The notes under the pieces: generated by a model | What the model was told of the DNA's origin: nothing | Seen by the model: the letters and a program-made list of their open reading frames with translations, nothing else | Databases searched by the model: none | Made by a program: the position numbers and the translations under genes | In this document: in pieces, positions 1-64,000 of the stretch | Numbering within the stretch: the first letter of the stretch is position 1 | Layout: every line of letters begins with the position of its first letter | From: Patescibacteria group bacterium | Lineage (GTDB): Bacteria > Patescibacteriota > Patescibacteriia > UBA10025 > JAHIVO01 | Reading direction: 5' to 3' | DNA length: 64,000 bases | Assembly: GCA_041650915.1 (NCBI GenBank) | Contig: JBAZKE010000001.1 | Span: 187,284 to 251,283, forward strand

Positions 1-42
1 AGCGCACTCGTTGAGTAGGCATATCTTCGGCCTGGCACTGGT

Positions 43-867
43 ATGAATTTTTTTCAGGAAACCGTGCCTACCGACATCGCGCTGACCCTCGGCAGTATGG
101 CTGTACACTGGTACGGCGTGATACTGGCTGCCGCGGTACTCGTAGGATTTATTATTGCATTATACGCCGCAAAGAAAAAGCAGGTACGTGCGGACCATCT
201 GTACAACCTGTTTTTTCTTTTAACTTTTTTTTGCATTGTGGGAGGGCGGATCGGCCACGTGATTGGGGATGTTGGATACTACCTGGATCATCCCGGTAAG
301 GTAATTGCTTTTTGGCAGGGTGGCCTCGCATTCCACGGAGTAGTCCTCGCCGGACTCCTGACCGCCATCGTATATGCGAGGGTCAAACGGATTCGGTTTT
401 GGGTAATTACGGACTGCATCGTGCTCGGTCTCCCACTTATGCAGGCAATCGGTCGGTGGGGAAACTACTTTAACCAAGAGCTGTACGGGCCTCCGACCAA
501 CCTTCCGTGGGCGATCATGATTGATAGCGCTCACCGCGTGCCGGGTTACGGGACGAGTACGCTTTTTCATCCGTTGTTCCTGTATGAGTCGCTTCTTATG
601 CTCATTATTTTTGGGATTCTTTTTTCCGTTTTCCGATCGCAGCGCCTCACAGCTGGCCGCCTGACGCTGCTCTACTTTATTCTATGGGCTGCTGTGCGTT
701 TCATGCTGGATTTCTTGAGGATCGGGATGCTTGAAATCGGCCCGCTGTTGCTGACACAGTGGATTAGTATGGCGCTGCTCATTGGAGCCGCGGGGCTCTG
801 GCTGCGATTCCGTACGGCGGCGCTACCAGACGTATACCGCGAGCACGGTAAAGATCCCGAAGAATAA
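43..867 (+). CDS. lgt: Prolipoprotein diacylglyceryl transferase
   Basis: 274 aa polytopic membrane protein with the conserved Lgt signature 'GRWGNYFNQELYG' and the HWYG N-terminal motif. Confidence 0.85.
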   Translation: MNFFQETVPTDIALTLGSMAVHWYGVILAAAVLVGFIIALYAAKKKQVRADHLYNLFFLLTFFCIVGGRIGHVIGDVGYYLDHPGKVIAFWQGGLAFHGVVLAGLLTAIVYARVKRIRFWVITDCIVLGLPLMQAIGRWGNYFNQELYGPPTNLPWAIMIDSAHRVPGYGTSTLFHPLFLYESLLMLIIFGILFSVFRSQRLTAGRLTLLYFILWAAVRFMLDFLRIGMLEIGPLLLTQWISMALLIGAAGLWLRFRTAALPDVYREHGKDPEE

Positions 868-1365
868 AAGCTGGAAGAGCGCACCGATGAGCGCAGGAAA
901 ACGGTGCGTGTTGATGACATGATCAACGTAGTGGTGGATTTTTGTGTGGTGGTCGAGGAAAAAGCCAATTTTTTTAAAGAAGGCCCCGAGAATGCCCGCG
1001 CCAGCCAGTGCACGCGCGAATGCCCTCTTTTTTATGTAGCGGCAGTAGAGATCATACGTGATCCACAGTATATCGGGCAGCATCCCGCCGATAATCGCCG
1101 CCATGAGGATCGGCGCGGGCGGCAGCCCTATTTGCCGGTCCAGTGACAGTATCATAAAGGAGAGCAGCGCGCCGTCTATGCCGACGACTACCAGCGAGCG
1201 TTTCAGGTGTGAACCCCGCTTAATCCAGCGTTCAACCGGCCGGTCGCCGTGCGGGATAAAATCGAGCACGTAGTGTGAGAGCAGCGCAATGCTAAAAGCC
1301 CACCATGCATTCGGGGTGTGTTGGCTGATTACGATGCTCGCTAAGACGTGCGTCGTTACGTACAT
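823..1365 (-). CDS. Histidine-rich inner-membrane protein, possibly DUF457/YdjM-like membrane-bound metal-dependent hydrolase
   Basis: 180 aa with several hydrophobic helices and His-rich segments (HYVLDFIPHGD, DHHTKIHHYVDH). The 3' end converges on and overlaps lgt by 45 bp. Family assignment is tentative. Confidence 0.45.
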   Translation of the reverse strand: MYVTTHVLASIVISQHTPNAWWAFSIALLSHYVLDFIPHGDRPVERWIKRGSHLKRSLVVVGIDGALLSFMILSLDRQIGLPPAPILMAAIIGGMLPDILWITYDLYCRYIKKRAFARALAGAGILGAFFKKIGFFLDHHTKIHHYVDHVINTHRFPALIGALFQLLFFGIFTVLAVYVW

Positions 1366-1382
1366 GTCGTGTAGTGTGGTCT

Positions 1383-1458
1383 GGTACCAGGGGTGGGATT
1401 CGAACCCACGACCTCGGGCTTATGAGTCCCACGCTCTAACCAACTGAGCTACCCTGGC
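1383..1458 (-). tRNA. tRNA with CAT anticodon (elongator Met or Ile2/lysidine)
   Basis: Reverse complement reads gccagggtagctcagttggttagagcg...ctCATaa...ggttcgaatcc...ccctggtaCCA. D and T loops are canonical and CCA is encoded. Confidence 0.8.
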
Positions 1459-1605
1459 TCGTCGCAATGGTAATGCAAATTACGTTTCCGATAACATCGA
1501 AAATTCCACTCTGCGCGCATTACTCCTTTCCTTGCCCCGCTAGTGGGCGGTGCGCGGTAGAATTTTATTGGTTTCGCCGTTGTCTGCTTTAGGCAAACGT
1601 CGGCT

Positions 1606-1680
1606 TGGTTGCCGGGGGGGGATTCGAACCCCCGACCTCGGGATTATGAGCCCCGCGAGCTGCCACTGCTCTACCCGGCG
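1606..1680 (-). tRNA. Initiator tRNA-fMet (CAT)
   Basis: Reverse complement reads cgccgggtagagcagtggcagctcgcggggctCATaatcccgaggtcgggggttcgaatcccccccggcaaCCA. It has a C1:A72 mismatch, G-C-rich anticodon stem and GCAACCA 3' end, as in bacterial initiator tRNA (close to E. coli tRNAfMet). Confidence 0.85.
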
Positions 1681-1837
1681 TCGTTCAAATGGCACTCCAG
1701 ATTCCGTTTTCAGTGTCTATTGAAAACTTCACCCTCCGTGCCGTTTTTCCTTTTCCATACAAATGCCCAGAGCATTTGTATGGATGTTAAAGAGTCTATG
1801 CTATTATAAACGATTCTGGTGTTCTGCGCAAGTGCGT

Positions 1838-1924
1838 TGGTGCCGGAGGTGGGAGTTGAACCCACAAGAGGTTTCCCTCATGCGATTTTGAGTCGCACGC
1901 GTATGCCAGTTCCGCCACTCCGGC
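1838..1924 (-). tRNA. tRNA-Leu (CAA), type II with long variable arm
   Basis: Reverse complement reads gccggagtggcggaactggcatacgcgtgcgactCAAaatcgcatgagggaaacctcttgtgggttcaactcccacctccggcaCCA. It is 87 nt with a long variable arm. Confidence 0.85.
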
Positions 1925-2064
1925 CGATGGGTACGTTGCGTCTGCCTGTGAAATTTATCCCGTCGCAGGGTGGGGTAACCCGGCGCGTATGGCACGATTG
2001 TAGGTAAAAATGCTGTTTTTGTCAATCAATATTTGCTATACTATAGGCACTATCGCACCGCATT

Positions 2065-2844
2065 ATGCCGCGAGTAATCTCTATCGTTAACCAAAAAGGG
2101 GGCGTCGGAAAGACAACGACAGCCATCAACCTTGCGTCGTACCTGGCCCACCACGGTAAGTTTGTCCTGCTGGTTGATCTCGATCCGCAGGGCAACGCAT
2201 CGTCGGGGATTGGAATCGACCGCCGGATGGTAAACGGCGGCGTGTATGAGTCCCTCATTTCCGGTACGTCGATCCACGAAGTCACGGTTCCGACTGACGT
2301 TGACGGGCTCAAGGCGGTTCCGTCATCGGCTGATCTCGCCGGTGCCCGGGTCGAGCTTGTCGGCGTTGAGCGCCGCGAGTACCGGCTGCACGACGCCATC
2401 CTTGAGGTGCGGAATGATTACGATTACATCATCATCGACAATCCGCCATCGCTGTGCCTTCTCACCATCAACGGGCTCGTTGCGGCAGATGAGGTGCTCG
2501 TTCCCGTGCAGACCGAGTATTACGCTCTCGAAGGCCTCGGGCAGCTGCTGAACACCATCAATCTCGTGCGGGAGAATTTGAAGCCGAATATCCGCATCGC
2601 TGGGGCAGTCATGACTATGTATGATGACCGCACGAAGCTGTCGCGCGATATTTTCGAAGAGCTATACCGGTATTTTCCCGATAATATTTACCGTACGGTC
2701 ATTCCGCGCAACATCAAGCTCGCTGAGGCGCCGAGCTTTGGCAAGAGCATCCTGCACTACGACCGGCGGTCGCCGGGCGGCAAGGCGTATAAGCGCCTCG
2801 CGCGTGAGATGATTGACCAAGAGAGTACGGTCAGGCCTGTTTAG
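2065..2844 (+). CDS. parA: Chromosome partitioning ATPase ParA/Soj
   Basis: Deviant Walker A 'KGGVGKTTTAINLA' and ParA-type motifs throughout. It sits directly upstream of parB. Confidence 0.9.
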   Translation: MPRVISIVNQKGGVGKTTTAINLASYLAHHGKFVLLVDLDPQGNASSGIGIDRRMVNGGVYESLISGTSIHEVTVPTDVDGLKAVPSSADLAGARVELVGVERREYRLHDAILEVRNDYDYIIIDNPPSLCLLTINGLVAADEVLVPVQTEYYALEGLGQLLNTINLVRENLKPNIRIAGAVMTMYDDRTKLSRDIFEELYRYFPDNIYRTVIPRNIKLAEAPSFGKSILHYDRRSPGGKAYKRLAREMIDQESTVRPV

Positions 2845-2873
2845 TTTTTTATTCGATGAGCTATCGAGAGGAA

Positions 2874-3739
2874 TGAGTATGAATGCAGAAAAGAGAACGC
2901 TGGGAAGAGGCCTAAGCTCTCTTATACCGGCGGCGGGAAGAACGGATATCGGAACTGCCGGCATTACGCACGATACAGTCAGTGAGGTTCCGGTCGACCA
3001 GATTAAACCGAATCCGCACCAGCCCCGCCAGCAGTTCGACAGCGCTTCGCTCGAAGACCTAATCAACTCAATAAAGGTGCACGGCATTCTCCAGCCGCTC
3101 ATCGTCCTTCCGGTCAGGGGCGGGTATGAGCTCATTGCAGGCGAACGCCGGTTACGGGCGGCAAAAGTTCTCGGCCTGAAGCGGGTACCGGTTGTCGTCA
3201 GGAGCGCAACTGACCAGCAGAAGCTCGAGTTTGCAATCGTCGAGAACGTTCAGCGCCAGAATTTGACCCCTATAGAACGTGCATACAGCTATCGGAGCCT
3301 GGTCGATGAATTCAATATGACGCAGGAGCAGGTTGCGAAAAAGGTCAGCCAGAGCCGGGCAGCGGTTGCGAATACGCTGCGGCTGCTCGCGCTGCCTGCG
3401 CACATGCAGCAATCGTTGCTCAATGGCCGCATTACGGAAGGGCACGCCAAAGCCCTCTTGAGCGTACCTGACGAGCAGAAGCGGGAGCGGCTCTTCAGGG
3501 AGATTACCCGTGAGCAGCTCACGGTGCGCGGTACCGAGAGCCGCGCACAGAGCGTTTCGGTCAGGCAGCACCGGAGGCAGGTGAAGGGCGATCCGAATTT
3601 AAAATCAAAAGAGGATCTCCTCCAGGAATCGCTCGGGACCAAGGTTGCCGTGCGGCGGTCTGGGAGAGGAGGCACGATTACCGTGTACTACTATTCCGAT
3701 GAAGAGCTTACCGGGATTATGAAGAAAATAATTGGGTAG
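2874..3739 (+). CDS. parB: Chromosome partitioning protein ParB/Spo0J
   Basis: ParB box 'LGRGLSSLIP', GERRLRAAK motif and HTH region. The six-frame ORF begins at 2813 and overlaps parA, so the start is more likely the ATG at 2874. Confidence 0.85.
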
Positions 3740-3745
3740 CCGCAT

Positions 3746-5983
3746 ATGACGTTTTTCAATTTTTTTAAGGACGGGCCGGCTGCAGTGCAGAGCAAATCAG
3801 CGGCTGTGCTGCACTCTATTGAGTACTGGCTCTTGCTCGCAGCTGTTTTTATCCTGCCACTTTTTTTTATACCGGTCAGCAGCAATCCGCTCGAGCTCAA
3901 TAAGCTCTTTTTCTTTTACTTGGTCGTTTTTTTAGCTGCTACACTGCATATTGCGCGAGGCATGCTCTCACGTTCAGTCACGTTTTCCCGGACATTCCTT
4001 GACTGGTTTATCTGCGCATTCCTCCTGTTCAATCTGGTATCTTTTTTTATATCGCGCCACTGGTATGTCGGAGCCGTCGGGATCAGCGGATACTACAGCA
4101 GCAGCATTATTGCAGTCGTGAGCTTCATTGTGTTTTTTTACCTGATCGTGAGCATCGTCCGGTATGAACGGGATACGGTTCGGTTTCTCACCGCTCTGCT
4201 CGGTTCTGCTGCGCTCATCATTGTGTATAACTGCTTTCAGGTATACGGCATCCATCTCTTGCCCTGGGACGTGGCGGAGAACAGCGGCTTTAACCTCCTT
4301 GCGGGTTCATCGACGACGCTCGCACTCTACATCGTCTGCTGCCTCATGCTCGGCCTCGGGCTGTTGTTTTACGTCACCCAAACGTGGAAGCGGGTGCTGA
4401 TCGGGGCGGGTATCGCGCTCGGAGCATTCTTGCTGCTCCTGCTCGACAAGCGCTACGCGCTTTACGTGATCGTCATCTGTTCGTTTATCTATTTGCTGTT
4501 GCTCGCGTTCAGGTCCCGTTCGCTTCCCATATGGTGGCCGCTCGTACCGACGGTTCTGCTCCTTGTCGCCGTTGCGTCCGTATACATCGATGCGCATGAC
4601 TTTACATCGTTCACCGTGAGTGAAAGCATCCAGCTCGATGCGGCGACGTCAGCGTCGGTTGCATGGAGGAGCGTCCAGGATGCCCCCTTCTGGGGTTCCG
4701 GCCCACAGACGTTCGCGTATTCATTTTCTGAGTACCGCCCGGTTTCCTTCAATGATACGGTGCTGTGGAATGTGCGTTTCATTAAGCCATCAAATGAATG
4801 GTTCGGGCTCGCAGCGACCGTCGGAATCGGTGCGGTGCTAGCGCTGCTCGCCCTCGCTGCGGCATTCCTGGTGAAGTGCGCGCGAGTGATCTTGGCAGCC
4901 CTCGATGCCCGCCGCAGCTGGGTGCTCGTTGTCAGCATGACGCTCGGCTGGGTCTCACTTTTCATTGCAAGCTTTTTCACATCCTTCAATTTTTCTCTCC
5001 ACTTTGCGTGGTGGTTCTTGCTCGCACTCAGTTTGCGCTCGGTGATGCCGAGGAAAGTTATCGACGAGCAATATGCCTTCCGCTGGTCTCGCAAGAAATC
5101 AACGGCCGCCGCTGCCGCGCTCACCCTTGTCGCTTCTGCAACCGTCCTCATTGCCTTTTTTGGATTGAGGGTGTGGCTTGCAGATTTTCACTACCAGCGT
5201 GCTGAAGACCGGATCTCTGCTCTGAATGATATCGATGACATACAATTCGATCTCGAACGCGCCATTGACCTCAATCCTAATGAGGTGGGGTACTATCTGA
5301 CGCTCGCGCAGGGTTACGCGACCGAAGTGCAGCTAGAAGCCAGCAAAGAATCCCCCGATGCTATTAGGCTCCAGGAGCTCACGCAACTCGTCATTGATAC
5401 GCTCAGGCGGGCGGAGGAAGTTGATCCGACCAACGTCGTTCTGTACGAGCAGGAAGCCCAGCTTTACGATGGGCTCAGGAATATCATCGGAAATGCAGAT
5501 GAGGTCGCCGTTAAATCATACGCTGAGGTCATACGGTTCGAGCCGACGAACCCCCTCGCGCATCTCAACCTCGGCAGGGCGCGGCTGCTCTGGGCACTGT
5601 CGGTGCAGACGACGGCAGCCGATGACGCAGCACGGCAGCAGGCGACTGAGCTGCTCAACAGTGCCATCGTCGATTTTCGGCACGCGCGTGAGCTAAAGCA
5701 GGATTTCATAACGGCGGATTTTAATGAGGGTCTCGCGCACCAGGCGCTCGGCAACCTCGAACAAGCCCTGAGCTCGTACCAGCGGGTGCTCACGAGCTCC
5801 CCCTACTCAGCGGAAGCGTACTGGCAAATCGCGCTCGTATACGAGCAGCAGGGGAACCTTGCTGCTGCCATTAAGGAGCTCGAAACATACCTCAACCTTG
5901 ATCCTGAAAATGAGCAGGTGCTCGTCAAGCTCGATCAGCTTCGAGCTAAGGCAGCTGCTGATTCAGAAGGAGCTCAAGAGTAG
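3746..5983 (+). CDS. Polytopic membrane protein (O-antigen ligase/Wzy-like core) fused to C-terminal TPR repeats
   Basis: 745 aa. The N-terminal ~480 aa have >=10 predicted TM helices with a Wzy_C-like motif region (WRSVQDAPFWGSGPQTFAYSF). The C-terminal ~250 aa are TPR-like helical repeats (AHLNLGRARLL, AYWQIALVYEQQGNLAAAIKELETYLNLDPEN). Confidence 0.5.
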   Translation: MTFFNFFKDGPAAVQSKSAAVLHSIEYWLLLAAVFILPLFFIPVSSNPLELNKLFFFYLVVFLAATLHIARGMLSRSVTFSRTFLDWFICAFLLFNLVSFFISRHWYVGAVGISGYYSSSIIAVVSFIVFFYLIVSIVRYERDTVRFLTALLGSAALIIVYNCFQVYGIHLLPWDVAENSGFNLLAGSSTTLALYIVCCLMLGLGLLFYVTQTWKRVLIGAGIALGAFLLLLLDKRYALYVIVICSFIYLLLLAFRSRSLPIWWPLVPTVLLLVAVASVYIDAHDFTSFTVSESIQLDAATSASVAWRSVQDAPFWGSGPQTFAYSFSEYRPVSFNDTVLWNVRFIKPSNEWFGLAATVGIGAVLALLALAAAFLVKCARVILAALDARRSWVLVVSMTLGWVSLFIASFFTSFNFSLHFAWWFLLALSLRSVMPRKVIDEQYAFRWSRKKSTAAAAALTLVASATVLIAFFGLRVWLADFHYQRAEDRISALNDIDDIQFDLERAIDLNPNEVGYYLTLAQGYATEVQLEASKESPDAIRLQELTQLVIDTLRRAEEVDPTNVVLYEQEAQLYDGLRNIIGNADEVAVKSYAEVIRFEPTNPLAHLNLGRARLLWALSVQTTAADDAARQQATELLNSAIVDFRHARELKQDFITADFNEGLAHQALGNLEQALSSYQRVLTSSPYSAEAYWQIALVYEQQGNLAAAIKELETYLNLDPENEQVLVKLDQLRAKAAADSEGAQE

Positions 5984-6224
5984 CACGGAGGGCTTTTGTA
6001 ATGAGCTTAAGGCTGATTGAGGTATGCACACCAGGTGGCGTTGCTCTCATCGAGTGTCAAGCTCCCGTTTAAAAACGGGAGGTTTATGCTCGGCCAGTGG
6101 CAGCGTGTCATTATTAGCGACTGTGATTTCCATCCTGAGTGTCCACGTATGCGAGAGGCACATATTCTCATTGTCGAAGAGTTCCGGTCATGAGTGGACA
6201 GCGTACCGTGGTAATTGTTTCTAA

Positions 6225-6263
6225 CAAAAAACGCCCCGGCTTGGTGCAAGGGGCGTTTTTTTA
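6225..6263. terminator. Bidirectional intrinsic terminator between convergent genes
   Basis: aaaaaACGCCCCggcttggtgcaaGGGGCGTttttttt. The GC stem is flanked by an A-run on the left and a T-run on the right, 8 bp from the tdh stop. Confidence 0.6.
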
Positions 6264-6270
6264 CGTGTGT

Positions 6271-7260
6271 CTATTTTTTCGGCATCAATTTTTTCGTCAG
6301 GTGTATGAGCATATCTTCCGTCATTTTCGCGAGATCGTACCGCGGCTCCCAGTCCCAATCGCGCTGCGCAACGGTATCATCGATTGATCGCGGCCAGGTA
6401 TCGGCGATTGCTTGCCGCCGGTCGGGAGCAAAGGTACACGTGAAATCGGGGATGTGCTTTTTGATTTCGTCCGCGATCTGCTTTGGCGAAAAGCTCATTG
6501 CGGTAAAGTTGTACGAGAACCGCACTTTAATCCGCGGTGCGGGAGATTCCATGAGCTTGATCGTTCCCTCGATCGCATCAGGCATATACATCATCGGGAG
6601 CACCGTATCTTCCCTCAGGAATGAGGTGTACTTTTTATTCTGGATGGCTTCGTAGAAGATTTCAATTGCGTAATCGGTTGTCCCGCCTCCCGGGGGGGTC
6701 AGGTAGCTGAGCAAGCCCGGGTAGCGCAGGCTCCGGACGTCGACGCGGTATTTGTTGTAGTAGTAGTTGCAAAGCAGCTCGCCGGTATACTTCGTGATGC
6801 CGTAGACGGTATTGGGGTCCATGACCGTTACCTGCGGCGTATTTTCACGCGGCGATCCTGGCCCGAATGCCGCGATAGAGCTCGGCCAGAACACTTTTTC
6901 CATACGGTACTCTTTGGCAATGTCGAGCACGTTCTTCAGGCTGTTGATGTTGACCATCCAGGCGCTATCCGGATTTTTTTCACCCGCCGCCGAGAGTATG
7001 CCGACGAGGTGGTAGATAGTGTCAATCTTGTGCTTCTCGACGAGCGAGATGAGCACCTCCTTGTCGGTTGCGTCCCCCTGCTCGTACGGGCCCGAATCCT
7101 TTAGCTCGCCGTGCGGAGGGCGGTGGTGGCCCAGTGCCACGACATTTTCCGGACCGTACTTTTTTCTGAGCGCTAGCGTGAGCTCTGATCCGATTTGGCC
7201 GGTGGCGCCGGTAATGAGTATCTTGGGCATTGATTGAAATTTAGTGCTTAGATTTGCCAT
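6271..7260 (-). CDS. tdh: L-threonine 3-dehydrogenase, SDR/NAD-dependent epimerase-dehydratase type
   Basis: Rossmann motif 'ILITGATGQIGSEL', catalytic YxxxK ('YGITKYTGE') and 'PGGGTTDYA'. From memory of family sequences it resembles the short-chain (mammalian/Flavobacterium-type) TDH along its length. Confidence 0.7.
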   Translation of the reverse strand: MANLSTKFQSMPKILITGATGQIGSELTLALRKKYGPENVVALGHHRPPHGELKDSGPYEQGDATDKEVLISLVEKHKIDTIYHLVGILSAAGEKNPDSAWMVNINSLKNVLDIAKEYRMEKVFWPSSIAAFGPGSPRENTPQVTVMDPNTVYGITKYTGELLCNYYYNKYRVDVRSLRYPGLLSYLTPPGGGTTDYAIEIFYEAIQNKKYTSFLREDTVLPMMYMPDAIEGTIKLMESPAPRIKVRFSYNFTAMSFSPKQIADEIKKHIPDFTCTFAPDRRQAIADTWPRSIDDTVAQRDWDWEPRYDLAKMTEDMLIHLTKKLMPKK

Positions 7261-7687
7261 CCAATTATATCCACAACGCGCATAAAATGCAAACGAAGTG
7301 AGCGGCTCACGACGCTACTGTTTAGCGCTTGTTCAAGCGATTGACCTTTGGATATTTATTTGTTACAGTGAGGGCAACGTACTCATGAGTTGATCGTGTC
7401 GTACGTTGCAGAAAACAGAACGCTGTTTGACAAAGACAAAAAAAGACAGAAAAATCAACAAGCCGAGCGGGCTACCTCACCAAGCCATGGCCACATTGGA
7501 ACTTTGAAACCTGCTTTAGGTTTCGCGGGCTTTTTACTCATGAAAGGAGGCATGATTAATTGGAAACAGTTGAAGGGGGACTGTTACTAAAAACCCCCGC
7601 ATTGAGTGGTGTGGCTTGTAGCAGGCAGAGCAAGGATGTTGATGTAACAGCAAGACAACCTTTAAACGAAGAAAGTGGGGTTTCATT

Positions 7688-8197
7688 ATGAAACGCACAA
7701 TCTTGACGTTGCTGATGATGATGGTTGCGACGCTGTTTATAGTATCGGTTTCGTGCGCGAAGACCGAAGTGGTCACTACGGACTCGACGTGGGCAAGCAG
7801 TCCACCGACGTTCGCCAGCACTTTCGATACTATGACGGCAGTGTACAACAAGACGGCCGACGCACATGCGGTCGCGATGACGTATCAGGTTTCGACGGCT
7901 CCGATGTCCAAGCTGGACTATGGGCAGTATGCAGTCAATTCGCAGAAGGCAAATGAGATGACCCGGCCGGCAAATACCCGAGCGCCGGCAGCGATGCAGA
8001 ACTGCATGTTTTCGATCGACCAGATTACCTGTGGCCTGGATGAAAGCCGCGGCTCACCCAACTACACCGAGCTAGGGAACCGTGACGAATTCGCCGATCT
8101 GACTGGGATGACGATGAACAAAGCGCCAATTTCGACGGTGCTGAGTTTGATGACCGACGACCAGGGCCAAGCGATGTACCCGAACCCCTTTGCCTAA
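7688..8197 (+). CDS. Small secreted hypothetical protein
   Basis: 169 aa. N-terminal signal peptide (MKRTILTLLMMMVATLFIVSVSCA), no recognisable domain, strong terminator downstream. Confidence 0.5.
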   Translation: MKRTILTLLMMMVATLFIVSVSCAKTEVVTTDSTWASSPPTFASTFDTMTAVYNKTADAHAVAMTYQVSTAPMSKLDYGQYAVNSQKANEMTRPANTRAPAAMQNCMFSIDQITCGLDESRGSPNYTELGNRDEFADLTGMTMNKAPISTVLSLMTDDQGQAMYPNPFA

Positions 8198-8238
8198 ATC
8201 AAGCGGCGATAAGGTTCGAGTGAGTTGACATTCAAGGG

Positions 8239-8278
8239 GATCCCCGAACAGGGATCCCCATTTTTTTATTACTAAAAA
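8239..8278 (+). terminator. Rho-independent terminator
   Basis: GGGGATCCCCgaacaGGGATCCCC followed by attttttta. A self-complementary GC stem plus T-run, downstream of the 7688..8197 gene and convergent with topA. Confidence 0.6.
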
Positions 8279-8358
8279 CTACAAACGCAGGGATCGCGGC
8301 GGCTGTGTTGTTTTGGCAACGGATCAGCGCACCCGCGGAGAGGCGCGCTGAATTTTAT

Positions 8359-10629
8359 TTACTCAACCGTTTTTTGGAACTTGCACTCTTTGCTCGAGCA
8401 GCGCACTTTATTGCCGGCTGCGTACACGAGAAGCGAACCGCACTCAGGACACTTCTCGCCGGTCGGTTTGGACCACAGCGCGTACTTGCAGTCAGGATAC
8501 TTGTTGCACGAGTAGAACGTACGCCCCCGTTTCGAACGTTTGACAACGATATCGCCCTTATGACATTGCGGGCAGGTAACCCCCGTTTTCTGTTCGATGT
8601 TCTTAATATTCTTGCAGTCTGGGTAGCCCGAGCAGGCGAGGAACGGGCCAAACCGGCCGTGCTTAACCACCATCGGCTTGCCGCACTTGCCGCACACCTG
8701 GTCGGTCCCCTCGGGCAGCTGCTCTTCCACGATATCGCCGTTTTTATCGAGCGGTTTGGTATTCTTACATTCCGGATAGCCGGAGCAGGCGAGGAATTTG
8801 CCGTAGCGCCCGATTTTTATGACCATCGGCTTGCCGCACTTGTCGCACACCTTGTCAGTTTCCTGCTCGGTGAGCTCCTTCTTGCTGACCTCTTCGAGCT
8901 TGTTCATAAGGTTGTCTTTAAAGGGTTTGTAGAATTCTCTGATCACGGGAACCCACTCTTTATTGCCGTTTGCGATTTCATCGAGGTCGTCCTCCATAGT
9001 GGCGGTAAAGGCGTAGTCGACGACTTTCGGAAAGTGCTCCACGAGCACGTCGTTGACGAGCGTGCCGATCTCGGTCGGGCTCAGGCGCTTCTGGTCTTTT
9101 TCCACGTATCCGCGGCTGACGATAGTCGCGATCGTAGGTGCGTACGTAGACGGCCGCCCGATGCCGCGCTCTTCGAGCGCCTTGACGAGGCCGGCTTCCG
9201 AGTACCGTGCCGGCGGTTCGGTGAAGTGCTGCAGCGGTTCGATTTTTTTCGCATCAAGTTCCTCATCTTTCTTGACTGCAGGCAGGATTGTCTCCTTGAC
9301 GCTGTTATATACCTTCATGAACCCGTCGAACTTGATTGTTGATCCGGTTGCGCGGAATGTATACTGGCCGTTCGCATTATTAATATCGACCGATACGTTG
9401 CTCATAACGGCGCCGGGCATTTGGCTCGCCACGGCGCGGCGCCAGATCAGGTCGTAGAGCTTGTACTGCCGGGGTTCAAGGTGCTGTTTGACGCTTTCCG
9501 GTGTATGCGTTACTTCGGTGGGGCGGATCGCCTCGTGGGCTTCCTGCGCGAGCTTGGATTTTACCTTGAACCGCCGAGGCGATTCAAGTGCGTAGCTGCC
9601 GCCGTACTCTCGTTTGAGGAATGATTGCGCTTCGCCGAGAAACTTATCGGCGAGGTTTACCGAATCCGTGCGCATATACGTTATGAGCCCGACGGCGCCC
9701 GCTTTGCCAAGGCTCACGCCCTCGTACAGCTGCTGCGCCATGTACATTGTCTGCCGTGCGGAGAAGCCGAGCCTGCGGTTTGCCTCCTGCTGGAGCGATG
9801 ATGTCGTGTACGGCGGCGGCGGCGCTTTCTGGGTCTCACGCTCGCGGACGTCGGCAACGCGGTACTGCGATGTTCCGAGCTCTGTGAGTATTTTCTGCGC
9901 CGAAGCTCCATCTGCGATAGAAAATTTTTCGAGCGCTTTGCCGCCCGCCTTGGCGAGCTTCGCGACGAACGTCTCTGAGCTGCCGCCTTTTTTTGAAAAA
10001 GTCGCTTCAATGCTCCAGTACTCCTGGGGTTTGAACGCCTGAATTTCCCTTTCCCGCTCCACGATCAGGCGGAGCGCGACTGACTGCACGCGGCCCGCTG
10101 ACAAGCCTTTGGCAACTTTTTTCCAGAGGAAGGGGGAGAGCTCGTATCCGACAAGCCGGTCAAGCACGCGGCGGGCTTGCTGCGCATCCACGAGGGCACG
10201 GTTAATATCGCGGGGGTTTTCGAGCGCGCTGACGATCGCCTCTTTCGTTATTTCATGGAAAACGATCCGTTTTGACTTGCCGTCAATTTTTGGCGTGATC
10301 GTCTTGCTCCGCGCGTTCTGCTGGTTGAAAGCCTCGAGCAGGTGCCACGCGATAGCTTCTCCCTCGCGGTCTTCGTCAGTCGCGAAGTATATGGTCGGCG
10401 ACGCGAGCGCGAGCTTCTTGAGCTTGGTTACGTGCTTTTGGTTTTTTCTCGGAATGACGTACTGAGGTTCAAAGTTTTTTTTTATATCGACACCCATCTT
10501 CGAGCGCGGGAGGTCGCGGATGTGGCCGAATGACGATTCAATTACAAAATTTTTCCCGAGGAAGCGGGAAATCGTTTTTGCCTTGGTGGGCGATTCAACG
10601 ATGATCAAGCTCTTTTGTGCTTTTGCCAT
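8359..10629 (-). CDS. topA: DNA topoisomerase I
   Basis: 756 aa. TOPRIM N-terminus (IIVESPTKAKTI), topoisomerase IA core with active-site region, and four C-terminal C4 zinc-ribbon repeats (CxxC...CxxC). Confidence 0.95.
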   Translation of the reverse strand: MAKAQKSLIIVESPTKAKTISRFLGKNFVIESSFGHIRDLPRSKMGVDIKKNFEPQYVIPRKNQKHVTKLKKLALASPTIYFATDEDREGEAIAWHLLEAFNQQNARSKTITPKIDGKSKRIVFHEITKEAIVSALENPRDINRALVDAQQARRVLDRLVGYELSPFLWKKVAKGLSAGRVQSVALRLIVEREREIQAFKPQEYWSIEATFSKKGGSSETFVAKLAKAGGKALEKFSIADGASAQKILTELGTSQYRVADVRERETQKAPPPPYTTSSLQQEANRRLGFSARQTMYMAQQLYEGVSLGKAGAVGLITYMRTDSVNLADKFLGEAQSFLKREYGGSYALESPRRFKVKSKLAQEAHEAIRPTEVTHTPESVKQHLEPRQYKLYDLIWRRAVASQMPGAVMSNVSVDINNANGQYTFRATGSTIKFDGFMKVYNSVKETILPAVKKDEELDAKKIEPLQHFTEPPARYSEAGLVKALEERGIGRPSTYAPTIATIVSRGYVEKDQKRLSPTEIGTLVNDVLVEHFPKVVDYAFTATMEDDLDEIANGNKEWVPVIREFYKPFKDNLMNKLEEVSKKELTEQETDKVCDKCGKPMVIKIGRYGKFLACSGYPECKNTKPLDKNGDIVEEQLPEGTDQVCGKCGKPMVVKHGRFGPFLACSGYPDCKNIKNIEQKTGVTCPQCHKGDIVVKRSKRGRTFYSCNKYPDCKYALWSKPTGEKCPECGSLLVYAAGNKVRCSSKECKFQKTVE

Positions 10630-11777
10630 TGTATTTTGCCTGTATGTCCAGCTGCCTGCGTATACCGCATTCCGCCGAGGTGCTGGACAGCTCCCTTCAC
10701 CTCGAGCATGGAGAGTGTTGCGTTAATTGTACTGGTATTCAGTTTACACATACGATTTATTTCGTCAATATGGAGCGGGCCGGAAGACAGGAGATCCCAC
10801 AGTATTTTTTCTTCGTCGGTATCGAGTTTCGGCGCGCACTGCTGTCCGGTCGGCGTGTTCGCCTCAACGCCGAGTGCGTTGAGCACATCCTCTGTATCCA
10901 TGATGAGTGCGGCGCCCATCTTGATGAGCGCATTCGGCCCCCGCGATCTGGCACTGGTAATATTACCGGGTACGGCGAGCACGTCACGGTTCTGGTCGAG
11001 CGCACACCGGGCCGTGATCAGCGATCCGGAATCATCCGCTCCTTCGATAACGAGCACAGCCTTCGAAAGTCCTGCGATGATTCTGTTTCGTGCGGGGAAG
11101 TGGCCCCTGAGCGGCTCCGTGCCGGGCGGATATTCTGATAGCAAACAGCCGCCCTGCTCAATGATTGAGCAGGCAAGATTGATATTGGTCCTGGGGTATA
11201 CCGTATCCAGACCGCATCCGAGCACTGCCGCGGTAGTTCCGCCAGCATCAAGTGCGGCACGGTGGGCGAGCGCGTCGATGCCGAGCGCGAGCCCGGATAC
11301 GATTGTGATGCCAGCCCGGGCAAGGTCGCCGACGAGCCGGGGGGTTATCGTCCGTCCATAGGGGCTCGTCCGGCGGGTTCCGACGACAGCGAGCGCAGGA
11401 ACGCCGTCTGGCGGAAGCGTGCCGCGTATATAGAGCAGGGCGGGCGGCGAGTGGATTTCTTTTAATAACGCTGGATACCGTTCGTCTTGGATAGTGATGA
11501 TCGTTTGTCCAGAATCCTCCACGGTGCGTTGCAGCAGCTCCGGATCAACTGAATTGCGCTGCTCTACGATCGTCCGCGCGTACTGCGGTTGTATGCCTCT
11601 TTTGACGAGCTCGGCGGCTGCAGCGTTCCAGGCAGTTTCCATGGAGGGAAAGCATTCGCTGAGGTGCCGTATGGTCCGTGGGCCTATGTTATGCATCGCC
11701 GAGAAACCGATCCAGTATTTCGTATCGCGTTGGCTCATAAATAAAGAAGACCTTTCTGTCGAGGGGAAGGTCTGCAT
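10605..11777 (-). CDS. dprA: DNA processing protein A (DprA/Smf)
   Basis: Rossmann-like DprA core (GLALGIDALAHRAALDAGGTTAAVLGCGLDTVYP) plus C-terminal winged-helix domain. Overlaps the topA start by 25 bp, giving the classic dprA-topA arrangement. Confidence 0.85.
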   Translation of the reverse strand: MQTFPSTERSSLFMSQRDTKYWIGFSAMHNIGPRTIRHLSECFPSMETAWNAAAAELVKRGIQPQYARTIVEQRNSVDPELLQRTVEDSGQTIITIQDERYPALLKEIHSPPALLYIRGTLPPDGVPALAVVGTRRTSPYGRTITPRLVGDLARAGITIVSGLALGIDALAHRAALDAGGTTAAVLGCGLDTVYPRTNINLACSIIEQGGCLLSEYPPGTEPLRGHFPARNRIIAGLSKAVLVIEGADDSGSLITARCALDQNRDVLAVPGNITSARSRGPNALIKMGAALIMDTEDVLNALGVEANTPTGQQCAPKLDTDEEKILWDLLSSGPLHIDEINRMCKLNTSTINATLSMLEVKGAVQHLGGMRYTQAAGHTGKIQWQKHKRA

Positions 11778-11815
11778 TCAGCATAGCAGCTGCAGTGAAA
11801 TTTCGCAAACGGGCG

Positions 11816-14800
11816 TTACGATCGTTCCTTGGTCTCGAAAATTTTTATGACCTTCTTCAGCTCTTCGAGCCAGCCATCCCCGAGCTTGTCGAGGTCAATT
11901 TTAATGCTGTCGTCATTGAACTGCCAGTCCGTATTTTTTTGCAGGAGGCGCGCAAGGTTTTCCGGTTTGAGGGGAAAAAGGAATTTGAGGATGAGCCGGC
12001 GCCTCTTGTGCCCGAATTCATCCGTCATCAGCGATGTATCAATGTGGGAGATGTCAGTCTTCTGCGCAAGGATGCGTACCTCGAGCACTTCAAAGAGATT
12101 GAGGAGCTGCTGCGGAAAGGTGCGCTGCTCTTCTCTGGTTCGCGATCGGAACATTTTTTCTTTCAGCTCATGCAGGTCCTCGAGCCTCGTGATTCCCGCC
12201 ATCTTCTGGTATAGAATAAGCCGTTCCTCTTCGGGCAGGAATTCAGGAGGGATAAACGATTCGAGCGGAAGGTCGAGCAAGATGTCCCGGATCGGCTCCT
12301 GAACCTTGCCAAACTTAAGTTCTTCAATCGCCTGGGCGAGCAGCCGCGTATACAGTGAGAGGCCTATTGCCGAGACCTTGCCGTGCTGTTCTCTGCCGAG
12401 TATGTTGCCGGCTCCGCGGATTTCGAGGTCGCGCAGCGCGAGCTGGAATCCGCTCCCGAGTTTCTTCGCCTCCATGAGCGCCTCGAGGCGCTTCTTCGCG
12501 TTGCCCTTGAGTTTCTTGCGGTTGTACAGGAAGTACGCGTACGCTTGCCGTTCGCCGCGGCCGATCCTTCCGCGGAGCTGGTAGAGCTGCGCGAGCCCGA
12601 AATTGGTGGCATTATCAACGATCATGGTGTTGACGTTCGGCAGGTCGAGCCCATTCTCAATGATGGTTGAGCATACGAGGACGTTGGTTTTCTGCGTATC
12701 GAAGTCGGCCATTGCCTGTGCGAGGTCTTTTTCCGGGAGGCGCCCGTGTGCGATGCCGAACGTGCCACCAGGCACAAGCTTTTTAAGCGTCTCAGCGGCA
12801 AAGCTGATCGTTTCAACCTTATTGTGGAGGTAGTACACCTGTCCGTTGCGCTTGAGTTCGCGGCTGATGGCGTCCTTGATCAGGCCATCAGCGTGCTGTT
12901 CGATGTAGGTTTCGATCGGGAGCCTTCCTTCCGGCGGCGTTTCGATGATGCTCACATCCCGGACGCCGGAGAGCGCAATGTTGAGCGTACGCGGTATCGG
13001 AGTGGCCGTGAGCGTCAGAATGTGCGTCTGCGTCCGGAATGCCTTGAGTTTTTCCTTCGCCTTCACTCCGAAACGCTGTTCTTCGTCGATGATGATGAGG
13101 CCGAGGTTTTTGAAATTGACGTCAGCCGAGAGGAGCCGGTGCGTACCGATGACGATATCAATCAGGCCGCTCTTAAGCTTCTCAATTGTGTCTTTTTGCT
13201 CCTTCTCGGTCTCAAACCGCGAGAGGATGCCAACTTTCACGGGGAATTTTTTCAGCCGTGCCTTGAACGTGTCGAAGTGCTGCTGCGTGAGGATTGTTGT
13301 CGGGGCGAGCAGCGCAACCTGCTTCTTATTCATGACCGCCTTAAAAGCAGCGCGCACCGCCACTTCGGTTTTACCGAATCCAACGTCGCCGCAGATCAGC
13401 CGGTCCATCGGCGTTTCACGCTCCAGGTCCGTCGCGACGTCCGTAATGGCCCTTTCCTGGTCCGGCGTCTCGTCGTAGGGGAACGCTTTGCTCAGTTCCT
13501 GCTCTTCGGGAGTGCTCTTTGAGAACGGTTTCACCTTGACCATCTCACGCTTGGCGTAGATTTTCAGCAGCTCCTGCGCGAGGATCTTTGCTTCCTGCTT
13601 CACTTTTCGGGTCAGCTGGTACCAGTGGCTGCCGGACAGCCGGTGGAGTTTTGGGTGGGCCATGCCGATGTACTTTGAAATTTTATCGGCTGTTTCCACA
13701 GGAACCGAGAGCTTGTCACCCTCTGCGTACTGGATCGAGAAGTACTCTTTGGCAACCCCTTCAATCGTATGCTTTTCCATGCCGGTGAACTTGCCGATTC
13801 CATGGTCGAGGTGCACAACATAGTCACCAGGCCGCAGCCCCATGATGAATGCTTGGTCTACCCTCCGCCTCGGGACTTCCTGCTTCGATTGTTCTTCGCC
13901 GAAGATTTCTTTATCGGTGAGGAAGAGGATTTTCGCTGCGTCATTGATAAAGCCGCTAATCTCGTTGCCAAACGGCAGTAATGAAAAATCGGACAGAGGC
14001 AGTTTTTTTTCTTTAAGGAGCTGCTGAATGCTGCTCGCCTTATCGGTTGCGATGTGTATCGTCCAGTTCTTTTTCGCATACTGCTTGAGGTCAGCAGCCA
14101 GGTTGTTGAGCCGGTTTCTGTACAAGGGGGCGGCCTGAAAAGAAAAGTCATGCACTTTTTTTGAAAAATCCCTAATGGTAATCACCTCGTACGGATCGAG
14201 CTTTTGCTCGATGTGTTGCCAATCGGGGAGTATTGAGTTGATTTCTTCGGTATCGTGGTAGAGGATGATGGGGTTGCCGATACATTCGAGGTACCCGAAG
14301 AGCGTCGTGCGGGTATTCGTACGGATAAAACTTTTCGCGATGACCGTGCACGCCGCAACTTCTCCGGTACTCCGCTTGGTAACCGGATTGAACCGGTTGA
14401 TTTTACTGATTGCATTGTCGCTGAATTCTATTTTTACCGGCTGCTCTTCATTGACCGGGTATACGTCGAGTACGCCGCCGCGCCGGGCAAAGTATCCCGG
14501 TTCGCTCGCATGGCTCGAAAAGTCGTAGCCAAACCGTACGAGCTTCTGCGAGAGTTCGGCAGGCGTCGACCGGTCGTTGCTCGCTATCTGTATCTCATGT
14601 TCACTGATACCGCTGAGCGAAGGGAATTTTTCACTCAAGCTGCTGAATGTTGCGATGACCGTCTGCGGTATTCGTTTTGAGAGCCTCGCTGCGTTGAGCG
14701 GCGTAACGCGGTGCAGCTTCCATACGGGCTGCTGGATTTTCATTGTACGGTACCAGTACCGGAGCGCGGCTTCGGCACTGCGGGTATCTTCGTCGCGGAT

Positions 14801-15028
14801 AAGCCAAAAAACCACCCTTTTCTGCAGGGATTGCGTAGATGCTATGAAGTACGCCTGTATAGCGATTGTTGGGAGCCCCGTTACCGGCAGCTTAATACCT
14901 TTTTTGAGGAGTTGCGGGACAATTTTGAAAGGCTCGGGTACAGCTGCGCGCTCGTCACCTTGTGCTGGCACTGATTTTTGGTCTTTAATTAGCTGGAAAA
15001 ATAGTATACGACAGCCCAATGAGCTCAA
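11816..15028 (-). CDS. mfd: Transcription-repair coupling factor
   Basis: 1070 aa. UvrB-like N-terminus, RNAP-interacting domain and superfamily-2 helicase motifs (LICGDVGFGKTEVA, DEEQRFGV, TLTATPIPRT). TTG start at 15028 preceded by a GGGAGG RBS. Confidence 0.85.
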   Translation of the reverse strand: MSSLGCRILFFQLIKDQKSVPAQGDERAAVPEPFKIVPQLLKKGIKLPVTGLPTIAIQAYFIASTQSLQKRVVFWLIRDEDTRSAEAALRYWYRTMKIQQPVWKLHRVTPLNAARLSKRIPQTVIATFSSLSEKFPSLSGISEHEIQIASNDRSTPAELSQKLVRFGYDFSSHASEPGYFARRGGVLDVYPVNEEQPVKIEFSDNAISKINRFNPVTKRSTGEVAACTVIAKSFIRTNTRTTLFGYLECIGNPIILYHDTEEINSILPDWQHIEQKLDPYEVITIRDFSKKVHDFSFQAAPLYRNRLNNLAADLKQYAKKNWTIHIATDKASSIQQLLKEKKLPLSDFSLLPFGNEISGFINDAAKILFLTDKEIFGEEQSKQEVPRRRVDQAFIMGLRPGDYVVHLDHGIGKFTGMEKHTIEGVAKEYFSIQYAEGDKLSVPVETADKISKYIGMAHPKLHRLSGSHWYQLTRKVKQEAKILAQELLKIYAKREMVKVKPFSKSTPEEQELSKAFPYDETPDQERAITDVATDLERETPMDRLICGDVGFGKTEVAVRAAFKAVMNKKQVALLAPTTILTQQHFDTFKARLKKFPVKVGILSRFETEKEQKDTIEKLKSGLIDIVIGTHRLLSADVNFKNLGLIIIDEEQRFGVKAKEKLKAFRTQTHILTLTATPIPRTLNIALSGVRDVSIIETPPEGRLPIETYIEQHADGLIKDAISRELKRNGQVYYLHNKVETISFAAETLKKLVPGGTFGIAHGRLPEKDLAQAMADFDTQKTNVLVCSTIIENGLDLPNVNTMIVDNATNFGLAQLYQLRGRIGRGERQAYAYFLYNRKKLKGNAKKRLEALMEAKKLGSGFQLALRDLEIRGAGNILGREQHGKVSAIGLSLYTRLLAQAIEELKFGKVQEPIRDILLDLPLESFIPPEFLPEEERLILYQKMAGITRLEDLHELKEKMFRSRTREEQRTFPQQLLNLFEVLEVRILAQKTDISHIDTSLMTDEFGHKRRRLILKFLFPLKPENLARLLQKNTDWQFNDDSIKIDLDKLGDGWLEELKKVIKIFETKERS

Positions 15029-15305
15029 ATCCTCCCTTGCACCGGGAGGGTCTTGACATGGGCCATCTACTCTGCTAGTATGTAGTATTACAATTGTTTT
15101 TTAAAAAATCAAGTGGAAAACTGACTTGAGCTCAGCTTTCTGCCTCCAATGCGGCAAACGTTAGGTAACCCCTCCTAAAACCTGATAAGTAGCCACAAGA
15201 TAAGGTTGTACAGTTTTGTACTGTACGATCTTGCGCTTGGAGGCAGTAAGCTGGGTTTTTTGATACAAAAAAGAATGGCAAAGCCGTATCCGTTGCAGAG
15301 GGCTG

Positions 15306-16400
15306 CTACCTGCCAGTCCGCTTGAGTGCAAGACCCGCTGCGATCGACATCTTCGGCGCTATGTTCATGAGCTCTTCTTCAAGGTCGGTGGGGTAGGATA
15401 TCCGCTGCCAGGGATTTGCGATTGTCGTATTGATTCCGAGCACCTGCTGGAGGTATGCAGGGAAGTTTTTCATTCGTGCGCAGCCGCCCGTGATTATTAT
15501 CTCGGAGATGCTGCCCCGATTCATCTTTTTAAACGCATAGATGAGGCGCTTGAGCTCCTGGGTCAGCATGTTGTCGATGACGAATTTGATTGCCTTGCTC
15601 GCTGGATGCGAGTACTCGCCGGACTCCGGCAAGCCGATGCTCAGTTTGAATTGCTCGGCGCGTTCGGCGGTAATATTCATCGTGTTTGCGATATTCCTGT
15701 CGATCGTTTCCCCGCCAACATCGGTGTGGCGCGAGAGTATCGGGACTCCGTGCCAGAAAATGATCATGTTCGTGGTCGTAGCACCCATATCGACAACCAT
15801 GAAGGCGTCGCCGTTCGACGGCTGGAGTGAGCGGCGAAATGCGGCAGCTTCTGTCTCGAGGCCGATGAGCGTGAGATCAAGCTCTTTGAAGATGCTGATG
15901 TAATTATTGATCGTTTCTTTCGGAGCGGCTGTTAAAATGATTGGCATCGTTTTTTTAACCTCCTTGCCTTTTTCCTGTTTCTCGTCAGTCTTCTTTTCGG
16001 GTGACATCCATTCGGGAATTACGTGCCAGTCAACGGACATTTTATCTACAGGGAGCGGGAGCAGCTTTTTGGCTTCCCACGTAATTGCCGACGCGATTTC
16101 TTTGTCAGGCATTGCTGGCAGATCAATGAGTGCGCTGAAGACGTTCAAGGAGGGGAGTGACGCGACAACTTCAGTGGCTCTCGTCTTTGCGCTCTGCAGG
16201 AGATCGCGCAGGTGTTGCACTGCTTCGGTCTTGTTCTGGATAGCGCCGCGTTCTGGTGCGGTTTCAGGGAGCTCGGCAATGCCGTACGTAATGAGACGCA
16301 CGTGGTTATCCTCGTTGCGGAGCTCGACCGCTTTGATTGCAGCCGCTCCGAGGTCAATCCCGAGCGTGCTTACATTTTTAATGTTTTTTCCAAATGCCAT
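15306..16400 (-). CDS. pilM: Type IV pilus assembly protein PilM (actin-like ATPase)
   Basis: 364 aa. N-terminal 'LGIDLGAAAIKAVEL' actin-fold phosphate-1 motif, with PilM-like length and organisation. Sits immediately downstream of pilT. Confidence 0.7.
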   Translation of the reverse strand: MAFGKNIKNVSTLGIDLGAAAIKAVELRNEDNHVRLITYGIAELPETAPERGAIQNKTEAVQHLRDLLQSAKTRATEVVASLPSLNVFSALIDLPAMPDKEIASAITWEAKKLLPLPVDKMSVDWHVIPEWMSPEKKTDEKQEKGKEVKKTMPIILTAAPKETINNYISIFKELDLTLIGLETEAAAFRRSLQPSNGDAFMVVDMGATTTNMIIFWHGVPILSRHTDVGGETIDRNIANTMNITAERAEQFKLSIGLPESGEYSHPASKAIKFVIDNMLTQELKRLIYAFKKMNRGSISEIIITGGCARMKNFPAYLQQVLGINTTIANPWQRISYPTDLEEELMNIAPKMSIAAGLALKRTGR

Positions 16401-16409
16401 ATAGTGTTA

Positions 16410-17483
16410 TTACGTTTGCAGCATGTACTGCAGCTGCTGTGGATCATTCGAGTGTTTAAGTGCGTCTTCCGGGAGTATCTGGTTTGACTTGACGAGTTCG
16501 GCGAGGGACCAGTCCAGGGAAACCATCCCCTCAGCACGTGATGTTTGGATGATGTTGTTGATCTGGTGCAGCGAACCTTCTCTGATATTTGATTGGATAG
16601 GCGGGATCATCCTCATGATTTCCGCGACCGCAACTTGTCCGCCGCCGATTTTTGGGATGAGCCGCTGGCAGATTGTTGCAGCGAGGTTCAACGAGAGTTG
16701 CTGCCTGATTTGGCCCTGCTCAACACTTGAAAAGCTGTTGAGAATGAGCTCAAGCGTCCTCATGGTAGTATCCGCTTCAACATTGGCAATGACGAGCCTC
16801 CCCGATGCGGCGATCGTGAGCGCCTGCTTGATGACGGAAGGGGAGGTCACTTCCGAGAGAAAAAGCACGTTGACATCTTCCTGCGTTATGCTGCTGAGGG
16901 CGTGTTCAAATGAGATCGCGTCCCTGCCGATTTCACGCTGCTCGACGATACTCTTCCTATTTTGAAAAATATATTCGATCGGCCTCTCAATGGTAAGGAT
17001 ATATGCGGATCTGTGTTCATTGATATACTCGAGTATCGAAGCGGACGTGGTCGTTTTACCGGATCCAAATACGCCGCTGATGAGGAGCAAGCCTTCTCGG
17101 AGTTGGGCAAGGTCATAAAGCGCCGTCGGCAGGCCAAGCTGTTCGAGCGGGATGATGCGGTCGCCAATCAGCCGAAGGTATGCCGCGAGCACCTTTTTTT
17201 GGTAAAAGATATTAACCCGAAATCGTGCCTGCTTCTGGTGCTGGTAGGCGAATACCAATTCTTTTTCCTTTTGTAGCTGCTCTCGCTGGCCCTCATCAAG
17301 GATTTCCTCGGTGAATTCCTCCATGAATTCCTTCGTGATAATTTCCTCACCTTTCAGCGGTATCAGCTGTCCGTTCATTCTGAGCGTCGGAGGGCTCCCT
17401 ACGGAGAGATGGAGGTCAGATGCCTTCTGTTCGGCAGTCGTGCTAAGGATGTTATTGAGGACGAGTTTTGATTGCGTATCCAT
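16410..17483 (-). CDS. pilT: Type IV pilus retraction ATPase PilT (twitching motility)
   Basis: 357 aa. Walker A 'GVFGSGKTT', Asp box, Walker B and His box characteristic of the PilT/PilU secretion ATPase family. Confidence 0.85.
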   Translation of the reverse strand: MDTQSKLVLNNILSTTAEQKASDLHLSVGSPPTLRMNGQLIPLKGEEIITKEFMEEFTEEILDEGQREQLQKEKELVFAYQHQKQARFRVNIFYQKKVLAAYLRLIGDRIIPLEQLGLPTALYDLAQLREGLLLISGVFGSGKTTTSASILEYINEHRSAYILTIERPIEYIFQNRKSIVEQREIGRDAISFEHALSSITQEDVNVLFLSEVTSPSVIKQALTIAASGRLVIANVEADTTMRTLELILNSFSSVEQGQIRQQLSLNLAATICQRLIPKIGGGQVAVAEIMRMIPPIQSNIREGSLHQINNIIQTSRAEGMVSLDWSLAELVKSNQILPEDALKHSNDPQQLQYMLQT

Positions 17484-17508
17484 AGTGTGCGGCAGATTGA
17501 TTATATTA

Positions 17509-18099
17509 TCAGTATACCTCTTTTTGCTGTTTTTGATTATACGTTTGGGCGGCTGTTTCAGGACTGTGGTTCAGGAATGCATCCACGGCCTGTACGGCCC
17601 GGCCAATGATTGGTACGAGCTCGGCGCGTTCTTCCGTGGTGAACGGCGATAGGACGTACGCCTCGCCCGGCATGGTATCTTTCGTTTTTCCGGCAATGCC
17701 TATCCTCATACGCCAGAAGCTGTCTTTCGGGAGGACTTCCATCGTTGACAGCGCTCCCTTATGCCCCGCCGCGCTATGCCCCCGTTGAATTTTCAGCTGG
17801 GAAAATGGAATATCGAGGTCATCGTGGATAATAAGAAAATTATCCGGCTGAGCCCTATCAAGCTTGAAGTAGTCTATGAGCGATTCAAGAGCCGCGCCGG
17901 ATTCATTCATATAGGTAGTCGGTTTGGCCAGAATGATATCTGGATTTTCAGAAAGTATGCAGTGTAAAGCTTTATTTTCTTTCAATGGCGAACGCTCTGA
18001 TGATTGCACCAGCGCATCAACGACTCTGAAGCCGATATTGTGCCTCGTTTTCTCGTACTTTTTCCCTGGGTTGCCGAGTCCAATGATGAGTTTTTTCAT
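17509..18099 (-). CDS. pth: Peptidyl-tRNA hydrolase
   Basis: 196 aa, 'LIIGLGNPGKKYEKTRHNIGF' Pth signature. Confidence 0.9.
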   Translation of the reverse strand: MKKLIIGLGNPGKKYEKTRHNIGFRVVDALVQSSERSPLKENKALHCILSENPDIILAKPTTYMNESGAALESLIDYFKLDRAQPDNFLIIHDDLDIPFSQLKIQRGHSAAGHKGALSTMEVLPKDSFWRMRIGIAGKTKDTMPGEAYVLSPFTTEERAELVPIIGRAVQAVDAFLNHSPETAAQTYNQKQQKEVY

Positions 18100-18103
18100 G
18101 GGA

Positions 18104-19429
18104 TTAACGCCTTTTTTGAAGAAGCATGGTTATAGGGGTGCCGGTGAACCCGACCTGGCTGCGAATTCTTTTCTCGAGCAGGTTGAGGTACGCCGGGTTG
18201 ATTCTGTCCGGCCGTTTTACGGTGAGCGTGAACGTGGGCGGAGCAGTTTCTGCCTGTTGCAAGCTGAGGAGGGTTGCATTTTTTTTCCCCTTTGCAGGCT
18301 TGCCCACTTTAAGAGGAGTTGCTGCCAGGATCGCGTCGAGCGTTTCTTGGGGCACAATTTTATTCCGTTCCCGGACTACCTCGATTGCCTTCTGCAGCAG
18401 CTTTCCCACCCGGATTTTTTTCAGCGCCGAAACGAATTCGAGCGGCGCCCAGCCGAGGGAGGGGAAATAACGGCCGTAGGATTTCCGTATGCTCCGCATC
18501 GCCTCTTCTGTTTTTTCTTCAGCGAGGTCCCATTTGTTTGCGATGATGATGATGCTGTTTCGCTCGCGGAGCGCAATTTCGGCGATTGCCTGATCTTGGC
18601 TCGAGAGCGGTTCTGAAACGTCGGTTACGAGCAGCGAAATTGCAGACCGCTTGATTGCGTGGAGGGTACGCTCCACGCTCTCGCGTTCGAGCGGATCCGC
18701 CTTTCCTCTCTTTTTTCGCATGCCCGCAGTGTCGACGAGCTTAAAATTGCTGCCGCGGTACGTGAAGGGGATATCATTTGGTTCTCTCGTCGTATGGGGG
18801 ATTGGCGTAACGAGTACACGCTCTTGTCCGAGGATTGCATTGAGGAGTGAAGACTTCCCTACATTTGTTTTTCCGATGATTGAGAGTATGATGTCGGTCG
18901 GCTTTTCCATGACCTTCCTGCGGGGGAGTTCCGCAACAACTGCGTCGAGGAGGTCGCCCGTTCCGATGCCTGAGACGGCGGAAACGTAGAACAGGGGCCC
19001 GAGGCCGAGCTTGGAAAAATCAGGGGAAGCTTGCCTGCGCAGCTCGGGACTGTCGAGCTTGTTGAGCACGACGAGTTTCTTGAGGTTGGAATTTTGTTTG
19101 AGTGTACGCGCGATCGTTCTGTCTTTGCCCGTCAGTTCTGTCCGCCCGTCAATGACGAAGAGGGCTAGGTCTGCTCTGCTGATCGCCCTGTACGCGTGAT
19201 CCTGTACGTACCGTTCGATTTCGCCGAGCCGTGCGGCATCGAGCCCTCCGGTATCGATAAGCTCGAATGTGGTACCCCTCCATTCAATTGTTGCGTAATT
19301 TAAATCACGAGTCGTTCCGGGAGTACTCGATACGATCGCCCTCGTTGCATCTGAGAGCGTATTGAATAGTGTTGACTTGCCAGCGTTGATCCGCCCTACG
19401 AGGACCACCTTTGGAATGCGTTTGCCCAT
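18104..19429 (-). CDS. der: Ribosome-associated GTPase Der/EngA
   Basis: 441 aa. Two tandem GTPase domains (GRINAGKSTLFN...DTGG and GKTNVGKSSLLN...DTAG) plus a C-terminal KH-like domain. Confidence 0.9.
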   Translation of the reverse strand: MGKRIPKVVLVGRINAGKSTLFNTLSDATRAIVSSTPGTTRDLNYATIEWRGTTFELIDTGGLDAARLGEIERYVQDHAYRAISRADLALFVIDGRTELTGKDRTIARTLKQNSNLKKLVVLNKLDSPELRRQASPDFSKLGLGPLFYVSAVSGIGTGDLLDAVVAELPRRKVMEKPTDIILSIIGKTNVGKSSLLNAILGQERVLVTPIPHTTREPNDIPFTYRGSNFKLVDTAGMRKKRGKADPLERESVERTLHAIKRSAISLLVTDVSEPLSSQDQAIAEIALRERNSIIIIANKWDLAEEKTEEAMRSIRKSYGRYFPSLGWAPLEFVSALKKIRVGKLLQKAIEVVRERNKIVPQETLDAILAATPLKVGKPAKGKKNATLLSLQQAETAPPTFTLTVKRPDRINPAYLNLLEKRIRSQVGFTGTPITMLLQKRR

Positions 19430-19440
19430 ACGGTTTTTCT

Positions 19441-20958
19441 TTAGCTGGTTGCGGCAGGTTTGCTGCTGAGCTGTGGATCGGCGGTAAAATCCGTGCCGAG
19501 AATGATCAGAATATCGATTTCCTCACCCGTTGCATTGATATTTGCACTATTGATAGGGCTTGCGATGGTTTCATAGCTCACATCGCTGTTGACCATGAAG
19601 GCGGGAAGCGTTGGCGAGATCGGCGCTTGCAGGTAGTTTTTCAAGCTTACGACCGTATAAGGCTTTACGCCGCCTGAGAGATCGTAAATTGTCGTCGTTG
19701 TCACCTCTTGCTCGAGGTTCGCGTTGCCTACCTTCACAACATTATAGTGGAGGTCTAAGAGCTGCTCGGCGGTTTCGCTTGCCAGGCCAGCCTGTGCGGT
19801 ACTGTTCTGGATCTCGATGCGGGCGCCTTCTCGCATGAGATAGCTTGCATTGAATATATTTTCCGCACGGTATTGGATTTCACTGTAGTCACCGGCTACT
19901 GGCTGCAGTATGTACGCTCCGTCGACGGTTGTTTCTGAGAACAGGAGCCCCCCCTCGCTCGTATCAAGCACTTCGGTGATGAGCATATCGCCCGTCGTGT
20001 CCTTGATAATGTTCGCGAGCCGGAGTATCTCCCAGACTTCAAGGTTAGTCTTATTGTGCTCGCCGAGCGATTCGAGCGCATCAATGAGGCTCGACGGATT
20101 GAGCAGCGTTTTGAGGGACAGTGACTTTTCTTTCAGCGCGAGCAGGACTTTCTGCTGGCGCTGGGAGCGGGCAAAATCAGATCCCTCACCGTTTGTGCCG
20201 TGCCGTGATCGGACGAACTGGAGCGCGGTCTCACCGTCCATCACATTCAGGCCCTCATCAAAGGAAATCGTTTGGAAACCGTAATTGTAATCAGGGTATT
20301 CGTAGTCGGTGAAGCTCTGATCGACATTTACTTTAATGCCGCCGAGATCGTCGATCGCCTTGCGGAATCCTTCGAAATCTATTCTCGCGTAGTAGTGGAT
20401 CGGCTGATCCACAACGGTGTTGACGACTTGAGCGAGCAGCGCTTCCCCGCCGCCCGGATAATCCGAATTCATGCCGAACGCGAGAGCGTTATTTATTTTA
20501 CGCCAGCCGAACTCGGGAATCTCGACGTAAAGGTCGCGGGGTATCGACATCATCGCCACCTCGCCTGTCGACGGTTTGATACTCGCGAAGATTATCGTAT
20601 CGGCGAGGTATGCCCCGTCATGGCCTGCTCCGCCGATGCCCGCGAGGAGGATGTTGATGCGGTCGTCAGCTTCGCCGCGGAGCTCTTTATCGGGGTTGGC
20701 TACGAGGTGCCTGATCTGTTCAAAGAAGCCGACCTTCTTTCCCGATGCGTCATTTGTGCTGTTGATGGCCAAGACAACCTTGGTCAGCAAGCCAATGCTG
20801 ATGATCAGTGCGATAGCAAAAATAACAATCGTCGTTCGCCATATCCACGACGTCTTTTTCTTTGGTTTTGTTTCTCCGCCTGACGGTCCGTGAGCTGGTC
20901 CTTCGGCAGGTTCAGGAATGGAAATTTTTCCTTCCTTAGTCTTGATCAAATTTGGCAT
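19441..20958 (-). CDS. LytR-CpsA-Psr (LCP) family cell-envelope phosphotransferase
   Basis: 505 aa. N-terminal TM anchor, then LCP domain motifs (INILLAGIGGAGHDGAYLADTIIFASI, SIPRDLYVEIPEFGWRKINNALAFG, VRSRH). Confidence 0.75.
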   Translation of the reverse strand: MPNLIKTKEGKISIPEPAEGPAHGPSGGETKPKKKTSWIWRTTIVIFAIALIISIGLLTKVVLAINSTNDASGKKVGFFEQIRHLVANPDKELRGEADDRINILLAGIGGAGHDGAYLADTIIFASIKPSTGEVAMMSIPRDLYVEIPEFGWRKINNALAFGMNSDYPGGGEALLAQVVNTVVDQPIHYYARIDFEGFRKAIDDLGGIKVNVDQSFTDYEYPDYNYGFQTISFDEGLNVMDGETALQFVRSRHGTNGEGSDFARSQRQQKVLLALKEKSLSLKTLLNPSSLIDALESLGEHNKTNLEVWEILRLANIIKDTTGDMLITEVLDTSEGGLLFSETTVDGAYILQPVAGDYSEIQYRAENIFNASYLMREGARIEIQNSTAQAGLASETAEQLLDLHYNVVKVGNANLEQEVTTTTIYDLSGGVKPYTVVSLKNYLQAPISPTLPAFMVNSDVSYETIASPINSANINATGEEIDILIILGTDFTADPQLSSKPAATS

Positions 20959-21143
20959 ACAGTGCGTTCATTATAATAGAAAAGGCGCGTTCAGTCAAAG
21001 GTTATTGCGGAAATATCGTACTTCTCAGCACAGCTGAAACCGAGCCGTCAGGTTCAACCAGTAGTACGTGCTCACTGCGCATACTTTTTCGCTTCGGTTT
21101 GTTGTGCGGCGGTACGTAGTGGTGGTACAATGCAGCTACCATA

Positions 21144-21871
21144 TGCGTTCAACAGTTATACTTCCGACGTACAACGAGCGTGAAAACCTTCGGGAAATCG
21201 TAGAGAAAGTTTTATCGCAAGGCATCCAGGATTTAAGCATTCTGGTCGTCGATGACGATTCCCCGGACGGCACCGGGAACATTGCCGATGAGCTCGCGAT
21301 GTCATATCCTGCGGTGAGCGTTCTGCACCGTCCGCATAAAGAAGGGCTCGGGAGAGCTTACATCGCAGGCTTCCGCCGCACGCTTGAGGATCCGAGCGTG
21401 GAACTAATTTTTGAAATGGATGCCGATCACTCGCACCAGCCGAAGTATCTGCCGCTGCTGATTGAAGCAGCAGCTGGAGCCGATGTCGTGTTGGGATCCC
21501 GGTACATGGAGGGCGGTGGCGTTCAGAACTGGGGCGCCTTCAGGCGGTTCATCAGCTGGTTTGCCAACACAACGATTCGGTGGATTCTCGGCGTGCCGAT
21601 CAGGGACCTCACCGGAGGCTTCAAGTGTTTTCACCGGCGGGTTCTTGAGGCGCTTGATCTCGATCGCGTGGCTTCGAGAGGCTACAATTTTCAGATCGAG
21701 ATGACGTACGAGGTCTACATCCGTGGCTATACGGTCCGCGAGATTCCGATCGTGTTTATTGAGCGCCGGGCGGGCAGCTCAAAGTTCAGCATCATGATCA
21801 TGCTCGAGAGCTTCGTGCAGGTGCTCCTCCTCAGATTCAGGCAGCGCATCCGCCGGAACGGAGGGAAGTAG
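21144..21871 (+). CDS. GT2 family glycosyltransferase (polyprenyl-phosphate mannosyl/glucosyltransferase-like)
   Basis: 'VILPTYNERENL', 'VVDDDSPDGT' and an 'EMDAD' DxD region typical of Dpm1/GtrB-like GT2 enzymes. The ATG at 21144 is chosen over the upstream in-frame start at 21068. Confidence 0.8.
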
Positions 21872-21896
21872 CACGGCAATGCAGGGCAGATTGCCT

Positions 21897-21925
21897 TTGA
21901 CTTTTCCTTTTTTTAGTGCTATAAT
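21897..21925 (+). promoter_or_regulatory. Sigma70-like promoter upstream of the tRNA-Val pair
   Basis: TTGACT, a 17-nt spacer, then TATAAT (21897-21902 and 21920-21925), about 80 bp upstream of tRNA-Val. Confidence 0.5.
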
Positions 21926-22002
21926 TTTGCTATTGCGTTTATTTTATATTGATTTTATTGAGCGAAATACTGTTGTACATTTTCCCCACGGAACGCGTGT
22001 GT

Positions 22003-22076
22003 GGGCGAGTAGCTCAGTTGGTTAGAGCGTACGATTCACATTCGTAAGGTCATAGGTTCGACTCCTATCTCGCCCA
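22003..22076 (+). tRNA. tRNA-Val (CAC)
   Basis: gggcgagtagctcagttggttagagcgtacgattCACattcgtaaggtcataggttcgactcctatctcgccca. Canonical cloverleaf, CCA not encoded. Confidence 0.8.
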
Positions 22077-22110
22077 TGGAAAAATTGGCAGTAATTTCAT
22101 AAAAAACCGG

Positions 22111-22187
22111 GGGCGGTTAGCTCAGCTGGCTAGAGCGTCTGCTCGACACGCAGGAGGTCAGTGGTTCGAGTCCACTACCGCCCACCA
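22111..22187 (+). tRNA. tRNA-Val (GAC)
   Basis: gggcggttagctcagctggctagagcgtctgctcGACacgcaggaggtcagtggttcgagtccactaccgcccaCCA. The anticodon loop is tcGACac and CCA is encoded. Confidence 0.7.
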
Positions 22188-22202
22188 TTGTATCCGATAT
22201 CT

Positions 22203-22856
22203 ATGAGACTATCATTTGGGCGCGGTGAAACCCGCGACAGGAAGATTCAAGAAGAGAAGAGGCTGCAGCGCGCTTCAGACGTGCCTGCATTTGCCGAGTC
22301 TCCGAAGAAGTTCATCTTCGAGCTTCTCAAGATCGTACTCATCGCCCTCGCGGTGATCATCCCCGTCCGCTACTTCTTGTTCCAGCCTTTCTACGTGCGG
22401 GGGGCGTCGATGGAGCCGTCATTCCATGATAATGAATATCTGATCATCGATGAGATTACGTATCGGTTTGCAGACCCGCAGCGCGGAGAGGTGGTCGTGG
22501 TCAAGAATCCGGACCGCACCTCGGAGTTTTTTATCAAACGCATCATCGGTTTGCCCGGCGAGACAATTGAGGTAAAAAACGGCGACGTGGTAATTTTTAA
22601 TTCGAGCAAGCCGCTCGGCTTCATTCTTGAAGAACCGTATCTTTCTGAGGAAGTCGTCACGAGAGGCGGGCAACGCACGACACTCGGGCCGGACCAGTAC
22701 TTCGTCATGGGTGATAACCGGTCAGTGAGCCTGGACTCGAGAACCTTCGGCCCGCTTAATTCGTCCTTTATCGTCGGCCGGGCGTGGCTCAGAGTGTGGC
22801 CGTTTGAAGAATTTGAACACTTTACCCCGCCAGCCTATAACTTAAACGGAGCATAG
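22203..22856 (+). CDS. lepB: Signal peptidase I
   Basis: TM anchor, then the catalytic Ser box 'RGASMEP', 'KRIIGLPGE' and 'GDNRSVSLDSR' boxes. The six-frame ORF start at 22161 overlaps the tRNA, so the ATG at 22203 is preferred. Confidence 0.85.
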   Translation: MRLSFGRGETRDRKIQEEKRLQRASDVPAFAESPKKFIFELLKIVLIALAVIIPVRYFLFQPFYVRGASMEPSFHDNEYLIIDEITYRFADPQRGEVVVVKNPDRTSEFFIKRIIGLPGETIEVKNGDVVIFNSSKPLGFILEEPYLSEEVVTRGGQRTTLGPDQYFVMGDNRSVSLDSRTFGPLNSSFIVGRAWLRVWPFEEFEHFTPPAYNLNGA

Positions 22857-22857
22857 T

Positions 22858-24237
22858 ATGCCAAAGAAGCCAGAAGAAAGAGCAAAGAAGCAGCCCCAGC
22901 TCTTGCGGGGTATGAGGGATATATTGCCTGAGGACCAGCCGTACTGGAATTTTATCCGTACGCGCGTTGCGAGCGTTGCGTCGGCATACAGCTTTGGCCG
23001 CATTGACTGCCCGATACTCGAGGAAGCGTCTCTCTTTATCCGGTCAGTCGGAAAAGATACTGATATCGTCGAGAAAGAAATGTATACCTTTGAAGAAAAG
23101 AGCGGCACCCCGGTCACGATGCGCCCGGAGGGTACGGCAAGCATCTGCCGTGCCTATATCGAGCACGGCATGCTCAACCGGCCCCAGCCGGTGAAGCTAT
23201 ACTACGTTGGGCCTTTTTTTCGGTACGATCGGCCGCAAGCCGGCAGATACCGGCAGTTCTACCAGTTCGGGTTTGAGGCACTCGGTGACGACCATGCGGT
23301 ACTCGATGCCCAGATTATGATGCTCGCGTACAATTTATATGCGGAGGCTGGCATACCCGTTTCGCTGCAGGTGAACAGCATTGGGCATCCTGAGTGCCGA
23401 GATGGTTATCGGAAAGCGCTCGTAGATTACTACCGGACACGGAAGAATGCGCTCTGTGAAGAGTGCAAGCGCCGGCTCCTCAAGAATCCATTGCGGCTCT
23501 TGGACTGCAAGGAGCCGGACTGCCAGGTGCTCGCGCAGGATGCGCCGCAAACCGTTGACTACCTGTGCGAGGATTGCAATAAGCATTTCGTGACCGTTCT
23601 GGAGCACCTTGATGAGCTCGATATTTCGTACGTGCTTAATACGAGGCTTGTGCGGGGGCTCGACTACTATTCGGGTACCGTTTTTGAGCTGTGGCCGGAA
23701 ACGAGTGAGGCGGGTGAGAACCAGGTGAAGGCATCATCCCAGTCAGCGCTCGGCGGCGGCGGCCGGTACGATTATCTCATTGAGTCGCTCGGCGGCCAGC
23801 CGACACCGGCGATCGGATTTTCAGGAGGCATTGAGCGGATGATCGTCGAGCTCAAGCGGCGGCAGAGCGATATTGGGAAGGGGCCATTGCCCGATATCTT
23901 CGTGGCGCAGCTCGGGGATGCCGCACGCAAAAAATCACTCAAGCTCTTCGAAGACTTGCGCCGTTCCAGCTTTAAGGTCGCCGAGAGTTTTTCCAAAGAC
24001 GGCCTCAAGCCGCAGATGGAGATGGCGCACAAGCTGGGCGCAAAATTTGCACTTATACTCGGGCAGAAGGAGATCATGGACGATACGATACTCATCAGAG
24101 ACATGGAGAGCGGCATTCAGGAAACCGTACATTACGCGAAGGCAAGTGAAGAGATAAAACGCCGCCTCGAGAAGTATATGGTTGTTCATAGGGACAGGGT
24201 ACAGGAGCAAGAGCAAACCAAGGAACATAATGGGTAG
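22858..24237 (+). CDS. hisS: Histidyl-tRNA synthetase
   Basis: 459 aa. Class II aaRS motifs (LRGMRDILPE, RYDRPQAGRYRQFYQ, GGGRYDYLIE) and a C-terminal anticodon-binding domain. Carries an insertion with Cys pairs CEEC...CKEPDC...CEDC. Confidence 0.9.
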   Translation: MPKKPEERAKKQPQLLRGMRDILPEDQPYWNFIRTRVASVASAYSFGRIDCPILEEASLFIRSVGKDTDIVEKEMYTFEEKSGTPVTMRPEGTASICRAYIEHGMLNRPQPVKLYYVGPFFRYDRPQAGRYRQFYQFGFEALGDDHAVLDAQIMMLAYNLYAEAGIPVSLQVNSIGHPECRDGYRKALVDYYRTRKNALCEECKRRLLKNPLRLLDCKEPDCQVLAQDAPQTVDYLCEDCNKHFVTVLEHLDELDISYVLNTRLVRGLDYYSGTVFELWPETSEAGENQVKASSQSALGGGGRYDYLIESLGGQPTPAIGFSGGIERMIVELKRRQSDIGKGPLPDIFVAQLGDAARKKSLKLFEDLRRSSFKVAESFSKDGLKPQMEMAHKLGAKFALILGQKEIMDDTILIRDMESGIQETVHYAKASEEIKRRLEKYMVVHRDRVQEQEQTKEHNG

Positions 24238-24571
24238 CTGTATTTTTTGCAGTATCATCAAGGGCGAGGTAGCGTCTGAGATCGTTTATGAGTCAGACGA
24301 GTTCATCGTGATCAAAGATATCGCGCCGAAGGCGCCCGTACACCTGCTGTTGATGCCGAAACGCCACATTGAGACGCTCAATGATATGCGGAGTTCAGAC
24401 AGCGCGCTGCTCGGAGCCATGCACTATAAGGCTATTCAGCTTGCTGCCCGGTTTGGAATTGCAGAGAGTGGGTATAAAATCATCACGAATACCGGGGCAG
24501 ATGGCGGACAGGTAGTCAAGCATGTGCACATTCACCTGCTCGGCGGTAAAAAATTATCAGGGGAAGTATAG
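24230..24571 (+). CDS. HIT-family (histidine triad) nucleotide hydrolase
   Basis: 'CIFCSII', then 'HVHIHLLGG' histidine triad. The ATG at 24230 overlaps the hisS stop by 8 bp. Confidence 0.8.
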   Translation: MGSCIFCSIIKGEVASEIVYESDEFIVIKDIAPKAPVHLLLMPKRHIETLNDMRSSDSALLGAMHYKAIQLAARFGIAESGYKIITNTGADGGQVVKHVHIHLLGGKKLSGEV

Positions 24572-24632
24572 AGGGGGGGGGGGCAACAAGCCTGCCGCGG
24601 CAAGGAACCTTATTTTCCAGGCTTTTTAAGTT

Positions 24633-24660
24633 TTGCATCAAGTTTGACATTCGGTATAAT
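24633..24660 (+). promoter_or_regulatory. Sigma70-like promoter upstream of rpsU
   Basis: TTGCAT (24633-38), a 16-nt spacer, then TATAAT (24655-60). A GGGAGGTG RBS precedes the GTG start at 24744. Confidence 0.5.
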
Positions 24661-24743
24661 CGCGTGTTATATTAAATAAGCAATTTGACAGTCGGTATGA
24701 GGTTTCATTCATTCATTAATCCAATTAGGGAGGTGAATTTTTT

Positions 24744-25031
24744 GTGGTCGAAGTAAAGAAACGGGAAGGCGAGTCACCTGAGAGTCTGGTACGGCGGTTT
24801 ACGAAGAAGGTGCAGGCGAGCGGTGTTCTGATTCGGGCAAAGCGCGGGAGGTACCGGGCACCGAAGAAGAGTAAGTTGCAGCTCAAGCAGGAGGCCACGA
24901 GGCGGAAGCAAATCAGGGATAAGAAAGAATTCCTGCGCAAGATTGGCAAGCTCGACGATTTTATTGATCCAAAGCGGCCGAACAAACGGGGGACGATGAA
25001 GAAGCTCTTGCAGGCACGGGTAAAAAAGTAA
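24744..25031 (+). CDS. rpsU: 30S ribosomal protein S21
   Basis: 95 aa basic protein. 'ESPESLVRRFTKKVQASGVLIRAKRGRYRAPKKSK' matches the S21 family pattern. GTG start. Confidence 0.8.
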   Translation: MVEVKKREGESPESLVRRFTKKVQASGVLIRAKRGRYRAPKKSKLQLKQEATRRKQIRDKKEFLRKIGKLDDFIDPKRPNKRGTMKKLLQARVKK

Positions 25032-25054
25032 GGTGACGCATCTTTATCCGCCAG

Positions 25055-25504
25055 ATGACTACATTTGAAAAAATTGAAGTCGATATTCAGAAGGCTCAGA
25101 CAGCCCGCGATGTGTTGACGCTGTCAGTGCTGCGACTCGTGAAGAGTGCACTGCATAATTTTGCAATTGAAAAGAGGAAAAAAGATACCGGACTGAGTGA
25201 AGAAGATACGATTGCCGTCCTCGGCACTCAGGCAAAGCAGCGTAAAGATTCAATCGCAGCGTACGAGAAGGGCGGGCGCTCTGATCTCGCCGAGAAAGAA
25301 AAAAATGAGCTGGCAATCATCAGCCGGTACTTGCCCCCCCAGCTGCCGGATGAGGAGATCAAAAAAGTTGTTCATAGAGTTGTGGAGAGTGTTGGCGCTG
25401 GTGCCGATAGCTTCGGCGCGGTTATGGGCAGGTCCATGGCCGAGCTCAAGGGCAGGGCGGACGGCGCTGCCGTTTCTCGCATCGTAAAGGAAGTGCTGGG
25501 TTAG
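25055..25504 (+). CDS. yqeY: GatB/YqeY domain protein
   Basis: 149 aa. The 'LSVLRLVKSAL...' YqeY/GatB C-terminal domain pattern, commonly encoded next to rpsU. Confidence 0.75.
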   Translation: MTTFEKIEVDIQKAQTARDVLTLSVLRLVKSALHNFAIEKRKKDTGLSEEDTIAVLGTQAKQRKDSIAAYEKGGRSDLAEKEKNELAIISRYLPPQLPDEEIKKVVHRVVESVGAGADSFGAVMGRSMAELKGRADGAAVSRIVKEVLG

Positions 25505-25580
25505 GCTCGCGCTTAGCAATGAGTGCGGTCGGCGGTTATAAAGACTGACATGATCACGAATGAGTCTTTGAGCACACGCA

Positions 25581-28500
25581 ATGGGTATAGAGAATAAAAA
25601 AAGTTTTCTCCGTGGATTTTCGGCAAGCCTCATCGTTGGCGCGTTTCTGCTGCTGCCGCTCTTTTTTGGCATGAGTAACCCGGTCCACGCGCAGGCTGGC
25701 GTTTCCGGCGAGCTCGGCGCAACATTCGGGCTCGGCACTGCCGACCTCATGTCAACCGTGATCAGCATAGTCCAGTGGTTTCTCGGCTTCCTCGGCCTCA
25801 TTGCCGTCATCATGATCCTGTACGGCGGATTCCTATGGATGACTGCCCGCGGTGATGTGGCGCGGATCGACAAGGCGAAGAAAGTCATCCAGCGGGCGAT
25901 TATTGGGCTCATTATCGTCCTGCTCTCGTGGTCTATCGTAACGTTTATATATAAGGTAGTTAGCGACGCGACAAGTACCCCGCCGCTGCCCGCACACTGC
26001 TCAGATGGCATCCAGAATTTCGATGAAACCGGCGTTGACTGCGGCGGCGTTGACTGCTTGCCGTGCGGGCATATCTTGCCGACCGACGATTTTGAGTGGG
26101 ATGAGAATGAGACATCCTTTGCATCAGGCGGAGACTATGCAACAGACGTAAACCGCTGCAGCCGCATCCAAGCGCTCTTCAACCACAATGTTGACCAGGC
26201 GAGCGTTGATGCGCTCTGGGCGCCTGACAATTCCGGTGAAATATTCGTTGAAGGCTTTACGCCGGTAGGCAGCGTCGAGTGGGTGACCTCCGGGAAGATG
26301 CTCACCTTCAAGCATGATGACGATCTGCTGGGATCGGATCTCGGGCCTGTCGGGTACCGCCTCTGGATGCCGAAAGCGGTTCGGGATACGGATGGATCCG
26401 GCATACTGCTCGAGACCATTTCTACTGGTGTTTCCGGCGAGGGCACCAATCCGCATGGCGGCGGCACGCCGAATGATGCGTTCTATTGGGATTTCCAGAC
26501 CGGCACCGAGATTGACGATGTCATGCCGACTATTACCGATACGTATCCAATATCTGATCTGGCGAGCCCGTGGTATCCGGACCAGAGTGTTGTCCGCGCT
26601 CCCGAAATCGAGATCAGTTTCAATGAGGCGATTGATGCAACGACGATCTATGGGGCGGGTGGGCACCCGATCGCGGGAAATTTTGTGCTCGAGGAGCTCG
26701 CGAGCTTCGGCGGTGCGGTCGTCGGAACGGTACCCGATGCAAATCTCGGGGTAGAGATGATGGCGCAGGGCTTCCGTATCCGGATGGTACCGCCAAATCT
26801 CCTCGAGTCCTGGACATGGTACCGGATCACGATTGATCATATCGAAGACCTCTGCGGCAATCCGATGCCAGGCCCATACGTGTGGGAGTTCCAGACGACC
26901 GACCTCGCACCGGGCGTTTCCGGGTACTACCCGACCGGTTCGAGCGAGTGCCCCGATGTTATTCCCACGATCGTATTCAATACGCAGATGTTCAGTGACC
27001 TTGTCCACATTGAAATAAACGGCTCAGACGGATCGCAATACATCGCTGAAATGCGCCCCTCTAATATTAATCCCGCATCCAATCCGAATTTTATACTTGG
27101 GACGCTGCCTGGCTCCCCGAATATGGGGTACCTGCAGGTGGCCGACCATGCCATGCCGGTTGATAATCGGTTCCGTGTTTTTGAATTCCATCCATCTGAT
27201 ATCGTTTATAATCCTGTCCCCTTGAGCACAAACACAACGTATACCGTCGATGTGACGACTGATAAGCTCATCGATGTTTCCACATACCTGTCGCAGAGCT
27301 GGTCGTTTACTACGGCCGATGCAGCTTCGTGCACCTGTGCGCCGTTTATCACGAGCATAAGCCCGAATGCCGGCCCCCGGGGAGAGTGCATCACGGTACA
27401 TGGGCCGTGCTTCCAGGGCACTCCCGCCAATCCCGCGTCGATTACCAGTTTTACTTTCGTTGATCCTTATGATGGTATCCCTGGCGTTACGACCGCAACG
27501 CCGGACGGTTCAGGGCCGACGTACGTCGCGACCACGCTTCCGCTCGCGTTCAACGACGGAGATTTTGCGCGGCCCCAGATCGAAATTACCTACGATCCGC
27601 CGTCTTCGTTCGGTACCGTGGCGAGCAGCAACGCGAGCGTGGATTACTACGTAGCGACGCCTGATACCGCAACCGGTCCGTGCCTGTTTGGTATTAATCC
27701 GTCATCGGGTTACCACGGAACCGGCGTTAGCCTGACGGGCACCCGCTTCAATCCGACGAGTTCGCTCAAGCGGGTGAATTTCACAGGCGATTTCCAGACC
27801 CTGACGAGCTGGTACGATGATTGGGCAACGACGACCGTACCGGGCGGCGCGGCGTACGGCATCAACCAGGTCAGTATTGAGAATGATGCCGGCCCGAGCA
27901 ATAAAGTTCCTTTTGAAGTGTCTACCATCCCTCCCAACGAGCCGGTCGTCATCAACCACTACCCGATCTGCCAGGACGTGTGCCCCACTGCGCAGGTCGG
28001 CGGTACCATCAGCCTCAACGTGACCGCCAGCATGCTGTACGGCCCGGCGAGTACTGTCCGGCTGTACGAGTGCACGGATGCTACCTGTGCTTCACTGACC
28101 TTCGTTCCGGCAGCTGACGTGGTGTTTACAACTTCTCTTATCGGGGGCAATACCGATTTCAGCATAAACCACAGCACGGGATGGGCGGTGGATACGAACT
28201 ACCGCGTAGTCCTTACGAACGCGATCCAGAGCAGCACGGGGGGTTACCTCTCAACCGTCAACTATACCGATCCGTTTTCCGGTGAGCTCGCGTACTCGTG
28301 GACCTTTAAGACGAAGCCCGATGCCGCAGGGTGCGTTATGGAGACCGTTGAAACAATTCCACCGACGGCCTCCGAGCCGGTTGGAGTGCATATTGATTAC
28401 GTAGCGAACGCGCGGACCGCACCGGACTCGTGCGATCCGTCTGGCCAAATCCTCAATGCAAATCTTTTCACCTGGACTTGGGCTGTTGACGATCCGCTCA

Positions 28501-31500
28501 GCCGTGCTCCAGTTCCGGCGTCGGTTGATGCGTCGGTTGCCATTCCGCCTAATCTTAATGTTGCGATCGCTACCACGGTCGAGCCGACAGGCACCGACCC
28601 GGTATTTATCGAGCCGACGGCAACGGACGGCGCGGTGACCGAAACCGGAAGCGGCGAGCTCAACGTAACGACCGATCCGCCGCCGGTGCCTCCATCGCCT
28701 GCAGTTGTCAACCATTATCCGACGTGCGGTGATGTCTGTCCAAACGGCCAGATTGGCGGCGCAATAAGCCTCAATGTTGCCGCGAGCATGGTGTACGGAG
28801 GCGGCAGCACGGTGCGGCTGTACGCATGCGCCGACGCTTCGTGTGATCCGGGTTCGCTCACGCCGGTTGCGCCCGGCGACGTGGTATTTAACGCAACGTA
28901 CGACGGCTCGTCCGTAACTAATTTTAGTATCAATTCCGCAACCACGTGGCCCGCTGACCAGAACTACCGGGTATTTTTATCCGGAGCGATCGCCGATGCG
29001 GTAAACGGAATGTTGTTATCGGGCCTCAACTGGACCGATCCGCTCGACGGTGTTTCGGGCTACACGTGGCAATTCAAGACAAAAGCTGGCGCGGGAGCAT
29101 GCTCGCTGGAATCTGTTGAAACAATTCCGCACGTGTTTTCATTGCCAGAGACGATGACCCATAATTACTACGCAAATGCCCGTTCGCTTCCGGACTCGTG
29201 CGATCCGGCGGGCCAGATCCTCGATCCAAATCCGCTCATATGGTCGTGGGATATACGCGATCCGCTCTCACGGGTGCCCGCAGTCGCCTCAGTCGACGCT
29301 TCGGCTGCCGTGCCCGCTAACCTCAACCACGCGGTTGCTACTGCAATCCACAGCACGGTAGCGGATCCCGTCTATGTACGGGCACAGGCGACAGATCCAG
29401 GAGCGCCGGTTACGCATGAGGGCGAAGGTGAGTTTACCATAACGGCAGACCCTCCGCCGATACCGCCCTCGCCGATGGTTGTGAACCACTACCCCACGTG
29501 CGGAGATGTATGCCCGAACGGCTTGGTCCGCGGCACCATTACCCTCGATGTGCTCGCGAGTTTGTCATACGCACCGGCAGGAACCGTCCGCTTGTACTCG
29601 TGTTCTGATCCCGCATGTGCACCGGGTACGATGACATTCGTCCCCGCAGCAGATATCAATTTCGTACCGACCGTCAACGGTGGCAATACTGATTTTGAGA
29701 TAAACCACAGCACCGGCTGGGCAGCGGATACGGGCTACCGCGTTTTTCTCGCCGCGGGGATCACTGATGGCGTTGAAACGCTCGCAAGCATCAATTATAC
29801 CGATCCGGCGGACAGCACTCCCGGCTACTCCTGGACGTTCAAAACAAAGCCTGGCGCTGGCGCGGTGTGCTCCCTCCAGTCCGTTGAGACCGTGCCGAGC
29901 AGCTTGATTCTTGCTGAGACTGAATCTTACAACTATTACGCAAATGCGCGTTCGCTACCAGACTCGTGCGATCCGGCAGGCCAGATCCTCGATCCGAATC
30001 CGCTCACGTGGGTTTGGGACGTCAGGGATCCGCTCCTCCGCGCACCGGTACCTGCCATAGCTGATGCGGTGCCGGCGGTTCCGCCGAATTTGAACCATGC
30101 AGTCACGACCGCGGTCGCCGGTACAGGTGCGAATCCAGTCTATATACGGGCACAGGCTACTGATCCTGGATCGGCTGTTACGCACGAGGATGAGGGCACA
30201 CTCAGCGTTTCGGCAGGGCTTCCCCCGGATCCCCAACCGCCGACCGTCATTGACCGGAACCCGCTCTGCAACGATGTCTGCCCGAACGGCTTGATCCGCG
30301 GCACGATAAGCCACGACGTTGCAGCGAGCATGGCGTACGGCTCCGGCAGTACGGTGCGGCTGTACTCCTGCTCAGACCCGAGCTGTGCCCCGGGAACTCT
30401 CACGATTGTGCCGGATGCCGACATTACCTTTACTGTGACGGTGAATGGCGGCAATACTGATTTTGAAATCAACCACGCGTCGGGGTGGACTCCTGATACG
30501 GGCTACCGCGTGTTTCTGTCGCAGGGAATCACGGATGGAGTACGGAATTTGGCGAATCCAAACTGGTCAGATCCGTTCGACGGCACCTCAGGCTACTCAT
30601 GGGTATTCAAGACAAAACCGGGCGCGGATGCATGCGTGCTTGAAACGGTGGACATGGTCCCATCGATCGCGAGCGAGCCTGCATCGGTAACTATCAGCTA
30701 CTACGCGAATGCCCGTTCACTCCCGGATTCGTGCGATCCCGCCGGCCAAATTATTGATCCCTATACGTTCACCTGGACATGGAATATCAATGATCCGCTC
30801 GCACGCGTGCCTATCGTTGCCTCTGTCGATGCGTCGACTGTCGTGCCGCCGAACTTGAACCACGCTCTCACAACTACGCTCGAGCCGACGGGAACCGACC
30901 CGGTCACCGTCGAAGCCAATGCGCAGGTCGGCGCACTCTCGAGGACGGGCAGCGGTGAGCTCAACATTACCACCGATCCGCCTCCTACTGACCCATATCC
31001 GACCGTTGTCCTTTGGTACCCCGAGTGCCAGGACGTGTGCCCCAATGCGCAGGTTGGCGGGCGGATAACCCTCGACGTGGGCGCCTCGATGTCGTATACC
31101 GCACAGAGCGATACGGTACGGCTCTATACTTGTTCTGATCCAACCTGCGGTCCCGGCACGATGACGTACGTCGGTCCCGGTATGGTAACGCTCACTGCGA
31201 GCTACATTGGCGGTAATACTGAGTTTGCCGTTAATGCACTTGCAAACTGGCCTGCCGATACGTACTACCGCGTGTTCCTTTCCCGCGATATCGTCGATGC
31301 AACGTATGGACATACGCTCGCCAGCCTCAACTGGTCAGACCCTTTTGACAGCACGCCGGGATACTCATGGACATTCAAGACAAAAGCAGGATCCGATCCC
31401 TGCGCACTCGAAACAGTCGAGACGCTTCCCCCGTACGCTTCAACGACGCTCGGTGTGAATGTCACATACCTAGCGAATGGCCGGACCTTGCCTGACTCCT

Positions 31501-34500
31501 GTGATGCAGCAGGCCAGATACTGAATCCGGCTGGCTTGTCCTGGACGTGGTCGTATAATGATCCCTTTGGCAGGCCAGGTTTGCCGCTTGCGACGGTTAT
31601 CCAGGACAGCCTCAATCATGCCCACGCGATCCCGGTTGCGCGGACAAATTTCCAGCCGGTGCAGGCAGTCGCGGGCGCGACGCAGGGCGGTCCGATTGTA
31701 TCTGGAGCCGGCAATCTTGATATACTCGACTGCACGGATAATACGTTCTGCCGCGACCACTGCTTTGCGCTTACCGGGGTGCCCAATAGCTCTACTTGTG
31801 ATCTCGCGACAGGCAGCTGCACGCCGGTTGTCACCTCTCTGGTCCAGAACCAAGGCCCGATTGATACCTCGTTCAGCGTCAACGGCTGCTACTTCGGCGC
31901 AACGAGGGATGATGGCGCGGTTATGTATTATACGGCCGCTCAACCCGGTGGAGTTGCAGCTGCCTTGCTCTGCGGTGATGTCGGCTGGTCCGACAACCAG
32001 ATCATTGCCAGCATGAGCCTCAATCCGGCTCTGTATAGCGCTGGAGATGTCGTCACGGTTTCACCGAGAACGGGAAGCATATACGGCGCCCTAAGCCCGA
32101 ATCCAGGGGATACGGAAGAATTCACCTTGAGCGATGAGTGTATCCCGGGAGTGAGCGTCCCATCCGGCGGCATGCCGATACTCTGCCAGGTTGTGCCAGG
32201 CACGGCTGCATTAGGGCAGGATATATCGCTCGATGGGTTTAATTTCGTTGGGGCGATATCCAGCGCCGCACAGTTTTATACTGGTTCCGGTGTGCCGCCC
32301 TATACGCCTGGAGTTGCCGGATCATTTGTCGCGGCTGTCCCGCCGTATGAGGATCGGTATTCAAATGTGACGGTTCCCGGAGCAGCAGTGAGCAGCGCTA
32401 CGCTCGGCGTGCGGATGCTTGTCGATAGCTGTCCATCCAATCCAGTTGGCTTTGGCGTGCGGTGCGACGACGATACTGACTGTACGGTGCCCGGATACCA
32501 GTGCTGTGCATTCGATCCGGGGCACGGCGAGAATGTTTGTTCCCTTGATGCACTGTGCAGCTCCGGCGGGCCTGGAGATCCGTGTACCGATGGCGCTGTC
32601 TGCCCGGTTGGCCCGTCGTGTATTGATCCCGCTAACTATTCATGCCTGACCGACGGTGGCGACTGTAACTGCTGCTGCGCTCCGGGGCAGGTGAGCACGA
32701 CCGGGCTCGATTGCGTGACAAACCAGGCTCCCTGTGATGGCGGCACCCGCGGGTTGTACTGCGGGTGCACGAGTGACGCTGACTGCGGTAATCCGGCAAC
32801 TATCGGCTGCTCTCCCGTGGCGCCGAACTGCTGCTACCAGCGTCCGCGCGTAGTAACCGCGCAGTCAACGCCGCTACCTGGCGCGCCAAATGTATGCCTC
32901 AACGCAGGGATGATCGTCGTATTCGATCAAGCAATGGATAACAGTACGCTTATAGCGGGTAACATTATTCTGCAGGATGTAACCGGGAGCACATCGAGAG
33001 CCATCACCGTCACTGGGATGGGGGACCGCGCCCTTGTGCATCCGGATGCGCTGCTAGAGTCAAACCACGTACATAGGATTGTCATACTCGGACAGCCCCT
33101 CGGGGGGGTTCGTTCTGCACGACAGATTGCCTTGGCCGGCGCGGGTTTAAACTATGATTATAATTCAGACGGTGTCCTCGACAGCTTCGCGTGGACGTTC
33201 ACGACCCGGTTGAACACGTGCGCTATTACTGGATACTATATGCGGGCAGGCTGGGCCACTGGATCGGATTTTGATCCGCGGGTAACTCCCGTCAGCTTCA
33301 ATTGCGCTCACGATACGTGCTTCAACGACCGCAATACAACACATCCAGGCAACAATATTCACGTCTATGCCTACCCGCTCGATGAGAACGGCAACTACGT
33401 TGCCGATTCAATCATTTCCTGGTCAGAATTTGATCCGTCGAATGCCCTGCTTTTGGAAGATCCGGTTTTTCCTCCTGATCCGCCGTCCCCGAATGGCATC
33501 AACCACTATCTGACTGCGCAGAACAGCACTGGCATGGTAACCGTTACTGTAACGGCAAACTCTCCGTCGTCCGGCACCTACAGTGAGAATTTTGAGGTCA
33601 ACGTCGACCTCTGTACCGCGCCGTGGCCTGATGTGTGGGCAGGAGATGACTACCCATTTGTGGATGATACCGGCAATCCCACCCACGAAACACAGTTTTC
33701 CGTGTCGTACTGCCGTGAACCGGGAGGGCTGCCCCTGCTCAATTCGCCGTCCGTTGCGATCATTGATGAGAATGTTCCGAGTGAGCCGGGGAGAGATGAG
33801 CTCCTTAAAGAATTTTTCTTCCTCAGGGCTGGCATAGCTGATGCGATCGGCATCCGGGTCATGGAGAATGAGGGCGGAAAATCGCCTCGCGACTGGTACT
33901 TTCAGCAGTTTGGGCCGTCCGCTCCTGAGCCGCAGGCGCTCACTATCGACGGGTATCCGGCAGTCCGGTCCGGCAGGACGGTGTACGTGACCGCGTGGAA
34001 TGTTGATCTCGGCACCGGTATCATATACCCGAACGTCTACCTCATGTCGTACAGCGACGGGGCATCTGCTGAGACGATTGAGATATACAACAGGATGCTC
34101 GCAAACTGGCGCTTTAATGCGAACCTCACCGCAACTGAAAAAGCGCAGCTTCAGCGCGATATGAAACGCGTGAGCGACCTGAGCGATATCTTCAACAAAC
34201 TCCTCGACTATAAGGCGGCGCATGGCACGTTTCCACTGCTCGAGGGGGGGACTTTTATCAACGGGGTCAGCACGTCGCGGTGGCCATCATGGCAGGAAAC
34301 ACTCGGCGCCGCAGCGGGGATTACGCTGCCGGTGGATCCGCTCAATAACCTGTCTCCAATCACCGCATGCCCGTCGCCGCCATTTGACCAGCAGACCTGC
34401 TGGGATGATGCCGGCAAAGTGTACGTTACCCCGGCCAGTTCACACATCTATTTGTACCGCGCCAGTTCGAGCGGGGACGTCGCGAATCTGTACGCGCGCC

Positions 34501-36749
34501 TTGAGCGTATCTGGTACGATGGCGGTGTAGACTTGTTCATGTGGGCCGGAGCGCCGGTCTTCAACCCGTGCGTTGGCATTCCCAATGCTACGTGCAATGC
34601 CTTCAACTACGCGCACCTCCTGTCGGGGAGCGCAAGCGACCATACGCCGCCGGTTTTCTTGTGGGCGCACGCGGATGGCTTCACGTTCCTTCCCGATGTC
34701 GGGCCGCCACCGCCGACCCTCCCGGGAGTCAATCCGCTGATTACAGCTTCGTTTATTGACGATATGGAGCTTGCGTATGCTGAGTTTTACATTGACGGGA
34801 TTCTCCGCCATACGTCACCGGTGGAAGCAGGCTTCTTCTACCAGTGGGATGGGTTTGTGCAGACAGATTTTTCCGAGCAGGTGCATAATTTTATGATCAG
34901 GGGCTACGATACTGCGGGCAACTATTCGGATGCGAGCGCGGACATCCAGATCACGCACAATTTCGGAGATACGACCCCGCCCTTTATACAGTTCATTAAC
35001 CCTCTCGATGGCACTACGGTATCGGGCACGGTTCAGGTCCGGGTAACGGGCAGTGATAACAGGCAGATCACGTCATTCCAGCTTGATGTGACTTGCACGG
35101 GCGGCCCTTCGTTCGGGCCCATACCGCCAGTTCCGAATCCGCATACGATTTCGTACAGTTGGGATACGACATCCCAGCCAAACGGCCCCTGCTCGCTCGA
35201 GGCGACGATCTATGACGGCACAAATCCGCCTGTCGTCGCAGCGGTTACCGTGAATATCGATAACCAGGATACGGTTGAGCCGGCCGTAACCCTGACGAGC
35301 GCCCCGGGAACGTGCGCTGCCGACGGTGCAGCCTGCAATATCAGCGTGCCGTGCGCGAACACGGTATGCGACGGCGGATCGAATGACCGCGCCGCCTGTT
35401 CCGGTCCGGCTGATTGCGATACGGGCATCCCGTGCACGCCAATCTGCGAACGTTCGGGTGTCGTTCCGGTCCAGGTAACGGCGACCGATAACCAGGCGGT
35501 CACGAGGGTTGATTTCCTTGTCGATGGCATTGTGCAGGACCAGGGAACGGAGATCGGGCCAAATACCTATGAGTGGCTATGGGATACGCGGATTTACTCG
35601 AACGGCGACCATACGCTCTCGGTGAATGCCTACGATGCTTATAGTAACAGCGGCGGTTTGAGCGTCCAGTACCGCCTGTGGAATGCCGAGCAGGATTCGG
35701 TCCCGCCAACCGTGTCTTTCGTTTCACCTCCGACCCCGGTTTACGGCTCGTCGGTCGATAATACGATAACGGTTGAAGTTGATGCTCTCGACAATCCGGG
35801 CGGTTCAGGCGTGCAAAGGGTTAACTTTTACCTCGATTACGTCTGGAAAGCTGCGGATGCGACAGCCGGGCCGTATTCATGGAACCTCGACACGCTTCCC
35901 ATCTCCGATGGCTGGCACAGAATCCAGGTTGATGCGGTCGATAACAATGGCAACCGCAGCGAGAGCATAGAAATACGGGTTGAGGTTCGCGGCACGGGGG
36001 GTCCGCTCATAACGTATGCGCTCGTGACGCCCTGCAGCGGCGGCCAGTTTACGCCGTTCAACTTTACGGCTGTCGTGACGGATCCGGATGGCGTGAGCAG
36101 GGTGGAAGCGATCATCCAGCAGCCGGATAATGTTCCGATTGACCGGTCTACCATGACTGATGCCGGCCTGGATACGTACATCGGATCTTGGAATTCCGGC
36201 ATCCACGAGGGGACATTCTTTGTTGATATTGAAGCCGAAGACGCGGCAGGGAATATTAGCTGGCTCGATAACATTGAGTGCACGGCAGTGCCCTGTGCCG
36301 TGAACGGAGATGCGTGTAGTGCCGCTTCGGACTGTTGCAGCGGTTACTGTGGCGGCGGCGGCATCTGTGCAGAGCCACCCGCCTGCCTGCCGAATGGGAA
36401 TGCATGTACGGCTAACGGGGATTGTTGCAGCAACTACTGCGATAGTGGGGGGTCGAACCAGTGTGAAGACCTGCCCTCACCCCCGACATGCCCTGACGGG
36501 AATTGTGATGTAGGCGAGGATCCGGATACATGCCCTGCTGATTGCGGGAGCAATTGGTCGGTGTACCTGTGCCATACTCAATTTGGGGAAGTACACGTGA
36601 TCAGCTCGTGGTGTGATACATCCGCAGCTTGCTCTAATCCCGGACCGCCACGGTGGGAGTGCGAAGCATCCGATCCGGCAAATCATGCGTGTCTCAATCC
36701 CGCAAGCCCCGTGGTGTGCTGCATGGTTGATGTAAACTGTGCAATATAG
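25581..36749 (+). CDS. Giant cell-surface protein (3722 aa) with signal peptide, VirB2/TrbC-like double-TM N-terminal anchor, tandem Cys-bearing beta-repeat modules, knottin-like Cys modules and Ig-like C-terminal domains
   Basis: Uninterrupted 11,169-nt ORF. N-terminus has a signal peptide (…PVHA|QAG) followed by two hydrophobic helices separated by a basic loop (…FLWMTARGDVARIDKAKKVIQRAIIGLIIVLL…). Five ~255-aa repeats each contain NHYPxCxDVCPNxxxGG…TVRLYxCxDxxC…GGNTDFxINH…YRVFL…GYSWxFKTK…YYANARSLPDSCDPAGQILDP. C-terminal CxxxxxxCxxxxxCCxxxCxxxxxC modules and Ig-like segments (PPTVSFVSPP…) follow. Confidence 0.8.
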   Translation: MGIENKKSFLRGFSASLIVGAFLLLPLFFGMSNPVHAQAGVSGELGATFGLGTADLMSTVISIVQWFLGFLGLIAVIMILYGGFLWMTARGDVARIDKAKKVIQRAIIGLIIVLLSWSIVTFIYKVVSDATSTPPLPAHCSDGIQNFDETGVDCGGVDCLPCGHILPTDDFEWDENETSFASGGDYATDVNRCSRIQALFNHNVDQASVDALWAPDNSGEIFVEGFTPVGSVEWVTSGKMLTFKHDDDLLGSDLGPVGYRLWMPKAVRDTDGSGILLETISTGVSGEGTNPHGGGTPNDAFYWDFQTGTEIDDVMPTITDTYPISDLASPWYPDQSVVRAPEIEISFNEAIDATTIYGAGGHPIAGNFVLEELASFGGAVVGTVPDANLGVEMMAQGFRIRMVPPNLLESWTWYRITIDHIEDLCGNPMPGPYVWEFQTTDLAPGVSGYYPTGSSECPDVIPTIVFNTQMFSDLVHIEINGSDGSQYIAEMRPSNINPASNPNFILGTLPGSPNMGYLQVADHAMPVDNRFRVFEFHPSDIVYNPVPLSTNTTYTVDVTTDKLIDVSTYLSQSWSFTTADAASCTCAPFITSISPNAGPRGECITVHGPCFQGTPANPASITSFTFVDPYDGIPGVTTATPDGSGPTYVATTLPLAFNDGDFARPQIEITYDPPSSFGTVASSNASVDYYVATPDTATGPCLFGINPSSGYHGTGVSLTGTRFNPTSSLKRVNFTGDFQTLTSWYDDWATTTVPGGAAYGINQVSIENDAGPSNKVPFEVSTIPPNEPVVINHYPICQDVCPTAQVGGTISLNVTASMLYGPASTVRLYECTDATCASLTFVPAADVVFTTSLIGGNTDFSINHSTGWAVDTNYRVVLTNAIQSSTGGYLSTVNYTDPFSGELAYSWTFKTKPDAAGCVMETVETIPPTASEPVGVHIDYVANARTAPDSCDPSGQILNANLFTWTWAVDDPLSRAPVPASVDASVAIPPNLNVAIATTVEPTGTDPVFIEPTATDGAVTETGSGELNVTTDPPPVPPSPAVVNHYPTCGDVCPNGQIGGAISLNVAASMVYGGGSTVRLYACADASCDPGSLTPVAPGDVVFNATYDGSSVTNFSINSATTWPADQNYRVFLSGAIADAVNGMLLSGLNWTDPLDGVSGYTWQFKTKAGAGACSLESVETIPHVFSLPETMTHNYYANARSLPDSCDPAGQILDPNPLIWSWDIRDPLSRVPAVASVDASAAVPANLNHAVATAIHSTVADPVYVRAQATDPGAPVTHEGEGEFTITADPPPIPPSPMVVNHYPTCGDVCPNGLVRGTITLDVLASLSYAPAGTVRLYSCSDPACAPGTMTFVPAADINFVPTVNGGNTDFEINHSTGWAADTGYRVFLAAGITDGVETLASINYTDPADSTPGYSWTFKTKPGAGAVCSLQSVETVPSSLILAETESYNYYANARSLPDSCDPAGQILDPNPLTWVWDVRDPLLRAPVPAIADAVPAVPPNLNHAVTTAVAGTGANPVYIRAQATDPGSAVTHEDEGTLSVSAGLPPDPQPPTVIDRNPLCNDVCPNGLIRGTISHDVAASMAYGSGSTVRLYSCSDPSCAPGTLTIVPDADITFTVTVNGGNTDFEINHASGWTPDTGYRVFLSQGITDGVRNLANPNWSDPFDGTSGYSWVFKTKPGADACVLETVDMVPSIASEPASVTISYYANARSLPDSCDPAGQIIDPYTFTWTWNINDPLARVPIVASVDASTVVPPNLNHALTTTLEPTGTDPVTVEANAQVGALSRTGSGELNITTDPPPTDPYPTVVLWYPECQDVCPNAQVGGRITLDVGASMSYTAQSDTVRLYTCSDPTCGPGTMTYVGPGMVTLTASYIGGNTEFAVNALANWPADTYYRVFLSRDIVDATYGHTLASLNWSDPFDSTPGYSWTFKTKAGSDPCALETVETLPPYASTTLGVNVTYLANGRTLPDSCDAAGQILNPAGLSWTWSYNDPFGRPGLPLATVIQDSLNHAHAIPVARTNFQPVQAVAGATQGGPIVSGAGNLDILDCTDNTFCRDHCFALTGVPNSSTCDLATGSCTPVVTSLVQNQGPIDTSFSVNGCYFGATRDDGAVMYYTAAQPGGVAAALLCGDVGWSDNQIIASMSLNPALYSAGDVVTVSPRTGSIYGALSPNPGDTEEFTLSDECIPGVSVPSGGMPILCQVVPGTAALGQDISLDGFNFVGAISSAAQFYTGSGVPPYTPGVAGSFVAAVPPYEDRYSNVTVPGAAVSSATLGVRMLVDSCPSNPVGFGVRCDDDTDCTVPGYQCCAFDPGHGENVCSLDALCSSGGPGDPCTDGAVCPVGPSCIDPANYSCLTDGGDCNCCCAPGQVSTTGLDCVTNQAPCDGGTRGLYCGCTSDADCGNPATIGCSPVAPNCCYQRPRVVTAQSTPLPGAPNVCLNAGMIVVFDQAMDNSTLIAGNIILQDVTGSTSRAITVTGMGDRALVHPDALLESNHVHRIVILGQPLGGVRSARQIALAGAGLNYDYNSDGVLDSFAWTFTTRLNTCAITGYYMRAGWATGSDFDPRVTPVSFNCAHDTCFNDRNTTHPGNNIHVYAYPLDENGNYVADSIISWSEFDPSNALLLEDPVFPPDPPSPNGINHYLTAQNSTGMVTVTVTANSPSSGTYSENFEVNVDLCTAPWPDVWAGDDYPFVDDTGNPTHETQFSVSYCREPGGLPLLNSPSVAIIDENVPSEPGRDELLKEFFFLRAGIADAIGIRVMENEGGKSPRDWYFQQFGPSAPEPQALTIDGYPAVRSGRTVYVTAWNVDLGTGIIYPNVYLMSYSDGASAETIEIYNRMLANWRFNANLTATEKAQLQRDMKRVSDLSDIFNKLLDYKAAHGTFPLLEGGTFINGVSTSRWPSWQETLGAAAGITLPVDPLNNLSPITACPSPPFDQQTCWDDAGKVYVTPASSHIYLYRASSSGDVANLYARLERIWYDGGVDLFMWAGAPVFNPCVGIPNATCNAFNYAHLLSGSASDHTPPVFLWAHADGFTFLPDVGPPPPTLPGVNPLITASFIDDMELAYAEFYIDGILRHTSPVEAGFFYQWDGFVQTDFSEQVHNFMIRGYDTAGNYSDASADIQITHNFGDTTPPFIQFINPLDGTTVSGTVQVRVTGSDNRQITSFQLDVTCTGGPSFGPIPPVPNPHTISYSWDTTSQPNGPCSLEATIYDGTNPPVVAAVTVNIDNQDTVEPAVTLTSAPGTCAADGAACNISVPCANTVCDGGSNDRAACSGPADCDTGIPCTPICERSGVVPVQVTATDNQAVTRVDFLVDGIVQDQGTEIGPNTYEWLWDTRIYSNGDHTLSVNAYDAYSNSGGLSVQYRLWNAEQDSVPPTVSFVSPPTPVYGSSVDNTITVEVDALDNPGGSGVQRVNFYLDYVWKAADATAGPYSWNLDTLPISDGWHRIQVDAVDNNGNRSESIEIRVEVRGTGGPLITYALVTPCSGGQFTPFNFTAVVTDPDGVSRVEAIIQQPDNVPIDRSTMTDAGLDTYIGSWNSGIHEGTFFVDIEAEDAAGNISWLDNIECTAVPCAVNGDACSAASDCCSGYCGGGGICAEPPACLPNGNACTANGDCCSNYCDSGGSNQCEDLPSPPTCPDGNCDVGEDPDTCPADCGSNWSVYLCHTQFGEVHVISSWCDTSAACSNPGPPRWECEASDPANHACLNPASPVVCCMVDVNCAI
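27930..31760 (+). repeat. Intragenic tandem array of 5 units of ~765 bp (252-258 aa)
   Basis: Anchor motif aaccactaccc/aaccattatcc (NHYP) recurs near 27954, 28710, 29484, 30250 and 31010. Unit lengths are 756-774 bp and units are diverged (~50-65% aa identity). Confidence 0.7.
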
Positions 36750-36847
36750 CTATCAATATCAGGTGTTGATGATCCAGAGCGACTCGAGTATACTTTATTA
36801 AGGCGCAAAAAGAATTAATTTTTTAATAGTGATAAAGGAGCAGCATT

Positions 36848-38479
36848 ATGAACAAAAAAAATAAGCTGATTGGGGTTGCGGCACTGGGGGCATGCCTGGT
36901 ACTCTTTGGCTACGGGGCGTATGCCGCATCCGAAGTCGGGTCTGAACCGACGTTCGAAGTCGATACATCACTGCCCTACGGCCCCGAATTGACCGGAGGT
37001 TTTACCATCTCTCCGCCGCAGGTTGATCCTGGCCAGCCGGTCGAGTTTTCCGCGGGTGTCTACGATCAGTCAGGCGTAAAATCCGTGTACGTCGACATTG
37101 TTTCTCCGGCGACTGACACAACGCTCAAGTCAATAGAACTGCTCGACGACGGTTCGAATGATGACGGTACGGCCGGCAACAATGTTTTTGGCAGAGGATG
37201 GGATACGAGCGGGATGAGCGTCGGTGTCTATACGGTTCGGCTGAGAATGGCTGACAAGCTGGATAACCTCAATACGCAGGATGCGGGGTACATCGCACTC
37301 GGTGAAGGCGGGTGCCTGCACGACGATGAATGCACGTCACCCGAACGCTGCTGCTACGGAGTATGCGTAAGCAATGCATGCTCGACGGATGCCGACTGTG
37401 ACGATGCAGATGATGCCACGCTCGATCGCTGCAATACGGTTGATGTCTGCCCGGCGTACTGTTCAAATAACGTATTGCCATGCGTGGGCGGAGACGGCGT
37501 CTGCCCCCCGGGATGCGGTGAAGATGCGTGGGAGTGCGTCGGCGGTGACTATAATGGTATTGCGTGCGATCCCGCTGACAGCGAGAGCTGTGGCGGTCCA
37601 TCATCGGGGAGCGTCTGCACGTTGATTGAGGCTGATTCGGACTGTACGGTAGATACGACGGCACCCGTCGTGTCTGTCCAGACCCCGGGAGATTCAGAAA
37701 CAATTGATGGAAATACCTACACTGAGTATGAGGTTACCGTTACGGCATCTGATCCGGAATCGAATATCGCGCAGGTTCGCTTTTTGCTCGATGGAACTGA
37801 GCAGTCAGTATGGCTCGGCGACCCAGCTCCCGGAACGGGGCTGTATACCTGGATTATGCCTGTCGGGCCGCTCACTGAGGGGGCTCACACTATCATTGCC
37901 GAAGCAGAGAATGGCATCGGGACACTCAGCGAGGACGGGGTATCCTTTATCTACACTGCTCCTACGTCGAGCGTTGCCCCGACAGTGAGCATTACTGCCC
38001 CTGCGAACGGCGCTACGGTTACGGGAAGCACGACCGTTGATGTGACGGCGACGGATGACGGCCTCGTCAATGAGGTTAGCTTTTACCACTGCGTTGTCGG
38101 CCTGCAGGATTCTGATTCGAGCTTTACGCCCGCCTCGACGGTTAATGTAACGCTCAACTCCTGGAATGCGACAAGCACCGCAACCGCCCTGCTCGAAAAT
38201 TACATTATGCCGTTTGCCGCGTTGCAGCAGGACGTGAAGAAGTTCAAGCTGCCGTTCGTACCGGTTGCGCATGCGGCAGATGATTCGAACTGTACCACGA
38301 CAACAACGACTCGCAACTATACGCAGTGCATCTATGCCATGGCCATTGACGACGACAGCCTTGTCGGTACCAGTGCGTACGTTTACGTGACCACTCCGAT
38401 TACGACAACAACGACAAGCTGCACGACCACAAATCGCATGGACACTCCGTCTAGTGCGTCCAGCAGCTCGGCAATCTAG
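36848..38479 (+). CDS. Secreted surface protein, paralogous in module content to the C-terminal part of the upstream giant protein
   Basis: 543 aa. Signal peptide (LGACLVLFGYGAYAAS), a knottin-like Cys module (CLHDDECTSPERCCYGVCVSNAC…) and Ig-like domains (TAPVVSVQTPGDSE…, APTVSITAPANGATVTGS…). RBS AAAGGAG upstream of the start. Confidence 0.7.
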   Translation: MNKKNKLIGVAALGACLVLFGYGAYAASEVGSEPTFEVDTSLPYGPELTGGFTISPPQVDPGQPVEFSAGVYDQSGVKSVYVDIVSPATDTTLKSIELLDDGSNDDGTAGNNVFGRGWDTSGMSVGVYTVRLRMADKLDNLNTQDAGYIALGEGGCLHDDECTSPERCCYGVCVSNACSTDADCDDADDATLDRCNTVDVCPAYCSNNVLPCVGGDGVCPPGCGEDAWECVGGDYNGIACDPADSESCGGPSSGSVCTLIEADSDCTVDTTAPVVSVQTPGDSETIDGNTYTEYEVTVTASDPESNIAQVRFLLDGTEQSVWLGDPAPGTGLYTWIMPVGPLTEGAHTIIAEAENGIGTLSEDGVSFIYTAPTSSVAPTVSITAPANGATVTGSTTVDVTATDDGLVNEVSFYHCVVGLQDSDSSFTPASTVNVTLNSWNATSTATALLENYIMPFAALQQDVKKFKLPFVPVAHAADDSNCTTTTTTRNYTQCIYAMAIDDDSLVGTSAYVYVTTPITTTTTSCTTTNRMDTPSSASSSSAI

Positions 38480-38510
38480 CTTGTGCGAGTGGTAAAGGAA
38501 AATTCACGTA

Positions 38511-39158
38511 ATGACTGATAAAGATACAAAACAAGTCGAAGATATTTTCGCTGAAGCTGATTCTGGGGGCACTGCACGCAGTGCCCCCCAGAAAAAAGCG
38601 CCGGTAAAACCAATTGCACAGCCGGCACCGGCCGCACGGGAAGTGAGAAATATCCAGCCGACAGCCAATCGTCCGCAGTACCGGAAGACGAAGATTATGC
38701 TAATAGTGCTTTTGAGCGCTGGGGCGCTCATCGTCGTCGGCGGCGGTGCAGTGCTCGTGACAAGCGGGGTATTCTCCGGTGAAAATGCGAACAGCACTCC
38801 CGCAACGAACAGTGCGGCAACGGACGGGTCCGCACCGACGGTTAATGTACCGACGAACAGCTCCGGGACGGTACGGCTGCAGAAAGTAGATTTGAGTTTG
38901 CAGCCGGTTGATACGGATAGTGACGGACTCACCGATGCAGAGGAAGCTGAGCTCGGCACGGATATCCGCACGGTTGACACGGATGGCGACGGCCTCTATG
39001 ACCGTGAGGAGGTTCGGGTATACGGTACGGATCCCCTGCAAACCGATACAGATCAGGATGGCATTGTTGACGGGACCGAGGTTGCAAACGGGTATGATCC
39101 TTCCGGACCGGGGATGCTGCTCGATTTGGATGCTGCAATTGAGAGGCTTCAATCTTAA
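38511..39158 (+). CDS. Single-pass membrane protein with thrombospondin-type-3/dockerin-like Ca2+-binding repeats
   Basis: 215 aa. Cytoplasmic basic N-terminus, one TM helix (IMLIVLLSAGALIVVGGGAVLV), a Thr/Asn-rich linker, then DTDSDGLTDAEE / DTDGDGLYDREE / DTDQDGIVDGTE repeats. Confidence 0.65.
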   Translation: MTDKDTKQVEDIFAEADSGGTARSAPQKKAPVKPIAQPAPAAREVRNIQPTANRPQYRKTKIMLIVLLSAGALIVVGGGAVLVTSGVFSGENANSTPATNSAATDGSAPTVNVPTNSSGTVRLQKVDLSLQPVDTDSDGLTDAEEAELGTDIRTVDTDGDGLYDREEVRVYGTDPLQTDTDQDGIVDGTEVANGYDPSGPGMLLDLDAAIERLQS

Positions 39159-39181
39159 TATGCTTTATTAATACCTTTGGT

Positions 39182-40318
39182 ATGCCAGACAATCCACAGC
39201 AAGGGCAGACGGGCAGTCCAGCGCCGAGCCAGCGTAAAGCGCGCATCCATACAATGCCGGATAAGTTTTACATTGATGATGCCGGCGGCGGTGGCAGCAA
39301 AAATACATTCTTAATCATTGGAATAATCATTCTCGTCGTTGCGATCCTTGGGGCTGCAACCTTTTTTCTGCTCCAGCGGTACGGAGGCGGTGAAGATAAT
39401 GCGAACAGCGCAACGAATGCCACGACAAACGGTGTGAGCAATATAAATACAGGCAATGTAAACGCAGCGACGAATAGTACCGTCAATACGCTGGCTAACG
39501 CCAATGCTGCGCTCAATACCAATACTTCTAACGGCAATGTCAATGCCGCGTTGAATGTCAATTCCATTACCAACAATCTATTCCCGAACAGCAATACGGC
39601 AACGAATACCGCCTCCAATGTCAATGCAATCGTTTCGAGCAGGGATTCTGACTCCGATAGCCTCACCGATATTGAAGAAGCTCTTTTTGGAACCAATTTA
39701 TCGCTATCAGATACTGACGGCGATGGCTACCAGGACGGCCAGGAGGTAACGAGCGGGTACGATCCGAACGGGACATCTGCGCTCGATGAGAACAGCGCCG
39801 TGTACCGGTATACGGACGGCGTCGGCAGCTATTCAATCCTGTATCCAAACGCGTGGGATGTTGCAACGGATCCGCAGAGCGCATACGGTAAAATGTTCAG
39901 CAGCACCAACGGTGAATTCATCGAGGTTTCGATTGAAGAAAACCCGGCGAAGTTGGGCGCACGTGACTGGTACCTGACGAAGTCGCCCGGCATTGATTCA
40001 ACTCAGATTTTGTCCGTCTCAACGTGGGACGGCAAGCTCGTCGGGGTGAAGAGCCCAGACGGCTCCACCGTATACTATACGAAGGGAGATAACGCGTACG
40101 TGATATCGTATAACATCAATATCCTCTCGGAAGCAAACTTCCTTACGACGTTCGAAATGATGTACCAGAGTTTCGTAGTAATTGAATCAGCGCTCACCAA
40201 TACGAATACGAACACGTCAAATACAAATTCAAATACCAATGTAAATGTTAATTCCAATGGAAATTCAAATACCAATACAAATACAAATAGCAACACGAAC
40301 AGCACGCCTCATCTGTAA
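39182..40318 (+). CDS. Single-pass membrane protein with Asn-rich low-complexity segments and a DxDxDG Ca2+-binding motif
   Basis: 378 aa. TM helix (FLIIGIIILVVAILGAATFFLL), Asn/Thr-rich tracts, DSDSDSLTDIEEALFGTN…DTDGDGYQDGQE, a globular segment, and a C-terminal (N-T/S-N)n tail. The stop abuts the ybeY start. Confidence 0.65.
   Translation: MPDNPQQGQTGSPAPSQRKARIHTMPDKFYIDDAGGGGSKNTFLIIGIIILVVAILGAATFFLLQRYGGGEDNANSATNATTNGVSNINTGNVNAATNSTVNTLANANAALNTNTSNGNVNAALNVNSITNNLFPNSNTATNTASNVNAIVSSRDSDSDSLTDIEEALFGTNLSLSDTDGDGYQDGQEVTSGYDPNGTSALDENSAVYRYTDGVGSYSILYPNAWDVATDPQSAYGKMFSSTNGEFIEVSIEENPAKLGARDWYLTKSPGIDSTQILSVSTWDGKLVGVKSPDGSTVYYTKGDNAYVISYNINILSEANFLTTFEMMYQSFVVIESALTNTNTNTSNTNSNTNVNVNSNGNSNTNTNTNSNTNSTPHL
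40195..40313 (+). repeat. Imperfect AAY-ACN microsatellite-like coding repeat (Asn-Thr/Ser)n
   Basis: aatacgaatacgaacacgtcaaatacaaattcaaataccaatgtaaatgttaattccaatggaaattcaaataccaatacaaatacaaatagcaacacgaacagc. Confidence 0.5.
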
Positions 40319-40759
40319 ATGGAAATAGCGGTAAACAATACAGAGGGATTTCGGTTTACTACAGCGTTTATTGAAAAGCTATTCAGGGTTATTAGTACCG
40401 TACTGCCACGTTTCAAGCGTGGTATTGTTTCAGTCGCGTTTGTCGGCAACCGGACGATACGCAGACTCAACGCGCGGTACCGCCAGAAGGATGCGGTTAC
40501 CGACGTGCTGTCTTTTCCTGAGATGCAGCAGATTCGCACCGTACGGCGGGGGCAGTTCCTTGGAGAAATTATTATTTCGTATCCGCGGGCACGGTCGCAA
40601 GCTCGGGAGCGGGGTGAGGCAGTGAGCCGTGAACTCGTCCGTCTGCTCGTGCATGGCTTTTTACACCTCGTCGGCTATGACCATAGAGGCGTTCGGGACG
40701 CCCGCAAGATGGAAGCACAGGAGGGCAGGGTCATCAGACTATTTGAGCGAAAAAAGTGA
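40319..40759 (+). CDS. ybeY: Endoribonuclease YbeY (rRNA maturation factor)
   Basis: 146 aa. 'DVLSFP' and the 'HGFLHLVGYDH' zinc-binding motif. Confidence 0.85.
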   Translation: MEIAVNNTEGFRFTTAFIEKLFRVISTVLPRFKRGIVSVAFVGNRTIRRLNARYRQKDAVTDVLSFPEMQQIRTVRRGQFLGEIIISYPRARSQARERGEAVSRELVRLLVHGFLHLVGYDHRGVRDARKMEAQEGRVIRLFERKK

Positions 40760-40765
40760 ACTACT

Positions 40766-41134
40766 ATGTTACTCATTAATCTCAGGAGGCTGCTAAAAAG
40801 CTTTCGGTACGCGTTTCGGGGATTCTGGTATGCGTTTAAAAGCGAACAGAATATCCGTGTACACCTTCTCGCGAGCGTAGTCGTCATTACCCTCATGATT
40901 TACTTTCAGGTTGCATTCTGGGAAGCAATTATCCTATTCCTCCTCATGATGCTCGTGCTTATTTTAGAGCTTATAAACACCATTTTTGAAAAGGTCATCG
41001 ATATGCTCCGTCCGCGCATTCATTTCTATGCAGAGGTTATTAAAGATATCATGGCAGCCACGGTGCTTGTTTCGTCAATTGGAGCCCTGGTAATCGGCCT
41101 GCTCATTTTCCTGCCCTATATCGTCGGCAGGTAG
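40766..41134 (+). CDS. dgkA: Diacylglycerol/undecaprenol kinase
   Basis: 122 aa, three TM helices. 'EQNIRVHL' and 'ELINT..E' DgkA motifs. Confidence 0.8.
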   Translation: MLLINLRRLLKSFRYAFRGFWYAFKSEQNIRVHLLASVVVITLMIYFQVAFWEAIILFLLMMLVLILELINTIFEKVIDMLRPRIHFYAEVIKDIMAATVLVSSIGALVIGLLIFLPYIVGR

Positions 41135-41203
41135 CCACCGGGGGATTTTGCATAATACCGAGTTATACTTTATAATAGAGGTACATATCTGAACAAGTAA
41201 TTT

Positions 41204-42457
41204 ATGCCAAAGGAAGATATCATTACAGGGCTCGATATTGGGTCAACAGCGATTCGAGTCGTTGTCGGGCAGCTTAATCCGCACGATCGGAAGATCCACG
41301 TGCTCGGAGCGGCTGAAAATACCGCAGAGGGCGTCAACAAGGGGAGCGTGACGAGCATTGAGGACGGCGTTTCATCGATTTCCGGAGCGCTTGAGAAGGT
41401 CGAGCGTATGGTTGGCATACCGGTCGAGCACGCTTTTGTGGGTATAAACGGCAACCACATCACCTCGCAGGACAGCCATGGCGTCATTGCAGTGTCGAAG
41501 TCCGACGGCGAGATCAGGGAAGAAGACGTTGAGCGTGTCATTGAAGCCGCCCAGGCAGTCGCAACCCCCCCAAACTATGAGATTCTGCATGTGATACCCC
41601 GCAGCTTTACCGTCGACAATCAGCAAGGCATCAAGGATCCTATCGGGATGACCGGAATACGGCTCGAGGTTGATGCGCAGATCATCCAGGGGCTCTCCGC
41701 GCAGATAAAAAACCTGACAAAGTGCGTCTACCGCACCGGTATCGACATTGATGACATTGCGCTCGGCGTGCTTGCCTCGTCAGAGTCGGTATTGACGAAG
41801 AAGCAGAAGGATCTCGGGGTTGCGCTGCTCAATATCGGCGGTTCGACGACGAGCCTGCTCGTGTTTGAGGAGGGTGACGTTCTCCATACCGCTATCTTGC
41901 CGGTTGGCTCAAGTCACATTACGAATGACATCGCGATCGGCCTCCGCACTTCGATTGACCTTGCTGAAAAGATAAAAATCGAGTACGGAACCGCGCTGCC
42001 GGCGGAGATCAACAAGCGCGATGAGATCAACCTTGAGGAGGTTGACTCGCGTGAAGAGGGCGCTGTCTCGCGGAAGCACGTTGCTGAGATCATTGAAGCT
42101 CGGTGTGAAGAGATATTCAAGTTGGCCAACAAAGAGCTCGAGAAGATAGACCGCGCTGGCCTCTTGCCGGCAGGCGTTGTGTTGACCGGCGGCGGCGCAA
42201 AGCTTCCCGGCCTCATTGAAGTCGCGAAGCAGGAATTCAAGCTGCCCGCGTCACTCGGGTATCCGCTTGATCTCGGTTCGACCGCCGTTGATAAGGTCAA
42301 CGATTTGAATTATTCGACAGCAGTTGGGTTGTTGAGCTGGGGAGCGAGTTTTTCCGGGCGTAGCGGTGAGGGCAAAGTTTTTTCAATGCCGAAGTTTTCT
42401 TCGGTGGCTGACGCTACATCGAAGATGAAGAAGTGGTTTAAAACTTTAGTCCCGTAA
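41204..42457 (+). CDS. ftsA: Cell division protein FtsA
   Basis: 417 aa actin-fold protein. '[16 protein letters not shown]', 'GGGAKLPGL', C-terminal amphipathic tail. Confidence 0.9.
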
Positions 42458-42467
42458 GGGCCAATAC

Positions 42468-43691
42468 GTGAATGGTATGAGGCAAAAATCTAACGGACAG
42501 AATACTATGGAAATTAAACCCGATATTGAGACGTTTGCAAAGATTAAAGTCGTCGGTGTCGGTGGATCCGGAGGCTCAGCGATTGATCGGATGATTAACG
42601 ACAAGATTCGCGGCGTCGAGTTTATTGCTGTTAATACGGATGCGCAAGCCCTGCACCACTCAAAAGCGCCCCATAAGCTGCATATCGGCAAGACGACGAC
42701 AAGAGGCCTCGGAGCGGGGATGGACCCCGAACTCGGCAGAAAAGCTGCGGAGGAGGACCAAGATGAAATCCACGATATGTTCAAGGGCGCGGATATGGTT
42801 TTCGTTACGTGCGGGCTCGGTGGCGGTACTGGCACGGGAGCCGCGCCGCTCATTGCTGAGATTGCCCGAGATGCCGGCGCGCTTACCGTCGCAGTGGTTA
42901 CGAAACCGTTTGCATTCGAGGGGGCACAGCGCAAGAGCATCGCAGAGAGCGGACTGGGGGATTTGATTGATAAAGTTGATACGATCATTACGATACCGAA
43001 CGACCGGATTTTGCAGATTATTGATAAAAAGACATCGTTGCTCGATGCGTTCAAAACGGTCGATGAAGTGCTTCGGCAAGGCGTGCAGGGGATTTCCGAC
43101 CTTATTACCGTACCCGGCCTTATCAACGTCGATTTCGCCGATGTACGTTCGATCATGGAGAATGCCGGTTCTGCACTGATGGGGATCGGCCAGGGAGCAG
43201 GGGAAAACCGGGCTGTTGACGCGGCAAAAGCGGCAATTGACAGCCCACTGCTCGAGTTATCGATTGAGGGAGCCAAGGGCATCCTCTTTACGGTGACGGG
43301 TGGCCCTGACCTGGGGATGTATGAGGTGAATGAAGCTGCCCGCATCATCACTTCATCAGCAGATCCAAATGCGAGGGTAATTTTTGGATCTGTCATTGAT
43401 GAATCCATGAAAGACCAGATTAAGATAACGGTCATCGCAACCGGTTTCGGCACGAAGCAGAAAACGATTAAAAAGATAAAACCGATGGAATTCGGAGCAC
43501 TTGACCGTGAAATAGCGTCCAAACCCTCTTTTTCTACCGCGCGAGTTTCAGCGGCAACCCCGCCGTTATCCCGAAAACCGGAACGGAGGCCAGTCGTTGA
43601 CCGTTCTGTCCCTGAAAAAACGCAGACTGCTGCGGAAAAAGAAGAAGAGGATCTTGAAATCCCCGCGTTTATTCGGAAGAAGATGATGTAA
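42468..43691 (+). CDS. ftsZ: Cell division GTPase FtsZ
   Basis: '[13 protein letters not shown]' and the tubulin signature '[10 protein letters not shown]'. Annotated with a GTG start at 42468, though the true start may be a downstream Met (MEIKP… at about 42507). Confidence 0.9.
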
Positions 43692-43819
43692 GAGTGGGGT
43701 ATCCGTTTTATTGCCCGTTTTCAGATAATAGGCCGGGAGTAAAAATAAAAAGAAAAAACAGGTATAAAAAGATGACATGGTACCAGGTGTCTCTTTTTTT
43801 GCGCCTCACGTGCGGTGAG

Positions 43820-43828
43820 TTATCCACA
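43820..43828 (+). promoter_or_regulatory. Consensus DnaA box (TTATCCACA) in the ftsZ-nrdR intergenic region
   Basis: Perfect 9-mer 'ttatccaca' within a ~300-bp AT-rich intergenic region upstream of nrdR-nrdJ. Confidence 0.35.
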
Positions 43829-43924
43829 TTTTTTGGAAAAAAATTGAGCGGACTATACCTTTTTTAAAACAAAAAAATTTAAAAAAACCGCCAACCATAG
43901 TAACAAAAAAGCCTTACATTATTG

Positions 43925-43978
43925 ACAAATCTATATGTTGTAGTATACTGTATGGTAGGACTACAATATGTAGATAAA
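43925..43978 (+). promoter_or_regulatory. Candidate NrdR boxes / promoter of the nrdR-nrdJ operon
   Basis: Imperfect palindromes 'atctatatgttgtagtat' and 'ctacaatatgtagat', about 30 bp apart and just upstream of the nrdR ATG. They resemble the NrdR-box consensus (acaCwAtATaTwGtgt) only loosely. Confidence 0.3.
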
Positions 43979-43987
43979 TAAATTGAT

Positions 43988-44464
43988 ATGAAATGCCCTG
44001 CTTGCCACCATCCAGATTCAAAGGTCACTGATTCGCGGCTCGTGAATGATGGCATGGCAGTTCGGCGCAGGAGAGAGTGTTTGGAGTGTAAGTTTCGCTT
44101 CTCAACCTATGAAGAGGTTGAGATTTTGGACCTTGCTGTCATCAAGAGTGATGGCCGGCGCGAACCATACGCTCGAGAAAAGCTCGAGAACGGCCTGAAG
44201 AAGGCATTTGAGAAGCGCCCAATCACCAAAGATGGCTTTAAGCAGCTTATCAGCACGATCGAGCGAGACATCCAGCTCGCCGCGAAAGAAGAGATAGAAA
44301 GCAGCACGCTCGGCGAGATCGTCATGAAGCACCTGAAGCGTAAGGACCAGGTCGCGTACATCCGTTTTGCATCGGTATACCGGTCGTTTGAGGACGTTGA
44401 GACGTTTCAGGAAGAGCTCATGAAGCTCAGCAAACCGAAAAAAACAAGGACCGTTAGAAAATAA
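43988..44464 (+). CDS. nrdR: Transcriptional repressor NrdR
   Basis: 158 aa. N-terminal zinc ribbon 'MKCPACHHPDSKVTDSR…CLECKFRFSTYE' plus an ATP-cone. Confidence 0.9.
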   Translation: MKCPACHHPDSKVTDSRLVNDGMAVRRRRECLECKFRFSTYEEVEILDLAVIKSDGRREPYAREKLENGLKKAFEKRPITKDGFKQLISTIERDIQLAAKEEIESSTLGEIVMKHLKRKDQVAYIRFASVYRSFEDVETFQEELMKLSKPKKTRTVRK

Positions 44465-44493
44465 TTATAAACTAACACTTCCCCAAAGAGCGT

Positions 44494-46785
44494 ATGGTAA
44501 AAATAAAAAATATCAAGAAGCGGAGCGGCCAGATCGTGGCATTTGACCAGCAGAAGATTGCAAACGCGATCTATAAGGCTACGAAGTCGATCCAGAAGGA
44601 AGACGCGAAGCTCGCAGACAAGCTTTCAAAAAAGGTGGTCAGCATACTCCGGAAGAAATTTGATGAAACGACAGTGCCGACAGTCGAGCAAATACAGGAT
44701 ATTGTTGAAGAAGTTCTCATCAAAGAAGATCAGATCCAGCTGGCGAAAGCATATATTCTCTACCGGAAGGAGCACCAGAAGATTCGGGAAGCAAAGGGGT
44801 CGTACATCGGCTTGCCCGAGCTCGATACAAAGCTCTCAATCAATGCGCTCCGCGTGCTCAGCAAGCGGTACCTGCGTAAAGCTCGGAACGGCAAGGTAGT
44901 TGAAACACCGAAAGAGATGTTCCGCCGGGTTGCCCAGAATATCGCCCAGGCGGATGAACGCTACGATAGCCTGCTCAACCAGGAAGTTGATGCGGAGAAG
45001 ACCGAGCGGGAGTTCTATAAGATGATGTTTAATTTGGAGTTTATCCCGAATTCTCCGACGCTCATGAACGCCGGCAAGGAATTGCAGCAGCTCGCCGCAT
45101 GTTTTGTGTTGCCGGTCGGCGATTCGATGGAGGAGATTTTTGATGCGGTTAAGTGGACAGCCCTCGTCCACAAGACGGGCGGCGGGACCGGCTTCGCGTT
45201 TTCGAGGCTCCGCCCGAAGAGCGATCGCGTCATGTCTACCAAGGGCGTCGCATCCGGTCCCGTTTCATTCATGACGGTATTTGATGCAGCCACTGAGACG
45301 GTCAAGCAGGGAGGCACGCGCCGGGGCGCGAATATGGGCATCCTCCGCGTTGACCACCCTGATATACTGGAGTTTGTGACTGCGAAAGAAAATAATGACA
45401 GGCTCAATAATTTTAATATTTCTGTGGCGGTCACCGAGGATTTTATGCGTGCCGTTGAGCAGGGCACCGAGTATGATTTGCTGAATCCGAGGAATAAAGA
45501 ATCGGTGGACAGGTTGAACGCACGAAAAGTGTTCGACCTGATCGTGACGCTCGCGTGGAAGAATGGCGATCCGGGCATCGTTTTCATTGACCGCATCAAT
45601 AAGGACAATCCAACGCCGCACGTGGGCGAGATTGAGGCGACGAATCCGTGCGGTGAGCAGCCGCTCCTTCCCTTTGAGGCGTGCAACCTCGGCTCGATCA
45701 ACCTCGCAAAGATGGTACAGGGAGACTTCTCGCTCGGCGAGCCGGTTGAAATGGACTGGGATAAGCTCCGAAAAACAGTCCGGATGTCCATCCACTTCCT
45801 CGATAACGTTATCGATATGAGCAACTACCCGCTGCCGCAGATTACTGAAATGGTCAATAACAACAGGAAGATCGGCCTTGGAGTTATGGGGTGGGCTGAC
45901 CTGCTCATCATGCTCGGGATACCGTACGATTCCGATGAGGCGGTGGAATTCGCCGAAAAGGTGATGAAGTTCATCAAGGATGAGTCGAGGAAAATGTCGC
46001 ATGAACTCGCCGAGGACCGCGGCCAGTTTCCGAATTTTGAAGGGAGCATTTTTGATACGAAGGACGCGCTCAAGTTGCGGAATGCGACTACCAATACGAT
46101 CGCGCCGACTGGCACGATCAGCATTATCGCTGGATGCTCTTCCGGCATTGAGCCGCTCTTCGCGATCTCATACATCCGCAACGTGATGGACGATAATGAG
46201 CTCATCGAGGTCAATCCGATTTTCGAGCAACTCGCACGTCGTGAGGGCTTCTACTCCGAGGAGCTCATGAAAAAAATCGCTGAGGCAGGCGGTGTGCAGG
46301 GTTTGGATGAGGTACCGGCGAAGTGGCAGCGCCTGTTTGTCGTATCTCACGACATCATGCCGGAGTGGCACCTGAAAATGCAGGCCGCGTTCCAAAAGTA
46401 TACGGACAATGCGGTTTCAAAAACCGTCAACTTCGCGCACGATGCGACTGCAGCCGATATCGAGCAGGTGTACATGCTCGCCTTCAAGCACGGCTGCAAA
46501 GGCGTGACGATCTACCGTGATCGATCGCGCGAATCGCAGGTACTCAACATCGGCAAGGTAAACCATAAAGAGCAGAAGAAGTCGTTCAGCTACAGCTATG
46601 ATGCTATTCGAAATGGGGCAACCGAACGCGAAGCGGAGCCGGCCGAAACTGAAGCAAAAGAAAAGGTGCCGGTTACCGCCGGCCACGGCATTAAAATTTG
46701 CCCTGACTGCAAGAGTGCAATGGAGGTCAAGGAAGGATGCTCAACCTGTCCGAACTGCGGATTTTCCGCATGCAGCCTTGGTTAA
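44494..46785 (+). CDS. nrdJ: Class II (adenosylcobalamin-dependent) ribonucleotide reductase
   Basis: 763 aa. N-terminal ATP-cone, RNR core with 'NPCGEQPL', 'PTLMNAGKE' and 'CNLGSINL' motifs, and a C-terminal Cys-rich tail CPDCK…CSTCPNCG. No beta subunit or glycyl-radical motif is present. Confidence 0.85.
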   Translation: MVKIKNIKKRSGQIVAFDQQKIANAIYKATKSIQKEDAKLADKLSKKVVSILRKKFDETTVPTVEQIQDIVEEVLIKEDQIQLAKAYILYRKEHQKIREAKGSYIGLPELDTKLSINALRVLSKRYLRKARNGKVVETPKEMFRRVAQNIAQADERYDSLLNQEVDAEKTEREFYKMMFNLEFIPNSPTLMNAGKELQQLAACFVLPVGDSMEEIFDAVKWTALVHKTGGGTGFAFSRLRPKSDRVMSTKGVASGPVSFMTVFDAATETVKQGGTRRGANMGILRVDHPDILEFVTAKENNDRLNNFNISVAVTEDFMRAVEQGTEYDLLNPRNKESVDRLNARKVFDLIVTLAWKNGDPGIVFIDRINKDNPTPHVGEIEATNPCGEQPLLPFEACNLGSINLAKMVQGDFSLGEPVEMDWDKLRKTVRMSIHFLDNVIDMSNYPLPQITEMVNNNRKIGLGVMGWADLLIMLGIPYDSDEAVEFAEKVMKFIKDESRKMSHELAEDRGQFPNFEGSIFDTKDALKLRNATTNTIAPTGTISIIAGCSSGIEPLFAISYIRNVMDDNELIEVNPIFEQLARREGFYSEELMKKIAEAGGVQGLDEVPAKWQRLFVVSHDIMPEWHLKMQAAFQKYTDNAVSKTVNFAHDATAADIEQVYMLAFKHGCKGVTIYRDRSRESQVLNIGKVNHKEQKKSFSYSYDAIRNGATEREAEPAETEAKEKVPVTAGHGIKICPDCKSAMEVKEGCSTCPNCGFSACSLG

Positions 46786-46886
46786 TGGGGTAATAACCGG
46801 GAGTTTTCCCTCATAGCCCCTTTTTCCTCCGCATACCTTACCTCGGGGCCCGCGAGATTTGTAGGCTCGGCAGAGCATCGATTTTT

Positions 46887-47432
46887 ATGAAGTATAAAGT
46901 CATAGATCGGGGTTTGGTGCACGTTTACACTGGCGATGGCAAGGGAAAGACCACCGCGGCATTGGGATTGGCAGTGCGGGCGATCAGCTATAGGAAAAGG
47001 GTGCTTATCGTGCAGTTTATCAAGGGGCCGTGGCGTTCGGGTGAGCTGAATATTATACAGCGGCTGCGGCCGTACCTTACTATCCATGCGATGGGAGAGG
47101 GTTTCGTCAAGATACTCGGCGACCGCAAACCCCTGAGCGTGCATAGGAAAGCTGCACAGGGCGCGCTGCGTTTTGCGCAGCGGGCAATGCGGTCAGGCAG
47201 GTATGATATCGTTGTTCTCGACGAGGTCAATGTGGCGGTACGCGAGCGCCTGCTGGCGGTATCGCAGGTTGCTGAGCTGGTCAGAAAGAAGCCACGTGAA
47301 CTTGAGCTCGTATTGACCGGAAGAAATGCCGCTGCTACAATTGAAAGGCTCGCTGATTACGTTTCCCATATTCGTGAGATTCGGCACCCCTACCGGCGGG
47401 GCATTCTTGCCCGGCAGTCGATCGACTATTAA
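46887..47432 (+). CDS. cobO: Cob(I)yrinic acid a,c-diamide / cob(I)alamin adenosyltransferase (CobO/CobA/BtuR family)
   Basis: 181 aa. P-loop 'GDGKGKTTAALGLAVRA', 'VQFIKG' and 'VVLDE' motifs of the BtuR/CobA family. Confidence 0.85.
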   Translation: MKYKVIDRGLVHVYTGDGKGKTTAALGLAVRAISYRKRVLIVQFIKGPWRSGELNIIQRLRPYLTIHAMGEGFVKILGDRKPLSVHRKAAQGALRFAQRAMRSGRYDIVVLDEVNVAVRERLLAVSQVAELVRKKPRELELVLTGRNAAATIERLADYVSHIREIRHPYRRGILARQSIDY

Positions 47433-47439
47433 CAATTTA

Positions 47440-47633
47440 TTATAGCGAAGGGAAGTGTGGTGGAAAACCAACGCGATCCCGTCACTGTAATCGGGGAATT
47501 TGCTTCCGTATCATGCCACTGGCTTGCTCGCGTGTGAGCTAGCTGGGAAGGCAGGGAGCAGGTTGAGATCCGAGAGCCAGAATACCTTCGTGCACGGAAA
47601 GTCCCTTCGGTTGAGAGGGCGAAAGATTAAACG
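47440..47633 (+). promoter_or_regulatory. Cobalamin (B12) riboswitch aptamer
   Basis: GAAGGGAAgtgtGGTGGAAAACCaacgcgaTCCCGtCACTGTaa … atcatGCCACTGGcttg … GGGAAGGCagg … GAGCCAGAATACCttcg. These match the conserved AGGGAA / GGTGnAAAnCC / CCCGCCACTG / GGGAAGGC / B12-box elements in the canonical order. Confidence 0.6.
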
Positions 47634-47686
47634 AATCTTAGCTTTGAGACCACTGTGGGGAGGCTAAGATTTTTTAAAAAAAGGAA
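47634..47686 (+). terminator. Intrinsic terminator forming the riboswitch expression platform
   Basis: AATCTTAGCtttgagaccactgtggggagGCTAAGATTTTTTaaaaaaa immediately 5' of the AAGGAA RBS and the ATG at 47691. Confidence 0.55.
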
Positions 47687-47690
47687 TCCT

Positions 47691-48176
47691 ATGAAGCACC
47701 AAACACATGTCGGCTATACCGTCGCGGTTGTTGCGCTCGGCGTTGCTTTTATGACCGCGCTCGCCCTATTCGGGTACACGGTCGAGCAGGATGTAGCGGA
47801 GATAGCGCAGCAGCGCTATGATGCGGTTCAGGCGCCAGTTCCGTCAGGGCAGGTTGCCGGCGTCGCCGTTGAGCTCGCCACGGTTAGCATTGATCGCGGT
47901 AACGGCAATTCAATCAGCTATCAGATTGAGGTGTCCGGAGAGACGACAGTCCTCGATGCGCTCGAGCTTGCGGCTGATCAGTACGGTCTGGAGATCAAGA
48001 CGACGGAGTACGACTTCGGCACCATCGTCGATGGGATCGGGGGGATGCTCGGCGGATTTGAAAATCAGTATTGGATTTACTATATCGACGGCGTCATGGC
48101 GGTCAGCTCAGTCGATACCCAGATCGTGGAGCCCGGCGATATGGTCGAGTTTCGATTCGAAGAAAGCACGTTTTAG
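47691..48176 (+). CDS. DUF4430-domain protein (putative membrane-anchored corrinoid-binding protein)
   Basis: N-terminal TM anchor (VGYTVAVVALGVAFMTALALFGY) followed by a beta-rich domain ending '…GFENQYWIYYIDGVMAVSSVDTQIVEPGDMVEFRFE', characteristic of DUF4430. It is the first gene after the B12 riboswitch. Confidence 0.6.
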   Translation: MKHQTHVGYTVAVVALGVAFMTALALFGYTVEQDVAEIAQQRYDAVQAPVPSGQVAGVAVELATVSIDRGNGNSISYQIEVSGETTVLDALELAADQYGLEIKTTEYDFGTIVDGIGGMLGGFENQYWIYYIDGVMAVSSVDTQIVEPGDMVEFRFEESTF

Positions 48177-48204
48177 CACGTCAGTGATGAAAGAGGACAA
48201 CCAC

Positions 48205-48738
48205 ATGAAAAAAAACATTTACTTTCTGCTCTTCCTGGCGCTCATCGCCGGGGCGAGCGTACTCATGCGGCTGCTGCCGCACCCCGCAAACTTCATTCCG
48301 ATCGGCGCCCTCGCACTCTTCAGCGGGACGCACATCCGGTCGCGGTGGGGAATTCTCCTGCCGGTCGCGGTAATGGCAGTGAGCGATATCATCATAGGCC
48401 TGCACAGCCTCTACCTTGTTACCTGGGGCAGCTTTCTCCTGATCGGCATGATCGGCTGGTGGGTACGGAACAAGAAGAGTGCGCTGCGCATCGTCAGCGG
48501 ATCCGTGACGGGCTCAGTTCTATTTTTTCTGTTGACGAATTTTGCCGTATGGCTCTTCACGCCGCTCTACGCAAAGACTACGGCAGGGCTTGTACAGTGC
48601 TACTATATGGCAATCCCGTTTTTTAGAAATACCATCCTTGGTGATCTGTTCTACGTCGCTGTTTTTTTCGGCCTGTACGCCATTATCAGAAAAACAGCGG
48701 CTGTATACCGCAAGCAATCCATGACGGCAATCCAGTAG
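48205..48738 (+). CDS. Small polytopic membrane protein, ECF-transporter S-component-like (candidate corrinoid-specific CbrT-type)
   Basis: 178 aa with ~5-6 TM helices, co-transcribed with the DUF4430 gene downstream of the B12 riboswitch. Family assignment is by context and architecture only. The longer six-frame ORF from 47818 overlaps the DUF4430 gene and is rejected. Confidence 0.45.
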   Translation: MKKNIYFLLFLALIAGASVLMRLLPHPANFIPIGALALFSGTHIRSRWGILLPVAVMAVSDIIIGLHSLYLVTWGSFLLIGMIGWWVRNKKSALRIVSGSVTGSVLFFLLTNFAVWLFTPLYAKTTAGLVQCYYMAIPFFRNTILGDLFYVAVFFGLYAIIRKTAAVYRKQSMTAIQ

Positions 48739-48808
48739 GGCAGCCTGGCCGGATGCGAGGGGTTTCCCTGGTGCGCGTTATTTACTATAATAGAGGGTGT
48801 AATCCCTT

Positions 48809-49726
48809 ATGGCACCGTATCAACAGTACAAGCGCTATCGGCAGCCTTCTAAAAGGCCTATGCTCCAGATAGGCAAGATTGTCGTCTTTATCGGGATTGC
48901 ATTCATACTCTATCTTATTGGAAGGTCAATTTTTGGGAGCAGCCCAACTGTGGAGAGCGTGCTTCCGAATACTAACGCCACTGTCAATGCCGACGCTGGG
49001 ACCGAGAGTAGCAATTCGAACGGCAATACGAATGCAGGTTCGAATACCAATGGCGAAACAAACGTCAATTCAAACGTGAATGTCGATGCCTCTGAAGCCG
49101 CATCTTTCGATCTCGGTTCGTGCACGGGCGTGATATCGAGCGGCAAGGCCGGCACGAAAGCCGTGAGCCTTACCTTCAACGTCGGGACAACCAAGGAGGG
49201 GGAGGTTCAGAAGGTGCTTGATGCGCTCAAGAACGCGAATGTCGAGGCTGACTTTTTTGCCCGCGGCGACGTAGCTGAGGAGAATCCCGATCTGATCAAA
49301 AAAATCGGCGATGCTGGTTTTCCCATCCATAATTTGAGCTACAGCCATCCGTACTTTACGGACCTTCCGACGAGCGGCATGGCGGAGCAGCTCGAGAATG
49401 CCGAGGCGGCGATTTCCCAGCGGACCGGCAAGACGACGAAACCGTTTTTCCGGCCGCCGTACGGCGATGCAGATGAGGACGTCGCTGCAGCCGCGCATGA
49501 AGCTGGCTACTGCACCGTAACGTGGAGCATTGATGCGATGGATTGGTCAACCGAATTCACCGCGGTACAGTCGAAAGAGCGGGTACTGTCGAATGTGAAG
49601 AACGGTTCGATCATACTTATGCAGGCGAGCAACTCCACGACCGCTGAAATCATTCAAGACGTCATTACGGAGCTCAAGAACGGCGGCTACGCCATCGTCA
49701 AACTTGAATCACTACTTGCACCGTAG
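48809..49726 (+). CDS. Polysaccharide deacetylase (CE4/NodB domain), membrane-anchored
   Basis: N-terminal TM helix and Asn-rich linker, then NodB motifs ('TFNVGT', 'HNLSYSHPYFTDL', 'FFRPPYGD', 'ILMQAS'). Confidence 0.8.
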   Translation: MAPYQQYKRYRQPSKRPMLQIGKIVVFIGIAFILYLIGRSIFGSSPTVESVLPNTNATVNADAGTESSNSNGNTNAGSNTNGETNVNSNVNVDASEAASFDLGSCTGVISSGKAGTKAVSLTFNVGTTKEGEVQKVLDALKNANVEADFFARGDVAEENPDLIKKIGDAGFPIHNLSYSHPYFTDLPTSGMAEQLENAEAAISQRTGKTTKPFFRPPYGDADEDVAAAAHEAGYCTVTWSIDAMDWSTEFTAVQSKERVLSNVKNGSIILMQASNSTTAEIIQDVITELKNGGYAIVKLESLLAP

Positions 49727-49729
49727 CGT

Positions 49730-49942
49730 ATGTCGGAAGAAGAGCTCAAACAGCTGCTGAATACAAATATCGAACTAACGCGGAGCGTGTATGAGTCGCT
49801 CGAGCGCCAGCGCAAGGTAAGGCTCTGGACGCTCATTCTCGGCATTGCGGTGATTGTGCTTCCGTTGATTGCAGCCGCATTTGCCGTTCCATGGATGATC
49901 AGCACCATCGAGTCGTACTACGGGGGTGCGCTCAATTACTAG
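49730..49942 (+). CDS. Small membrane protein, hypothetical
   Basis: 70 aa with one TM helix, starting 4 bp after the deacetylase stop. Confidence 0.4.
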   Translation: MSEEELKQLLNTNIELTRSVYESLERQRKVRLWTLILGIAVIVLPLIAAAFAVPWMISTIESYYGGALNY

Positions 49943-50018
49943 AATGGCGGACGACTTGACAGGTCGGGAAAAGCTGATTCATAATAGTAGTACTCTAATA
50001 CATTAGCTATTTTTTCAT

Positions 50019-51347
50019 ATGGCAGTAATATCGAAATCAAAATCAGGAACAAAAAAGTTGCCTCCCGCAGCGGGCAGTAAGCCCGACGGGAACAATCCTT
50101 CCGCCGGAATCGAACCGCCCCGACAGGCGCTCCGTACGGTCGCCATTTTCACCATTACACTCAGCGTGCTGTTCGGAGGGATAGCAGGGGCTGTGTTCGG
50201 AGCGTGGATAAGCACCGATGAATCCGCCGCGTCGTGGATCCAGCAGAACGTTTTTGGCACGTCATCAACGCAGTCCGTTGTTCCGCCGGTGGGCGAGTCA
50301 AAAATTATGATTGTTGAAGAGGAATCGGCAACAATCGACGTCGTAGAGACAGTCCGTCCCTCTGTCGTCAGCATAGTCGTAACACAGGATTTGAGCACTA
50401 TCTACAATTTAACAGGCCCGAATTTGTCGCCGTTTGGGGACCTCTTTTCTTTTCCGGGAGAGCAGGCGCCGGAGGGGGAGCAGGAGGTTGGAGCGGGGAC
50501 GGGTTTTATCATCAGGGCTGACGGCCTCATCCTTACTAATAAGCACGTCGTGGCGACGGAGGATGCGGAGTATACCGTTATCCTCAACGACGGGGAGCAG
50601 TTTGACGCGACGATTATCGATACGGACCCGTTCAACGATATCGCGCTGCTTAAGATCGACGCTACGGACTTGCCGGCGGTTGAGCTCGGTGATTCTGATG
50701 CGCTCAAGATAGGGCAGACCGTGATCGCGATCGGCAATACGCTCGGTGAGTACCAGAATACGGTCACGCAAGGCATCGTTTCCGGCCTCTCACGCACGGT
50801 CACGGCAGGGGACGGCAGGGGCCAGTCTGAGACGCTCGAGGGCATCGTCCAGACCGATGCCGCAATCAACTCGGGCAATTCCGGCGGGCCACTCCTCAAT
50901 CTCGACGGGCAGGTCATCGGCGTCAATACCGCCATTAGCCTCGACGGACAGCTCGTAGGATTTGCGATACCGATCAACCAGGCGAAGCGGTCGATCGACA
51001 GCGTCGAAGAATACGGCCGGATCGTGCGCCCGTACCTCGGCGTACGGTACATGCTGCTCAATGAGGAGATTGCCAAAGAAAACAACCTTCCAGTCGATTA
51101 TGGCGCGCTGGTTGTAAAGGGCAGCCAGGCGTCAGACCTTGCGATCGTACCGGGAAGCCCGGCTGACATCGCGGGGCTCGAGGAGAATGATATTATTCTT
51201 GAGGTGGATGGCGAGCGCATAACCGAAGAACGGAGCCTCGCGAAGCAGCTCCAGCAGTACAATCCCGGCGATACGGTCACGCTCAAGCTGCTGCACGACG
51301 GCGCGGAGAAGACCGTGGAAGCGGTTCTTGCGGAGGTTGAAGAGTAA
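50019..51347 (+). CDS. htrA: HtrA/DegP-family serine protease with PDZ domain
   Basis: Catalytic triad context 'TNKHVV', 'DIALLKI', 'GNSGGPLLN', plus a C-terminal PDZ domain and an N-terminal TM anchor. Confidence 0.85.
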   Translation: MAVISKSKSGTKKLPPAAGSKPDGNNPSAGIEPPRQALRTVAIFTITLSVLFGGIAGAVFGAWISTDESAASWIQQNVFGTSSTQSVVPPVGESKIMIVEEESATIDVVETVRPSVVSIVVTQDLSTIYNLTGPNLSPFGDLFSFPGEQAPEGEQEVGAGTGFIIRADGLILTNKHVVATEDAEYTVILNDGEQFDATIIDTDPFNDIALLKIDATDLPAVELGDSDALKIGQTVIAIGNTLGEYQNTVTQGIVSGLSRTVTAGDGRGQSETLEGIVQTDAAINSGNSGGPLLNLDGQVIGVNTAISLDGQLVGFAIPINQAKRSIDSVEEYGRIVRPYLGVRYMLLNEEIAKENNLPVDYGALVVKGSQASDLAIVPGSPADIAGLEENDIILEVDGERITEERSLAKQLQQYNPGDTVTLKLLHDGAEKTVEAVLAEVEE

Positions 51348-51369
51348 TTAATTCCTCATACATACCACT

Positions 51370-52032
51370 ATGAAACGAGAAGCCGCTCAGGAAGATATGG
51401 TCGGAGATGGGATGGAGAGTAAAAAGCCCGGCATGGAACCGCAGGCAGACGAGGCGGCAGCAGTGGAGCCAGAGGCGCCCGATGATGAAGTTGCCGAACC
51501 AGTCGCTGGCGCCACAGCGGGTAGGGGTAAGCAGCGAGCAGTGCCTCCGGAAAGCGTGATAGCCCGTGAACCGGTAGGACAGAGCCGACAGCCAGATCAG
51601 GATCAGCACCCTGCAGGCGAGGTCCATAACGTTGAGCAGGCGGAGGGCATTGACAGTGGAGAGGTGAAGATGCGGGATGAGCGCGAGTTTTTCGAAAAGC
51701 TCTTTCGGGCGATGGATCGCTACCGTGATCCAGGCTGGACTCTGGGGAAAATCAGGGCAAACAGCGCTTCAATGCGCCCGCTGCTTGGGGAAATCGAAGA
51801 TTTGCTTGAGGGGGGCGGCATTTCGAGCAAGGACACGAAGAAGAAACTGCTCACCGAAGTGCTGACGCAGGTCAGGGAGGCGAAGGGTTTTGATGATTTT
51901 TTCCGCTCGATATCGAAGCGCGGGGCAATGCCTGCGGGCAGCACGCTCGCAGAGTTCCACGATGCTTTCATCGCGGGACGGGAAGCGCAACGCCACGACG
52001 AGATCGGGGATGATGTCACTTCTGCGGCTTAG
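51370..52032 (+). CDS. Acidic hypothetical protein (disordered N-terminus)
   Basis: 220 aa, Glu/Asp/Ala-rich N-terminal third, no recognisable motif. Confidence 0.45.
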   Translation: MKREAAQEDMVGDGMESKKPGMEPQADEAAAVEPEAPDDEVAEPVAGATAGRGKQRAVPPESVIAREPVGQSRQPDQDQHPAGEVHNVEQAEGIDSGEVKMRDEREFFEKLFRAMDRYRDPGWTLGKIRANSASMRPLLGEIEDLLEGGGISSKDTKKKLLTEVLTQVREAKGFDDFFRSISKRGAMPAGSTLAEFHDAFIAGREAQRHDEIGDDVTSAA

Positions 52033-52056
52033 CAATTTTTACGCAATATTTTTTAA

Positions 52057-52082
52057 CAGCCCCCGCTTTTCGCTGGGGGCTG
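52057..52082. terminator. Hairpin between convergent genes (likely terminator)
   Basis: CAGCCCCCGcttttcgCTGGGGGCTG with a weak T tail, between the hypothetical gene (+) and glnA (-). Confidence 0.4.
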
Positions 52083-52110
52083 TTGTAATCCTGATTGCGG
52101 GAGGGCGCTC

Positions 52111-53463
52111 CTAGAGGTCCTGGAGGTAATGCTTGAGTTCGTAATCGGTCACCGTTTTCCTGAAGTTATCCCACTCAATTTGCTTGTTTGCTATGAGCGA
52201 GTTGAATACGTGTTCGCCGAGCGTCTGTTTCATGAGCGGATCCTTTTTGAAGTGCTCGATTGCTTCACTCAGGTTTGACGGGAGTGAATCGATGCCGAGC
52301 TGGTTCCTCCGCTCGGGTGACATTGAAAAAATATCTTCTTCGATTGGAGGGGGGAGCGCTGCCGGATTTTGTATGCCGTCGAGCGCTGCAGCCTGCATGA
52401 CCGCAAAAACGAGGTACGGGTTGCACGCGGGGTCGGGATTGCGCAGCTCAATCCGTGCGGCACTCGCGTTTTTAAATGCGGGGATGCGTATAAGGGAGGT
52501 GCGGTTTCTTGTGCCGTACGAGATATACGCCGGAGCTTCAAACCCGGGAATGAGGCGCTTGTATGAGTTAACCCATTGGTTCGTGATCAGGCACATTCCT
52601 CTGATGTGGCGCAGCATGCCCGCGATGCAGTTATGGGCTACTTCAGAGAGCGCGAACGTGCCATGCTCATCGTAGAAGATGTTGTGCGTGCCATTAGGAT
52701 CATTTCCATCATTTTTGAATATGGAGAAATGTACATGCATTCCTGATCCGTTCTGGTCGGAGAGCGGCTTCGGCATGAAGGTAGCGTAAATTTCCTCCTG
52801 GATCGCCGTTTCCTTGATGACGAACCGTGCCGTCATCAGCTGGTCTGCCATTTTAAGCATCCGGTGGTAGTGGGGATCGATCTCATGCTGTGAGTGCGCG
52901 ACTTCGTGGTGGAGGCTCTCAATTTTAACTCCCATTTGCTCGAGCGCCGAAACCGCCTTTTTCCGGGCGCGCGTCCCCTGGTCTACGGTTGAGGCGTCGA
53001 AGTACCCGCGCTTGTCGAGAATGTCGGTTCCGCAATTATTTTTAAAGTAGAAGTACTCTATTTCCGGACCGGCTTTTGCGATCAAGCCTTCGCGCTCGAG
53101 CCGCTGTGTGGTTTGCTTGAGGATATGCCGCGGATCGCCCTCGAAGGGGGTGCCGTCGGGCATCTGGACGTCACAGTACATAAACGCGACACGGTCGCCG
53201 TTAATCGGCCAGGGAAATACGTTAAACGATTCGATATCCGGTTTAATAATCAGATCCGATTCCTCTATTCGGGCGAATCCTTCAATAGAGGAGCCGTCGA
53301 TGGTCTGCCCCTGGTCGAGGACCTTGTCGAGTTCTCTTCTCGCAATGCTGATACTCTTGAGGCGGCCGAGGACATCGGTAAACTGCAGCCGGATGTAGCT
53401 GACATTCAGCTCGTCGATTTTTTCGTTGAGCTCTTGTACGGACGCTGGTTTTTTTTGCCTCAT
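52111..53463 (-). CDS. glnA: Glutamine synthetase, type I
   Basis: GS beta-grasp N-domain and catalytic domain motifs (e.g. 'GSGMHVHFS', 'NPY'). The six-frame ORF extends to 53601, but the conserved N-terminus begins at Met47 (MRQKKPASVQELNEK), so the start is set at 53463. Confidence 0.8.
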   Translation of the reverse strand: MRQKKPASVQELNEKIDELNVSYIRLQFTDVLGRLKSISIARRELDKVLDQGQTIDGSSIEGFARIEESDLIIKPDIESFNVFPWPINGDRVAFMYCDVQMPDGTPFEGDPRHILKQTTQRLEREGLIAKAGPEIEYFYFKNNCGTDILDKRGYFDASTVDQGTRARKKAVSALEQMGVKIESLHHEVAHSQHEIDPHYHRMLKMADQLMTARFVIKETAIQEEIYATFMPKPLSDQNGSGMHVHFSIFKNDGNDPNGTHNIFYDEHGTFALSEVAHNCIAGMLRHIRGMCLITNQWVNSYKRLIPGFEAPAYISYGTRNRTSLIRIPAFKNASAARIELRNPDPACNPYLVFAVMQAAALDGIQNPAALPPPIEEDIFSMSPERRNQLGIDSLPSNLSEAIEHFKKDPLMKQTLGEHVFNSLIANKQIEWDNFRKTVTDYELKHYLQDL

Positions 53464-53668
53464 AGCGGTTTCAGTTATTATATTAAACTGCCGGATTGTA
53501 CGAGTGAAGGAGCCCCCGCGGCTCCTTTGTACTAACAGTAGCGTATTTTCCGTGCGAATATTTAATATAGACAGTATAGAAGCAACGGCGAACCGCGTCA
53601 AATTTGCAAAAGCCGCTCCATTCAGCTATGATACCGATATTGACCGAACCGGTAAGAGCGCATATGAT

Positions 53669-54767
53669 ATGAAAGAATTAATTGAGAAGGTTACCTCGCT
53701 CAGAGAGAAGATCTTCCGTACATGGGGGTATCTTTGACCTCGATACCGTAAAAAATGAGGTGAAATCGCTCGAGTTTGAGATGGCTGAACCCCACTTTTG
53801 GTCAAACCCGGAAAAAGCGAAAAGTACAGGCCAGCGCTTCGATGAGCTCCGCGGTGAGATCGAACGCTGGGAGTCGATCCGGAAGGATGTCGATGATCTG
53901 CTCAGCATTGCGAAGGAATCCGAACGAGAGAATGATCACGCCCTCAAGCTGGAGATTACAGACCGTTATGGGCAGCTCCTCAAAAAGTTCAATGCGCTGG
54001 AGTTTTACATACTGCTGTCAGGGGACTATGATAAGCGGGACGCTCTCCTCGCGATCCATGCAGGAGCGGGCGGCGTTGACGCCCAGGATTGGGCAGCGAT
54101 GCTCCTCCGGATGTACACTCGATTCGCGGAGCGCAAGGGGTGGACCGTGCGGATACTTGATCAGTCAGTCGGATCGGAAGCCGGGATCAAAAGCGTAACC
54201 GTGGAGGTCAACGGGCGGTACGCGTACGGTTTTTTGAAATCGGAAGCGGGCGTCCACCGGCTCGTGCGCATTTCTCCCTTTGATGCGGAAAAGATGCGGC
54301 ACACCTCATTTGCGCTCGTGGAAGTCTTGCCGGAGCTCGGTGACATCGCGGAAAGCGCGATCAACGAAAAGGATATACGGGTTGATACGTTCCTCTCATC
54401 GGGACACGGCGGGCAGTCTGTAAACACGACGTACTCAGCAGTCAGGATCGTACATATTCCTACCGGTATCCGCGTATCGTGCCAGAATGAGCGGTCCCAG
54501 CAGCAGAACAGGGAAACCGCTTTGAAGATACTGCAGAGCAAGCTGCACGCGAGGCGCCTCGCGGAACAGCAGCATGAGAAACAGCAGCTCCGGGGCGAAT
54601 ACCAGGAAGCAGCTTGGGGGAACCAGGTGCGTTCGTATGTCCTCCACCCGTACCAGATGGTCAAAGACCACCGTACGAAGCACGAGGTTGGCCAGACGGA
54701 CGCTGTCCTCGACGGGTCACTCGATGATTTCATAGAAAGCTATTTACGAATGAAGGCAAAAAAATAA
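53669..54767 (+). CDS. prfB: Peptide chain release factor 2 with programmed +1 ribosomal frameshift
   Basis: Frame-0 ORF MKELIEKVTSLREKIFRTWGYL ends at CTT-TGA-C (53732-53738). It is preceded by the SD-like GGGGG, identical to the classic prfB shifty site AGGGGGTATCTTTGAC. The +1 frame continues DLDTVKN… with the RF2 'SPF' and 'GGQ' motifs. Confidence 0.85.
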
Positions 54768-54768
54768 T

Positions 54769-56664
54769 ATGTGCGGCATTGTCGGATACATTGGAACAAA
54801 AGATGCGCAGACCATACTGCTCGATGGGCTGAAACGTTTGGAGTACCGGGGGTACGATTCAGCCGGCATGACGACGGTGGGCGATACGCTCCAGACCGTC
54901 AAGGTAGCGGGCAGGATCACCGGGCTTGAAGAGCGGCTCAAGGAGCACTCGCTGGCCGGATCGGTCGGCATAGCGCATACGCGCTGGGCAACGCACGGGG
55001 AGCCGTCTGAACTCAACGCGCATCCCCATACGGACTGCGACGGGACGATTGCGATCGCACACAACGGGATTATTGAAAATTACCGTTCGCTCCGGAGCCT
55101 GCTCGAACGGGAAGGCCACACCTTCCGTACGGACACCGATACCGAGGTCATTGCGCACCTCATCGAGGGGTACTATGAAGGCAAGAACCTCGAGGGTGCA
55201 GTACGGAAAGCCCTGCGGCAGCTCGAGGGCACGTACGGCCTCGTCATCGTCAGCAGCGCTGAGCCGAAGAAAATTGTGGTCGCTCGGAACGGCAGTCCGA
55301 TCGTGCTCGGCATCAAGGAGGATGAGTACTTCGTTGCTTCCGATGCCTCCGCAATCCTCCCCTACACCCGCCAGGTCGTGTATCTCGAAGACGGTGAGAT
55401 GGCGACGTTGACGAGTAAGGGTTATAAGATTACGACGCTCGACAATCAGTCAGTCGACAAGAATGTCGAGCAGATCACCTGGGACCTCGAACAGATTGAG
55501 AAGGGGGGGTACACCCACTTTATGCTCAAGGAGATTTTTGAGCAGCCGCAGGCGATCGAAAATATTCTCGGCGGCAAAGTGAAGCGTGACGCTCCCGACG
55601 TCCGCCTGCGGTGCCTGCGTGAGGGGTTCCCGGAGAAGGTGAGCCGGATCAATTCAATCAAGATACTCGCGTGCGGAACTTCGTGGCACGCGGGGCTTGT
55701 CGGGTCATTCCTCATGGAGAAGGTGCTTCGCGTCCCCGTTACGTGTGAGCAGGCAGCCGAATTCCGCTATCGGCACCCGGTCATCCCTCCGAATACCGTG
55801 GCGCTGAGCATTTCCCAGTCCGGGGAGACGTCCGATACCAAGGGGGCCGTTGAGCTGGTCAAGAAGCTCGGAGCGTACAGTCTCGGGATCGTGAACGTCG
55901 TCGGTTCGAGCATTGCCCGCCTCGTTGACGGCGGCGTGTACCTGCACGCCGGCCCGGAAATCGGCGTCGCCTCAACGAAAGCTTTCTCAACGCAGGTTGC
56001 CGCACTCTCGCTCCTCAATATGGGGTTGGCGAAGTTCATGGATGAGCGCCAGCCGCTCGAGGGCGGCAAACCCCGCATGATCGATGACGATTATATCAAA
56101 ATCGCGAATGAACTCATCAGCCTTCCCGCAAAGGTAGAGCAAGTGTTGAGGAATGTGTATGACAAAGATACCGGCACGGGAATCGTGCAGGAGATTGCCC
56201 GTGAGTTCAAAAGGAATGACAATTTCCTGTACCTCGGCCGCGGCTACAATTTTCCGATTGCGCTCGAGGGAGCGCTCAAGCTCAAAGAAATTTCATACGT
56301 GCACGCCGAGGGTTATTCGGCAGCCGAGATGAAGCACGGTCCGATCGCCCTTATCGACGAGAATATGCCGGTCGTCATCATTGCACCGACTGACAGTGAA
56401 GAGCCGTCGAGCTACGATAAAATCGCCTCAAACGCGGAGGAAGTCCGTGCGCGGGGCGGCAGGATTATCGCGGTCGTCAACCACGGCGATTCTATCATAT
56501 CAAAGATGGCGGAGTGGGTAATCGAAATTCCCAATACGCTTGGCCACCTCGTGCCCGTGCTGGCCACCATTCCGCTGCAACTGCTCGCGTATGAGATTGC
56601 CGTGCTCCGCGGGCTCGATCCGGACAAGCCCCGCAACCTCGCAAAGTCGGTGACGGTAGAGTAG
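54769..56664 (+). CDS. glmS: Glutamine--fructose-6-phosphate aminotransferase
   Basis: 'MCGIVGY' Ntn glutaminase start, two SIS domains, 631 aa. Confidence 0.95.
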   Translation: MCGIVGYIGTKDAQTILLDGLKRLEYRGYDSAGMTTVGDTLQTVKVAGRITGLEERLKEHSLAGSVGIAHTRWATHGEPSELNAHPHTDCDGTIAIAHNGIIENYRSLRSLLEREGHTFRTDTDTEVIAHLIEGYYEGKNLEGAVRKALRQLEGTYGLVIVSSAEPKKIVVARNGSPIVLGIKEDEYFVASDASAILPYTRQVVYLEDGEMATLTSKGYKITTLDNQSVDKNVEQITWDLEQIEKGGYTHFMLKEIFEQPQAIENILGGKVKRDAPDVRLRCLREGFPEKVSRINSIKILACGTSWHAGLVGSFLMEKVLRVPVTCEQAAEFRYRHPVIPPNTVALSISQSGETSDTKGAVELVKKLGAYSLGIVNVVGSSIARLVDGGVYLHAGPEIGVASTKAFSTQVAALSLLNMGLAKFMDERQPLEGGKPRMIDDDYIKIANELISLPAKVEQVLRNVYDKDTGTGIVQEIAREFKRNDNFLYLGRGYNFPIALEGALKLKEISYVHAEGYSAAEMKHGPIALIDENMPVVIIAPTDSEEPSSYDKIASNAEEVRARGGRIIAVVNHGDSIISKMAEWVIEIPNTLGHLVPVLATIPLQLLAYEIAVLRGLDPDKPRNLAKSVTVE

Positions 56665-56718
56665 GTTGACGTAGGCAGGCGGCTGCGCTAGGATAGAGAT
56701 ATAGACCTTCCCCACAAC

Positions 56719-58245
56719 GTGCGGAAGGGATTTTGCATGGGTGGGATAACAAAATCGAAAATATTCTGTGCGGTCTGTCTGAGCGTTGTACTCGGCGTCG
56801 GCATTCGGTCCTTTTTTACGGTTCCGGTCGCTCTGCTGTACGCTGCAGGCATGCTTGGCTGTACAGTGATGCTCGTATGGTGGGCATCAAAACCTGCCCG
56901 GCTCATCGGCCTGTCAATCATCGCGCTAACTGTTGGTGTCGTCCGCTATGAGCTTGCCATGCCAGCCGTTGACGGCGGCTCCATCGCATCGTACAACGGC
57001 ACCGCAGTCCGGTTTGCCGGCATTGTCGCGGCAGAGCCGGACCAGCGGAAAGACCACACTAAATTAACGGTCGAAGCGCAGCGTGGCATAGCAGGCGCGC
57101 CTGCTGCGCTGCATGGTAAAGTGCTCGTGAAGACAACACCCTATCCGGCGTACGGGTACGGTGACCTGCTTGATATTACCTGCAGCTTAGTCGCCCCCGA
57201 GCCGATTGAGTTTGAAACCGACGTTGGCATCCGGACGTTTCGGTACGACCAGTACCTGTCGAGGTTTTCGATCTACTCGCTCTGCTACCGTCCGAGCATT
57301 ACAAAGGCGGCAGCTGGCCAGGGAAACGTTCTCCTCGGCGGTGCGCTCGCCGTGAAGGGATATTTCGTTTCCCTCGTGCAGGACGTATTTGCCGAGCCGC
57401 ACGCGTCTTTCCTCAACGGGCTCCTGCTCGGAGCGAAGAAAAGCATCCCGGACGATCTCATGGAGGCGTTTAATAGGACCGGCACGACGCACATCGTAGC
57501 GCTCTCCGGGTACAATATTGCGATCATCGCGGTGCTGGTCCAGAAGCTATGCTTGCGGCTGTGGATTTCCAGGAAGAGGGCTTTCTGGGCATCACTCGGG
57601 GCAATTTGCTTTTTTGTGCTTATCACTGGAGCGCAGGCCTCCGTTTTGCGCGCCGGGATCATGGGCATGCTCGTGCTCCTCGCGCTGCAGCTCGGGCGGC
57701 TGAGCAGGATAACCAATACGCTTGTACTTGCAGCTGCCGTCATGGTGCTGATCAACCCGAAGGTACTCGTTTTCGATGCGGGCTTCCAACTCTCGTTCCT
57801 CGCGACGATCGGGCTCGTGTACGTCTCACCGCAGCTCGAAAGGCTCTTCTCGTGGGTGCCGGCTGCGTTCGAGCTGCGGGGGAGCCTGACGGCGACGCTC
57901 GCAGCGACGGCAATGACGCTCCCGCTCATTATTTTCCAGTTCGGCCGGCTCTCAGCGGTGTCGCCGGTCGTCAATGTTTTGATCCTTCCAGCGATTCCGA
58001 TAGCTATGGGTTTCGGTTTTGTTACTGGCCTTGCGGCGCTCGTTTCCGTCGGCGCAGCGCGCGTGCTGGGCTGGATCGTATGGGCGATACTGAGCTACAT
58101 CATGCTCGTTGTTGAATTTTTTTCGAACCTTCCGTTTTCATCATTTAACATCGGCCAAATCAGCTGGTTGTGGGTTGCGGTGAGTTACGTAACGATCGCC
58201 GTGCTGATCCTGCTCAGCAGACAGCCGGGGAGGCAACGGGCGTAG
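56719..58245 (+). CDS. comEC: DNA internalisation competence protein ComEC/Rec2, N-terminal OB (DUF4131) and membrane competence domain
   Basis: 508 aa polytopic membrane protein with 'TGTTHIVALSGYNIAIIAVLV' competence-domain motifs. Ends 1 nt before the next ORF. Confidence 0.8.
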   Translation: MRKGFCMGGITKSKIFCAVCLSVVLGVGIRSFFTVPVALLYAAGMLGCTVMLVWWASKPARLIGLSIIALTVGVVRYELAMPAVDGGSIASYNGTAVRFAGIVAAEPDQRKDHTKLTVEAQRGIAGAPAALHGKVLVKTTPYPAYGYGDLLDITCSLVAPEPIEFETDVGIRTFRYDQYLSRFSIYSLCYRPSITKAAAGQGNVLLGGALAVKGYFVSLVQDVFAEPHASFLNGLLLGAKKSIPDDLMEAFNRTGTTHIVALSGYNIAIIAVLVQKLCLRLWISRKRAFWASLGAICFFVLITGAQASVLRAGIMGMLVLLALQLGRLSRITNTLVLAAAVMVLINPKVLVFDAGFQLSFLATIGLVYVSPQLERLFSWVPAAFELRGSLTATLAATAMTLPLIIFQFGRLSAVSPVVNVLILPAIPIAMGFGFVTGLAALVSVGAARVLGWIVWAILSYIMLVVEFFSNLPFSSFNIGQISWLWVAVSYVTIAVLILLSRQPGRQRA

Positions 58246-58246
58246 T

Positions 58247-59107
58247 ATGCAGTTCAAGAAGACCATCGTCATTTCCTCCGGCGCGCTCTTCCTGAGCTGC
58301 ATGCTCGTGTGCGTAACGTTCTGGTACGATGCGTCGTCACGGGAGCTGACCGTCACGTTTTTTGATGTCGGGCAGGGAGACAGCATTTTCATCCAGACAC
58401 CCTCACGGCATACGGTTCTCATCGACGGCGGACCGGATGCGGGCGTCCTGGCAAAAGTCGGCAGGCGGATGCCGTTCTACGACCGAACTATCGATCTCGT
58501 AATCTTGACGCACGTTCACGCCGACCACATTGCCGGGCTGGTACCGATCATCGAACGGTACGATGTCGGCACCGTCCTTTTCTCGAACATCGATTACACG
58601 TCGCCGGAGTACAGAGCTTGGCTCGAAACGATCGACGAGAAAGAAATCGAAGCCGTCTCGCCGCGCGCCCGCTTACAGTATCAGTTTGGTGAGGTGGATT
58701 TGGAAATCCTCTATCCGTTCGATGAGATTTCCGGCCCGTTCGGCGGGGATATCAATGATACGTCAGTCGTTGCCCGGATGCAGTATGGCAGCACCTCGTT
58801 TTTATTTACCGGGGACGCGTCAGCGTCCGTTGAGGGGGAATTGTTGCTGCAGTACGGTTCGGCGGCGCTCGAGAGCGATGTTCTGAAGGTTGGCCACCAC
58901 GGCAGCAAGTACTCATCGTCGCTCGAATTTCTCGAGGTGGTGGGCCCCCGGTACGCGGTTGTGCAGGTGGGGGAGGGCAATAGCTTCAGCCACCCGCACC
59001 GCATGGTGATGAAGCGGCTCGAGGGTCTCGGCATAAGCGTTTACCGAACCGATGAGCTCGGTGATATTACGCTCTGCAGCGACGGAAGCGCGCTCAGCAT
59101 TGAGTAG
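58247..59107 (+). CDS. ComEC C-terminal metallo-beta-lactamase-fold domain as a separate ORF
   Basis: 286 aa. 'FFDVGQGDSIFIQ', 'LTHVHADHIAGL', 'GHHGS' MBL motifs and an N-terminal TM helix. The ATG at 58247 follows the TAG at 58243-58245. Confidence 0.8.
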   Translation: MQFKKTIVISSGALFLSCMLVCVTFWYDASSRELTVTFFDVGQGDSIFIQTPSRHTVLIDGGPDAGVLAKVGRRMPFYDRTIDLVILTHVHADHIAGLVPIIERYDVGTVLFSNIDYTSPEYRAWLETIDEKEIEAVSPRARLQYQFGEVDLEILYPFDEISGPFGGDINDTSVVARMQYGSTSFLFTGDASASVEGELLLQYGSAALESDVLKVGHHGSKYSSSLEFLEVVGPRYAVVQVGEGNSFSHPHRMVMKRLEGLGISVYRTDELGDITLCSDGSALSIE

Positions 59108-59199
59108 TGCCGCTACTTGACGCAGGTCGATTGCTCTGGTAAGGTGCCAGAACCGTACGTAAACAACCAAACCAACCAAACAGAGATTGGAGGCCTCAC

Positions 59200-60252
59200 A
59201 TGGCAGAAAAAAACGCTGCTATCAAAGCAGCACCGCACGGCGATCCTGCGATCGAGCCTCAGCACGCGAAGAAGTGGTGGCGGTTTTCGGCCAGCACTGA
59301 CCAGCGCCGGGTGCTCATCGCATCGGCAGCTACCGTCTTCGGGCCGCTCCTTGTCGGGGCGATCACGGGGAGCTCGCTGCTCGGATTGCTTGCTGGCATC
59401 GTTTCGATCGGTGTGTTCGGAATCCGTTCTGTACCGCCGGTCAGCAACGCGCTTCTGTACCTGTTTTGGAACAGGCGCACGCGAATCGGCTTCTCGGAGG
59501 GGCCGGTCTGGATTCCCTGGTTCCTTGGAGCACGGCTCCAGCACGTCGACATTAAGCAGATGACGCATGACATCTCGAAGGAGGATAACTTCACAAAGGA
59601 CGGCATGCATCTCATCTACGATATCGTGGTGCACTACGGGATCACGCATATACGCGAGGAAGGCCTCTGGAAAAATTTTTCCAGGGCAGTGCGCTGGATC
59701 TCCAGCCGGGAGCAGAACGCCGCTGGACTGTACAGCTTCGTGAGCGTTGTCGACATGCCGGCGGCCATCGTGATGATGGATTCGATGGCATCCGACCTGA
59801 CGCGCGCTGCACTTAACCGGCGCGGGTTCGAACAGGTGTTCAATTTCAGCCTGGAGGGAAGAGCGGTTGCCGCCACCGCGAACGGCGATGAAATCCAGAA
59901 CGAGGTGCAGGGCCAGCTCAACGCAAAGCTCGAGCGGATCGGAATTACCGTCTATGAGTTTTCACTCAAGGACATTGATTTCCACCCATCGAGCGCGCAA
60001 GCGATGGAGCAGAAGGTGCTGTCCAAGATTTTGAGCGAGGCGATCGAAATTGCGTATCAGACTATTACGAGGATTGCCAAGAGCCTCGTTACCGAGGGTG
60101 CTGCCGTCAACCAGACAGCGCTGCTCGTCCAGGTGATCGAGGCAATGAAAAAGTCTGCTGAAAGCGCAGGCATGCTCGGACCGCTGCTGCAGTCCCTGAC
60201 CTGGGACAAGGTGCAGTCGATGGGCAGCGGCAGTTTGGGAAGTGCCGTTTAG
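59200..60252 (+). CDS. SPFH/band-7 (stomatin-prohibitin-flotillin-HflK/C-like) domain membrane protein
   Basis: N-terminal TM region, an SPFH-like segment (…TKDGMHLIYDIVVHYGITHI…) and a C-terminal coiled coil. Tentative assignment. Confidence 0.45.
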   Translation: MAEKNAAIKAAPHGDPAIEPQHAKKWWRFSASTDQRRVLIASAATVFGPLLVGAITGSSLLGLLAGIVSIGVFGIRSVPPVSNALLYLFWNRRTRIGFSEGPVWIPWFLGARLQHVDIKQMTHDISKEDNFTKDGMHLIYDIVVHYGITHIREEGLWKNFSRAVRWISSREQNAAGLYSFVSVVDMPAAIVMMDSMASDLTRAALNRRGFEQVFNFSLEGRAVAATANGDEIQNEVQGQLNAKLERIGITVYEFSLKDIDFHPSSAQAMEQKVLSKILSEAIEIAYQTITRIAKSLVTEGAAVNQTALLVQVIEAMKKSAESAGMLGPLLQSLTWDKVQSMGSGSLGSAV

Positions 60253-60517
60253 TACGCAGAGCGTTTGCGCTCGGGCTCATATGGGACATGGGCTCTTTTT
60301 TTATATTTATCCCCTTGACAAATCTACGGAAAAGTACTAGGATTGAAAGCCGTGTAAACTGCCCAGAGTGCATTTACACTGCCTGAGATCTGTATAGATC
60401 TTTGACAACTTGTGAACTGGAAAAAACCGTAAAAAAGAATCTGAAGTATATAGAAGAAAAGAGGTACAAGATGAAGAAACTGCATTGTTGTTTTGACACA
60501 ATCGGAATTGAAGGGGG

Positions 60518-61618
60518 GTGGTGAGCTTGGCAAGGACGGGTTTAACCGCAGGTAGCGCCAGTCACGTGGCACGGCAGACTGTAATTAGAATGATGTTGAA
60601 TGCGGGCCTGGTCAGGCTCGCGAATACACCAGCTGTACAGGATGCCATGACTCAACTGGGACACTTACTGCATGATGCACCGGGAGGTAATTTTGCAGTG
60701 AGCCTTGGACATACGATCATCGATTTCGTGCCTTCCGGCGACGCTCGGGCTGCGCTCGAGACCGTGTATAACCGGGCGGTGTTCAGTACATCGCCACAAC
60801 GACAGGAGACTGAGATGCCTAATAAAGGAGGCAAAGGAAAAACTGAGGTGAGTACGGGTACTCCTGGTACGCAGGCTCGCAACGGCGAGGACTTCGTACA
60901 GAAGGGGCGTACGCTCGTGCTGAGCCTCGGCGATCCTGCCTCGGGTACTATCTCAGGCTGGATCGCTCTGCTCGCAACAACCGAACAGCAAAACTTTGTG
61001 TATGCTGTCATTGGTGAGTTCTATAACGCATCGGCGCTGCAGCAGATCCATGCGATCTGGAAGGATCGCGAGAATCCGGATCCGCTCCTCATCTTTGGAC
61101 TGGAGCTAAATCCGGGTATCGCAGCCGGCATACGTATTGCCGGAGATGATGACCAGATTGCCGAGCCGCAGACTGTCGGTGAGAAGCGAGCTGCCGTTAT
61201 GGGCTGGCTCGCAAGCGGCGTACCTGGAGTGTACAAGCACCTCGCTGACGTTCTCGCGAAGAGCGTAGCAAGTGACTCGCCGGCCGATCGCCAGCGCTTT
61301 GATGAGTACATGGCGACGTTCTATCCGCTCGGTCCGTCCCGGACTATTTTGCAGTTTTCGCTGCTTAATGATCTCGGGATAGAAGAGCTGGCAAAGGTGT
61401 GTGGCGTTCGCGCCAATATGTTCACCAAGGTCACTCAATTCCTGAAGAAGTTTTTCGCAAAGGTGCGCAAACGCACCCGGGGCAGCTTTGATAGCGATAC
61501 GCTCAGGCGGTACGCGGCAGCGCTCAATGAAGAAAACCGGAGGCTTGGTATGCCGGAGGTTCAACCTTCGACACGCCCGCCTAAGGTTATCACTCTCGGA
61601 TACGATGGACAGAAATAG
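60518..61618 (+). CDS. Hypothetical cytoplasmic protein
   Basis: 366 aa. GTG start preceded by a GAAGGGGGG RBS, no TM segments, no recognisable motif. Follows a ~265-bp AT-rich intergenic region. Confidence 0.5.
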   Translation: MVSLARTGLTAGSASHVARQTVIRMMLNAGLVRLANTPAVQDAMTQLGHLLHDAPGGNFAVSLGHTIIDFVPSGDARAALETVYNRAVFSTSPQRQETEMPNKGGKGKTEVSTGTPGTQARNGEDFVQKGRTLVLSLGDPASGTISGWIALLATTEQQNFVYAVIGEFYNASALQQIHAIWKDRENPDPLLIFGLELNPGIAAGIRIAGDDDQIAEPQTVGEKRAAVMGWLASGVPGVYKHLADVLAKSVASDSPADRQRFDEYMATFYPLGPSRTILQFSLLNDLGIEELAKVCGVRANMFTKVTQFLKKFFAKVRKRTRGSFDSDTLRRYAAALNEENRRLGMPEVQPSTRPPKVITLGYDGQK

Positions 61619-61648
61619 AAAGAAATGAAATGAGAAAGGAGGCCTTAA

Positions 61649-62194
61649 GTGGCTGAAGAAAGAAACAAAGAAGCGGAGCAGGCCATCCGCGGAGCAATTG
61701 ATGAGCTCAATGGCATATGGGGCGATACGCTCCAGTTCGTGAGGGATCTGATTAAAGATCTCCCCGCGTTCAAGCTGCTGCTCGTATTCCTCGCTGGCGG
61801 CATCGCTGCGGACATTTTCTTCAACCGGCTCGAAAAGCTGGTCGCTGAAGATGCTGAGGAGCGAATGATCGCCCGCCAAATGCTGTGGCAGCACCGGCGG
61901 AAGCTTGCCGAACACTACGGCAAGCTCGGCTGGGAAAAGGTCATTAAACTCGCTAAAAAGATCAAGGGGAAATACCCGGATCTTTTGGACTGGCTTGCTA
62001 AAAGGGGCTGGGAGGACACTGTTCATGCAAATGGGCTGATCGAGCAAGGCAATGCTCGTTTAGCTCAAACCGGGCTTTTCTCCTGGTTGCAGTGCCCGCC
62101 CTTTGCAGGTCCCAAGCGGATACCCAGTTCAACCGCTTGCAAACTGTTGCCTGCACCGGTAGGGACGATGGAGGTGAACGATGAAAGCAACTGA
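61649..62194 (+). CDS. Hypothetical protein with one predicted TM helix
   Basis: 181 aa. The stop overlaps the start of the next gene (GGAGGTGAACG-ATGA). Confidence 0.45.
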   Translation: MAEERNKEAEQAIRGAIDELNGIWGDTLQFVRDLIKDLPAFKLLLVFLAGGIAADIFFNRLEKLVAEDAEERMIARQMLWQHRRKLAEHYGKLGWEKVIKLAKKIKGKYPDLLDWLAKRGWEDTVHANGLIEQGNARLAQTGLFSWLQCPPFAGPKRIPSSTACKLLPAPVGTMEVNDESN

Positions 62195-64000
62195 AGGAAT
62201 CAAGAAAGCCGCTAAGTGGCTTCAGGACCTCGCGAAACGTCTTGACACGTGGTCGCGTACGGGAGCGCAGGGGCACATCCTCCAGATACTTGCGCTTATA
62301 GGAGCGGAAGAGGTCTGGCAAAAACGGCGGACGATCTGGGGATATTTCTGGAATTTTCTGTCCCTCGTTCTGTTTGCCGCGGATAAGGGCCTCCACCCGA
62401 CGCTCATGGCGTACGGGAGAGCTGTCCGTTTGCTCCTGCCGATCGGACTCTTCCTGATAATCGAGTCTCTGGTCATGATTTTTTGCGGGATCGGGCAAAC
62501 GTCGGTGTTCATGACCGTCGTGATCGGGGTCATCGTGGCGCTGTTCGTGCAATATGCGTTTAATTACATTTTCAGAACGCATACCGCAGCGGCGCCTCCC
62601 AACCAGCAGCTCGGTGTGACGAGTAGCTGGCGGGACCGTTTCGGATCGTTGTTCGACGGATTGGTACGGATGGTACGGTGGCTTGTAACGCGCGCAGCGT
62701 TTACGGTAGCGATCGCGGCATTTGTCTGGTGGGCATACGGCTATGTCGGTAATGGAAATCCTGCGGGGGTTATCGTTACCATGCCGTTTCTCATCTTCCT
62801 CGGCTTGATCTTTTGCATCGTGACGTTCCCGGCGCTCTACATCGCGTTCCTCCTAGCGAAGGCCGCAAAAATGGTCGACGCCAAGGATGCTGATGATAAA
62901 CCGGTGACGTTCCTCAACACCGCTGCGAAGCCGGTATTGCAGGCGACGTTCTTCATGATCGGGACGCTCCTCTCGCTCGAGCTCTTCTGTATCATCGGAT
63001 ACCTGGCGCCAGCTGCTGCGTATGCGGTGATATTGGCAATGCTCGGGTTGGGGATTGCCTCGATTACCAATCCGTTTATGCGGAAGGTTCTGAAGAGCAT
63101 TACGACCAGCAATATGGTGCTTTCAATCGGTGTCACGATTATCCTGGCGCTCGTAACCGCAGCTCTCCCGATGCAGCGTGAAAACATCACGCAGCTTGTG
63201 AAGAATGCAGTGCATGCGCGTATTGCCCCAGCGCTCGAGTACATCTCCGTGCGCTCGGCGGGTGACGTGAACTACGACGGAATGACGGATAAGCGTGATG
63301 TTGAGCTTGTTGAGCATTTCGTGGTAAACGGGACGCAAACCGAGCTCCTCCCCGAAGACCTTCGCTATGCGGATGTCAACGGGACGCTGACTGTTGATCG
63401 GCTCGACGTAGCTTTCTTGACCGATGCGGTTGCGACCGGCAACCACATGAGGCTCAGACAGCCGCAGAAGTACGACGGATCATTCTATATCGTCGGCGAC
63501 TTCAACGGTAATGGTGTTTTCGACTGGGGTGACCATTCGCTCATGTCGCAAGCTCTTGCCGGAGACCTGACGCTTCTGCCGATGGGCAACGCTCTGTATG
63601 CCGATGCAAACGGCGACGGGCAATTTACCCAGGCTGATGCCGTGTTCTGCTCCCGTTGCCTGAACGGAACGGGACCGACTCCTCGCATCATCGCAATTCC
63701 ATCGCTTTCCCATGCGGGGTCTCACGTTGCCACCGCAAGCATGTTACCGTCGCTCGGCGGGGCGCACGCGGCAACGCTTCCGGCTGCAGTATTGAGTCCG
63801 ATTACCCCTCGGGTGATCGAGTTCATTAACGGCCAGCCGGTTAATCCGATGGGGCACGGTGGAGTTGAATGGCGCGTAAAAACGCTTGAAATCCACGAAG
63901 ACAGCATACTATGCATCATAACGCTTCAACCTCAACGGGATAGGAAGATTATGGTACACAGTTCGACCCGCATTGTAACGGATAATGGGCAAGAAATTCC
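62181..64000 (+). CDS. Polytopic membrane protein with C-terminal dockerin-type Ca2+-binding repeats (3' partial, runs off the window end)
   Basis: Not in the ORF track because no stop lies inside the window. Manual translation from the ATG at 62181 gives an uninterrupted frame of >=606 aa. It has ~8 hydrophobic helices, then dockerin-like repeats DVNYDGMTDKRDVEL…, DVNGTLTVDRLDVAFL…, DFNGNGVFDWGDHSLM… and DANGDGQFTQADAV…. Confidence 0.6.
   Translation, partial: MKATEGIKKAAKWLQDLAKRLDTWSRTGAQGHILQILALIGAEEVWQKRRTIWGYFWNFLSLVLFAADKGLHPTLMAYGRAVRLLLPIGLFLIIESLVMIFCGIGQTSVFMTVVIGVIVALFVQYAFNYIFRTHTAAAPPNQQLGVTSSWRDRFGSLFDGLVRMVRWLVTRAAFTVAIAAFVWWAYGYVGNGNPAGVIVTMPFLIFLGLIFCIVTFPALYIAFLLAKAAKMVDAKDADDKPVTFLNTAAKPVLQATFFMIGTLLSLELFCIIGYLAPAAAYAVILAMLGLGIASITNPFMRKVLKSITTSNMVLSIGVTIILALVTAALPMQRENITQLVKNAVHARIAPALEYISVRSAGDVNYDGMTDKRDVELVEHFVVNGTQTELLPEDLRYADVNGTLTVDRLDVAFLTDAVATGNHMRLRQPQKYDGSFYIVGDFNGNGVFDWGDHSLMSQALAGDLTLLPMGNALYADANGDGQFTQADAVFCSRCLNGTGPTPRIIAIPSLSHAGSHVATASMLPSLGGAHAATLPAAVLSPITPRVIEFINGQPVNPMGHGGVEWRVKTLEIHEDSILCIITLQPQRDRKIMVHSSTRIVTDNGQEI

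Follow-up and report, generated by a model that had tools for sequence, protein, structure and literature searches.

The window analysed here is a 64-kb stretch of DNA from a Patescibacteria (CPR) genome, which carries on its + strand four open reading frames at 25581-36749 (3722 aa, hereafter the giant), 36848-38479 (543 aa), 38511-39158 (215 aa, p215) and 39182-40318 (378 aa, p378), separated by gaps of 98, 31 and 23 bp. These coordinates agree with the co-directional four-gene layout proposed in an earlier sequence-only reading. Tight co-directional packing continues past 40318, with ybeY beginning directly at 40319 (0-bp gap) and dgkA 6 bp after the end of ybeY. The features of the region are the following:

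24744-25031, + strand: rpsU (ribosomal protein S21), at the start of the conserved backbone, recognized from its translation; the homologous ORF in locus L073 is Pfam Ribosomal_S21
25055-25504, + strand: yqeY, directly upstream of the giant gene (Pfam YqeY, E=7.7e-43)
25581-36749, + strand: giant surface protein gene, 3722 aa (Pfam, hydropathy, repeats)
25749-25949, + strand: T4SS_pilin (VirB2/TrbC-like) hairpin of the giant, aa 57-123 (PF18895, E=2.8e-9)
36848-38479, + strand: gene of the secreted 543-aa protein (Pfam Big_7, E=2.3e-16)
38511-39158, + strand: p215 gene, TSP3 single-pass membrane protein
38538-38555, + strand: cytoplasmic motif EDIFAE of p215, aa 10-15 (ortholog conservation)
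38901-39110, + strand: TSP3 module of p215, aa ~131-200, three DxDxDG units (PF18884, E=1.4e-13)
39182-40318, + strand: p378 gene, TSP3/PsbP-fold single-pass membrane protein
39245-39268, + strand: cytoplasmic motif IHTMPDKF of p378, aa 22-29 (ortholog conservation)
39635-39772, + strand: TSP3 module of p378, aa ~152-197, two units (PF18884, sub-cutoff)
39794-40186, + strand: predicted C-terminal PsbP/Mog1-fold domain of p378, aa ~205-335 (Foldseek PDB)
40319-40759, + strand: ybeY (Pfam YbeY, E=3.5e-33)
40766-41134, + strand: dgkA, diacylglycerol kinase (Pfam DAGK_prokar, E=8.4e-30)
41204-43691, + strand: ftsA (41204-42457) and ftsZ (42468-43691), downstream end of the conserved block (Pfam, synteny)
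62181-64000, + strand: polytopic dockerin membrane protein, outside the cassette (PF00404, E=2.7e-14)

A promoter scan, whose site counts were not above those of shuffled sequences, placed promoter-like sites before rpsU (24644-24673, 11/12 matches) and before ftsA (41147-41176). Terminator-like sites on the + strand were found in none of the rpsU-dgkA intergenic gaps, by a scan that was likewise not above shuffled controls.

Besides its signal peptide and a VirB2-like membrane hairpin of two helices, the giant has Ig domains of the Big_5 and Big_7 types, Cys-rich modules and five tandem repeats of ~255 aa; one further region, aa ~2650-3000, is conserved and non-Ig. Its N-terminus matches Pfam T4SS_pilin with 37.4 bits (cutoff 26.6), a sub-threshold NCBIfam match to a pilin-like conjugal transfer protein covers the hairpin, and hydropathy marks aa 67-85 and 106-124 as hydrophobic; the hairpin is predicted from these features to anchor the giant in the membrane. 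No match to VirB4 or other T4SS component families was obtained among the scanned ORFs of the window. The 543-aa protein, which combines two Big_7 Ig domains and one Cys-rich segment with a signal peptide, had been described as a secreted paralogue of the giant; the secretion signal stands, but the kinship reduces to common modules, the alignment being confined to the Big_7 Ig domains (27% identity over 186 aa, E=3e-4) and to Cys-rich stretches.

Both small proteins had been read as single-pass with the N-terminus inside, and each indeed displays one hydrophobic segment (hydropathy: aa 65-83 in p215, aa 43-61 in p378), in agreement with AF2 helices at 60-84 and 40-67, respectively, and preceded by an N-terminal tail of 40-60 aa. 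Downstream of a cytoplasmic motif and the TM helix, p215 continues with a disordered stalk and three TSP3 repeats, and p378 with an Asn/Thr-rich disordered stalk, two TSP3 repeats, the PsbP-fold domain and an Asn/Thr-rich tail; full-length homologues of p215 share 35-57% identity. The cytoplasmic motifs are conserved and family-specific: the D[ILMV]F of EDIFAE is kept in 60/64 p215 orthologues, and EDIFAE occurs nowhere else in the window, while a [IV][HY][TV]MPx[KR]F-type motif is present in 56/63 p378 orthologues, against 2.4 expected in shuffled tails, and is absent from the other ORFs of the compared loci. Such conservation points to a cytoplasmic partner, a point against the explanation preferred below.

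The extracellular DxDxDG repeats reported earlier in both small proteins are real and non-random, as judged from TSP3_bac scores and a window-wide motif count. p215 carries three units (aa 134, 156 and 179) and p378 two (DSDSDS at aa 155, DTDGDG at aa 177), and only 5 occurrences of DxDxDG exist in the six frames of the window, 4 of them in these two genes. Pfam TSP3_bac (PF18884) scores 50.8 bits on p215 (E=1.4e-13; cutoff 25) and 21.9-23.1 bits, under the cutoff, on p378, where 49/65 orthologues are matched (best 2e-13); the TSP3 modules of the two proteins are 36% identical. The segments are not modelled as disordered linkers, with AF2 pLDDT of 95-98 for the repeat module of p215 and 96-98 for that of p378, next to disordered stalks. 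Moreover, the p215 module superposes on a segment of the Bap B-domain (7c7r/7c7u) with 0.6-0.7 A rmsd over 44 columns and 47% identity (Foldseek), and its matches to the TSP3-bearing OmpA 5wtl and to iota toxin Ib were non-significant (E 6.7-9.8, prob 0.02-0.03). Sub-threshold NCBIfam matches of p215 to CglD and MtsD arise through the repeats and lie far under the family cutoffs. On profile and model grounds, the DxDxDG repeats of p215 and p378 are bacterial TSP3 repeats (PF18884), predicted to be ordered and to fold around Ca2+, which they presumably bind.

The C-terminal domain of p378 is predicted, at pLDDT 95-98, to have a PsbP/Mog1 fold: Foldseek against PDB retrieved 3hlz (E=1e-5), CyanoP 2lnj, PsbP 2xb3, Tsi3 and Mog1p with prob 0.99-1.0, the PDB profile match was 2xb3 (E=0.006), and sub-threshold PF01789 matches were obtained in 30/65 p378 orthologues. 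The domain falls into 792 clusters at 50% identity. This fold is found in complex-bound proteins, namely PsbP in photosystem II and Tsi3 on Tse3. Should docking occur, the better candidate for its surface would be this PsbP-fold domain, which the sequence-only reading had not noticed.

The order rpsU-yqeY-giant-(variable gene)-TSP3 protein-TSP3/PsbP protein-ybeY-dgkA-ftsA-ftsZ recurs in a set of 65 species-level genomes, within a wider conserved backbone, hisS-HIT-rpsU-yqeY...ybeY-dgkA-ftsA-ftsZ-nrdR. The four-gene neighbourhood is evolutionarily maintained: a TSP3 single-pass gene lies directly upstream of the 378-family gene in 64/65 species-representative loci, and a giant ORF upstream of the pair wherever the locus had enough DNA. 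The succession of a giant with N-terminal T4SS_pilin, a TSP3 protein and a TSP3/PsbP protein was observed on contigs labelled Kerfeld-, Falkow-, Magasanik-, Uhr-, Komeili-, Buchanan- and Nomurabacteria, and yqeY occupies the same position in L002, L014, L020 and L087. Downstream, ybeY adjoins the 378-family gene in almost all loci with downstream DNA, and ftsA-ftsZ lies within 0.5-1.4 kb of that gene in most loci and still within 6-9 kb of it where ybeY/dgkA is displaced. In the five loci with such displacement the TSP3 pair is intact, and the giant is still adjacent in 4/4 with upstream DNA; the five may reflect one evolutionary event, which counts against the linkage argument. Two giant-less loci, L073 and L082 (labelled Andersenbacteria), encode in the same place a T4SS_pilin protein of 132-152 aa and one TSP3 bitopic protein. 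The slot between giant and pair varies by clade, being filled by a Big_7 protein or by a third TSP3/Cys-rich protein; the 543-aa protein is its lineage-specific occupant here, with orthologues only in L001, L002, L007, L009 and L010. Clade-variable extracellular proteins in this slot fit a shared extracellular assembly. We found no published description of this cassette, which probably marks an undescribed core envelope part in many ultra-small Patescibacteria.

With a probability that we place just short of even, p215 and p378 would be Ca2+-stiffened membrane tethers working with the giant as a core envelope module. The two are single-pass proteins of the cell envelope with N-in (type II) topology, encoded as a constant pair; they would partner a giant Ig-repeat protein itself held in the membrane by its VirB2-like two-helix hairpin, and the module would probably be constitutively expressed. 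The TSP3 modules would act as Ca2+-rigidified joints ending flexible stalks, and the PsbP head, possibly together with TM or cytoplasmic parts, would touch the giant or the wall layer. We infer co-transcription of the cassette genes and physical contact of the pair with the giant. TSP3 proteins that partner bacterial surface receptors or adhesins have precedents: TraB pairs with TraA (PMC12045341), and CglD, which is Ca2+-dependent, with CglB/Glt (10.1101/2023.10.19.562135).

Deep backbone conservation also means that adjacency could be inherited gene order, and not functional coupling. A rival that we judge unlikely would make p215 and p378 Ca2+-binding spacers or organisers of a general kind, in the zone from the membrane to the wall (or S-layer) and with no particular tie to the giant; their analogy with the TSP3 linker of OmpA-type tethers, and a position due to inherited order in a streamlined genome, are given the same low likelihood. 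Small-genome CPR lineages retain gene order well, and here the backbone order is conserved well outside the cassette; further, TSP3_bac recurs elsewhere fused to the peptidoglycan-related YkuD (wall-acting) and OmpA_C (wall-binding) domains, a pattern that would be in keeping with a role at the wall in which the giant has no part. However, wherever a locus had enough DNA the pair adjoins a giant or VirB2-like gene, even where ybeY/dgkA moved, and a passive spacer is harder to square with the PsbP head and the conserved cytoplasmic motifs, which suggest specific partners. In a second alternative, a connector to the divisome or cytoskeleton, those same motifs would bind FtsZ or an actin-like ATPase, either PilM or the FtsA encoded two genes downstream; we consider it quite improbable, and equally so its corollary that the pair links the outer envelope to the machinery of division or of pili, with the giant as a neighbour or cargo at division sites. 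FtsN binds FtsA and offers a model for such a contact, beside the PilN N-terminal peptide on PilM. PilM is an FtsA-like ATPase that binds the highly conserved N-terminal motif of PilN (PMC5805733), and a short cytoplasmic N-terminus, one TM segment and two adjacent paralogous genes parallel PilN/PilO. The motif conservation (60/64 and 56/63 orthologues), the 0-bp p378-ybeY gap, the nearness of ftsA-ftsZ in most loci, even after ybeY/dgkA displacement, and a pilM gene in the window (15306-16400, - strand) with neither pilN nor pilO adjacent also favour this connector. Against it, any likeness between IHTMPxKF and the PilN motif is presumed, EDIFAE is not a convincing mimic of the FtsZ C-terminal peptide here, the TSP3 and PsbP ectodomains are unlike those of PilN/PilO or FtsQ/FtsN, and ftsA apparently has its own promoter-like site.

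The sequence-only reading had instead raised the possibility of a cohesin-dockerin-like assembly, in which the DxDxDG modules would be dockerin-like plugs docking Ca2+-dependently on Ig domains that act like cohesins in the giant and in the 543-aa protein, a model that is already disfavoured and to which we assign a very small probability. The Ca2+-loop consensus common to dockerins, the order of the modules, the conserved gene linkage and a true dockerin protein encoded in the same genome speak for it. However, its label dockerin/TSP3-like merges two families, of which only TSP3 applies to p215 and p378: PF00404 gave no Pfam match at E<=0.1 in either protein, hhalign of their TSP3 profile against the window's own dockerin returned 2% probability, no dockerin appeared among the Foldseek PDB matches of the TSP3 module, and the helix after each Ca2+ loop has only 6-7 residues (AF2). 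No cohesin domain was found in the window's large ORFs, the giant and the 543-aa protein included, or among the neighbours of the dockerin protein; on the PF00404, hhalign, Foldseek and cohesin results, the cassette is not taken for a cohesin-dockerin system. The protein at 62181 is a dockerin protein as claimed (Dockerin_1, type I; complete length 678 aa), but it belongs to a different family from p215/p378 and lies 22 kb from the cassette. Cellulosome-type cohesin-dockerin pairs share with the cassette the D-x-D/N-x-D-G Ca2+-loop motif and the idea of a modular surface assembly, but the cassette has neither dockerin F-hand pairs nor cohesin partners, and the genome's dockerin is on a distant protein.

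The closest known systems each resemble the cassette in part. PilN/PilO with PilM, of the type IV pilus alignment complex, share adjacent genes and bitopic N-in proteins with short cytoplasmic N-termini, but their ectodomains combine a coiled coil with a ferredoxin-like part, where the cassette proteins have TSP3 and PsbP, and the motif likeness is a lead only. VirB2-like T4SS_pilin proteins occur widely among Patescibacteria; their arrays count 2-11 genes, one array being reported essential in Ca. S. epibionticum (PMC12102498), and the N-terminus of the giant matches their family PF18895 above threshold; in contrast to those arrays, the hairpin here is fused to about 3600 extracellular residues within a housekeeping backbone, and neither giant-type fusions nor a TSP3 partner are described in that paper. 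Capnocytophaga gingivalis OmpA (PDB 5wtl) has bacterial TSP3 (DxDxDG) repeats in common with p215/p378; going by its title, cited in PMC12045341, a structural study of the OmpA repeats reports that they can bind calcium (Dai et al. 2017, Cell Calcium 66:78). The p215 repeat region is matched by many proteins of the TSP3_bac + OmpA_C type, and against 5wtl itself the p215 model scored non-significantly in Foldseek (E=6.7, prob 0.03); this OmpA is a diderm protein with a C-terminal peptidoglycan-binding domain, whereas p215/p378 have no OmpA domain. Myxococcus CglD, with a TSP3/COMP-like Ca2+ module and a VWA domain, associates functionally with the CglB-Glt gliding adhesion complex and stabilises it, its importance being calcium-dependent (10.1101/2023.10.19.562135). 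It is likewise a DxDxDG-repeat protein tied to a surface adhesion complex, but is an outer-membrane lipoprotein of 1130 aa with twelve repeats, whereas p215/p378 have a TM anchor, carry two or three repeats each and lack a VWA domain. Finally, the outer-membrane-exchange receptor pair TraA/TraB of Myxococcus xanthus is colocalised, of 1:1 stoichiometry and predicted to form a 1:1 complex (PMC12045341), and Cys-rich modules of similar style occur in the giant and in TSP3 proteins of related loci. Outside the repeats there is no sequence homology to the cassette proteins, and TraB is a diderm outer-membrane protein whose TSP3 repeats join a beta-barrel to an OmpA-like domain, whereas the cassette has bitopic cytoplasmic-membrane partners with disordered stalks, one PsbP-fold head and a VirB2-like hairpin on the receptor.

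A giant gene and three smaller genes, encoding proteins of 3722, 543, 215 and 378 aa (the giant, p543, p215 and p378, respectively), form a cassette between yqeY and ybeY; on re-check, the sequence-only reading was correct as to the coordinates, lengths and gaps (98, 31 and 23 bp) of these four co-directional genes. The tight packing runs past p378, where that reading had ended it, into ybeY and dgkA. The relevant features of the window are the following:

22161-22856, + strand, lepB
22858-24237, + strand, hisS
24182-24571, + strand, HIT-family gene
24744-25031, + strand, rpsU
25055-25504, + strand, yqeY
25581-36749, + strand, giant gene (3722 aa)
36848-38479, + strand, p543
38511-39158, + strand, p215
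39182-40318, + strand, p378
40319-40759, + strand, ybeY (0-bp gap after p378)
40766-41134, + strand, dgkA (6-bp gap after ybeY)
41204-42457, + strand, ftsA
42468-43691, + strand, ftsZ
after ftsZ, + strand, nrdR and ribonucleotide reductase
62181-64000, polytopic membrane protein with a genuine type I dockerin (PF00404, E=2.7e-14)

The cassette is housed in a deeply conserved housekeeping backbone, lepB-hisS-HIT-rpsU-yqeY ... ybeY-dgkA-ftsA-ftsZ-nrdR (window 24182-25504 and 40319-43691). The rpsU-yqeY ... ybeY-dgkA frame resembles the rpsU-yqeY...phoH-ybeY-dgkA-era region of Bacillus. The GC content of the window is ~0.50-0.59. A consensus scan placed promoter-like sites before rpsU (11/12), ftsA (10/12) and nrdR (11/12), and no terminator-like site on the + strand between the genes of the rpsU-dgkA stretch, a picture that is compatible with co-transcription and not evidence for it, since the scan totals did not exceed those of shuffled controls. 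Elsewhere in the window, a pilT-like ATPase gene and pilM, directly followed by mfd, are found on the - strand (15306-17483), and this pilM has no adjoining pilN or pilO, in contrast to the pilM-pilN-pilO order of L089, one of the other loci examined. Competence genes are also present, namely dprA (10605-11777, - strand) and ComEC (Competence domain); ahead of the dockerin protein (59200-60252 and 56719-59107), ComEC is accompanied by an SPFH/Band_7 protein and a separate gene of the metallo-beta-lactamase fold.

Both p215 and p378 display one hydrophobic segment (aa 65-83 and aa 43-61, respectively), which is preceded by a hydrophilic N-terminus of 40-60 residues and modelled as a single long helix by AF2 (on alignments of 50 and 43 sequences), in agreement with the single-pass topology and N-terminal tail originally proposed for them. 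For either protein, the model shows a low-confidence or disordered cytoplasmic tail and a likewise low-confidence or disordered stalk after the membrane segment, and the DxDxDG modules are ordered (pLDDT 95-98) rather than disordered linkers. The repeats themselves had been correctly recognized: by motif, p215 holds three units with a period of 22-23 residues and p378 two, and 4 of the 5 DxDxDG occurrences in all six frames of the window fall inside these two genes. In Pfam, p215 matches TSP3_bac (PF18884; unit of ~22 residues, DxDxDGxxDxxE, gathering cutoff 25 bits) with E=1.4e-13 and 50.8 bits over two scoring stretches. For p378 the score is 21.9-23.1 bits, just under the cutoff; TSP3_bac matches were obtained in 49/65 of its orthologues (best 2e-13), and the p215 and p378 modules share 36% identity. 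Furthermore, Foldseek placed the TSP3 module on a Bap B-domain segment (7c7r/7c7u; rmsd 0.6-0.7 A over 44-45 columns, 47-48% identity, prob 1.0), which we take to be a Ca2+ site, and a PDB profile search also matched Bap and lanmodulin. The Foldseek matches to 5wtl (a TSP3-bearing OmpA of Capnocytophaga) and iota toxin Ib were non-significant (E 6.7-9.8, prob 0.02-0.03), and NCBIfam yielded sub-threshold repeat-level matches only, to CglD, MtsD and lanmodulin. As judged from these profile matches and models, the DxDxDG modules of p215 and p378 are ordered bacterial TSP3 repeats (PF18884), which presumably bind Ca2+.

The TSP3 half of the earlier "dockerin/TSP3-like" description is thus upheld by the PF18884 matches, and the dockerin half is not. 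Neither protein matched PF00404 (Dockerin type I) at E<=0.1 in Pfam, the p215-family profile aligned to the window's own dockerin with an hhalign probability of 2%, no dockerin structure was among the Foldseek PDB matches of the module, and the helices after each Ca2+ loop have just 6-7 residues in the AF2 models. In addition, no cohesin family match was found in the giant, p543, the other scanned ORFs of the window, or the neighbours of the dockerin protein (locus L090). On the Pfam, hhalign and Foldseek evidence, together with this absence of cohesin from the sequences scanned, the dockerin/cohesin reading is rejected. The protein at 62181, formerly counted as a third member of the set, does carry a true Dockerin_1 domain and belongs to a different repeat family from that of p215 and p378; its complete form has 678 aa, and the next genes in L090 (13935-19498) encode an NHL/FG-GAP beta-propeller protein of 1119 aa and a FecR/fn3 protein. 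For annotation, the DxDxDG motif alone is not proof of a dockerin, a tempting error that is corrected here.

TSP3_bac was also found in other contexts. It is fused to a YkuD L,D-transpeptidase domain in secreted proteins of ~250 aa (P0171-P0204, matches from one search; L089, 6001-6741), in one case on a contig whose gene content is CPR-like, and such fusions link the repeat to the cell-wall zone. Locus L078 (594-4417) contains eight small T4SS_pilin (VirB2-like) genes in tandem, with a TSP3-repeat protein of 711 aa encoded ~4 kb downstream of them, and brief inspection of the other-context TSP3 loci L069-L086 revealed no clear pattern.

Beyond its repeats, p378 bears a C-terminal domain (aa ~205-335) that was modelled as an alpha-beta-alpha sandwich with pLDDT 95-98 and that, in this model, has the PsbP/Mog1 fold. 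Its Foldseek PDB matches include BT_1490 (3hlz, E=1e-5), CyanoP (2lnj), PsbP (2xb3, 1v2b), Tsi3 (3wa5) and Mog1p (1eq6), all with prob 0.99-1.0, and the PDB profile search also recovered 2xb3. Against Pfam PsbP (PF01789), however, p378 reaches E=0.033 and 14.7 bits, under the cutoff of 23.5, and the matches in 30/65 orthologues (best 3.1e-5) are likewise sub-threshold; p378 therefore shares the PsbP fold without belonging to the PsbP family proper. Used alone as query, the domain recovered 792 clusters at 50% identity, and among the best 150 matches listed it is almost always C-terminal in proteins of 250-700 aa.

The giant starts with a signal peptide followed by a two-helix hairpin, its hydrophobic segments here being aa 13-31, 67-85 and 106-124, and its aa 57-123 match T4SS_pilin (VirB2/TrbC-like, PF18895) with 37.4 bits over a cutoff of 26.6; no family match to the T4SS components VirB4, VirB6 or coupling protein was found among the scanned ORFs of the 64-kb window. 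The ~3600 extracellular residues beyond the hairpin comprise five tandem repeats of ~255 aa (aa ~785-2045, 48-61% identity), Big_5 and Big_7 Ig domains (Pfam) and 120 cysteines. No other part of the giant is conserved as widely in its relatives as a non-Ig region (aa ~2650-3000, nt ~33530-34580) that was matched in 41 loci; this region gave no sequence match in Pfam or PDB and may represent the functional core of the protein, and its 'LPVDPLN' segment may be pseudopilin-like. As for p543, which had been taken for a paralogue of the giant, the sole significant alignment between them covers 186 residues of Big_7 Ig domains at 27% identity (E=3e-4), with weak Cys-rich matches besides, and paralogy is not borne out.

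Loci of related genomes were gathered by exact look-ups of p215 homologues and by scanning one genome per GTDB species with the 378-family alignment; ORFs were called and searched with the proteins of the window in the 65 loci whose p378 orthologue carries the PsbP-type domain. A TSP3 single-pass gene lies directly upstream of the 378-family gene in 64 of them, and a giant ORF (at least 1000 aa) is present in every locus with enough upstream DNA, counting the >2980-aa ORFs of L025, L049 and L060, which are too divergent for phmmer. All giant N-termini within range match the T4SS_pilin hairpin. Downstream, ybeY is the next gene after the p378 orthologue in almost all loci with sequence there, and dgkA, ftsA, ftsZ and nrdR usually come after it. 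Labels on the contigs name Kerfeld-, Falkow-, Magasanik-, Uhr-, Komeili- and Buchananbacteria, and CP060223.1, a closed genome of 1.08 Mb that holds one of the loci, is labelled Nomurabacteria. The Patescibacteria-type locus also occurs in many MAGs that bear the title 'uncultured Gammaproteobacteria bacterium isolate binchicken_...' (L008, L012, L017, L021, L023 and others), and those titles are probably placeholders or wrong taxonomy.

What separates the giant from the TSP3 pair varies across clades: the closest relatives of the window (L001, L002, L007, L009 and L010) have a ~500-aa Big_7 protein there, and others have a second giant, a third TSP3 protein that is often Cys-rich, or no gene at all. 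Other genes stand in place of ybeY and dgkA in five loci (L026, L030, L037, L045 and L054); the TSP3 pair is intact in all five and adjoins the giant in the four with upstream DNA, and ftsA is 6-9 kb downstream in four, followed by ftsZ in three, neither gene being within range in L037. Two further loci, both from more distant genomes, L073 (8776-10321) and L082 (8951-10354, labelled Andersenbacteria), have no giant and carry in the cassette's place a T4SS_pilin protein of 132-152 aa, rpsU and a single TSP3 bitopic protein, ahead of ybeY-dgkA-ftsA-ftsZ. From this arrangement, the association of a VirB2-like protein with a TSP3 tether at this site appears to predate the expansion of the giant. 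It also suggests that a small VirB2-like gene either gave rise to the giant by growth or was replaced by it.

Outside the repeats, the most conserved features of both small proteins are found in their cytoplasmic tails. An E-D-[IM]-F-A-E-type motif occurs in 60/64 orthologues of the p215 family (counted by its core, D[ILMV]F), and [IV]-[HY]-[TV]-M-P-x-[KR]-F in 56/63 of the p378 family, 12-70 residues before the TM helix, as compared with 2.4 matches on average in shuffled p378-family tails. Neither motif was found in any other ORF of the window or of the loci searched, which makes them family-specific and rules out a general sorting signal; EDIFAE was also compared with the FtsZ C-terminal peptide, with no convincing match that would make it a mimic. 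Such conserved motifs argue against p215 and p378 being passive extracellular anchors, and on sequence grounds the two proteins likely contact a conserved cytoplasmic or membrane-proximal partner.

With the integration of these findings, the gene-level observations of the sequence-only reading largely hold, its dockerin interpretation fails, and a functional surface partnership of the giant with the small proteins is plausible but unproven. The explanation we tentatively prefer, giving it somewhat less than an even chance, is that p215 and p378 are Ca2+-stiffened membrane tethers acting with the VirB2-like-anchored giant as a core envelope module. In each, a TM anchor and flexible stalk would carry the compact TSP3 module, with the PsbP-fold head as an addition on the p378 stalk, a fold met here in complex-forming proteins (PsbP in photosystem II, Tsi3 bound to Tse3), and the pair would work together with the giant. 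Domain identities, topology, ordered modules, motifs and synteny are shown by the present data, and from these we infer Ca2+ binding, co-transcription of the cassette and physical contact of the pair with the giant.

Other explanations were also considered. Since TSP3_bac is fused both to OmpA_C and to YkuD, the latter on a CPR-like contig, p215 and p378 might be independent wall-zone spacers whose position merely reflects inherited gene order, which we consider rather unlikely. Slightly less probable, in our view, is a connector to the divisome or cytoskeleton, with the motifs binding FtsA or PilM; the conserved motifs, the constant nearness to ftsA-ftsZ and the window's pilM lacking adjoining pilN/pilO are in its favour, and IHTMPxKF may resemble the PilN motif. 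PilM, an FtsA-like protein, binds a conserved motif at the N-terminus of PilN (PMC5805733). An improbable but far-reaching combination would be a Patescibacteria-specific trans-envelope complex, in which the giant's hairpin and both TSP3 bitopic proteins assemble in the membrane, EDIFAE and the possibly PilN-like IHTMPxKF engage FtsA or PilM, and the Ca2+-stiffened TSP3/PsbP heads hold the giant at the surface; if true, display of the main surface adhesin or S-layer-like protein would be coupled mechanically and spatially to the division or pilus cytoskeleton in ultra-small episymbionts. Cohesin-dockerin-like docking of the TSP3 modules is hardly credible, as every membership test run was against it.

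Patescibacteria (CPR) constitute a very large, almost uncultured share of bacterial diversity, and to our knowledge their envelope building and host attachment are largely obscure. TSP3 repeats, PsbP-fold domains and VirB2-like proteins of Patescibacteria were already known separately; in the literature, we found no description of TM-stalk-TSP3(-PsbP) architectures, of the invariant pairing of TSP3 and TSP3/PsbP proteins, of their cytoplasmic motifs, of a giant fused to a VirB2-like hairpin, or of placement between yqeY and ybeY across many lineages. A paper on the Patescibacteria T4SS (PMC12102498) mentions neither giant fusions nor TSP3, and a preprint on the Pam pilus concerns a different system. 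The cassette is a syntenic component common to many Patescibacteria lineages, combining an Ig-repeat giant on a VirB2-like anchor with two Ca2+-repeat tethers, and its placement inside the rpsU...ybeY-dgkA-ftsAZ backbone is suggestive of a core part of the envelope and not of a variable accessory adhesin. Its proteins offer concrete expressible targets for binding, Ca2+ and localisation studies, and, if FtsA or PilM proved to be bound by the motifs, the cassette would show how these minimal cells tie surface architecture to division. Among known systems, TraB joins a barrel and an OmpA-like domain by TSP3 repeats and is the partner of the Cys-rich receptor TraA (PMC12045341), and CglD, itself Ca2+-dependent, lends stability to the CglB/Glt adhesion complex (10.1101/2023.10.19.562135); these are two precedents for a TSP3-repeat protein that partners a bacterial surface receptor.

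Follow-up and report, generated by a model that had tools for sequence, protein, structure and literature searches.

The S-component CbrT of the Lactobacillus delbrueckii transporter ECF-CbrT (PDB 6fnp, PMC5997447) is a small six-helix membrane protein that takes up vitamin B12 and works with an EcfAA′T module. BtuM of Thiobacillus denitrificans (PMC6072759) is a candidate B12 transporter, S-component-like and solitary, that occurs in organisms without an ECF module, where it is encoded beside btuB; it binds cobalt through an essential cysteine, Cys80, and most of the 131 homologues that its authors identified come from Proteobacteria. Transcobalamin, intrinsic factor and haptocorrin share a beta-grasp fold and an I.G...YW motif with bacterial transcobalamin-like SLBB domains such as that of DUF4430, and transcobalamin-type carriers deliver their ligand to an endocytic receptor. 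The bacterial transcobalamin-like SLBB proteins are predicted to be extracytoplasmic and to scavenge B12 (Burroughs et al., 2007, PMC1796856). In the btuB and btuFCD operons, an AdoCbl-type aptamer lies upstream of the uptake genes and represses their expression under B12 sufficiency.

We analyzed a 64-kb stretch of DNA (the window), part of a contig of roughly 680 kb, in which a cobalamin riboswitch would follow the same logic as in the btu operons, but lies at the tail of a putative operon encoding a B12 user and a B12 activator and precedes genes of different, uncharacterised families, DUF4430 and DUF6580 (Table 1). The DUF6580 protein resembles CbrT in its six helices and in sequence motifs located in loop 1, in helix 3 and where helix 1 ends. 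However, it belongs to PF20221 rather than to PF12822, the family of CbrT, has a transcobalamin-like partner, which CbrT lacks, and has no EcfAA′T module near it in the window or in 80 related loci. Gram-negative DUF6580 loci offer the same kind of context as BtuM, yet no cysteine is conserved in the DUF6580 family alignment and the family spans many phyla. The DUF4430 protein differs from transcobalamin in its N-terminal helix tether, and it would hand its ligand over to a membrane permease. Our data suggest that the locus is probably a self-contained unit for B12 uptake, activation and use, in which a riboswitch-gated corrinoid uptake pair feeds CobO and NrdJ.

The nrdR, nrdJ and cobO genes and the cobalamin riboswitch

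Table 1. Features of the locus, in window positions
Feature	Position	Strand	Remarks
Sigma-70-like promoter	43922-43949	+	TTGACA-16-TATACT; upstream of nrdR
Two NrdR-box-like palindromes	43931-43973	+	43931-43943, CTATATGTTGTAG; 43961-43973, CTACAATATGTAG; 30 bp apart; overlap nrdR promoter
nrdR	43988-44464	+	dATP/ATP-sensing repressor of ribonucleotide reductase genes; Zn_ribbon_NrdR and ATP-cone
nrdJ	44494-46785	+	class II adenosylcobalamin-dependent ribonucleotide reductase, 763 aa
cobO (cobA/btuR)	46887-47432	+	ATP:cob(I)alamin adenosyltransferase; P-loop GDGKGKTT
Promoter-like site	47313-47341	+	TTGACC-17-TACAAT with TG; within cobO 3′ end
Cobalamin riboswitch aptamer (RF00174)	47405-47607	+	63.6 bits (gathering score 31.5), E 2.2e-13
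Terminator-like hairpin and U6 (expression platform)	47633-47675	+	13 bp, 47633-47645 with 47660-47672; 14-nt loop; U6 at 47670-47675; in minimum-free-energy and centroid folds
DUF4430 gene	47691-48176	+	161 aa; true start is ATG at 47691
DUF6580 membrane gene	48205-48738	+	177 aa, 6 transmembrane helices; other possible ATG at 48187; RBS AAGAGGA 7 nt 5′ of start

Profile searches established the gene identities. The nrdR product matched TIGR00244 at 191.9 bits (cut-off 124.65). NrdJ, which has an N-terminal ATP-cone, a barrel and a C-terminal Cys-rich ribbon, matched NF006417, "vitamin B12-dependent ribonucleotide reductase", at 1064.4 bits (cut-off 961), TIGR02504 (NrdJ_Z) at 760.6 bits (cut-off 399.95) and PF02867 at 460 bits. 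As had been proposed, this class II enzyme is the sole reductase of the window, since Pfam scans of the other long ORFs revealed no second one, and the gene right after it encodes a CobA/CobO-type adenosyltransferase (PF02572 over its full length, 197 bits; TIGR00708, 172.3 bits, cut-off 167.75). The same scans also bore out the proposed lack of de novo cobalamin biosynthesis genes from the window: they detected no cob/cbi gene and no B12-binding domain. Only a ParA protein touches the CbiA P-loop family. The host is a tiny-genome Patescibacteria (CPR) bacterium. Every element listed in the original prediction was present where it had been placed or within a few bases of it, confirming its observations; its interpretation is partly supported.

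The three genes would form one operon, with NrdR-box-like sites over the operon promoter. This promoter was identified by consensus match alone (11 of 12 positions). The pattern CTAYANNNTGTAG, which was built after the fact from the same two palindromes, occurs nowhere else in the 64 kb, where 0.04 occurrences are expected.

The riboswitch, anticipated within 47400-47700, spans the full RF00174 model (positions 1-189), contains a B12 box (GCCACTGG, near 47516) and, as also anticipated, lies directly upstream of the DUF4430 and DUF6580 genes on the same strand. Its 5′ end overlaps the last cobO codons and P1 pairing is poor. In a 75%-identity relative (L082), the aptamer is 90% identical while the neighbouring cobO 3′ end diverges. 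Judged from its sequence, the promoter-like site within cobO is a candidate start for the riboswitch transcript. Both hexamers and their spacing are identical in L082, which is weak evidence because the site lies in coding sequence.

The hairpin and its U6 tract are positioned just 5′ of the DUF4430 RBS and ATG. The hairpin is kept in L082, with all four differences confined to the loop; it escaped a simple terminator scan owing to its loop of more than 8 nt. As the stem is AU-rich, the loop is large and the whole region folds no better than shuffles (z = -0.88), transcription termination by this hairpin is only plausible. When AdoCbl is plentiful, the aptamer would bind it, the terminator would form and the two-gene uptake module gated by the riboswitch would be switched off.

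A transcobalamin-like domain and an S-component-like membrane protein

The DUF4430 protein (PF14478, 38.9 bits, cut-off 23.8) is predicted to have a beta-grasp (SLBB) domain outside the cytoplasm, joined by a linker to a single N-terminal helix that anchors it in the membrane. Its AF2 model has a mean pLDDT of 84.9, with values >90 in the domain. The top 19 Foldseek matches were the beta-domain region of transcobalamin (TC), intrinsic factor or haptocorrin chains, isolated TC beta domains, or 3u7z (E ~1e-6). Comparison with the isolated TC beta domain 5np4, which was crystallised with cyanocobalamin, gave a target-normalised TM of 0.77. The DUF4430 sequence profile also matched haptocorrin (E 3e-4), with the I.G...YW motif in common. 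The model thus supports a domain folded like the B12-binding beta domain of transcobalamin, intrinsic factor and haptocorrin, making the protein a candidate corrinoid binder, as had been suggested. In eukaryotic carriers, the alpha toroid supplies half of the B12 pocket; the window protein has the beta domain alone, without this alpha/alpha toroid. Larger CPR paralogues of DUF4430 in related loci appear to have one.

The DUF6580 protein (PF20221, 171.9 bits) was modeled by AF2 as six helices with a pLDDT of 92.9. The best PDB folds were RibU, FolT, ThiT and other S-components (query-normalised TM 0.51-0.60), a moderate likeness (best Foldseek E 0.011, TM about 0.6). The family profile had a single PDB sequence match, at E 0.0048 and with an hhalign probability of 73%. 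We interpret the matched chain, 6fnp_A, as CbrT, the S-component that serves ECF-dependent B12 uptake. This match is confined to the first three helices, and the family and CbrT have R..P.N..P and S[D/N]..IGF motifs in common; no BtuM chain was matched in the PDB sequence search at E up to 10. The protein had been described as a small ECF-type membrane component. The S-component-like fold and the distant likeness to CbrT uphold this description in part, but assignment to the Pfam ECF S-component family was rejected, as the protein is a DUF6580 member without a PF12822 match, and scans of the other long ORFs revealed no ECF T or A component or ABC ATPase in the window. Some other family members match PF12822 or PF07155 weakly across most of their length. 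From these models and matches, the protein appears to be ECF-S-component-like and a candidate corrinoid permease. The family comprises about 4,800 clusters at E up to 1e-10, and our literature search found no paper on it.

Conserved linkage of DUF4430 and DUF6580 to B12 genes

We scanned 78 loci (589 kb) with DUF6580 relatives for riboswitches and counted gene content over 80 loci. The scanned loci came from Patescibacteria, Ignavibacteriota, Bacteroidota, Acidobacteriota, Verrucomicrobia, Elusimicrobia, Planctomycetota, Omnitrophota and Nanoarchaeia. Of 50 cobalamin-clan riboswitches found, 49 shared the strand of DUF6580 (binomial p 9e-14). At least one was present in 45 of the 78 loci, upstream and on the same strand in 38, while about 40% of loci had none at the gathering score within about 4 kb. 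Of the 80 loci, 43 encoded DUF4430, and in 34 its gene immediately preceded that of DUF6580. One natural fusion (P0305) joins DUF6580, an extra transmembrane helix and DUF4430 in a single protein, with exactly the topology implied by the two-gene arrangement.

NrdJ was encoded in 26 of the 80 loci, and 20 of those 26 also had the adjacent DUF4430-DUF6580 pair. The arrangement in the window is therefore not "unusually tidy", as had been claimed; the layout is common in Patescibacteria, and many Patescibacteria-like loci show the same gene order. Other neighbours were CobO-type or PduO-type adenosyltransferases and riboswitch-controlled TonB-dependent, BtuB-like receptors. Thus, DUF4430 and DUF6580 are strongly tied to B12 riboswitches, NrdJ and adenosyltransferases. 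No cobS/U/T-type family recurred beside the DUF6580 gene in related loci.

Candidate mechanisms of corrinoid uptake

The least certain step is the energy coupling of transport. On the model of BtuM, we favour coupling that would not require a dedicated ECF ATPase module. Alternatively, the DUF6580 protein could be a conventional group II S-component that docks on EcfT-EcfA-EcfA′ encoded elsewhere and is driven by ATP, as for CbrT, with DUF4430 as an accessory binder. The S-component-like fold, the distant homology to CbrT and the weak PF12822 and PF07155 matches in family members all agree with such docking, as does the fact that genes for group II S-components usually lie dispersed, apart from the ECF module. 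Moreover, Burroughs et al. (PMC1796856) reported that operons of Firmicutes combine transcobalamin-like SLBB genes with CbiO/CbiQ-like genes. However, the DUF6580 block has no adjacent ABC ATPase in any of the 80 loci; a single ORF there carries an ABC-ATPase motif, about 3 kb away from DUF6580 and on the other strand. Many carriers are Gram-negative with DUF6580 beside BtuB-like receptors, the context of the ECF-independent BtuM. S-components contact EcfT through an AxxxA motif in helix 1, which by inspection is not conserved in the DUF6580 alignment (A1). We consider ECF docking unlikely.

Uptake of something other than intact corrinoid, such as a precursor (cobinamide), a lower ligand (DMB or alpha-ribazole, as proposed for CblT) or cobalt, is very improbable. 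Substrate specificity cannot be told from sequence, and regulation by B12 riboswitches extends to transporters of cobalt and of precursors (PMC3766115). Nevertheless, the partner protein has the transcobalamin beta domain, which touches the nucleotide-loop side of complete cobalamin in solved complexes, and the recurrent neighbours either use or activate complete B12 (NrdJ and adenosyltransferases) or are BtuB-like receptors. No nucleotide-loop assembly or corrin-synthesis family recurred among 117 further neighbours, and cobalt or DMB alone would have no evident use in such a genome. Least probable of all is that the pair handles or senses corrinoids at the membrane (surface decyanation or reduction, storage, or competition with neighbour cells) while another system imports them: BtuM itself joins binding with chemical modification (PMC6072759) and Bacteroides uses several non-transporter surface B12 binders, but no other candidate importer was seen in the window, the S-component fold is a transporter fold, B12 riboswitch repression is classic uptake-gene logic, and the DUF6580 family alignment has no obvious redox motif to add to its lack of a conserved cysteine.

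A model in which the pair imports complete corrinoid without an ECF module would assign each protein a role. The DUF4430 transcobalamin-type beta domain, outside the cell, would capture complete corrinoid, and the six-helix DUF6580 protein would carry it across the membrane. CobO would convert the imported corrinoid to adenosylcobalamin (AdoCbl), which NrdJ would use to make deoxyribonucleotides. The DUF4430-DUF6580 pair, both of whose genes are uncharacterised, recurs in many uncultured microbes.

The nrdR-nrdJ-cobO operon and its riboswitch

The genes nrdR, nrdJ and cobO are followed on the same strand by a cobalamin riboswitch and by genes for a DUF4430 (PF14478) and a DUF6580 (PF20221) protein, a gene string that our ORF list and family scans backed as it had originally been predicted. 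The reductase belongs to the B12-dependent class II: the NrdJ models matched above their cut-offs, with the class I model (TIGR02506, 352.6 bits) and the class III model (NRDD, below its own cut-off) far lower. By Pfam it is also, as had been claimed, the sole ribonucleotide reductase in the window, and the long ORFs of these 64 kb contain no match to a radical-generating small subunit (NrdB/F) or activase. The next gene encodes the expected adenosyltransferase, which covers PF02572 over its full length, passes the TIGR00708 cut-off and contains the P-loop GDGKGKTT. The claimed absence of de novo cobalamin biosynthesis genes from the window held as well, since Pfam scanning of every other long ORF revealed no cob/cbi gene; the same scan found no ECF T or A component and no B12-binding domain.

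Features of the cobalamin locus and of related database loci (L numbers), with positions in the window or in the locus named
Feature	Position	Strand	Evidence and remarks
Sigma-70-like promoter before nrdR	43922-43949		TTGACA-16-TATACT; consensus match
Two 13-bp NrdR-box-type palindromes	43931-43943 and 43961-43973		30 bp apart; overlap the promoter-like site of nrdR
nrdR	43988-44464	+	TIGR00244 191.9 bits (cut-off 124.65); Zn ribbon and ATP-cone
nrdJ (763 aa)	44494-46785	+	NF006417 1064.4 bits (cut-off 961); TIGR02504 NrdJ_Z 760.6 (cut-off 399.95)
CobA/CobO/BtuR adenosyltransferase	46887-47432	+	PF02572 197 bits, profile positions 2-172 of 172; TIGR00708 172.3 bits (cut-off 167.75)
Second promoter-like site	47313-47341		TTGACC-17-TACAAT; inside cobO end; identical in L082
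Cobalamin riboswitch (RF00174)	47405-47607	+	63.6 bits (gathering score 31.5), E 2.2e-13, model 1-189
Terminator-like hairpin (13 bp)	47633-47645 with 47660-47672; U6 at 47670-47675		14-nt loop; directly 5' of ribosome-binding site
DUF4430 gene (161 aa)	ATG at 47691	+	AAGGA ribosome-binding site; product identical to database protein P0121; PF14478 38.9 bits (gathering score 23.8)
DUF6580 gene (177-aa membrane protein)	48205-48738	+	AAGAGGA 7 nt upstream; product identical to database protein P0001; PF20221 171.9 bits (gathering score 27)
Family of ~360-430 aa, members	L016:5267-6349, L025:5068-6192, L035:4683-5858, L056:4692-5915
Family of ~360-430 aa, also	L002:5123-6514, L074:4687-5937, L006:5235-6527, L023:5000-6190
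Large CPR proteins, toroid matches	L022:1861-3918, L068:2111-3937, L070:2155-3960		Weak alpha/alpha-toroid matches (SQHop_cyclase_C, Prenyltrans)
Large CPR proteins with DUF4430 domain	L029:2214-3944, L045:1083-2960, L048:820-3576, L051:1747-3987, L054:363-2180

The promoter-like site before nrdR is overlapped by two palindromes of the NrdR-box type, and the pattern taken from them, which was derived after the fact, occurs nowhere else in the window. We saw no terminator from nrdJ through cobO to the riboswitch, and a second promoter-like site lies in the cobO end, so the aptamer may be transcribed both by read-through and from this site.

The predicted B12 riboswitch scored well above the RF00174 gathering score and was the single riboswitch in a whole-window Rfam scan. 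Its 3′ end lies 84 nt from the DUF4430 start codon, on the same strand, and is followed by a terminator-like hairpin that a simple terminator scan missed because of the long loop. For comparison we used L082, a relative with proteins 75% identical and the sole locus besides that of the window (L081) recovered in a contig search with the DUF4430 protein. Aptamer and hairpin are 90% identical between the two, while the cobO end diverges, and the 4 differences within the hairpin all fall in the loop. This conservation fits a transcription-termination switch. Because of the AU-rich hairpin, and because the whole region folds no better than shuffles (z = -0.88), we infer the mechanism only.

The gene content of the window is of the Patescibacteria/CPR type (PilM/PilT, ComEC, DprA, dockerin, a 3722-aa ORF), and the database proteins identical to the DUF4430 and DUF6580 products carry the NCBI label 'Patescibacteria group bacterium'. 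The 3722-aa ORF (25581-36749) has an N-terminal signal-anchor-like segment; further cell-surface proteins that carry Big_7 and TSP3 repeats are encoded at 36848-40318, and the ORF at 62181-63998, which continues past the window end, encodes a multi-pass membrane protein ending in a dockerin type I domain. ComEC domains usually reside in one protein; here they form two adjoining ORFs, one with the DUF4131 and Competence domains (56719-58245) and one with the metallo-beta-lactamase domain (58247-59107).

The DUF4430 and DUF6580 proteins

Both genes can be read from more upstream starts, a GTG at 47655 for DUF4430 and position 47818 (306 aa) for DUF6580. We rejected these frames as over-extended, since ribosome-binding site position and database proteins favour the shorter ones. 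Searches of the PDB with either single sequence gave no match, and profiles were needed.

An AlphaFold model of the DUF4430 protein, built from an alignment of 50 relatives (mean pLDDT 84.9), predicts a helix at residues 6-46, with the positive N-terminus of a membrane anchor, then a linker modelled with low confidence and, at 62-158, a beta-rich domain with pLDDT >90. The modelled domain adopts a beta-grasp fold with a hairpin insert, as in the beta domains of transcobalamin, intrinsic factor and haptocorrin (TC/IF/HC). All 19 best Foldseek matches in the PDB were to the TC/IF/HC beta-domain region, to isolated TC beta domains or to the orphan structure 3u7z, with E values of 1e-6 to 1e-5. 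The target-normalised TM was 0.77-0.84 to isolated domains, including 0.77 to the isolated human transcobalamin beta domain (5np4), which was crystallized with cyanocobalamin bound. The sequence profile also matched haptocorrin (E 3e-4), aligning a conserved I.G...YW motif.

In the eukaryotic carriers, an alpha/alpha toroid domain completes the B12 pocket. This partner is absent from the 161-aa protein, whose model comprises anchor helix, linker and beta domain only. The modelled protein is thus a carrier-like domain and not a full transcobalamin-type carrier, and its cobalamin binding is putative. A transcobalamin-like clade of beta-grasp proteins was defined in 2007 by Burroughs et al., and its bacterial members, secreted or at the surface and some with an alpha/alpha toroid fused, were predicted to be B12 scavengers (PMC1796856). 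Given this prediction and the fold and profile matches, the proposal that the DUF4430 protein binds corrinoids is well founded, but it is not new as an idea.

The AF2 model of the DUF6580 protein (24 relatives, pLDDT 92.9) has six helices, consistent with the S-component fold. Among the eight best PDB folds, seven were ECF S-components (RibU, FolT, the S chains of 4hzu and 4huq, ThiT and 5edl), with query-normalised TM of 0.51-0.60, probability of 0.82-1.0 and weak Foldseek E values. By sequence the protein gave no match to PF12822 or PF07155 at E up to 0.01, ruling out membership in the Pfam ECF_trnsprt family, and its relatives reached at most 18-19 bits against these models, below the cut-offs of 26.7-30.7. 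The original description of a small ECF-type membrane component therefore stands for the S-component-like fold and fails for sequence family, which is PF20221.

We compared DUF6580 with two B12-transporting S-component types. The only PDB sequence matched by the DUF6580 profile was 6fnp_A (E 0.0048, 27% identity, within the first ~80 residues), which we take to be CbrT, the S-component of the Lactobacillus delbrueckii B12 ECF transporter. Aligning the two with hhalign (73% probability) placed the invariant R22, N29 and P32 and the S-D/N-x-x-I-G-F motif in register; the CbrT fragment falls in PF12822. According to the CbrT authors, homologues are 25-60% identical (PMC5997447). Because the match to DUF6580 spans only 59-74 N-terminal residues and not the full length, we regard DUF6580 as a distant relative and not a member. 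In BtuM, the solitary transporter of T. denitrificans, the essential Cys80 ligates cobalt (PMC6072759), whereas an alignment of 24 DUF6580 sequences has no conserved Cys. Moreover, no BtuM chain matched the DUF6580 profile at E up to 10, and membership in BtuM was likewise rejected. Given the weak reach to PF12822, the lack of a BtuM match and the lack of a conserved Cys, DUF6580 is S-component-like and a distant CbrT relative, yet a family of its own. It is large, comprising 6,558 clusters at 50% identity (E up to 1e-3) or 4,769 (E up to 1e-10).

DUF6580 loci across phyla

A scan of one genome per species recovered at least 566 DUF6580 loci. The best 80, which we kept, come from Patescibacteria, Ignavibacteriota, Bacteroidota, Acidobacteriota, Verrucomicrobia, Elusimicrobia, Planctomycetota, Omnitrophota, Nanoarchaeia and MAGs labelled Gammaproteobacteria. 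Rfam searches of 78 of these loci (589 kb) detected 50 riboswitches of the cobalamin clan (RF00174, RF01482, RF01689), 49 of them on the DUF6580 strand (binomial p 9e-14). At least one was present in 45 of the 78 loci. In 38 a same-strand riboswitch lay upstream of DUF6580, with no sizeable opposite-strand ORF between them in 37. An iterated profile located DUF4430 in 43 of the best 80 loci; in 34 it immediately precedes DUF6580. The two are also naturally fused in P0305, a metagenomic protein of 337 aa in which DUF6580 (5-165) is followed by an extra transmembrane helix (~189-213) and DUF4430 (255-329). This topology is the one to expect for an S-component with a cytoplasmic C-terminus and a beta domain acting outside.

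NrdJ is encoded in 26 of the best 80 loci, often with NrdR, and some related loci carry a CobO-type adenosyltransferase. In 11 tested loci this enzyme is replaced by the unrelated PduO type (PF01923), placed before or after the DUF4430-DUF6580 pair, so that a non-orthologous enzyme fills the same genomic position. PduO is upstream in L047, L073 and L074 and downstream of DUF6580 in L002, L005, L006, L015, L016, L023, L025 and L029. The arrangement had been called unusually tidy; instead, nrdR-nrdJ-adenosyltransferase-riboswitch-DUF4430-DUF6580, in slightly varying order, is a standard layout in Patescibacteria, and L082 has exactly the same one. In Gram-negative lineages, riboswitch-controlled TonB-dependent receptors of the BtuB kind lie near DUF6580. 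TonB receptors, thioredoxins, Diphthami_syn_2, B12-binding domains and BtuF-like binding proteins recurred among 117 further neighbours, where no family for corrin synthesis or nucleotide-loop assembly was recurrent. Recurrent same-strand neighbours included five Diphthami_syn_2 (PF01902) and four thioredoxin members; DUF5074 and BtuF-like Peripla_BP_2 were also present in related loci.

Two further kinds of protein occur in related loci. A family of ~360-430 aa, with core members 31-43% identical, has no Pfam, NCBIfam or PDB-sequence match and no homologue in the window; in several loci its gene immediately follows a second riboswitch of the cobalamin clan, shortly after DUF6580, whether or not PduO is present. 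Large riboswitch-controlled CPR proteins (~580-920 aa) are encoded between a small DUF4430 gene and DUF6580. Some have toroid-family matches and others DUF4430 domains, and taken together they suggest that the full toroid-plus-beta-domain architecture of transcobalamin has a bacterial counterpart. Nine loci from MAGs titled 'uncultured Gammaproteobacteria' (L006, L016, L029, L051, L056, L065, L070, L074, L075) have gene orders typical of Patescibacteria, several being nrdR-nrdJ-DUF4430-DUF6580-PduO and others riboswitch-DUF4430-large protein-DUF6580. Their taxonomic labels look doubtful.

A candidate corrinoid uptake pair

The evidence best supports reading the locus as a riboswitch-gated corrinoid uptake pair joined to an operon that activates and uses the cofactor. 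DUF4430 would catch a complete corrinoid outside the membrane, DUF6580 would move it inward, CobO would adenosylate it and NrdJ would use the product. Adenosylcobalamin would close the loop through the riboswitch, and the reductase operon would be under NrdR control.

DUF6580 could possibly be energised by a shared ECF module encoded elsewhere, in the style of group II transporters. We consider solitary function more likely, since many carriers belong to Gram-negative lineages with BtuB in their context, as described for the ECF-independent BtuM. The partner domain and the neighbours make it unlikely that the pair transports a precursor or cobalt, or has a role other than transport. The gene contexts exclude a dedicated (group I) ECF operon, as no ABC ATPase is adjacent: a motif search of the best 80 loci found one ORF only, ~3 kb from DUF6580 and on the other strand.

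Going beyond the uptake pair itself, we tentatively propose that DUF4430 and DUF6580 might form a previously uncharacterised two-part importer that works without an ECF module, a membrane-tethered transcobalamin-type beta domain delivering to a solitary S-component-like permease. Such an importer might be the main B12 route of Patescibacteria and DPANN archaea and, with BtuB, an inner-membrane route in many Ignavibacteriota, Bacteroidota, Acidobacteriota and related groups without BtuCDF.

Every component is of a known kind: a class II reductase, CobO, a B12 riboswitch, a transcobalamin-like SLBB protein and an S-component-like membrane protein. In the searchable literature we found no description of DUF6580, of its linkage to riboswitches or of its pairing or fusion with DUF4430, and nothing relevant on PF20221, on PF14478 or on cobalamin, riboswitches or adenosyltransferases in Patescibacteria/CPR. 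NCBI names the protein identical to the window's DUF6580 product 'DUF6580 family putative transport protein', so its curators may already know of the connection.

Prokaryotes that require B12 mostly do not produce it, and for many of these the membrane importer is unknown (PMC6072759). In CPR, DPANN and several Gram-negative phyla the pair is a candidate for the missing importer, and assays to test it already exist. If it is a true importer, DUF6580 would be a third family of S-component-type B12 transporters beside CbrT and BtuM, one whose partner is a prokaryotic relative of the human B12 carrier domain, and a route of B12 entry would be named for the ultra-small symbiotic CPR and DPANN lineages. 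The one B12 user seen here for these lineages is the reductase that supplies DNA precursors, and their replication would then depend on corrinoids made by others.

Follow-up and report, generated by a model that had tools for sequence, protein, structure and literature searches.

A cobalamin riboswitch predicted to act as a transcriptional OFF switch on a DUF4430-DUF6580 gene pair downstream of cobO in a Patescibacteria group bacterium

The DNA between cobO and the DUF4430 gene in this Patescibacteria group bacterium encodes a cobalamin riboswitch, which we read, with a probability of about 80%, as a transcriptional OFF switch that stands right after cobO, responds most likely to AdoCbl, and controls the DUF4430-DUF6580 uptake pair. 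In the window, by which we mean the whole 64,000-nucleotide stretch of DNA that was analyzed, the gene order is nrdR-nrdJ-cobO-(riboswitch)-DUF4430-DUF6580-polysaccharide deacetylase, and cobO is the closing gene of the nrdR-nrdJ-cobO block on the 5' side of the switch (Table 1). The naming of the two flanking genes as cobO and a DUF4430 gene in a preliminary description of this DNA is borne out by profile matches to PF02572 (CobA_CobO_BtuR, 197 bits) and TIGR00708 (cobA, 172.3 bits against a cut-off of 167.75) upstream and to PF14478 downstream.

Table 1. Positions of genes and RNA elements of the locus, counted from the first nucleotide of the window
Feature	Position	Strand	Details
NrdR	43988-44464		
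NrdJ, AdoCbl-dependent ribonucleotide reductase	44494-46785		matches AdoCbl-dependent RNR equivalogs
cobA/cobO, ATP:corrinoid adenosyltransferase (AdoCbl maker)	46887-47432	+	stop TAA 47430-32
Aptamer proper	47446-47590	+	from RF00174, motif coordinates and compensatory pairs
P1/P3 helix	47446-51 / 47585-90	+	CGAAGG x CCTTCG
Junction AGGGAA	47449-54	+	
P4/L4	47459-69	+	GGTGGAAAACC
P5/L5	47475-83	+	GATCCCGTC = GA(TCCCG)TC; TCCCG 47477-81
TCCCGtCACTG	47477-87	+	
P6 and long extension	~47484-47573	+	holds GCCACTGG 47515-22 and GGGAAGGC 47545-52
B12 box	47574-86	+	GAGCCAGAATACC
Predicted antiterminator (ligand-free fold)	47602-47661	+	per-sequence folding
Predicted antiterminator helices	47602-06 x 47657-61; 47608-11 x 47652-55; 47616-20 x 47641-45; 47623-28 x 47634-39	+	last helix AAGATT x AATCTT
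P13-like hairpin	47603-47619	+	CCCTT 47603-07 x GAGGG 47615-19
P13 loop	47608-14	+	CGGTTGA, 7 nt; invariant CGG 47608-10
Predicted intrinsic terminator	47633-47675	+	arms 47633-45 / 47660-72; 14-nt loop 47646-59; T-run 47670-75
RBS and start codon of DUF4430 gene	47681-85; 47691-93	+	AAGGA; ATG; outside every conserved hairpin
DUF4430 gene	47691-48176	+	PF14478, 39.1 bits (cut-off 23.8)
DUF6580 membrane protein	48205-48738	+	PF20221, 172 bits
Polysaccharide deacetylase	48809-49726		

A cobalamin aptamer without a P2 arm

Searching the window with cmscan against Rfam 15 returns a single riboswitch, a match to RF00174 (Cobalamin) at 47405-47607 on the forward strand, which spans the full model (positions 1-189) and has an E-value of 2.2e-13 when both strands of all 64 kb are counted. 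Its score of 63.6 bits is twice the gathering score of 31.5, which answers the covariance-model check suggested in the preliminary description, and the RNA is a bona fide member of RF00174 (clan CL00101). Each of the conserved motifs that had been picked out by eye, and said to stand in canonical order, is located inside 47440-47690 in that sequence. In addition, the region is more stably folded than its shuffled counterparts (z = -2.8; 1 of 200 shuffles equals it).

The RF00174 match begins inside cobO, and its first ~40 nt, which are assigned to the P1 and P2 columns of the model, are mispaired and lie in cobO coding sequence; the real start of the aptamer is P1, at 47446. Compensatory change is evident in this helix among the relatives described below, in which P1 reads AGAAAG/CUUUCU (L090, L091), AAAGAG/CUCUUU (L088) or AGGAUA/UAUCUU (L083), so that double-sided changes maintain four of the six pairs. 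These four are included in the 8 of 32 pairs that are kept in this way over the whole aptamer within the lineage. For a broader set of seven diverse cobalamin aptamers, RNAalifold recovers P1/P3, P4, P5, and P6 with its extension, and 13 of the 27 consensus pairs are compensated on both sides. The compensatory pairs are located in P1, P4, P6 and the extension, and covariation of the helices, the second check that had been proposed, therefore also supports the aptamer. An alternative P1 formed by CGAAGGGA (47446-53) and TCCCTTCG (47602-09) is perfect in the window and in L082 and was rejected, as it shrinks to only about 5 bp in L083 and L086. Some lineage members have an extra hairpin inserted in L4.

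In all members of the lineage, P1 directly adjoins the GGAAG junction, and the loop-stem-loop of P2 that would lie between P1 and P3 is judged absent because the covarying P1 abuts that junction. Absence of P2 also explains why the window aptamer scores lower than the cobalamin riboswitches of L084, L010 and L015 (63.6 versus 105-112 bits). Additional 5' sequence and a P2 arm are visible in L084, which comes from a different, GC-rich lineage and was not retained as a relative.

The P6 extension is large, with ~84 nt (47490-47573) aligning to the extension columns of RF00174, GCCACUG and GGGAAGGC among them. Riboswitches of the Cbl-I type combine a P2 module with a large P6 extension and bind AdoCbl, and the adenosyl pocket in their structures is built by the P7-P11 extension and not by P2 (PMC7367189). 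The RNA is thus Cbl-I-like in its P6 extension and is no textbook Cbl-I. Judged by analogy from this extension, AdoCbl is most likely the ligand and would fit the NrdJ/CobO context, although its selectivity is less certain because the arm that defines Cbl-I is absent and exceptions have also been reported. The earlier view that the corrinoid form is unreadable from the sequence was too pessimistic in the light of the P6 extension; it was right to the extent that, with P2 missing, AdoCbl can be proposed rather than simply read off. We regard it as rather improbable that the sensed corrinoid is something other than AdoCbl, such as a methyl- or hydroxo- form or a broad range of cobamides. Such a preference might accompany a peripheral combination that is atypical for Cbl-I, with neither P2 nor J1/3, a large P6 extension, and a P1 that runs straight into the junction throughout the lineage, and small peripheral changes are able to shift corrinoid selectivity, the hybrid yvrC riboswitch of B. 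subtilis being promiscuous (PMC7367189). Nevertheless, the element that makes the adenosyl pocket is the extension, which is present and aligned to RF00174, and the genomic surroundings, with NrdJ and CobO, are centered on AdoCbl.

A conserved terminator and P13 hairpin

Downstream of the aptamer, a stem of 13 bp (-15.1 kcal/mol), with inner arms AATCTTAGC (47634-42) and GCTAAGATT (47663-71), is followed by six T residues, the last of which stands five nt before the RBS AAGGA. The hairpin, the T-run and the spacing are as first described, whereas the stem had been given as 9 bp. When the terminator is taken together with the P13 hairpin in an alignment of nine sequences, 92.5% of cells are paired and 8 pairs have changed on both sides; none of 500 column shuffles attains any of five measures, and pairing drops to 34-70% if the partners are slid against each other. 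For the terminator stem alone, 7 of 12 pairs are compensated on both sides in the nine sequences, and a run of at least five T directly 3' of the hairpin is found in 9/9 relatives. Conservation with compensatory changes supports the prediction, made from sequence, that the hairpin and T-run act as a rho-independent terminator. A scan of the window for consensus terminators did not flag this hairpin, which departs from the GC-rich, short-loop form in its AU-rich stem and 14-nt loop, and we attribute the miss to the length of the loop. We know of no studies of intrinsic termination in CPR bacteria.

An alternative is that control is translational or dual, the ligand mainly altering ribosome access to the DUF4430 RBS, and that the hairpin and T-run are incidental. 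Translational control is common among cobalamin riboswitches, as in E. coli btuB and env8 (PMC10327014), and the atypical character of the terminator, unflagged by the consensus scan, together with an RBS that begins merely 5 nt after the T-run, would suit such a scheme. We nonetheless consider it unlikely, given that the RBS and ATG lie outside every conserved helix, that no anti-RBS sequence was found, and that the T-run follows the hairpin directly in every one of the nine relatives, the stems of which vary with compensation.

Seven of nine aligned platforms have exactly the same block, GTCCCTTCGGT (47601-11), between P1 and the terminator, and none of the nine departs from its core, CTTCGGT. 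None of the five P13 stem pairs is broken in any cell (100% paired), and G/A and C/U variants occur among them. Moreover, L5, for which the consensus is UCCCG (PMC10327014), reads UCCCG in these RNAs (UUCCG in L082) and always keeps a CCG that is complementary to the invariant CGG of the P13 loop, as is the case in 8/8 riboswitch sequences. The complementarity amounts to only three Watson-Crick pairs, which are invariant and hence without covariation. We infer, by analogy with P. megaterium metE, in which mutagenesis has defined CCG:CGG as the functional kissing pairs (PMC10327014), that the CCG of L5 (47479-81) may kiss the CGG of the P13 loop (47608-10). Two other pairings were set aside. 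A kiss between L5 and the GGGGA of the terminator loop looks appealing for the window, L082 and L086, yet the G-run is missing from that loop in L083 and L090/L091 and is better explained as the antiterminator partner of UCCC(U). An alternative register of P13, in which CTTCG pairs with CGAAAG and GGG is placed in the loop, is weaker in L083 and is unneeded given the published CCG:CGG pairs.

A predicted antiterminator and the proposed mechanism

Folding of the individual sequences predicts an antiterminator that takes up the loop and 3' arm of P13 and the 5' arm and loop of the terminator, and that excludes the terminator state. For each of the eight riboswitch sequences, folding predicts an alternative that overlaps the 5' arm of the terminator and beats most shuffles. 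Constrained folding shows the two states to be close in energy, with terminator and antiterminator values of -22.6 and -19.2 kcal/mol for the window, -22.9 and -23.1 for L085, -15.7 and -15.2 for L083, -16.5 and -23.8 for L086, and -18.1 and -14.1 for L090. Shuffling the upstream part 300 times matched the antiterminator energies in 5, 25, 0, 9 and 0 cases, respectively. The terminator state is therefore 3.4 kcal/mol the more stable in the window, which implies that regulation must be kinetic. When tested by alignment column, the full antiterminator is paired in 69.5% of cells and its covariation score, equalled by 138 of 500 shuffles, is not significant. Its inner eight pairs are paired in 87.5% of cells, compared with 57-62% when they are slid by one column, and only one pair in the inner helices changes on both sides (A-U in four sequences, G-C in three). 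This covariation test is conservative, because MAFFT places L090 and L091 one column off and the register of the outer antiterminator helices differs between sequences. The antiterminator is thus predicted from per-sequence folding and conserved pairing potential, without support from covariation. In L089, a relative that has no aptamer, an antiterminator-like fold is favored (-21.3 versus -15.1 kcal/mol), which is how a leader locked in the ON state should behave. The hairpin and T-run of the preliminary description hold, but the expression platform is not a bare terminator, and is better described as a P13/antiterminator/terminator arrangement with a predicted kissing loop.

[quoted passage not shown] A similar sequence of events can be proposed for this locus. 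With corrinoid bound, the CCG of L5 would kiss the CGG of the P13 loop and hold P13 shut, so that the loop and 3' side of P13 would be withheld from the antiterminator; the terminator could then form, and transcription would halt 16 nt short of the DUF4430 ATG. In the ligand-free RNA, the antiterminator would form first during transcription and sequester the terminator 5' arm, and RNA polymerase would carry on into the uptake genes. In effect, the CGG of the P13 loop would be contested by L5 and the antiterminator. OFF polarity is predicted because P13 and the terminator do not overlap, and the earlier placing of an OFF switch between cobO and the uptake genes is supported by both this analogy and the structure predictions. 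Such a switch would also make physiological sense: NrdJ needs AdoCbl and CobO would make it from imported corrinoid, so that import would be shut off once AdoCbl is sufficient while expression of nrdJ-cobO remains unaffected.

Transcription unit and riboswitch turnover among syntenic relatives

Relatives of the locus were gathered through protein look-ups and one scan of metagenome DNA with a sequence pattern. All of the syntenic relatives collected keep the order nrdR-nrdJ-cobO-(gap)-DUF4430-DUF6580-deacetylase, and fall into three classes by the gap between cobO and the DUF4430 gene. In the first class, the gap is ~250-290 nt and contains an RF00174 match (L082, 79.8 bits; L086, 85.6; L088, 61.8; L090, 69.3) or a riboswitch found by nhmmer (L091, L092); two fragments also belong here, L083 (55.8 bits), in which the element lies downstream of a cobO, and L085 (43.6 bits), which is 5'-truncated. 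The second class (L001, L093 and L094) has gaps of 14-28 nt without any RNA element. The third is represented by L089, in which the gap is 165 nt, the downstream platform is recognizably kept, and an aptamer is not found even at E<=1. Conservation of the aptamer core extends to relatives in which DUF4430 protein identity is as low as 39-43%. One match of the metagenome pattern, L087, was discarded as a chance match within coding sequence. The DUF6580 homologues nearest to the protein of the window are likewise from Patescibacteria.

Only 13 nt separate the cobO stop codon from P1 in the window, with no terminator in between, and the same holds more widely: in the window, L082, L086, L088, L090 and L091, P1 starts 13-30 nt after the cobO stop with no intervening hairpin. 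This short spacing, together with the 14-28-nt gaps in relatives that have no switch, makes co-transcription the simplest reading, and the switch is probably operon-internal here, a conditional terminator placed after cobO. In L083 and L089, a long hairpin, GC-rich and bordered by A- and T-runs, directly follows cobO, which implies a separate promoter in these two loci. A search for promoters turned up no usable -35/-10 pair from the cobO stop to the start of P1. Its one sigma-70-like site on the forward strand, TTGACC-17-TACAAT at 47313-41 within cobO, was judged unconvincing, as this TTGACC falls in the conserved VLTGR coding motif.

One might also suppose that the RNA is a decaying relic without regulatory function, the hairpin and T-run simply ending the nrdJ-cobO transcript and DUF4430-DUF6580 being expressed from an unregulated promoter of their own. 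The lineage clearly tolerates loss, as L089 has lost its aptamer while keeping the platform, and the syntenic L001, L093 and L094 do without a switch. We hold this explanation to be very improbable, however, because the aptamer core has been conserved with compensatory changes over the protein divergence given above, the RF00174 score lies well above gathering, and the 16 nt from the T-run to the ATG leave no room for a promoter.

The downstream genes as a probable B12 uptake pair

The AF2 model of the DUF4430 protein (pLDDT 85.5, and above 93 for residues ~60-160) consists of an N-terminal membrane helix and a globular domain. The top 19 PDB matches of this model in Foldseek are intrinsic factor, transcobalamin, haptocorrin and the small bacterial protein 3u7z (E 1.5e-6 to 1.4e-5), and the matches include the isolated transcobalamin (TC) beta domain with cyanocobalamin (5np4, TM 0.76). 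DUF4430 is, in addition, the C-terminal domain of TCN proteins (PMC4350170). The DUF4430 protein is therefore probably a membrane-anchored surface B12 binder that resembles the transcobalamin beta domain, as judged from the predicted model. The idea that Bacteroides BtuH contains DUF4430 was dropped, as neither a DUF or Pfam name nor transcobalamin comes up in the paper on BtuH.

The AF2 model of the DUF6580 protein (pLDDT 93.9) is a six-helix membrane bundle, for which the best PDB matches in Foldseek are RibU, PanT, ThiT and FolT (TM 0.55-0.61, probability 0.98-1.0, E only 0.03-0.6). A profile of the DUF6580 family compared with the PDB has a single match, the 182-residue membrane chain 6fnp_A (E 0.0028), which covers TM1-3 only. 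Entry 6FNP is the B12-specific ECF-CbrT transporter (PMC5997447), and from its length and label we infer that this chain is CbrT. These predictions suggest that the DUF6580 protein has an ECF S-component fold, may be a distant relative of CbrT, and probably serves as a B12 transporter subunit. Single-sequence phmmer searches of the DUF4430 and DUF6580 proteins against the PDB gave nothing meaningful, and the 64-kb window showed neither an ABC-type ATPase signature motif nor ECF module genes. A link with B12 is also supported by an nhmmer profile, which places a cobalamin-riboswitch core within 4 kb of the DUF6580 gene in ~25 of 80 DUF6580 loci from several phyla. The description of the two genes as uptake genes thus gains support from structure predictions that liken one product to the TC beta domain and the other to CbrT. 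Nothing relevant to DUF6580 was found in the literature library that was searched.

Significance and comparison with known systems

Few riboswitch arrangements are as common as a cobalamin riboswitch ahead of B12 uptake genes. The riboswitch reported here is itself conceptually not new, since it belongs to a very well-known class, its platform type has already been dissected experimentally elsewhere, and annotation pipelines based on Rfam would detect it. What adds some interest is that the host is a CPR bacterium, that P2 is missing, that the switch is linked functionally to DUF4430 and DUF6580, and that presence, remnant and absence form a series, a tidy small example of riboswitch turnover among syntenic relatives. 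A search of the same library for cobalamin riboswitches in Patescibacteria or CPR found nothing relevant. Through the switch, two domains of unknown function that are common across Patescibacteria and other phyla, DUF4430 and DUF6580, are tied to B12 acquisition, and structure prediction independently agrees. CPR bacteria depend on scavenged cofactors, and the only visible consumer of B12 in this DNA is the ribonucleotide reductase NrdJ, which makes it plausible that the nrdR-nrdJ-cobO-DUF4430-DUF6580 cluster is a minimal B12 salvage module. More tentatively, and with doubt outweighing confidence, we suggest that the peripheral elements (no P2, no J1/3, a full P6 extension and, in some members, the added L4 hairpin) form a set outside the Cbl-I/Cbl-II scheme, and that the intra-operon terminator uncouples an uncharacterized two-part B12 import system from nrdJ-cobO. 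If this were true, the series of loci in which the switch is present, deleted for its aptamer (L089) or absent (L001, L093, L094) would record how reduced genomes have gained or lost control by a riboswitch.

Among transport proteins, the closest comparison is with ECF-CbrT of L. delbrueckii (6FNP), which shares the S-component fold predicted for the DUF6580 protein and supplies the sole PDB match of the family profile; the sequence similarity is marginal, however, and a membrane-anchored beta-domain partner is a feature of this locus and not of ECF-CbrT. The DUF4430 domain, in its predicted model, superposes on the beta domain of transcobalamin.

As an aptamer, the RNA shares with Cbl-I members of RF00174, for example the T. 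tengcongensis AdoCbl riboswitch (4GMA), the P3-P6 four-way junction, the GGUG...CC of L4, the UCCCG of L5, the long P6 extension with GCCACUG and GGGAAGGC, and the B12 box. It differs in having no P2 loop-stem-loop, in a P1 that is continuous with P3, and in its CPR host. Like E. coli btuB and env8, it is a cobalamin riboswitch predicted to repress a B12 uptake gene and to couple binding to expression through an L5-L13 kissing loop, but those RNAs act on the RBS, and thus on translation, whereas a terminator would be employed here. Moreover, env8 is a Cbl-IIa riboswitch that rejects AdoCbl, while this aptamer has the P6 extension of Cbl-I.

The nearest mechanistic parallel is the P. (Priestia) megaterium metE riboswitch (Kennedy et al., PMC10327014), with which our RNA shares the UCCCG of L5, the CCG:CGG kissing pairs (predicted here), a P13 that is separate from the terminator, an antiterminator composed of the P13 3' side and the terminator 5' arm, and, on this reading, OFF polarity. 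The two differ in that L13 here has only CGG(U) compared with five complementary bases in metE, that the antiterminator predicted here also engages the CGG of L13 and the terminator loop, and that uptake genes would be regulated in place of metE. The A. halodurans cobT riboswitch (PMC10327014), by contrast, is activating, with P13 itself serving as the antiterminator, and so differs from the OFF layout predicted for this locus.

Distribution of the riboswitch within the gene cluster

The cobalamin riboswitch is polymorphic, by gain or loss, within the nrdJ-cobO-DUF4430-DUF6580 cluster, because three syntenic Patescibacteria loci (L001, L093 and L094) keep this gene order with a cobO-DUF4430 gap of just 14-28 nt, and none of these gaps contains a riboswitch. 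The longer, 165-nt gap of the syntenic relative L089 likewise holds no aptamer, and no Rfam match is found there at E<=1. This gap does, however, keep a B12-box remnant, CCAGCACCTTC, and a P13-like hairpin, GUCUUCGGUC, together with a hairpin and its T-run, and the antiterminator-like fold is preferred (-21.3 vs -15.1 kcal/mol). The L089 element looks like a riboswitch after deletion of its aptamer.

A long GC-rich hairpin with a flanking A-run and T-run, resembling a bidirectional terminator, lies 3' of cobO in L089 (~2845-2880) and in riboswitch-bearing L083 (~150-190). Because no such hairpin follows cobO in the window, the transcription-unit structure of these two loci is suggested to differ from that of the window.

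Features of the window and of the compared loci
Feature	Locus	Coordinates (strand)	Remark
cobO-DUF4430 gap without riboswitch	L001	3426-3446
cobO-DUF4430 gap without riboswitch	L093	2955-2970
cobO-DUF4430 gap without riboswitch	L094	2938-2967
165-nt cobO-DUF4430 gap	L089	2839-3003
Compact cobalamin-core-like element	L005	3231-3371 (+)
Compact cobalamin-core-like element	L006	3319-3455 (+)
tRNA genes, five in two clusters	Window	1385-1924 (-), 22003-22184 (+)	Rfam matches
PF27854 (Heavy_Cys_CGP) gene	L088	5521-5862
PF27854 gene	L089	5061-5507
PF27854 gene	L090, L091, L094
Extra hairpin in L4	L088	~2640-2665
Extra hairpin in L4	L090/L091	~2762-2790
Extra hairpin in L4	L092

DUF6580 loci and other genes

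Among the 80 DUF6580 loci (L001-L080), a cobalamin-riboswitch core is detected by nhmmer within 4 kb in about 25, from Acidobacteriota, Bacteroidota and other phyla; the majority of the Patescibacteria loci in this set are without one. The DUF6580 family appears to be linked to B12; within the literature searched, it is mentioned in no paper. In L005 and L006, compact elements adjoining the 5' side of the ORF that precedes DUF6580 fall below the Rfam gathering score (27.1 bits, E 0.0016, and 25.7 bits, E 0.004, respectively). Neither element has a P6 extension or a B12 box. Their sequences are ~90% identical, with a few compensating differences, and they may represent a short variant below the curated threshold or a relic.

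The five tRNA genes are the sole Rfam matches in the window besides the cobalamin riboswitch. A mechanical ORF list starts DUF4430 at GTG 47655 (47655-48176), a codon that falls inside the terminator loop; the credible start is ATG 47691, with RBS AAGGA, and the gene call in the matching public contig (L081) likewise begins at the equivalent ATG (161 aa). In five of the compared loci, the small PF27854 gene is flanked by a 70-aa ORF and an HtrA-like protease; none is seen at the equivalent window site, 49943-50018.

Alternative pairing and L4 insertions

Perfect 8-bp complementarity exists between CGAAGGGA (window 47446-47453), comprising the P1 5' strand and conserved junction Gs, and TCCCTTCG (47602-47609), within the invariant platform block. 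In the ligand-free state, this pairing could disrupt the aptamer. Among other riboswitch-bearing loci, it is kept in L082, and L083 and L086 allow only ~5 bp.

The L4 loop (GGUG...CC) is normally a T-loop that docks into P6. In the L088, L090/L091 and L092 riboswitches, an additional hairpin (e.g. UCCUGAC-UUUU-GUCAGGA) is inserted into this loop, and these riboswitches nonetheless score 62-69 bits.
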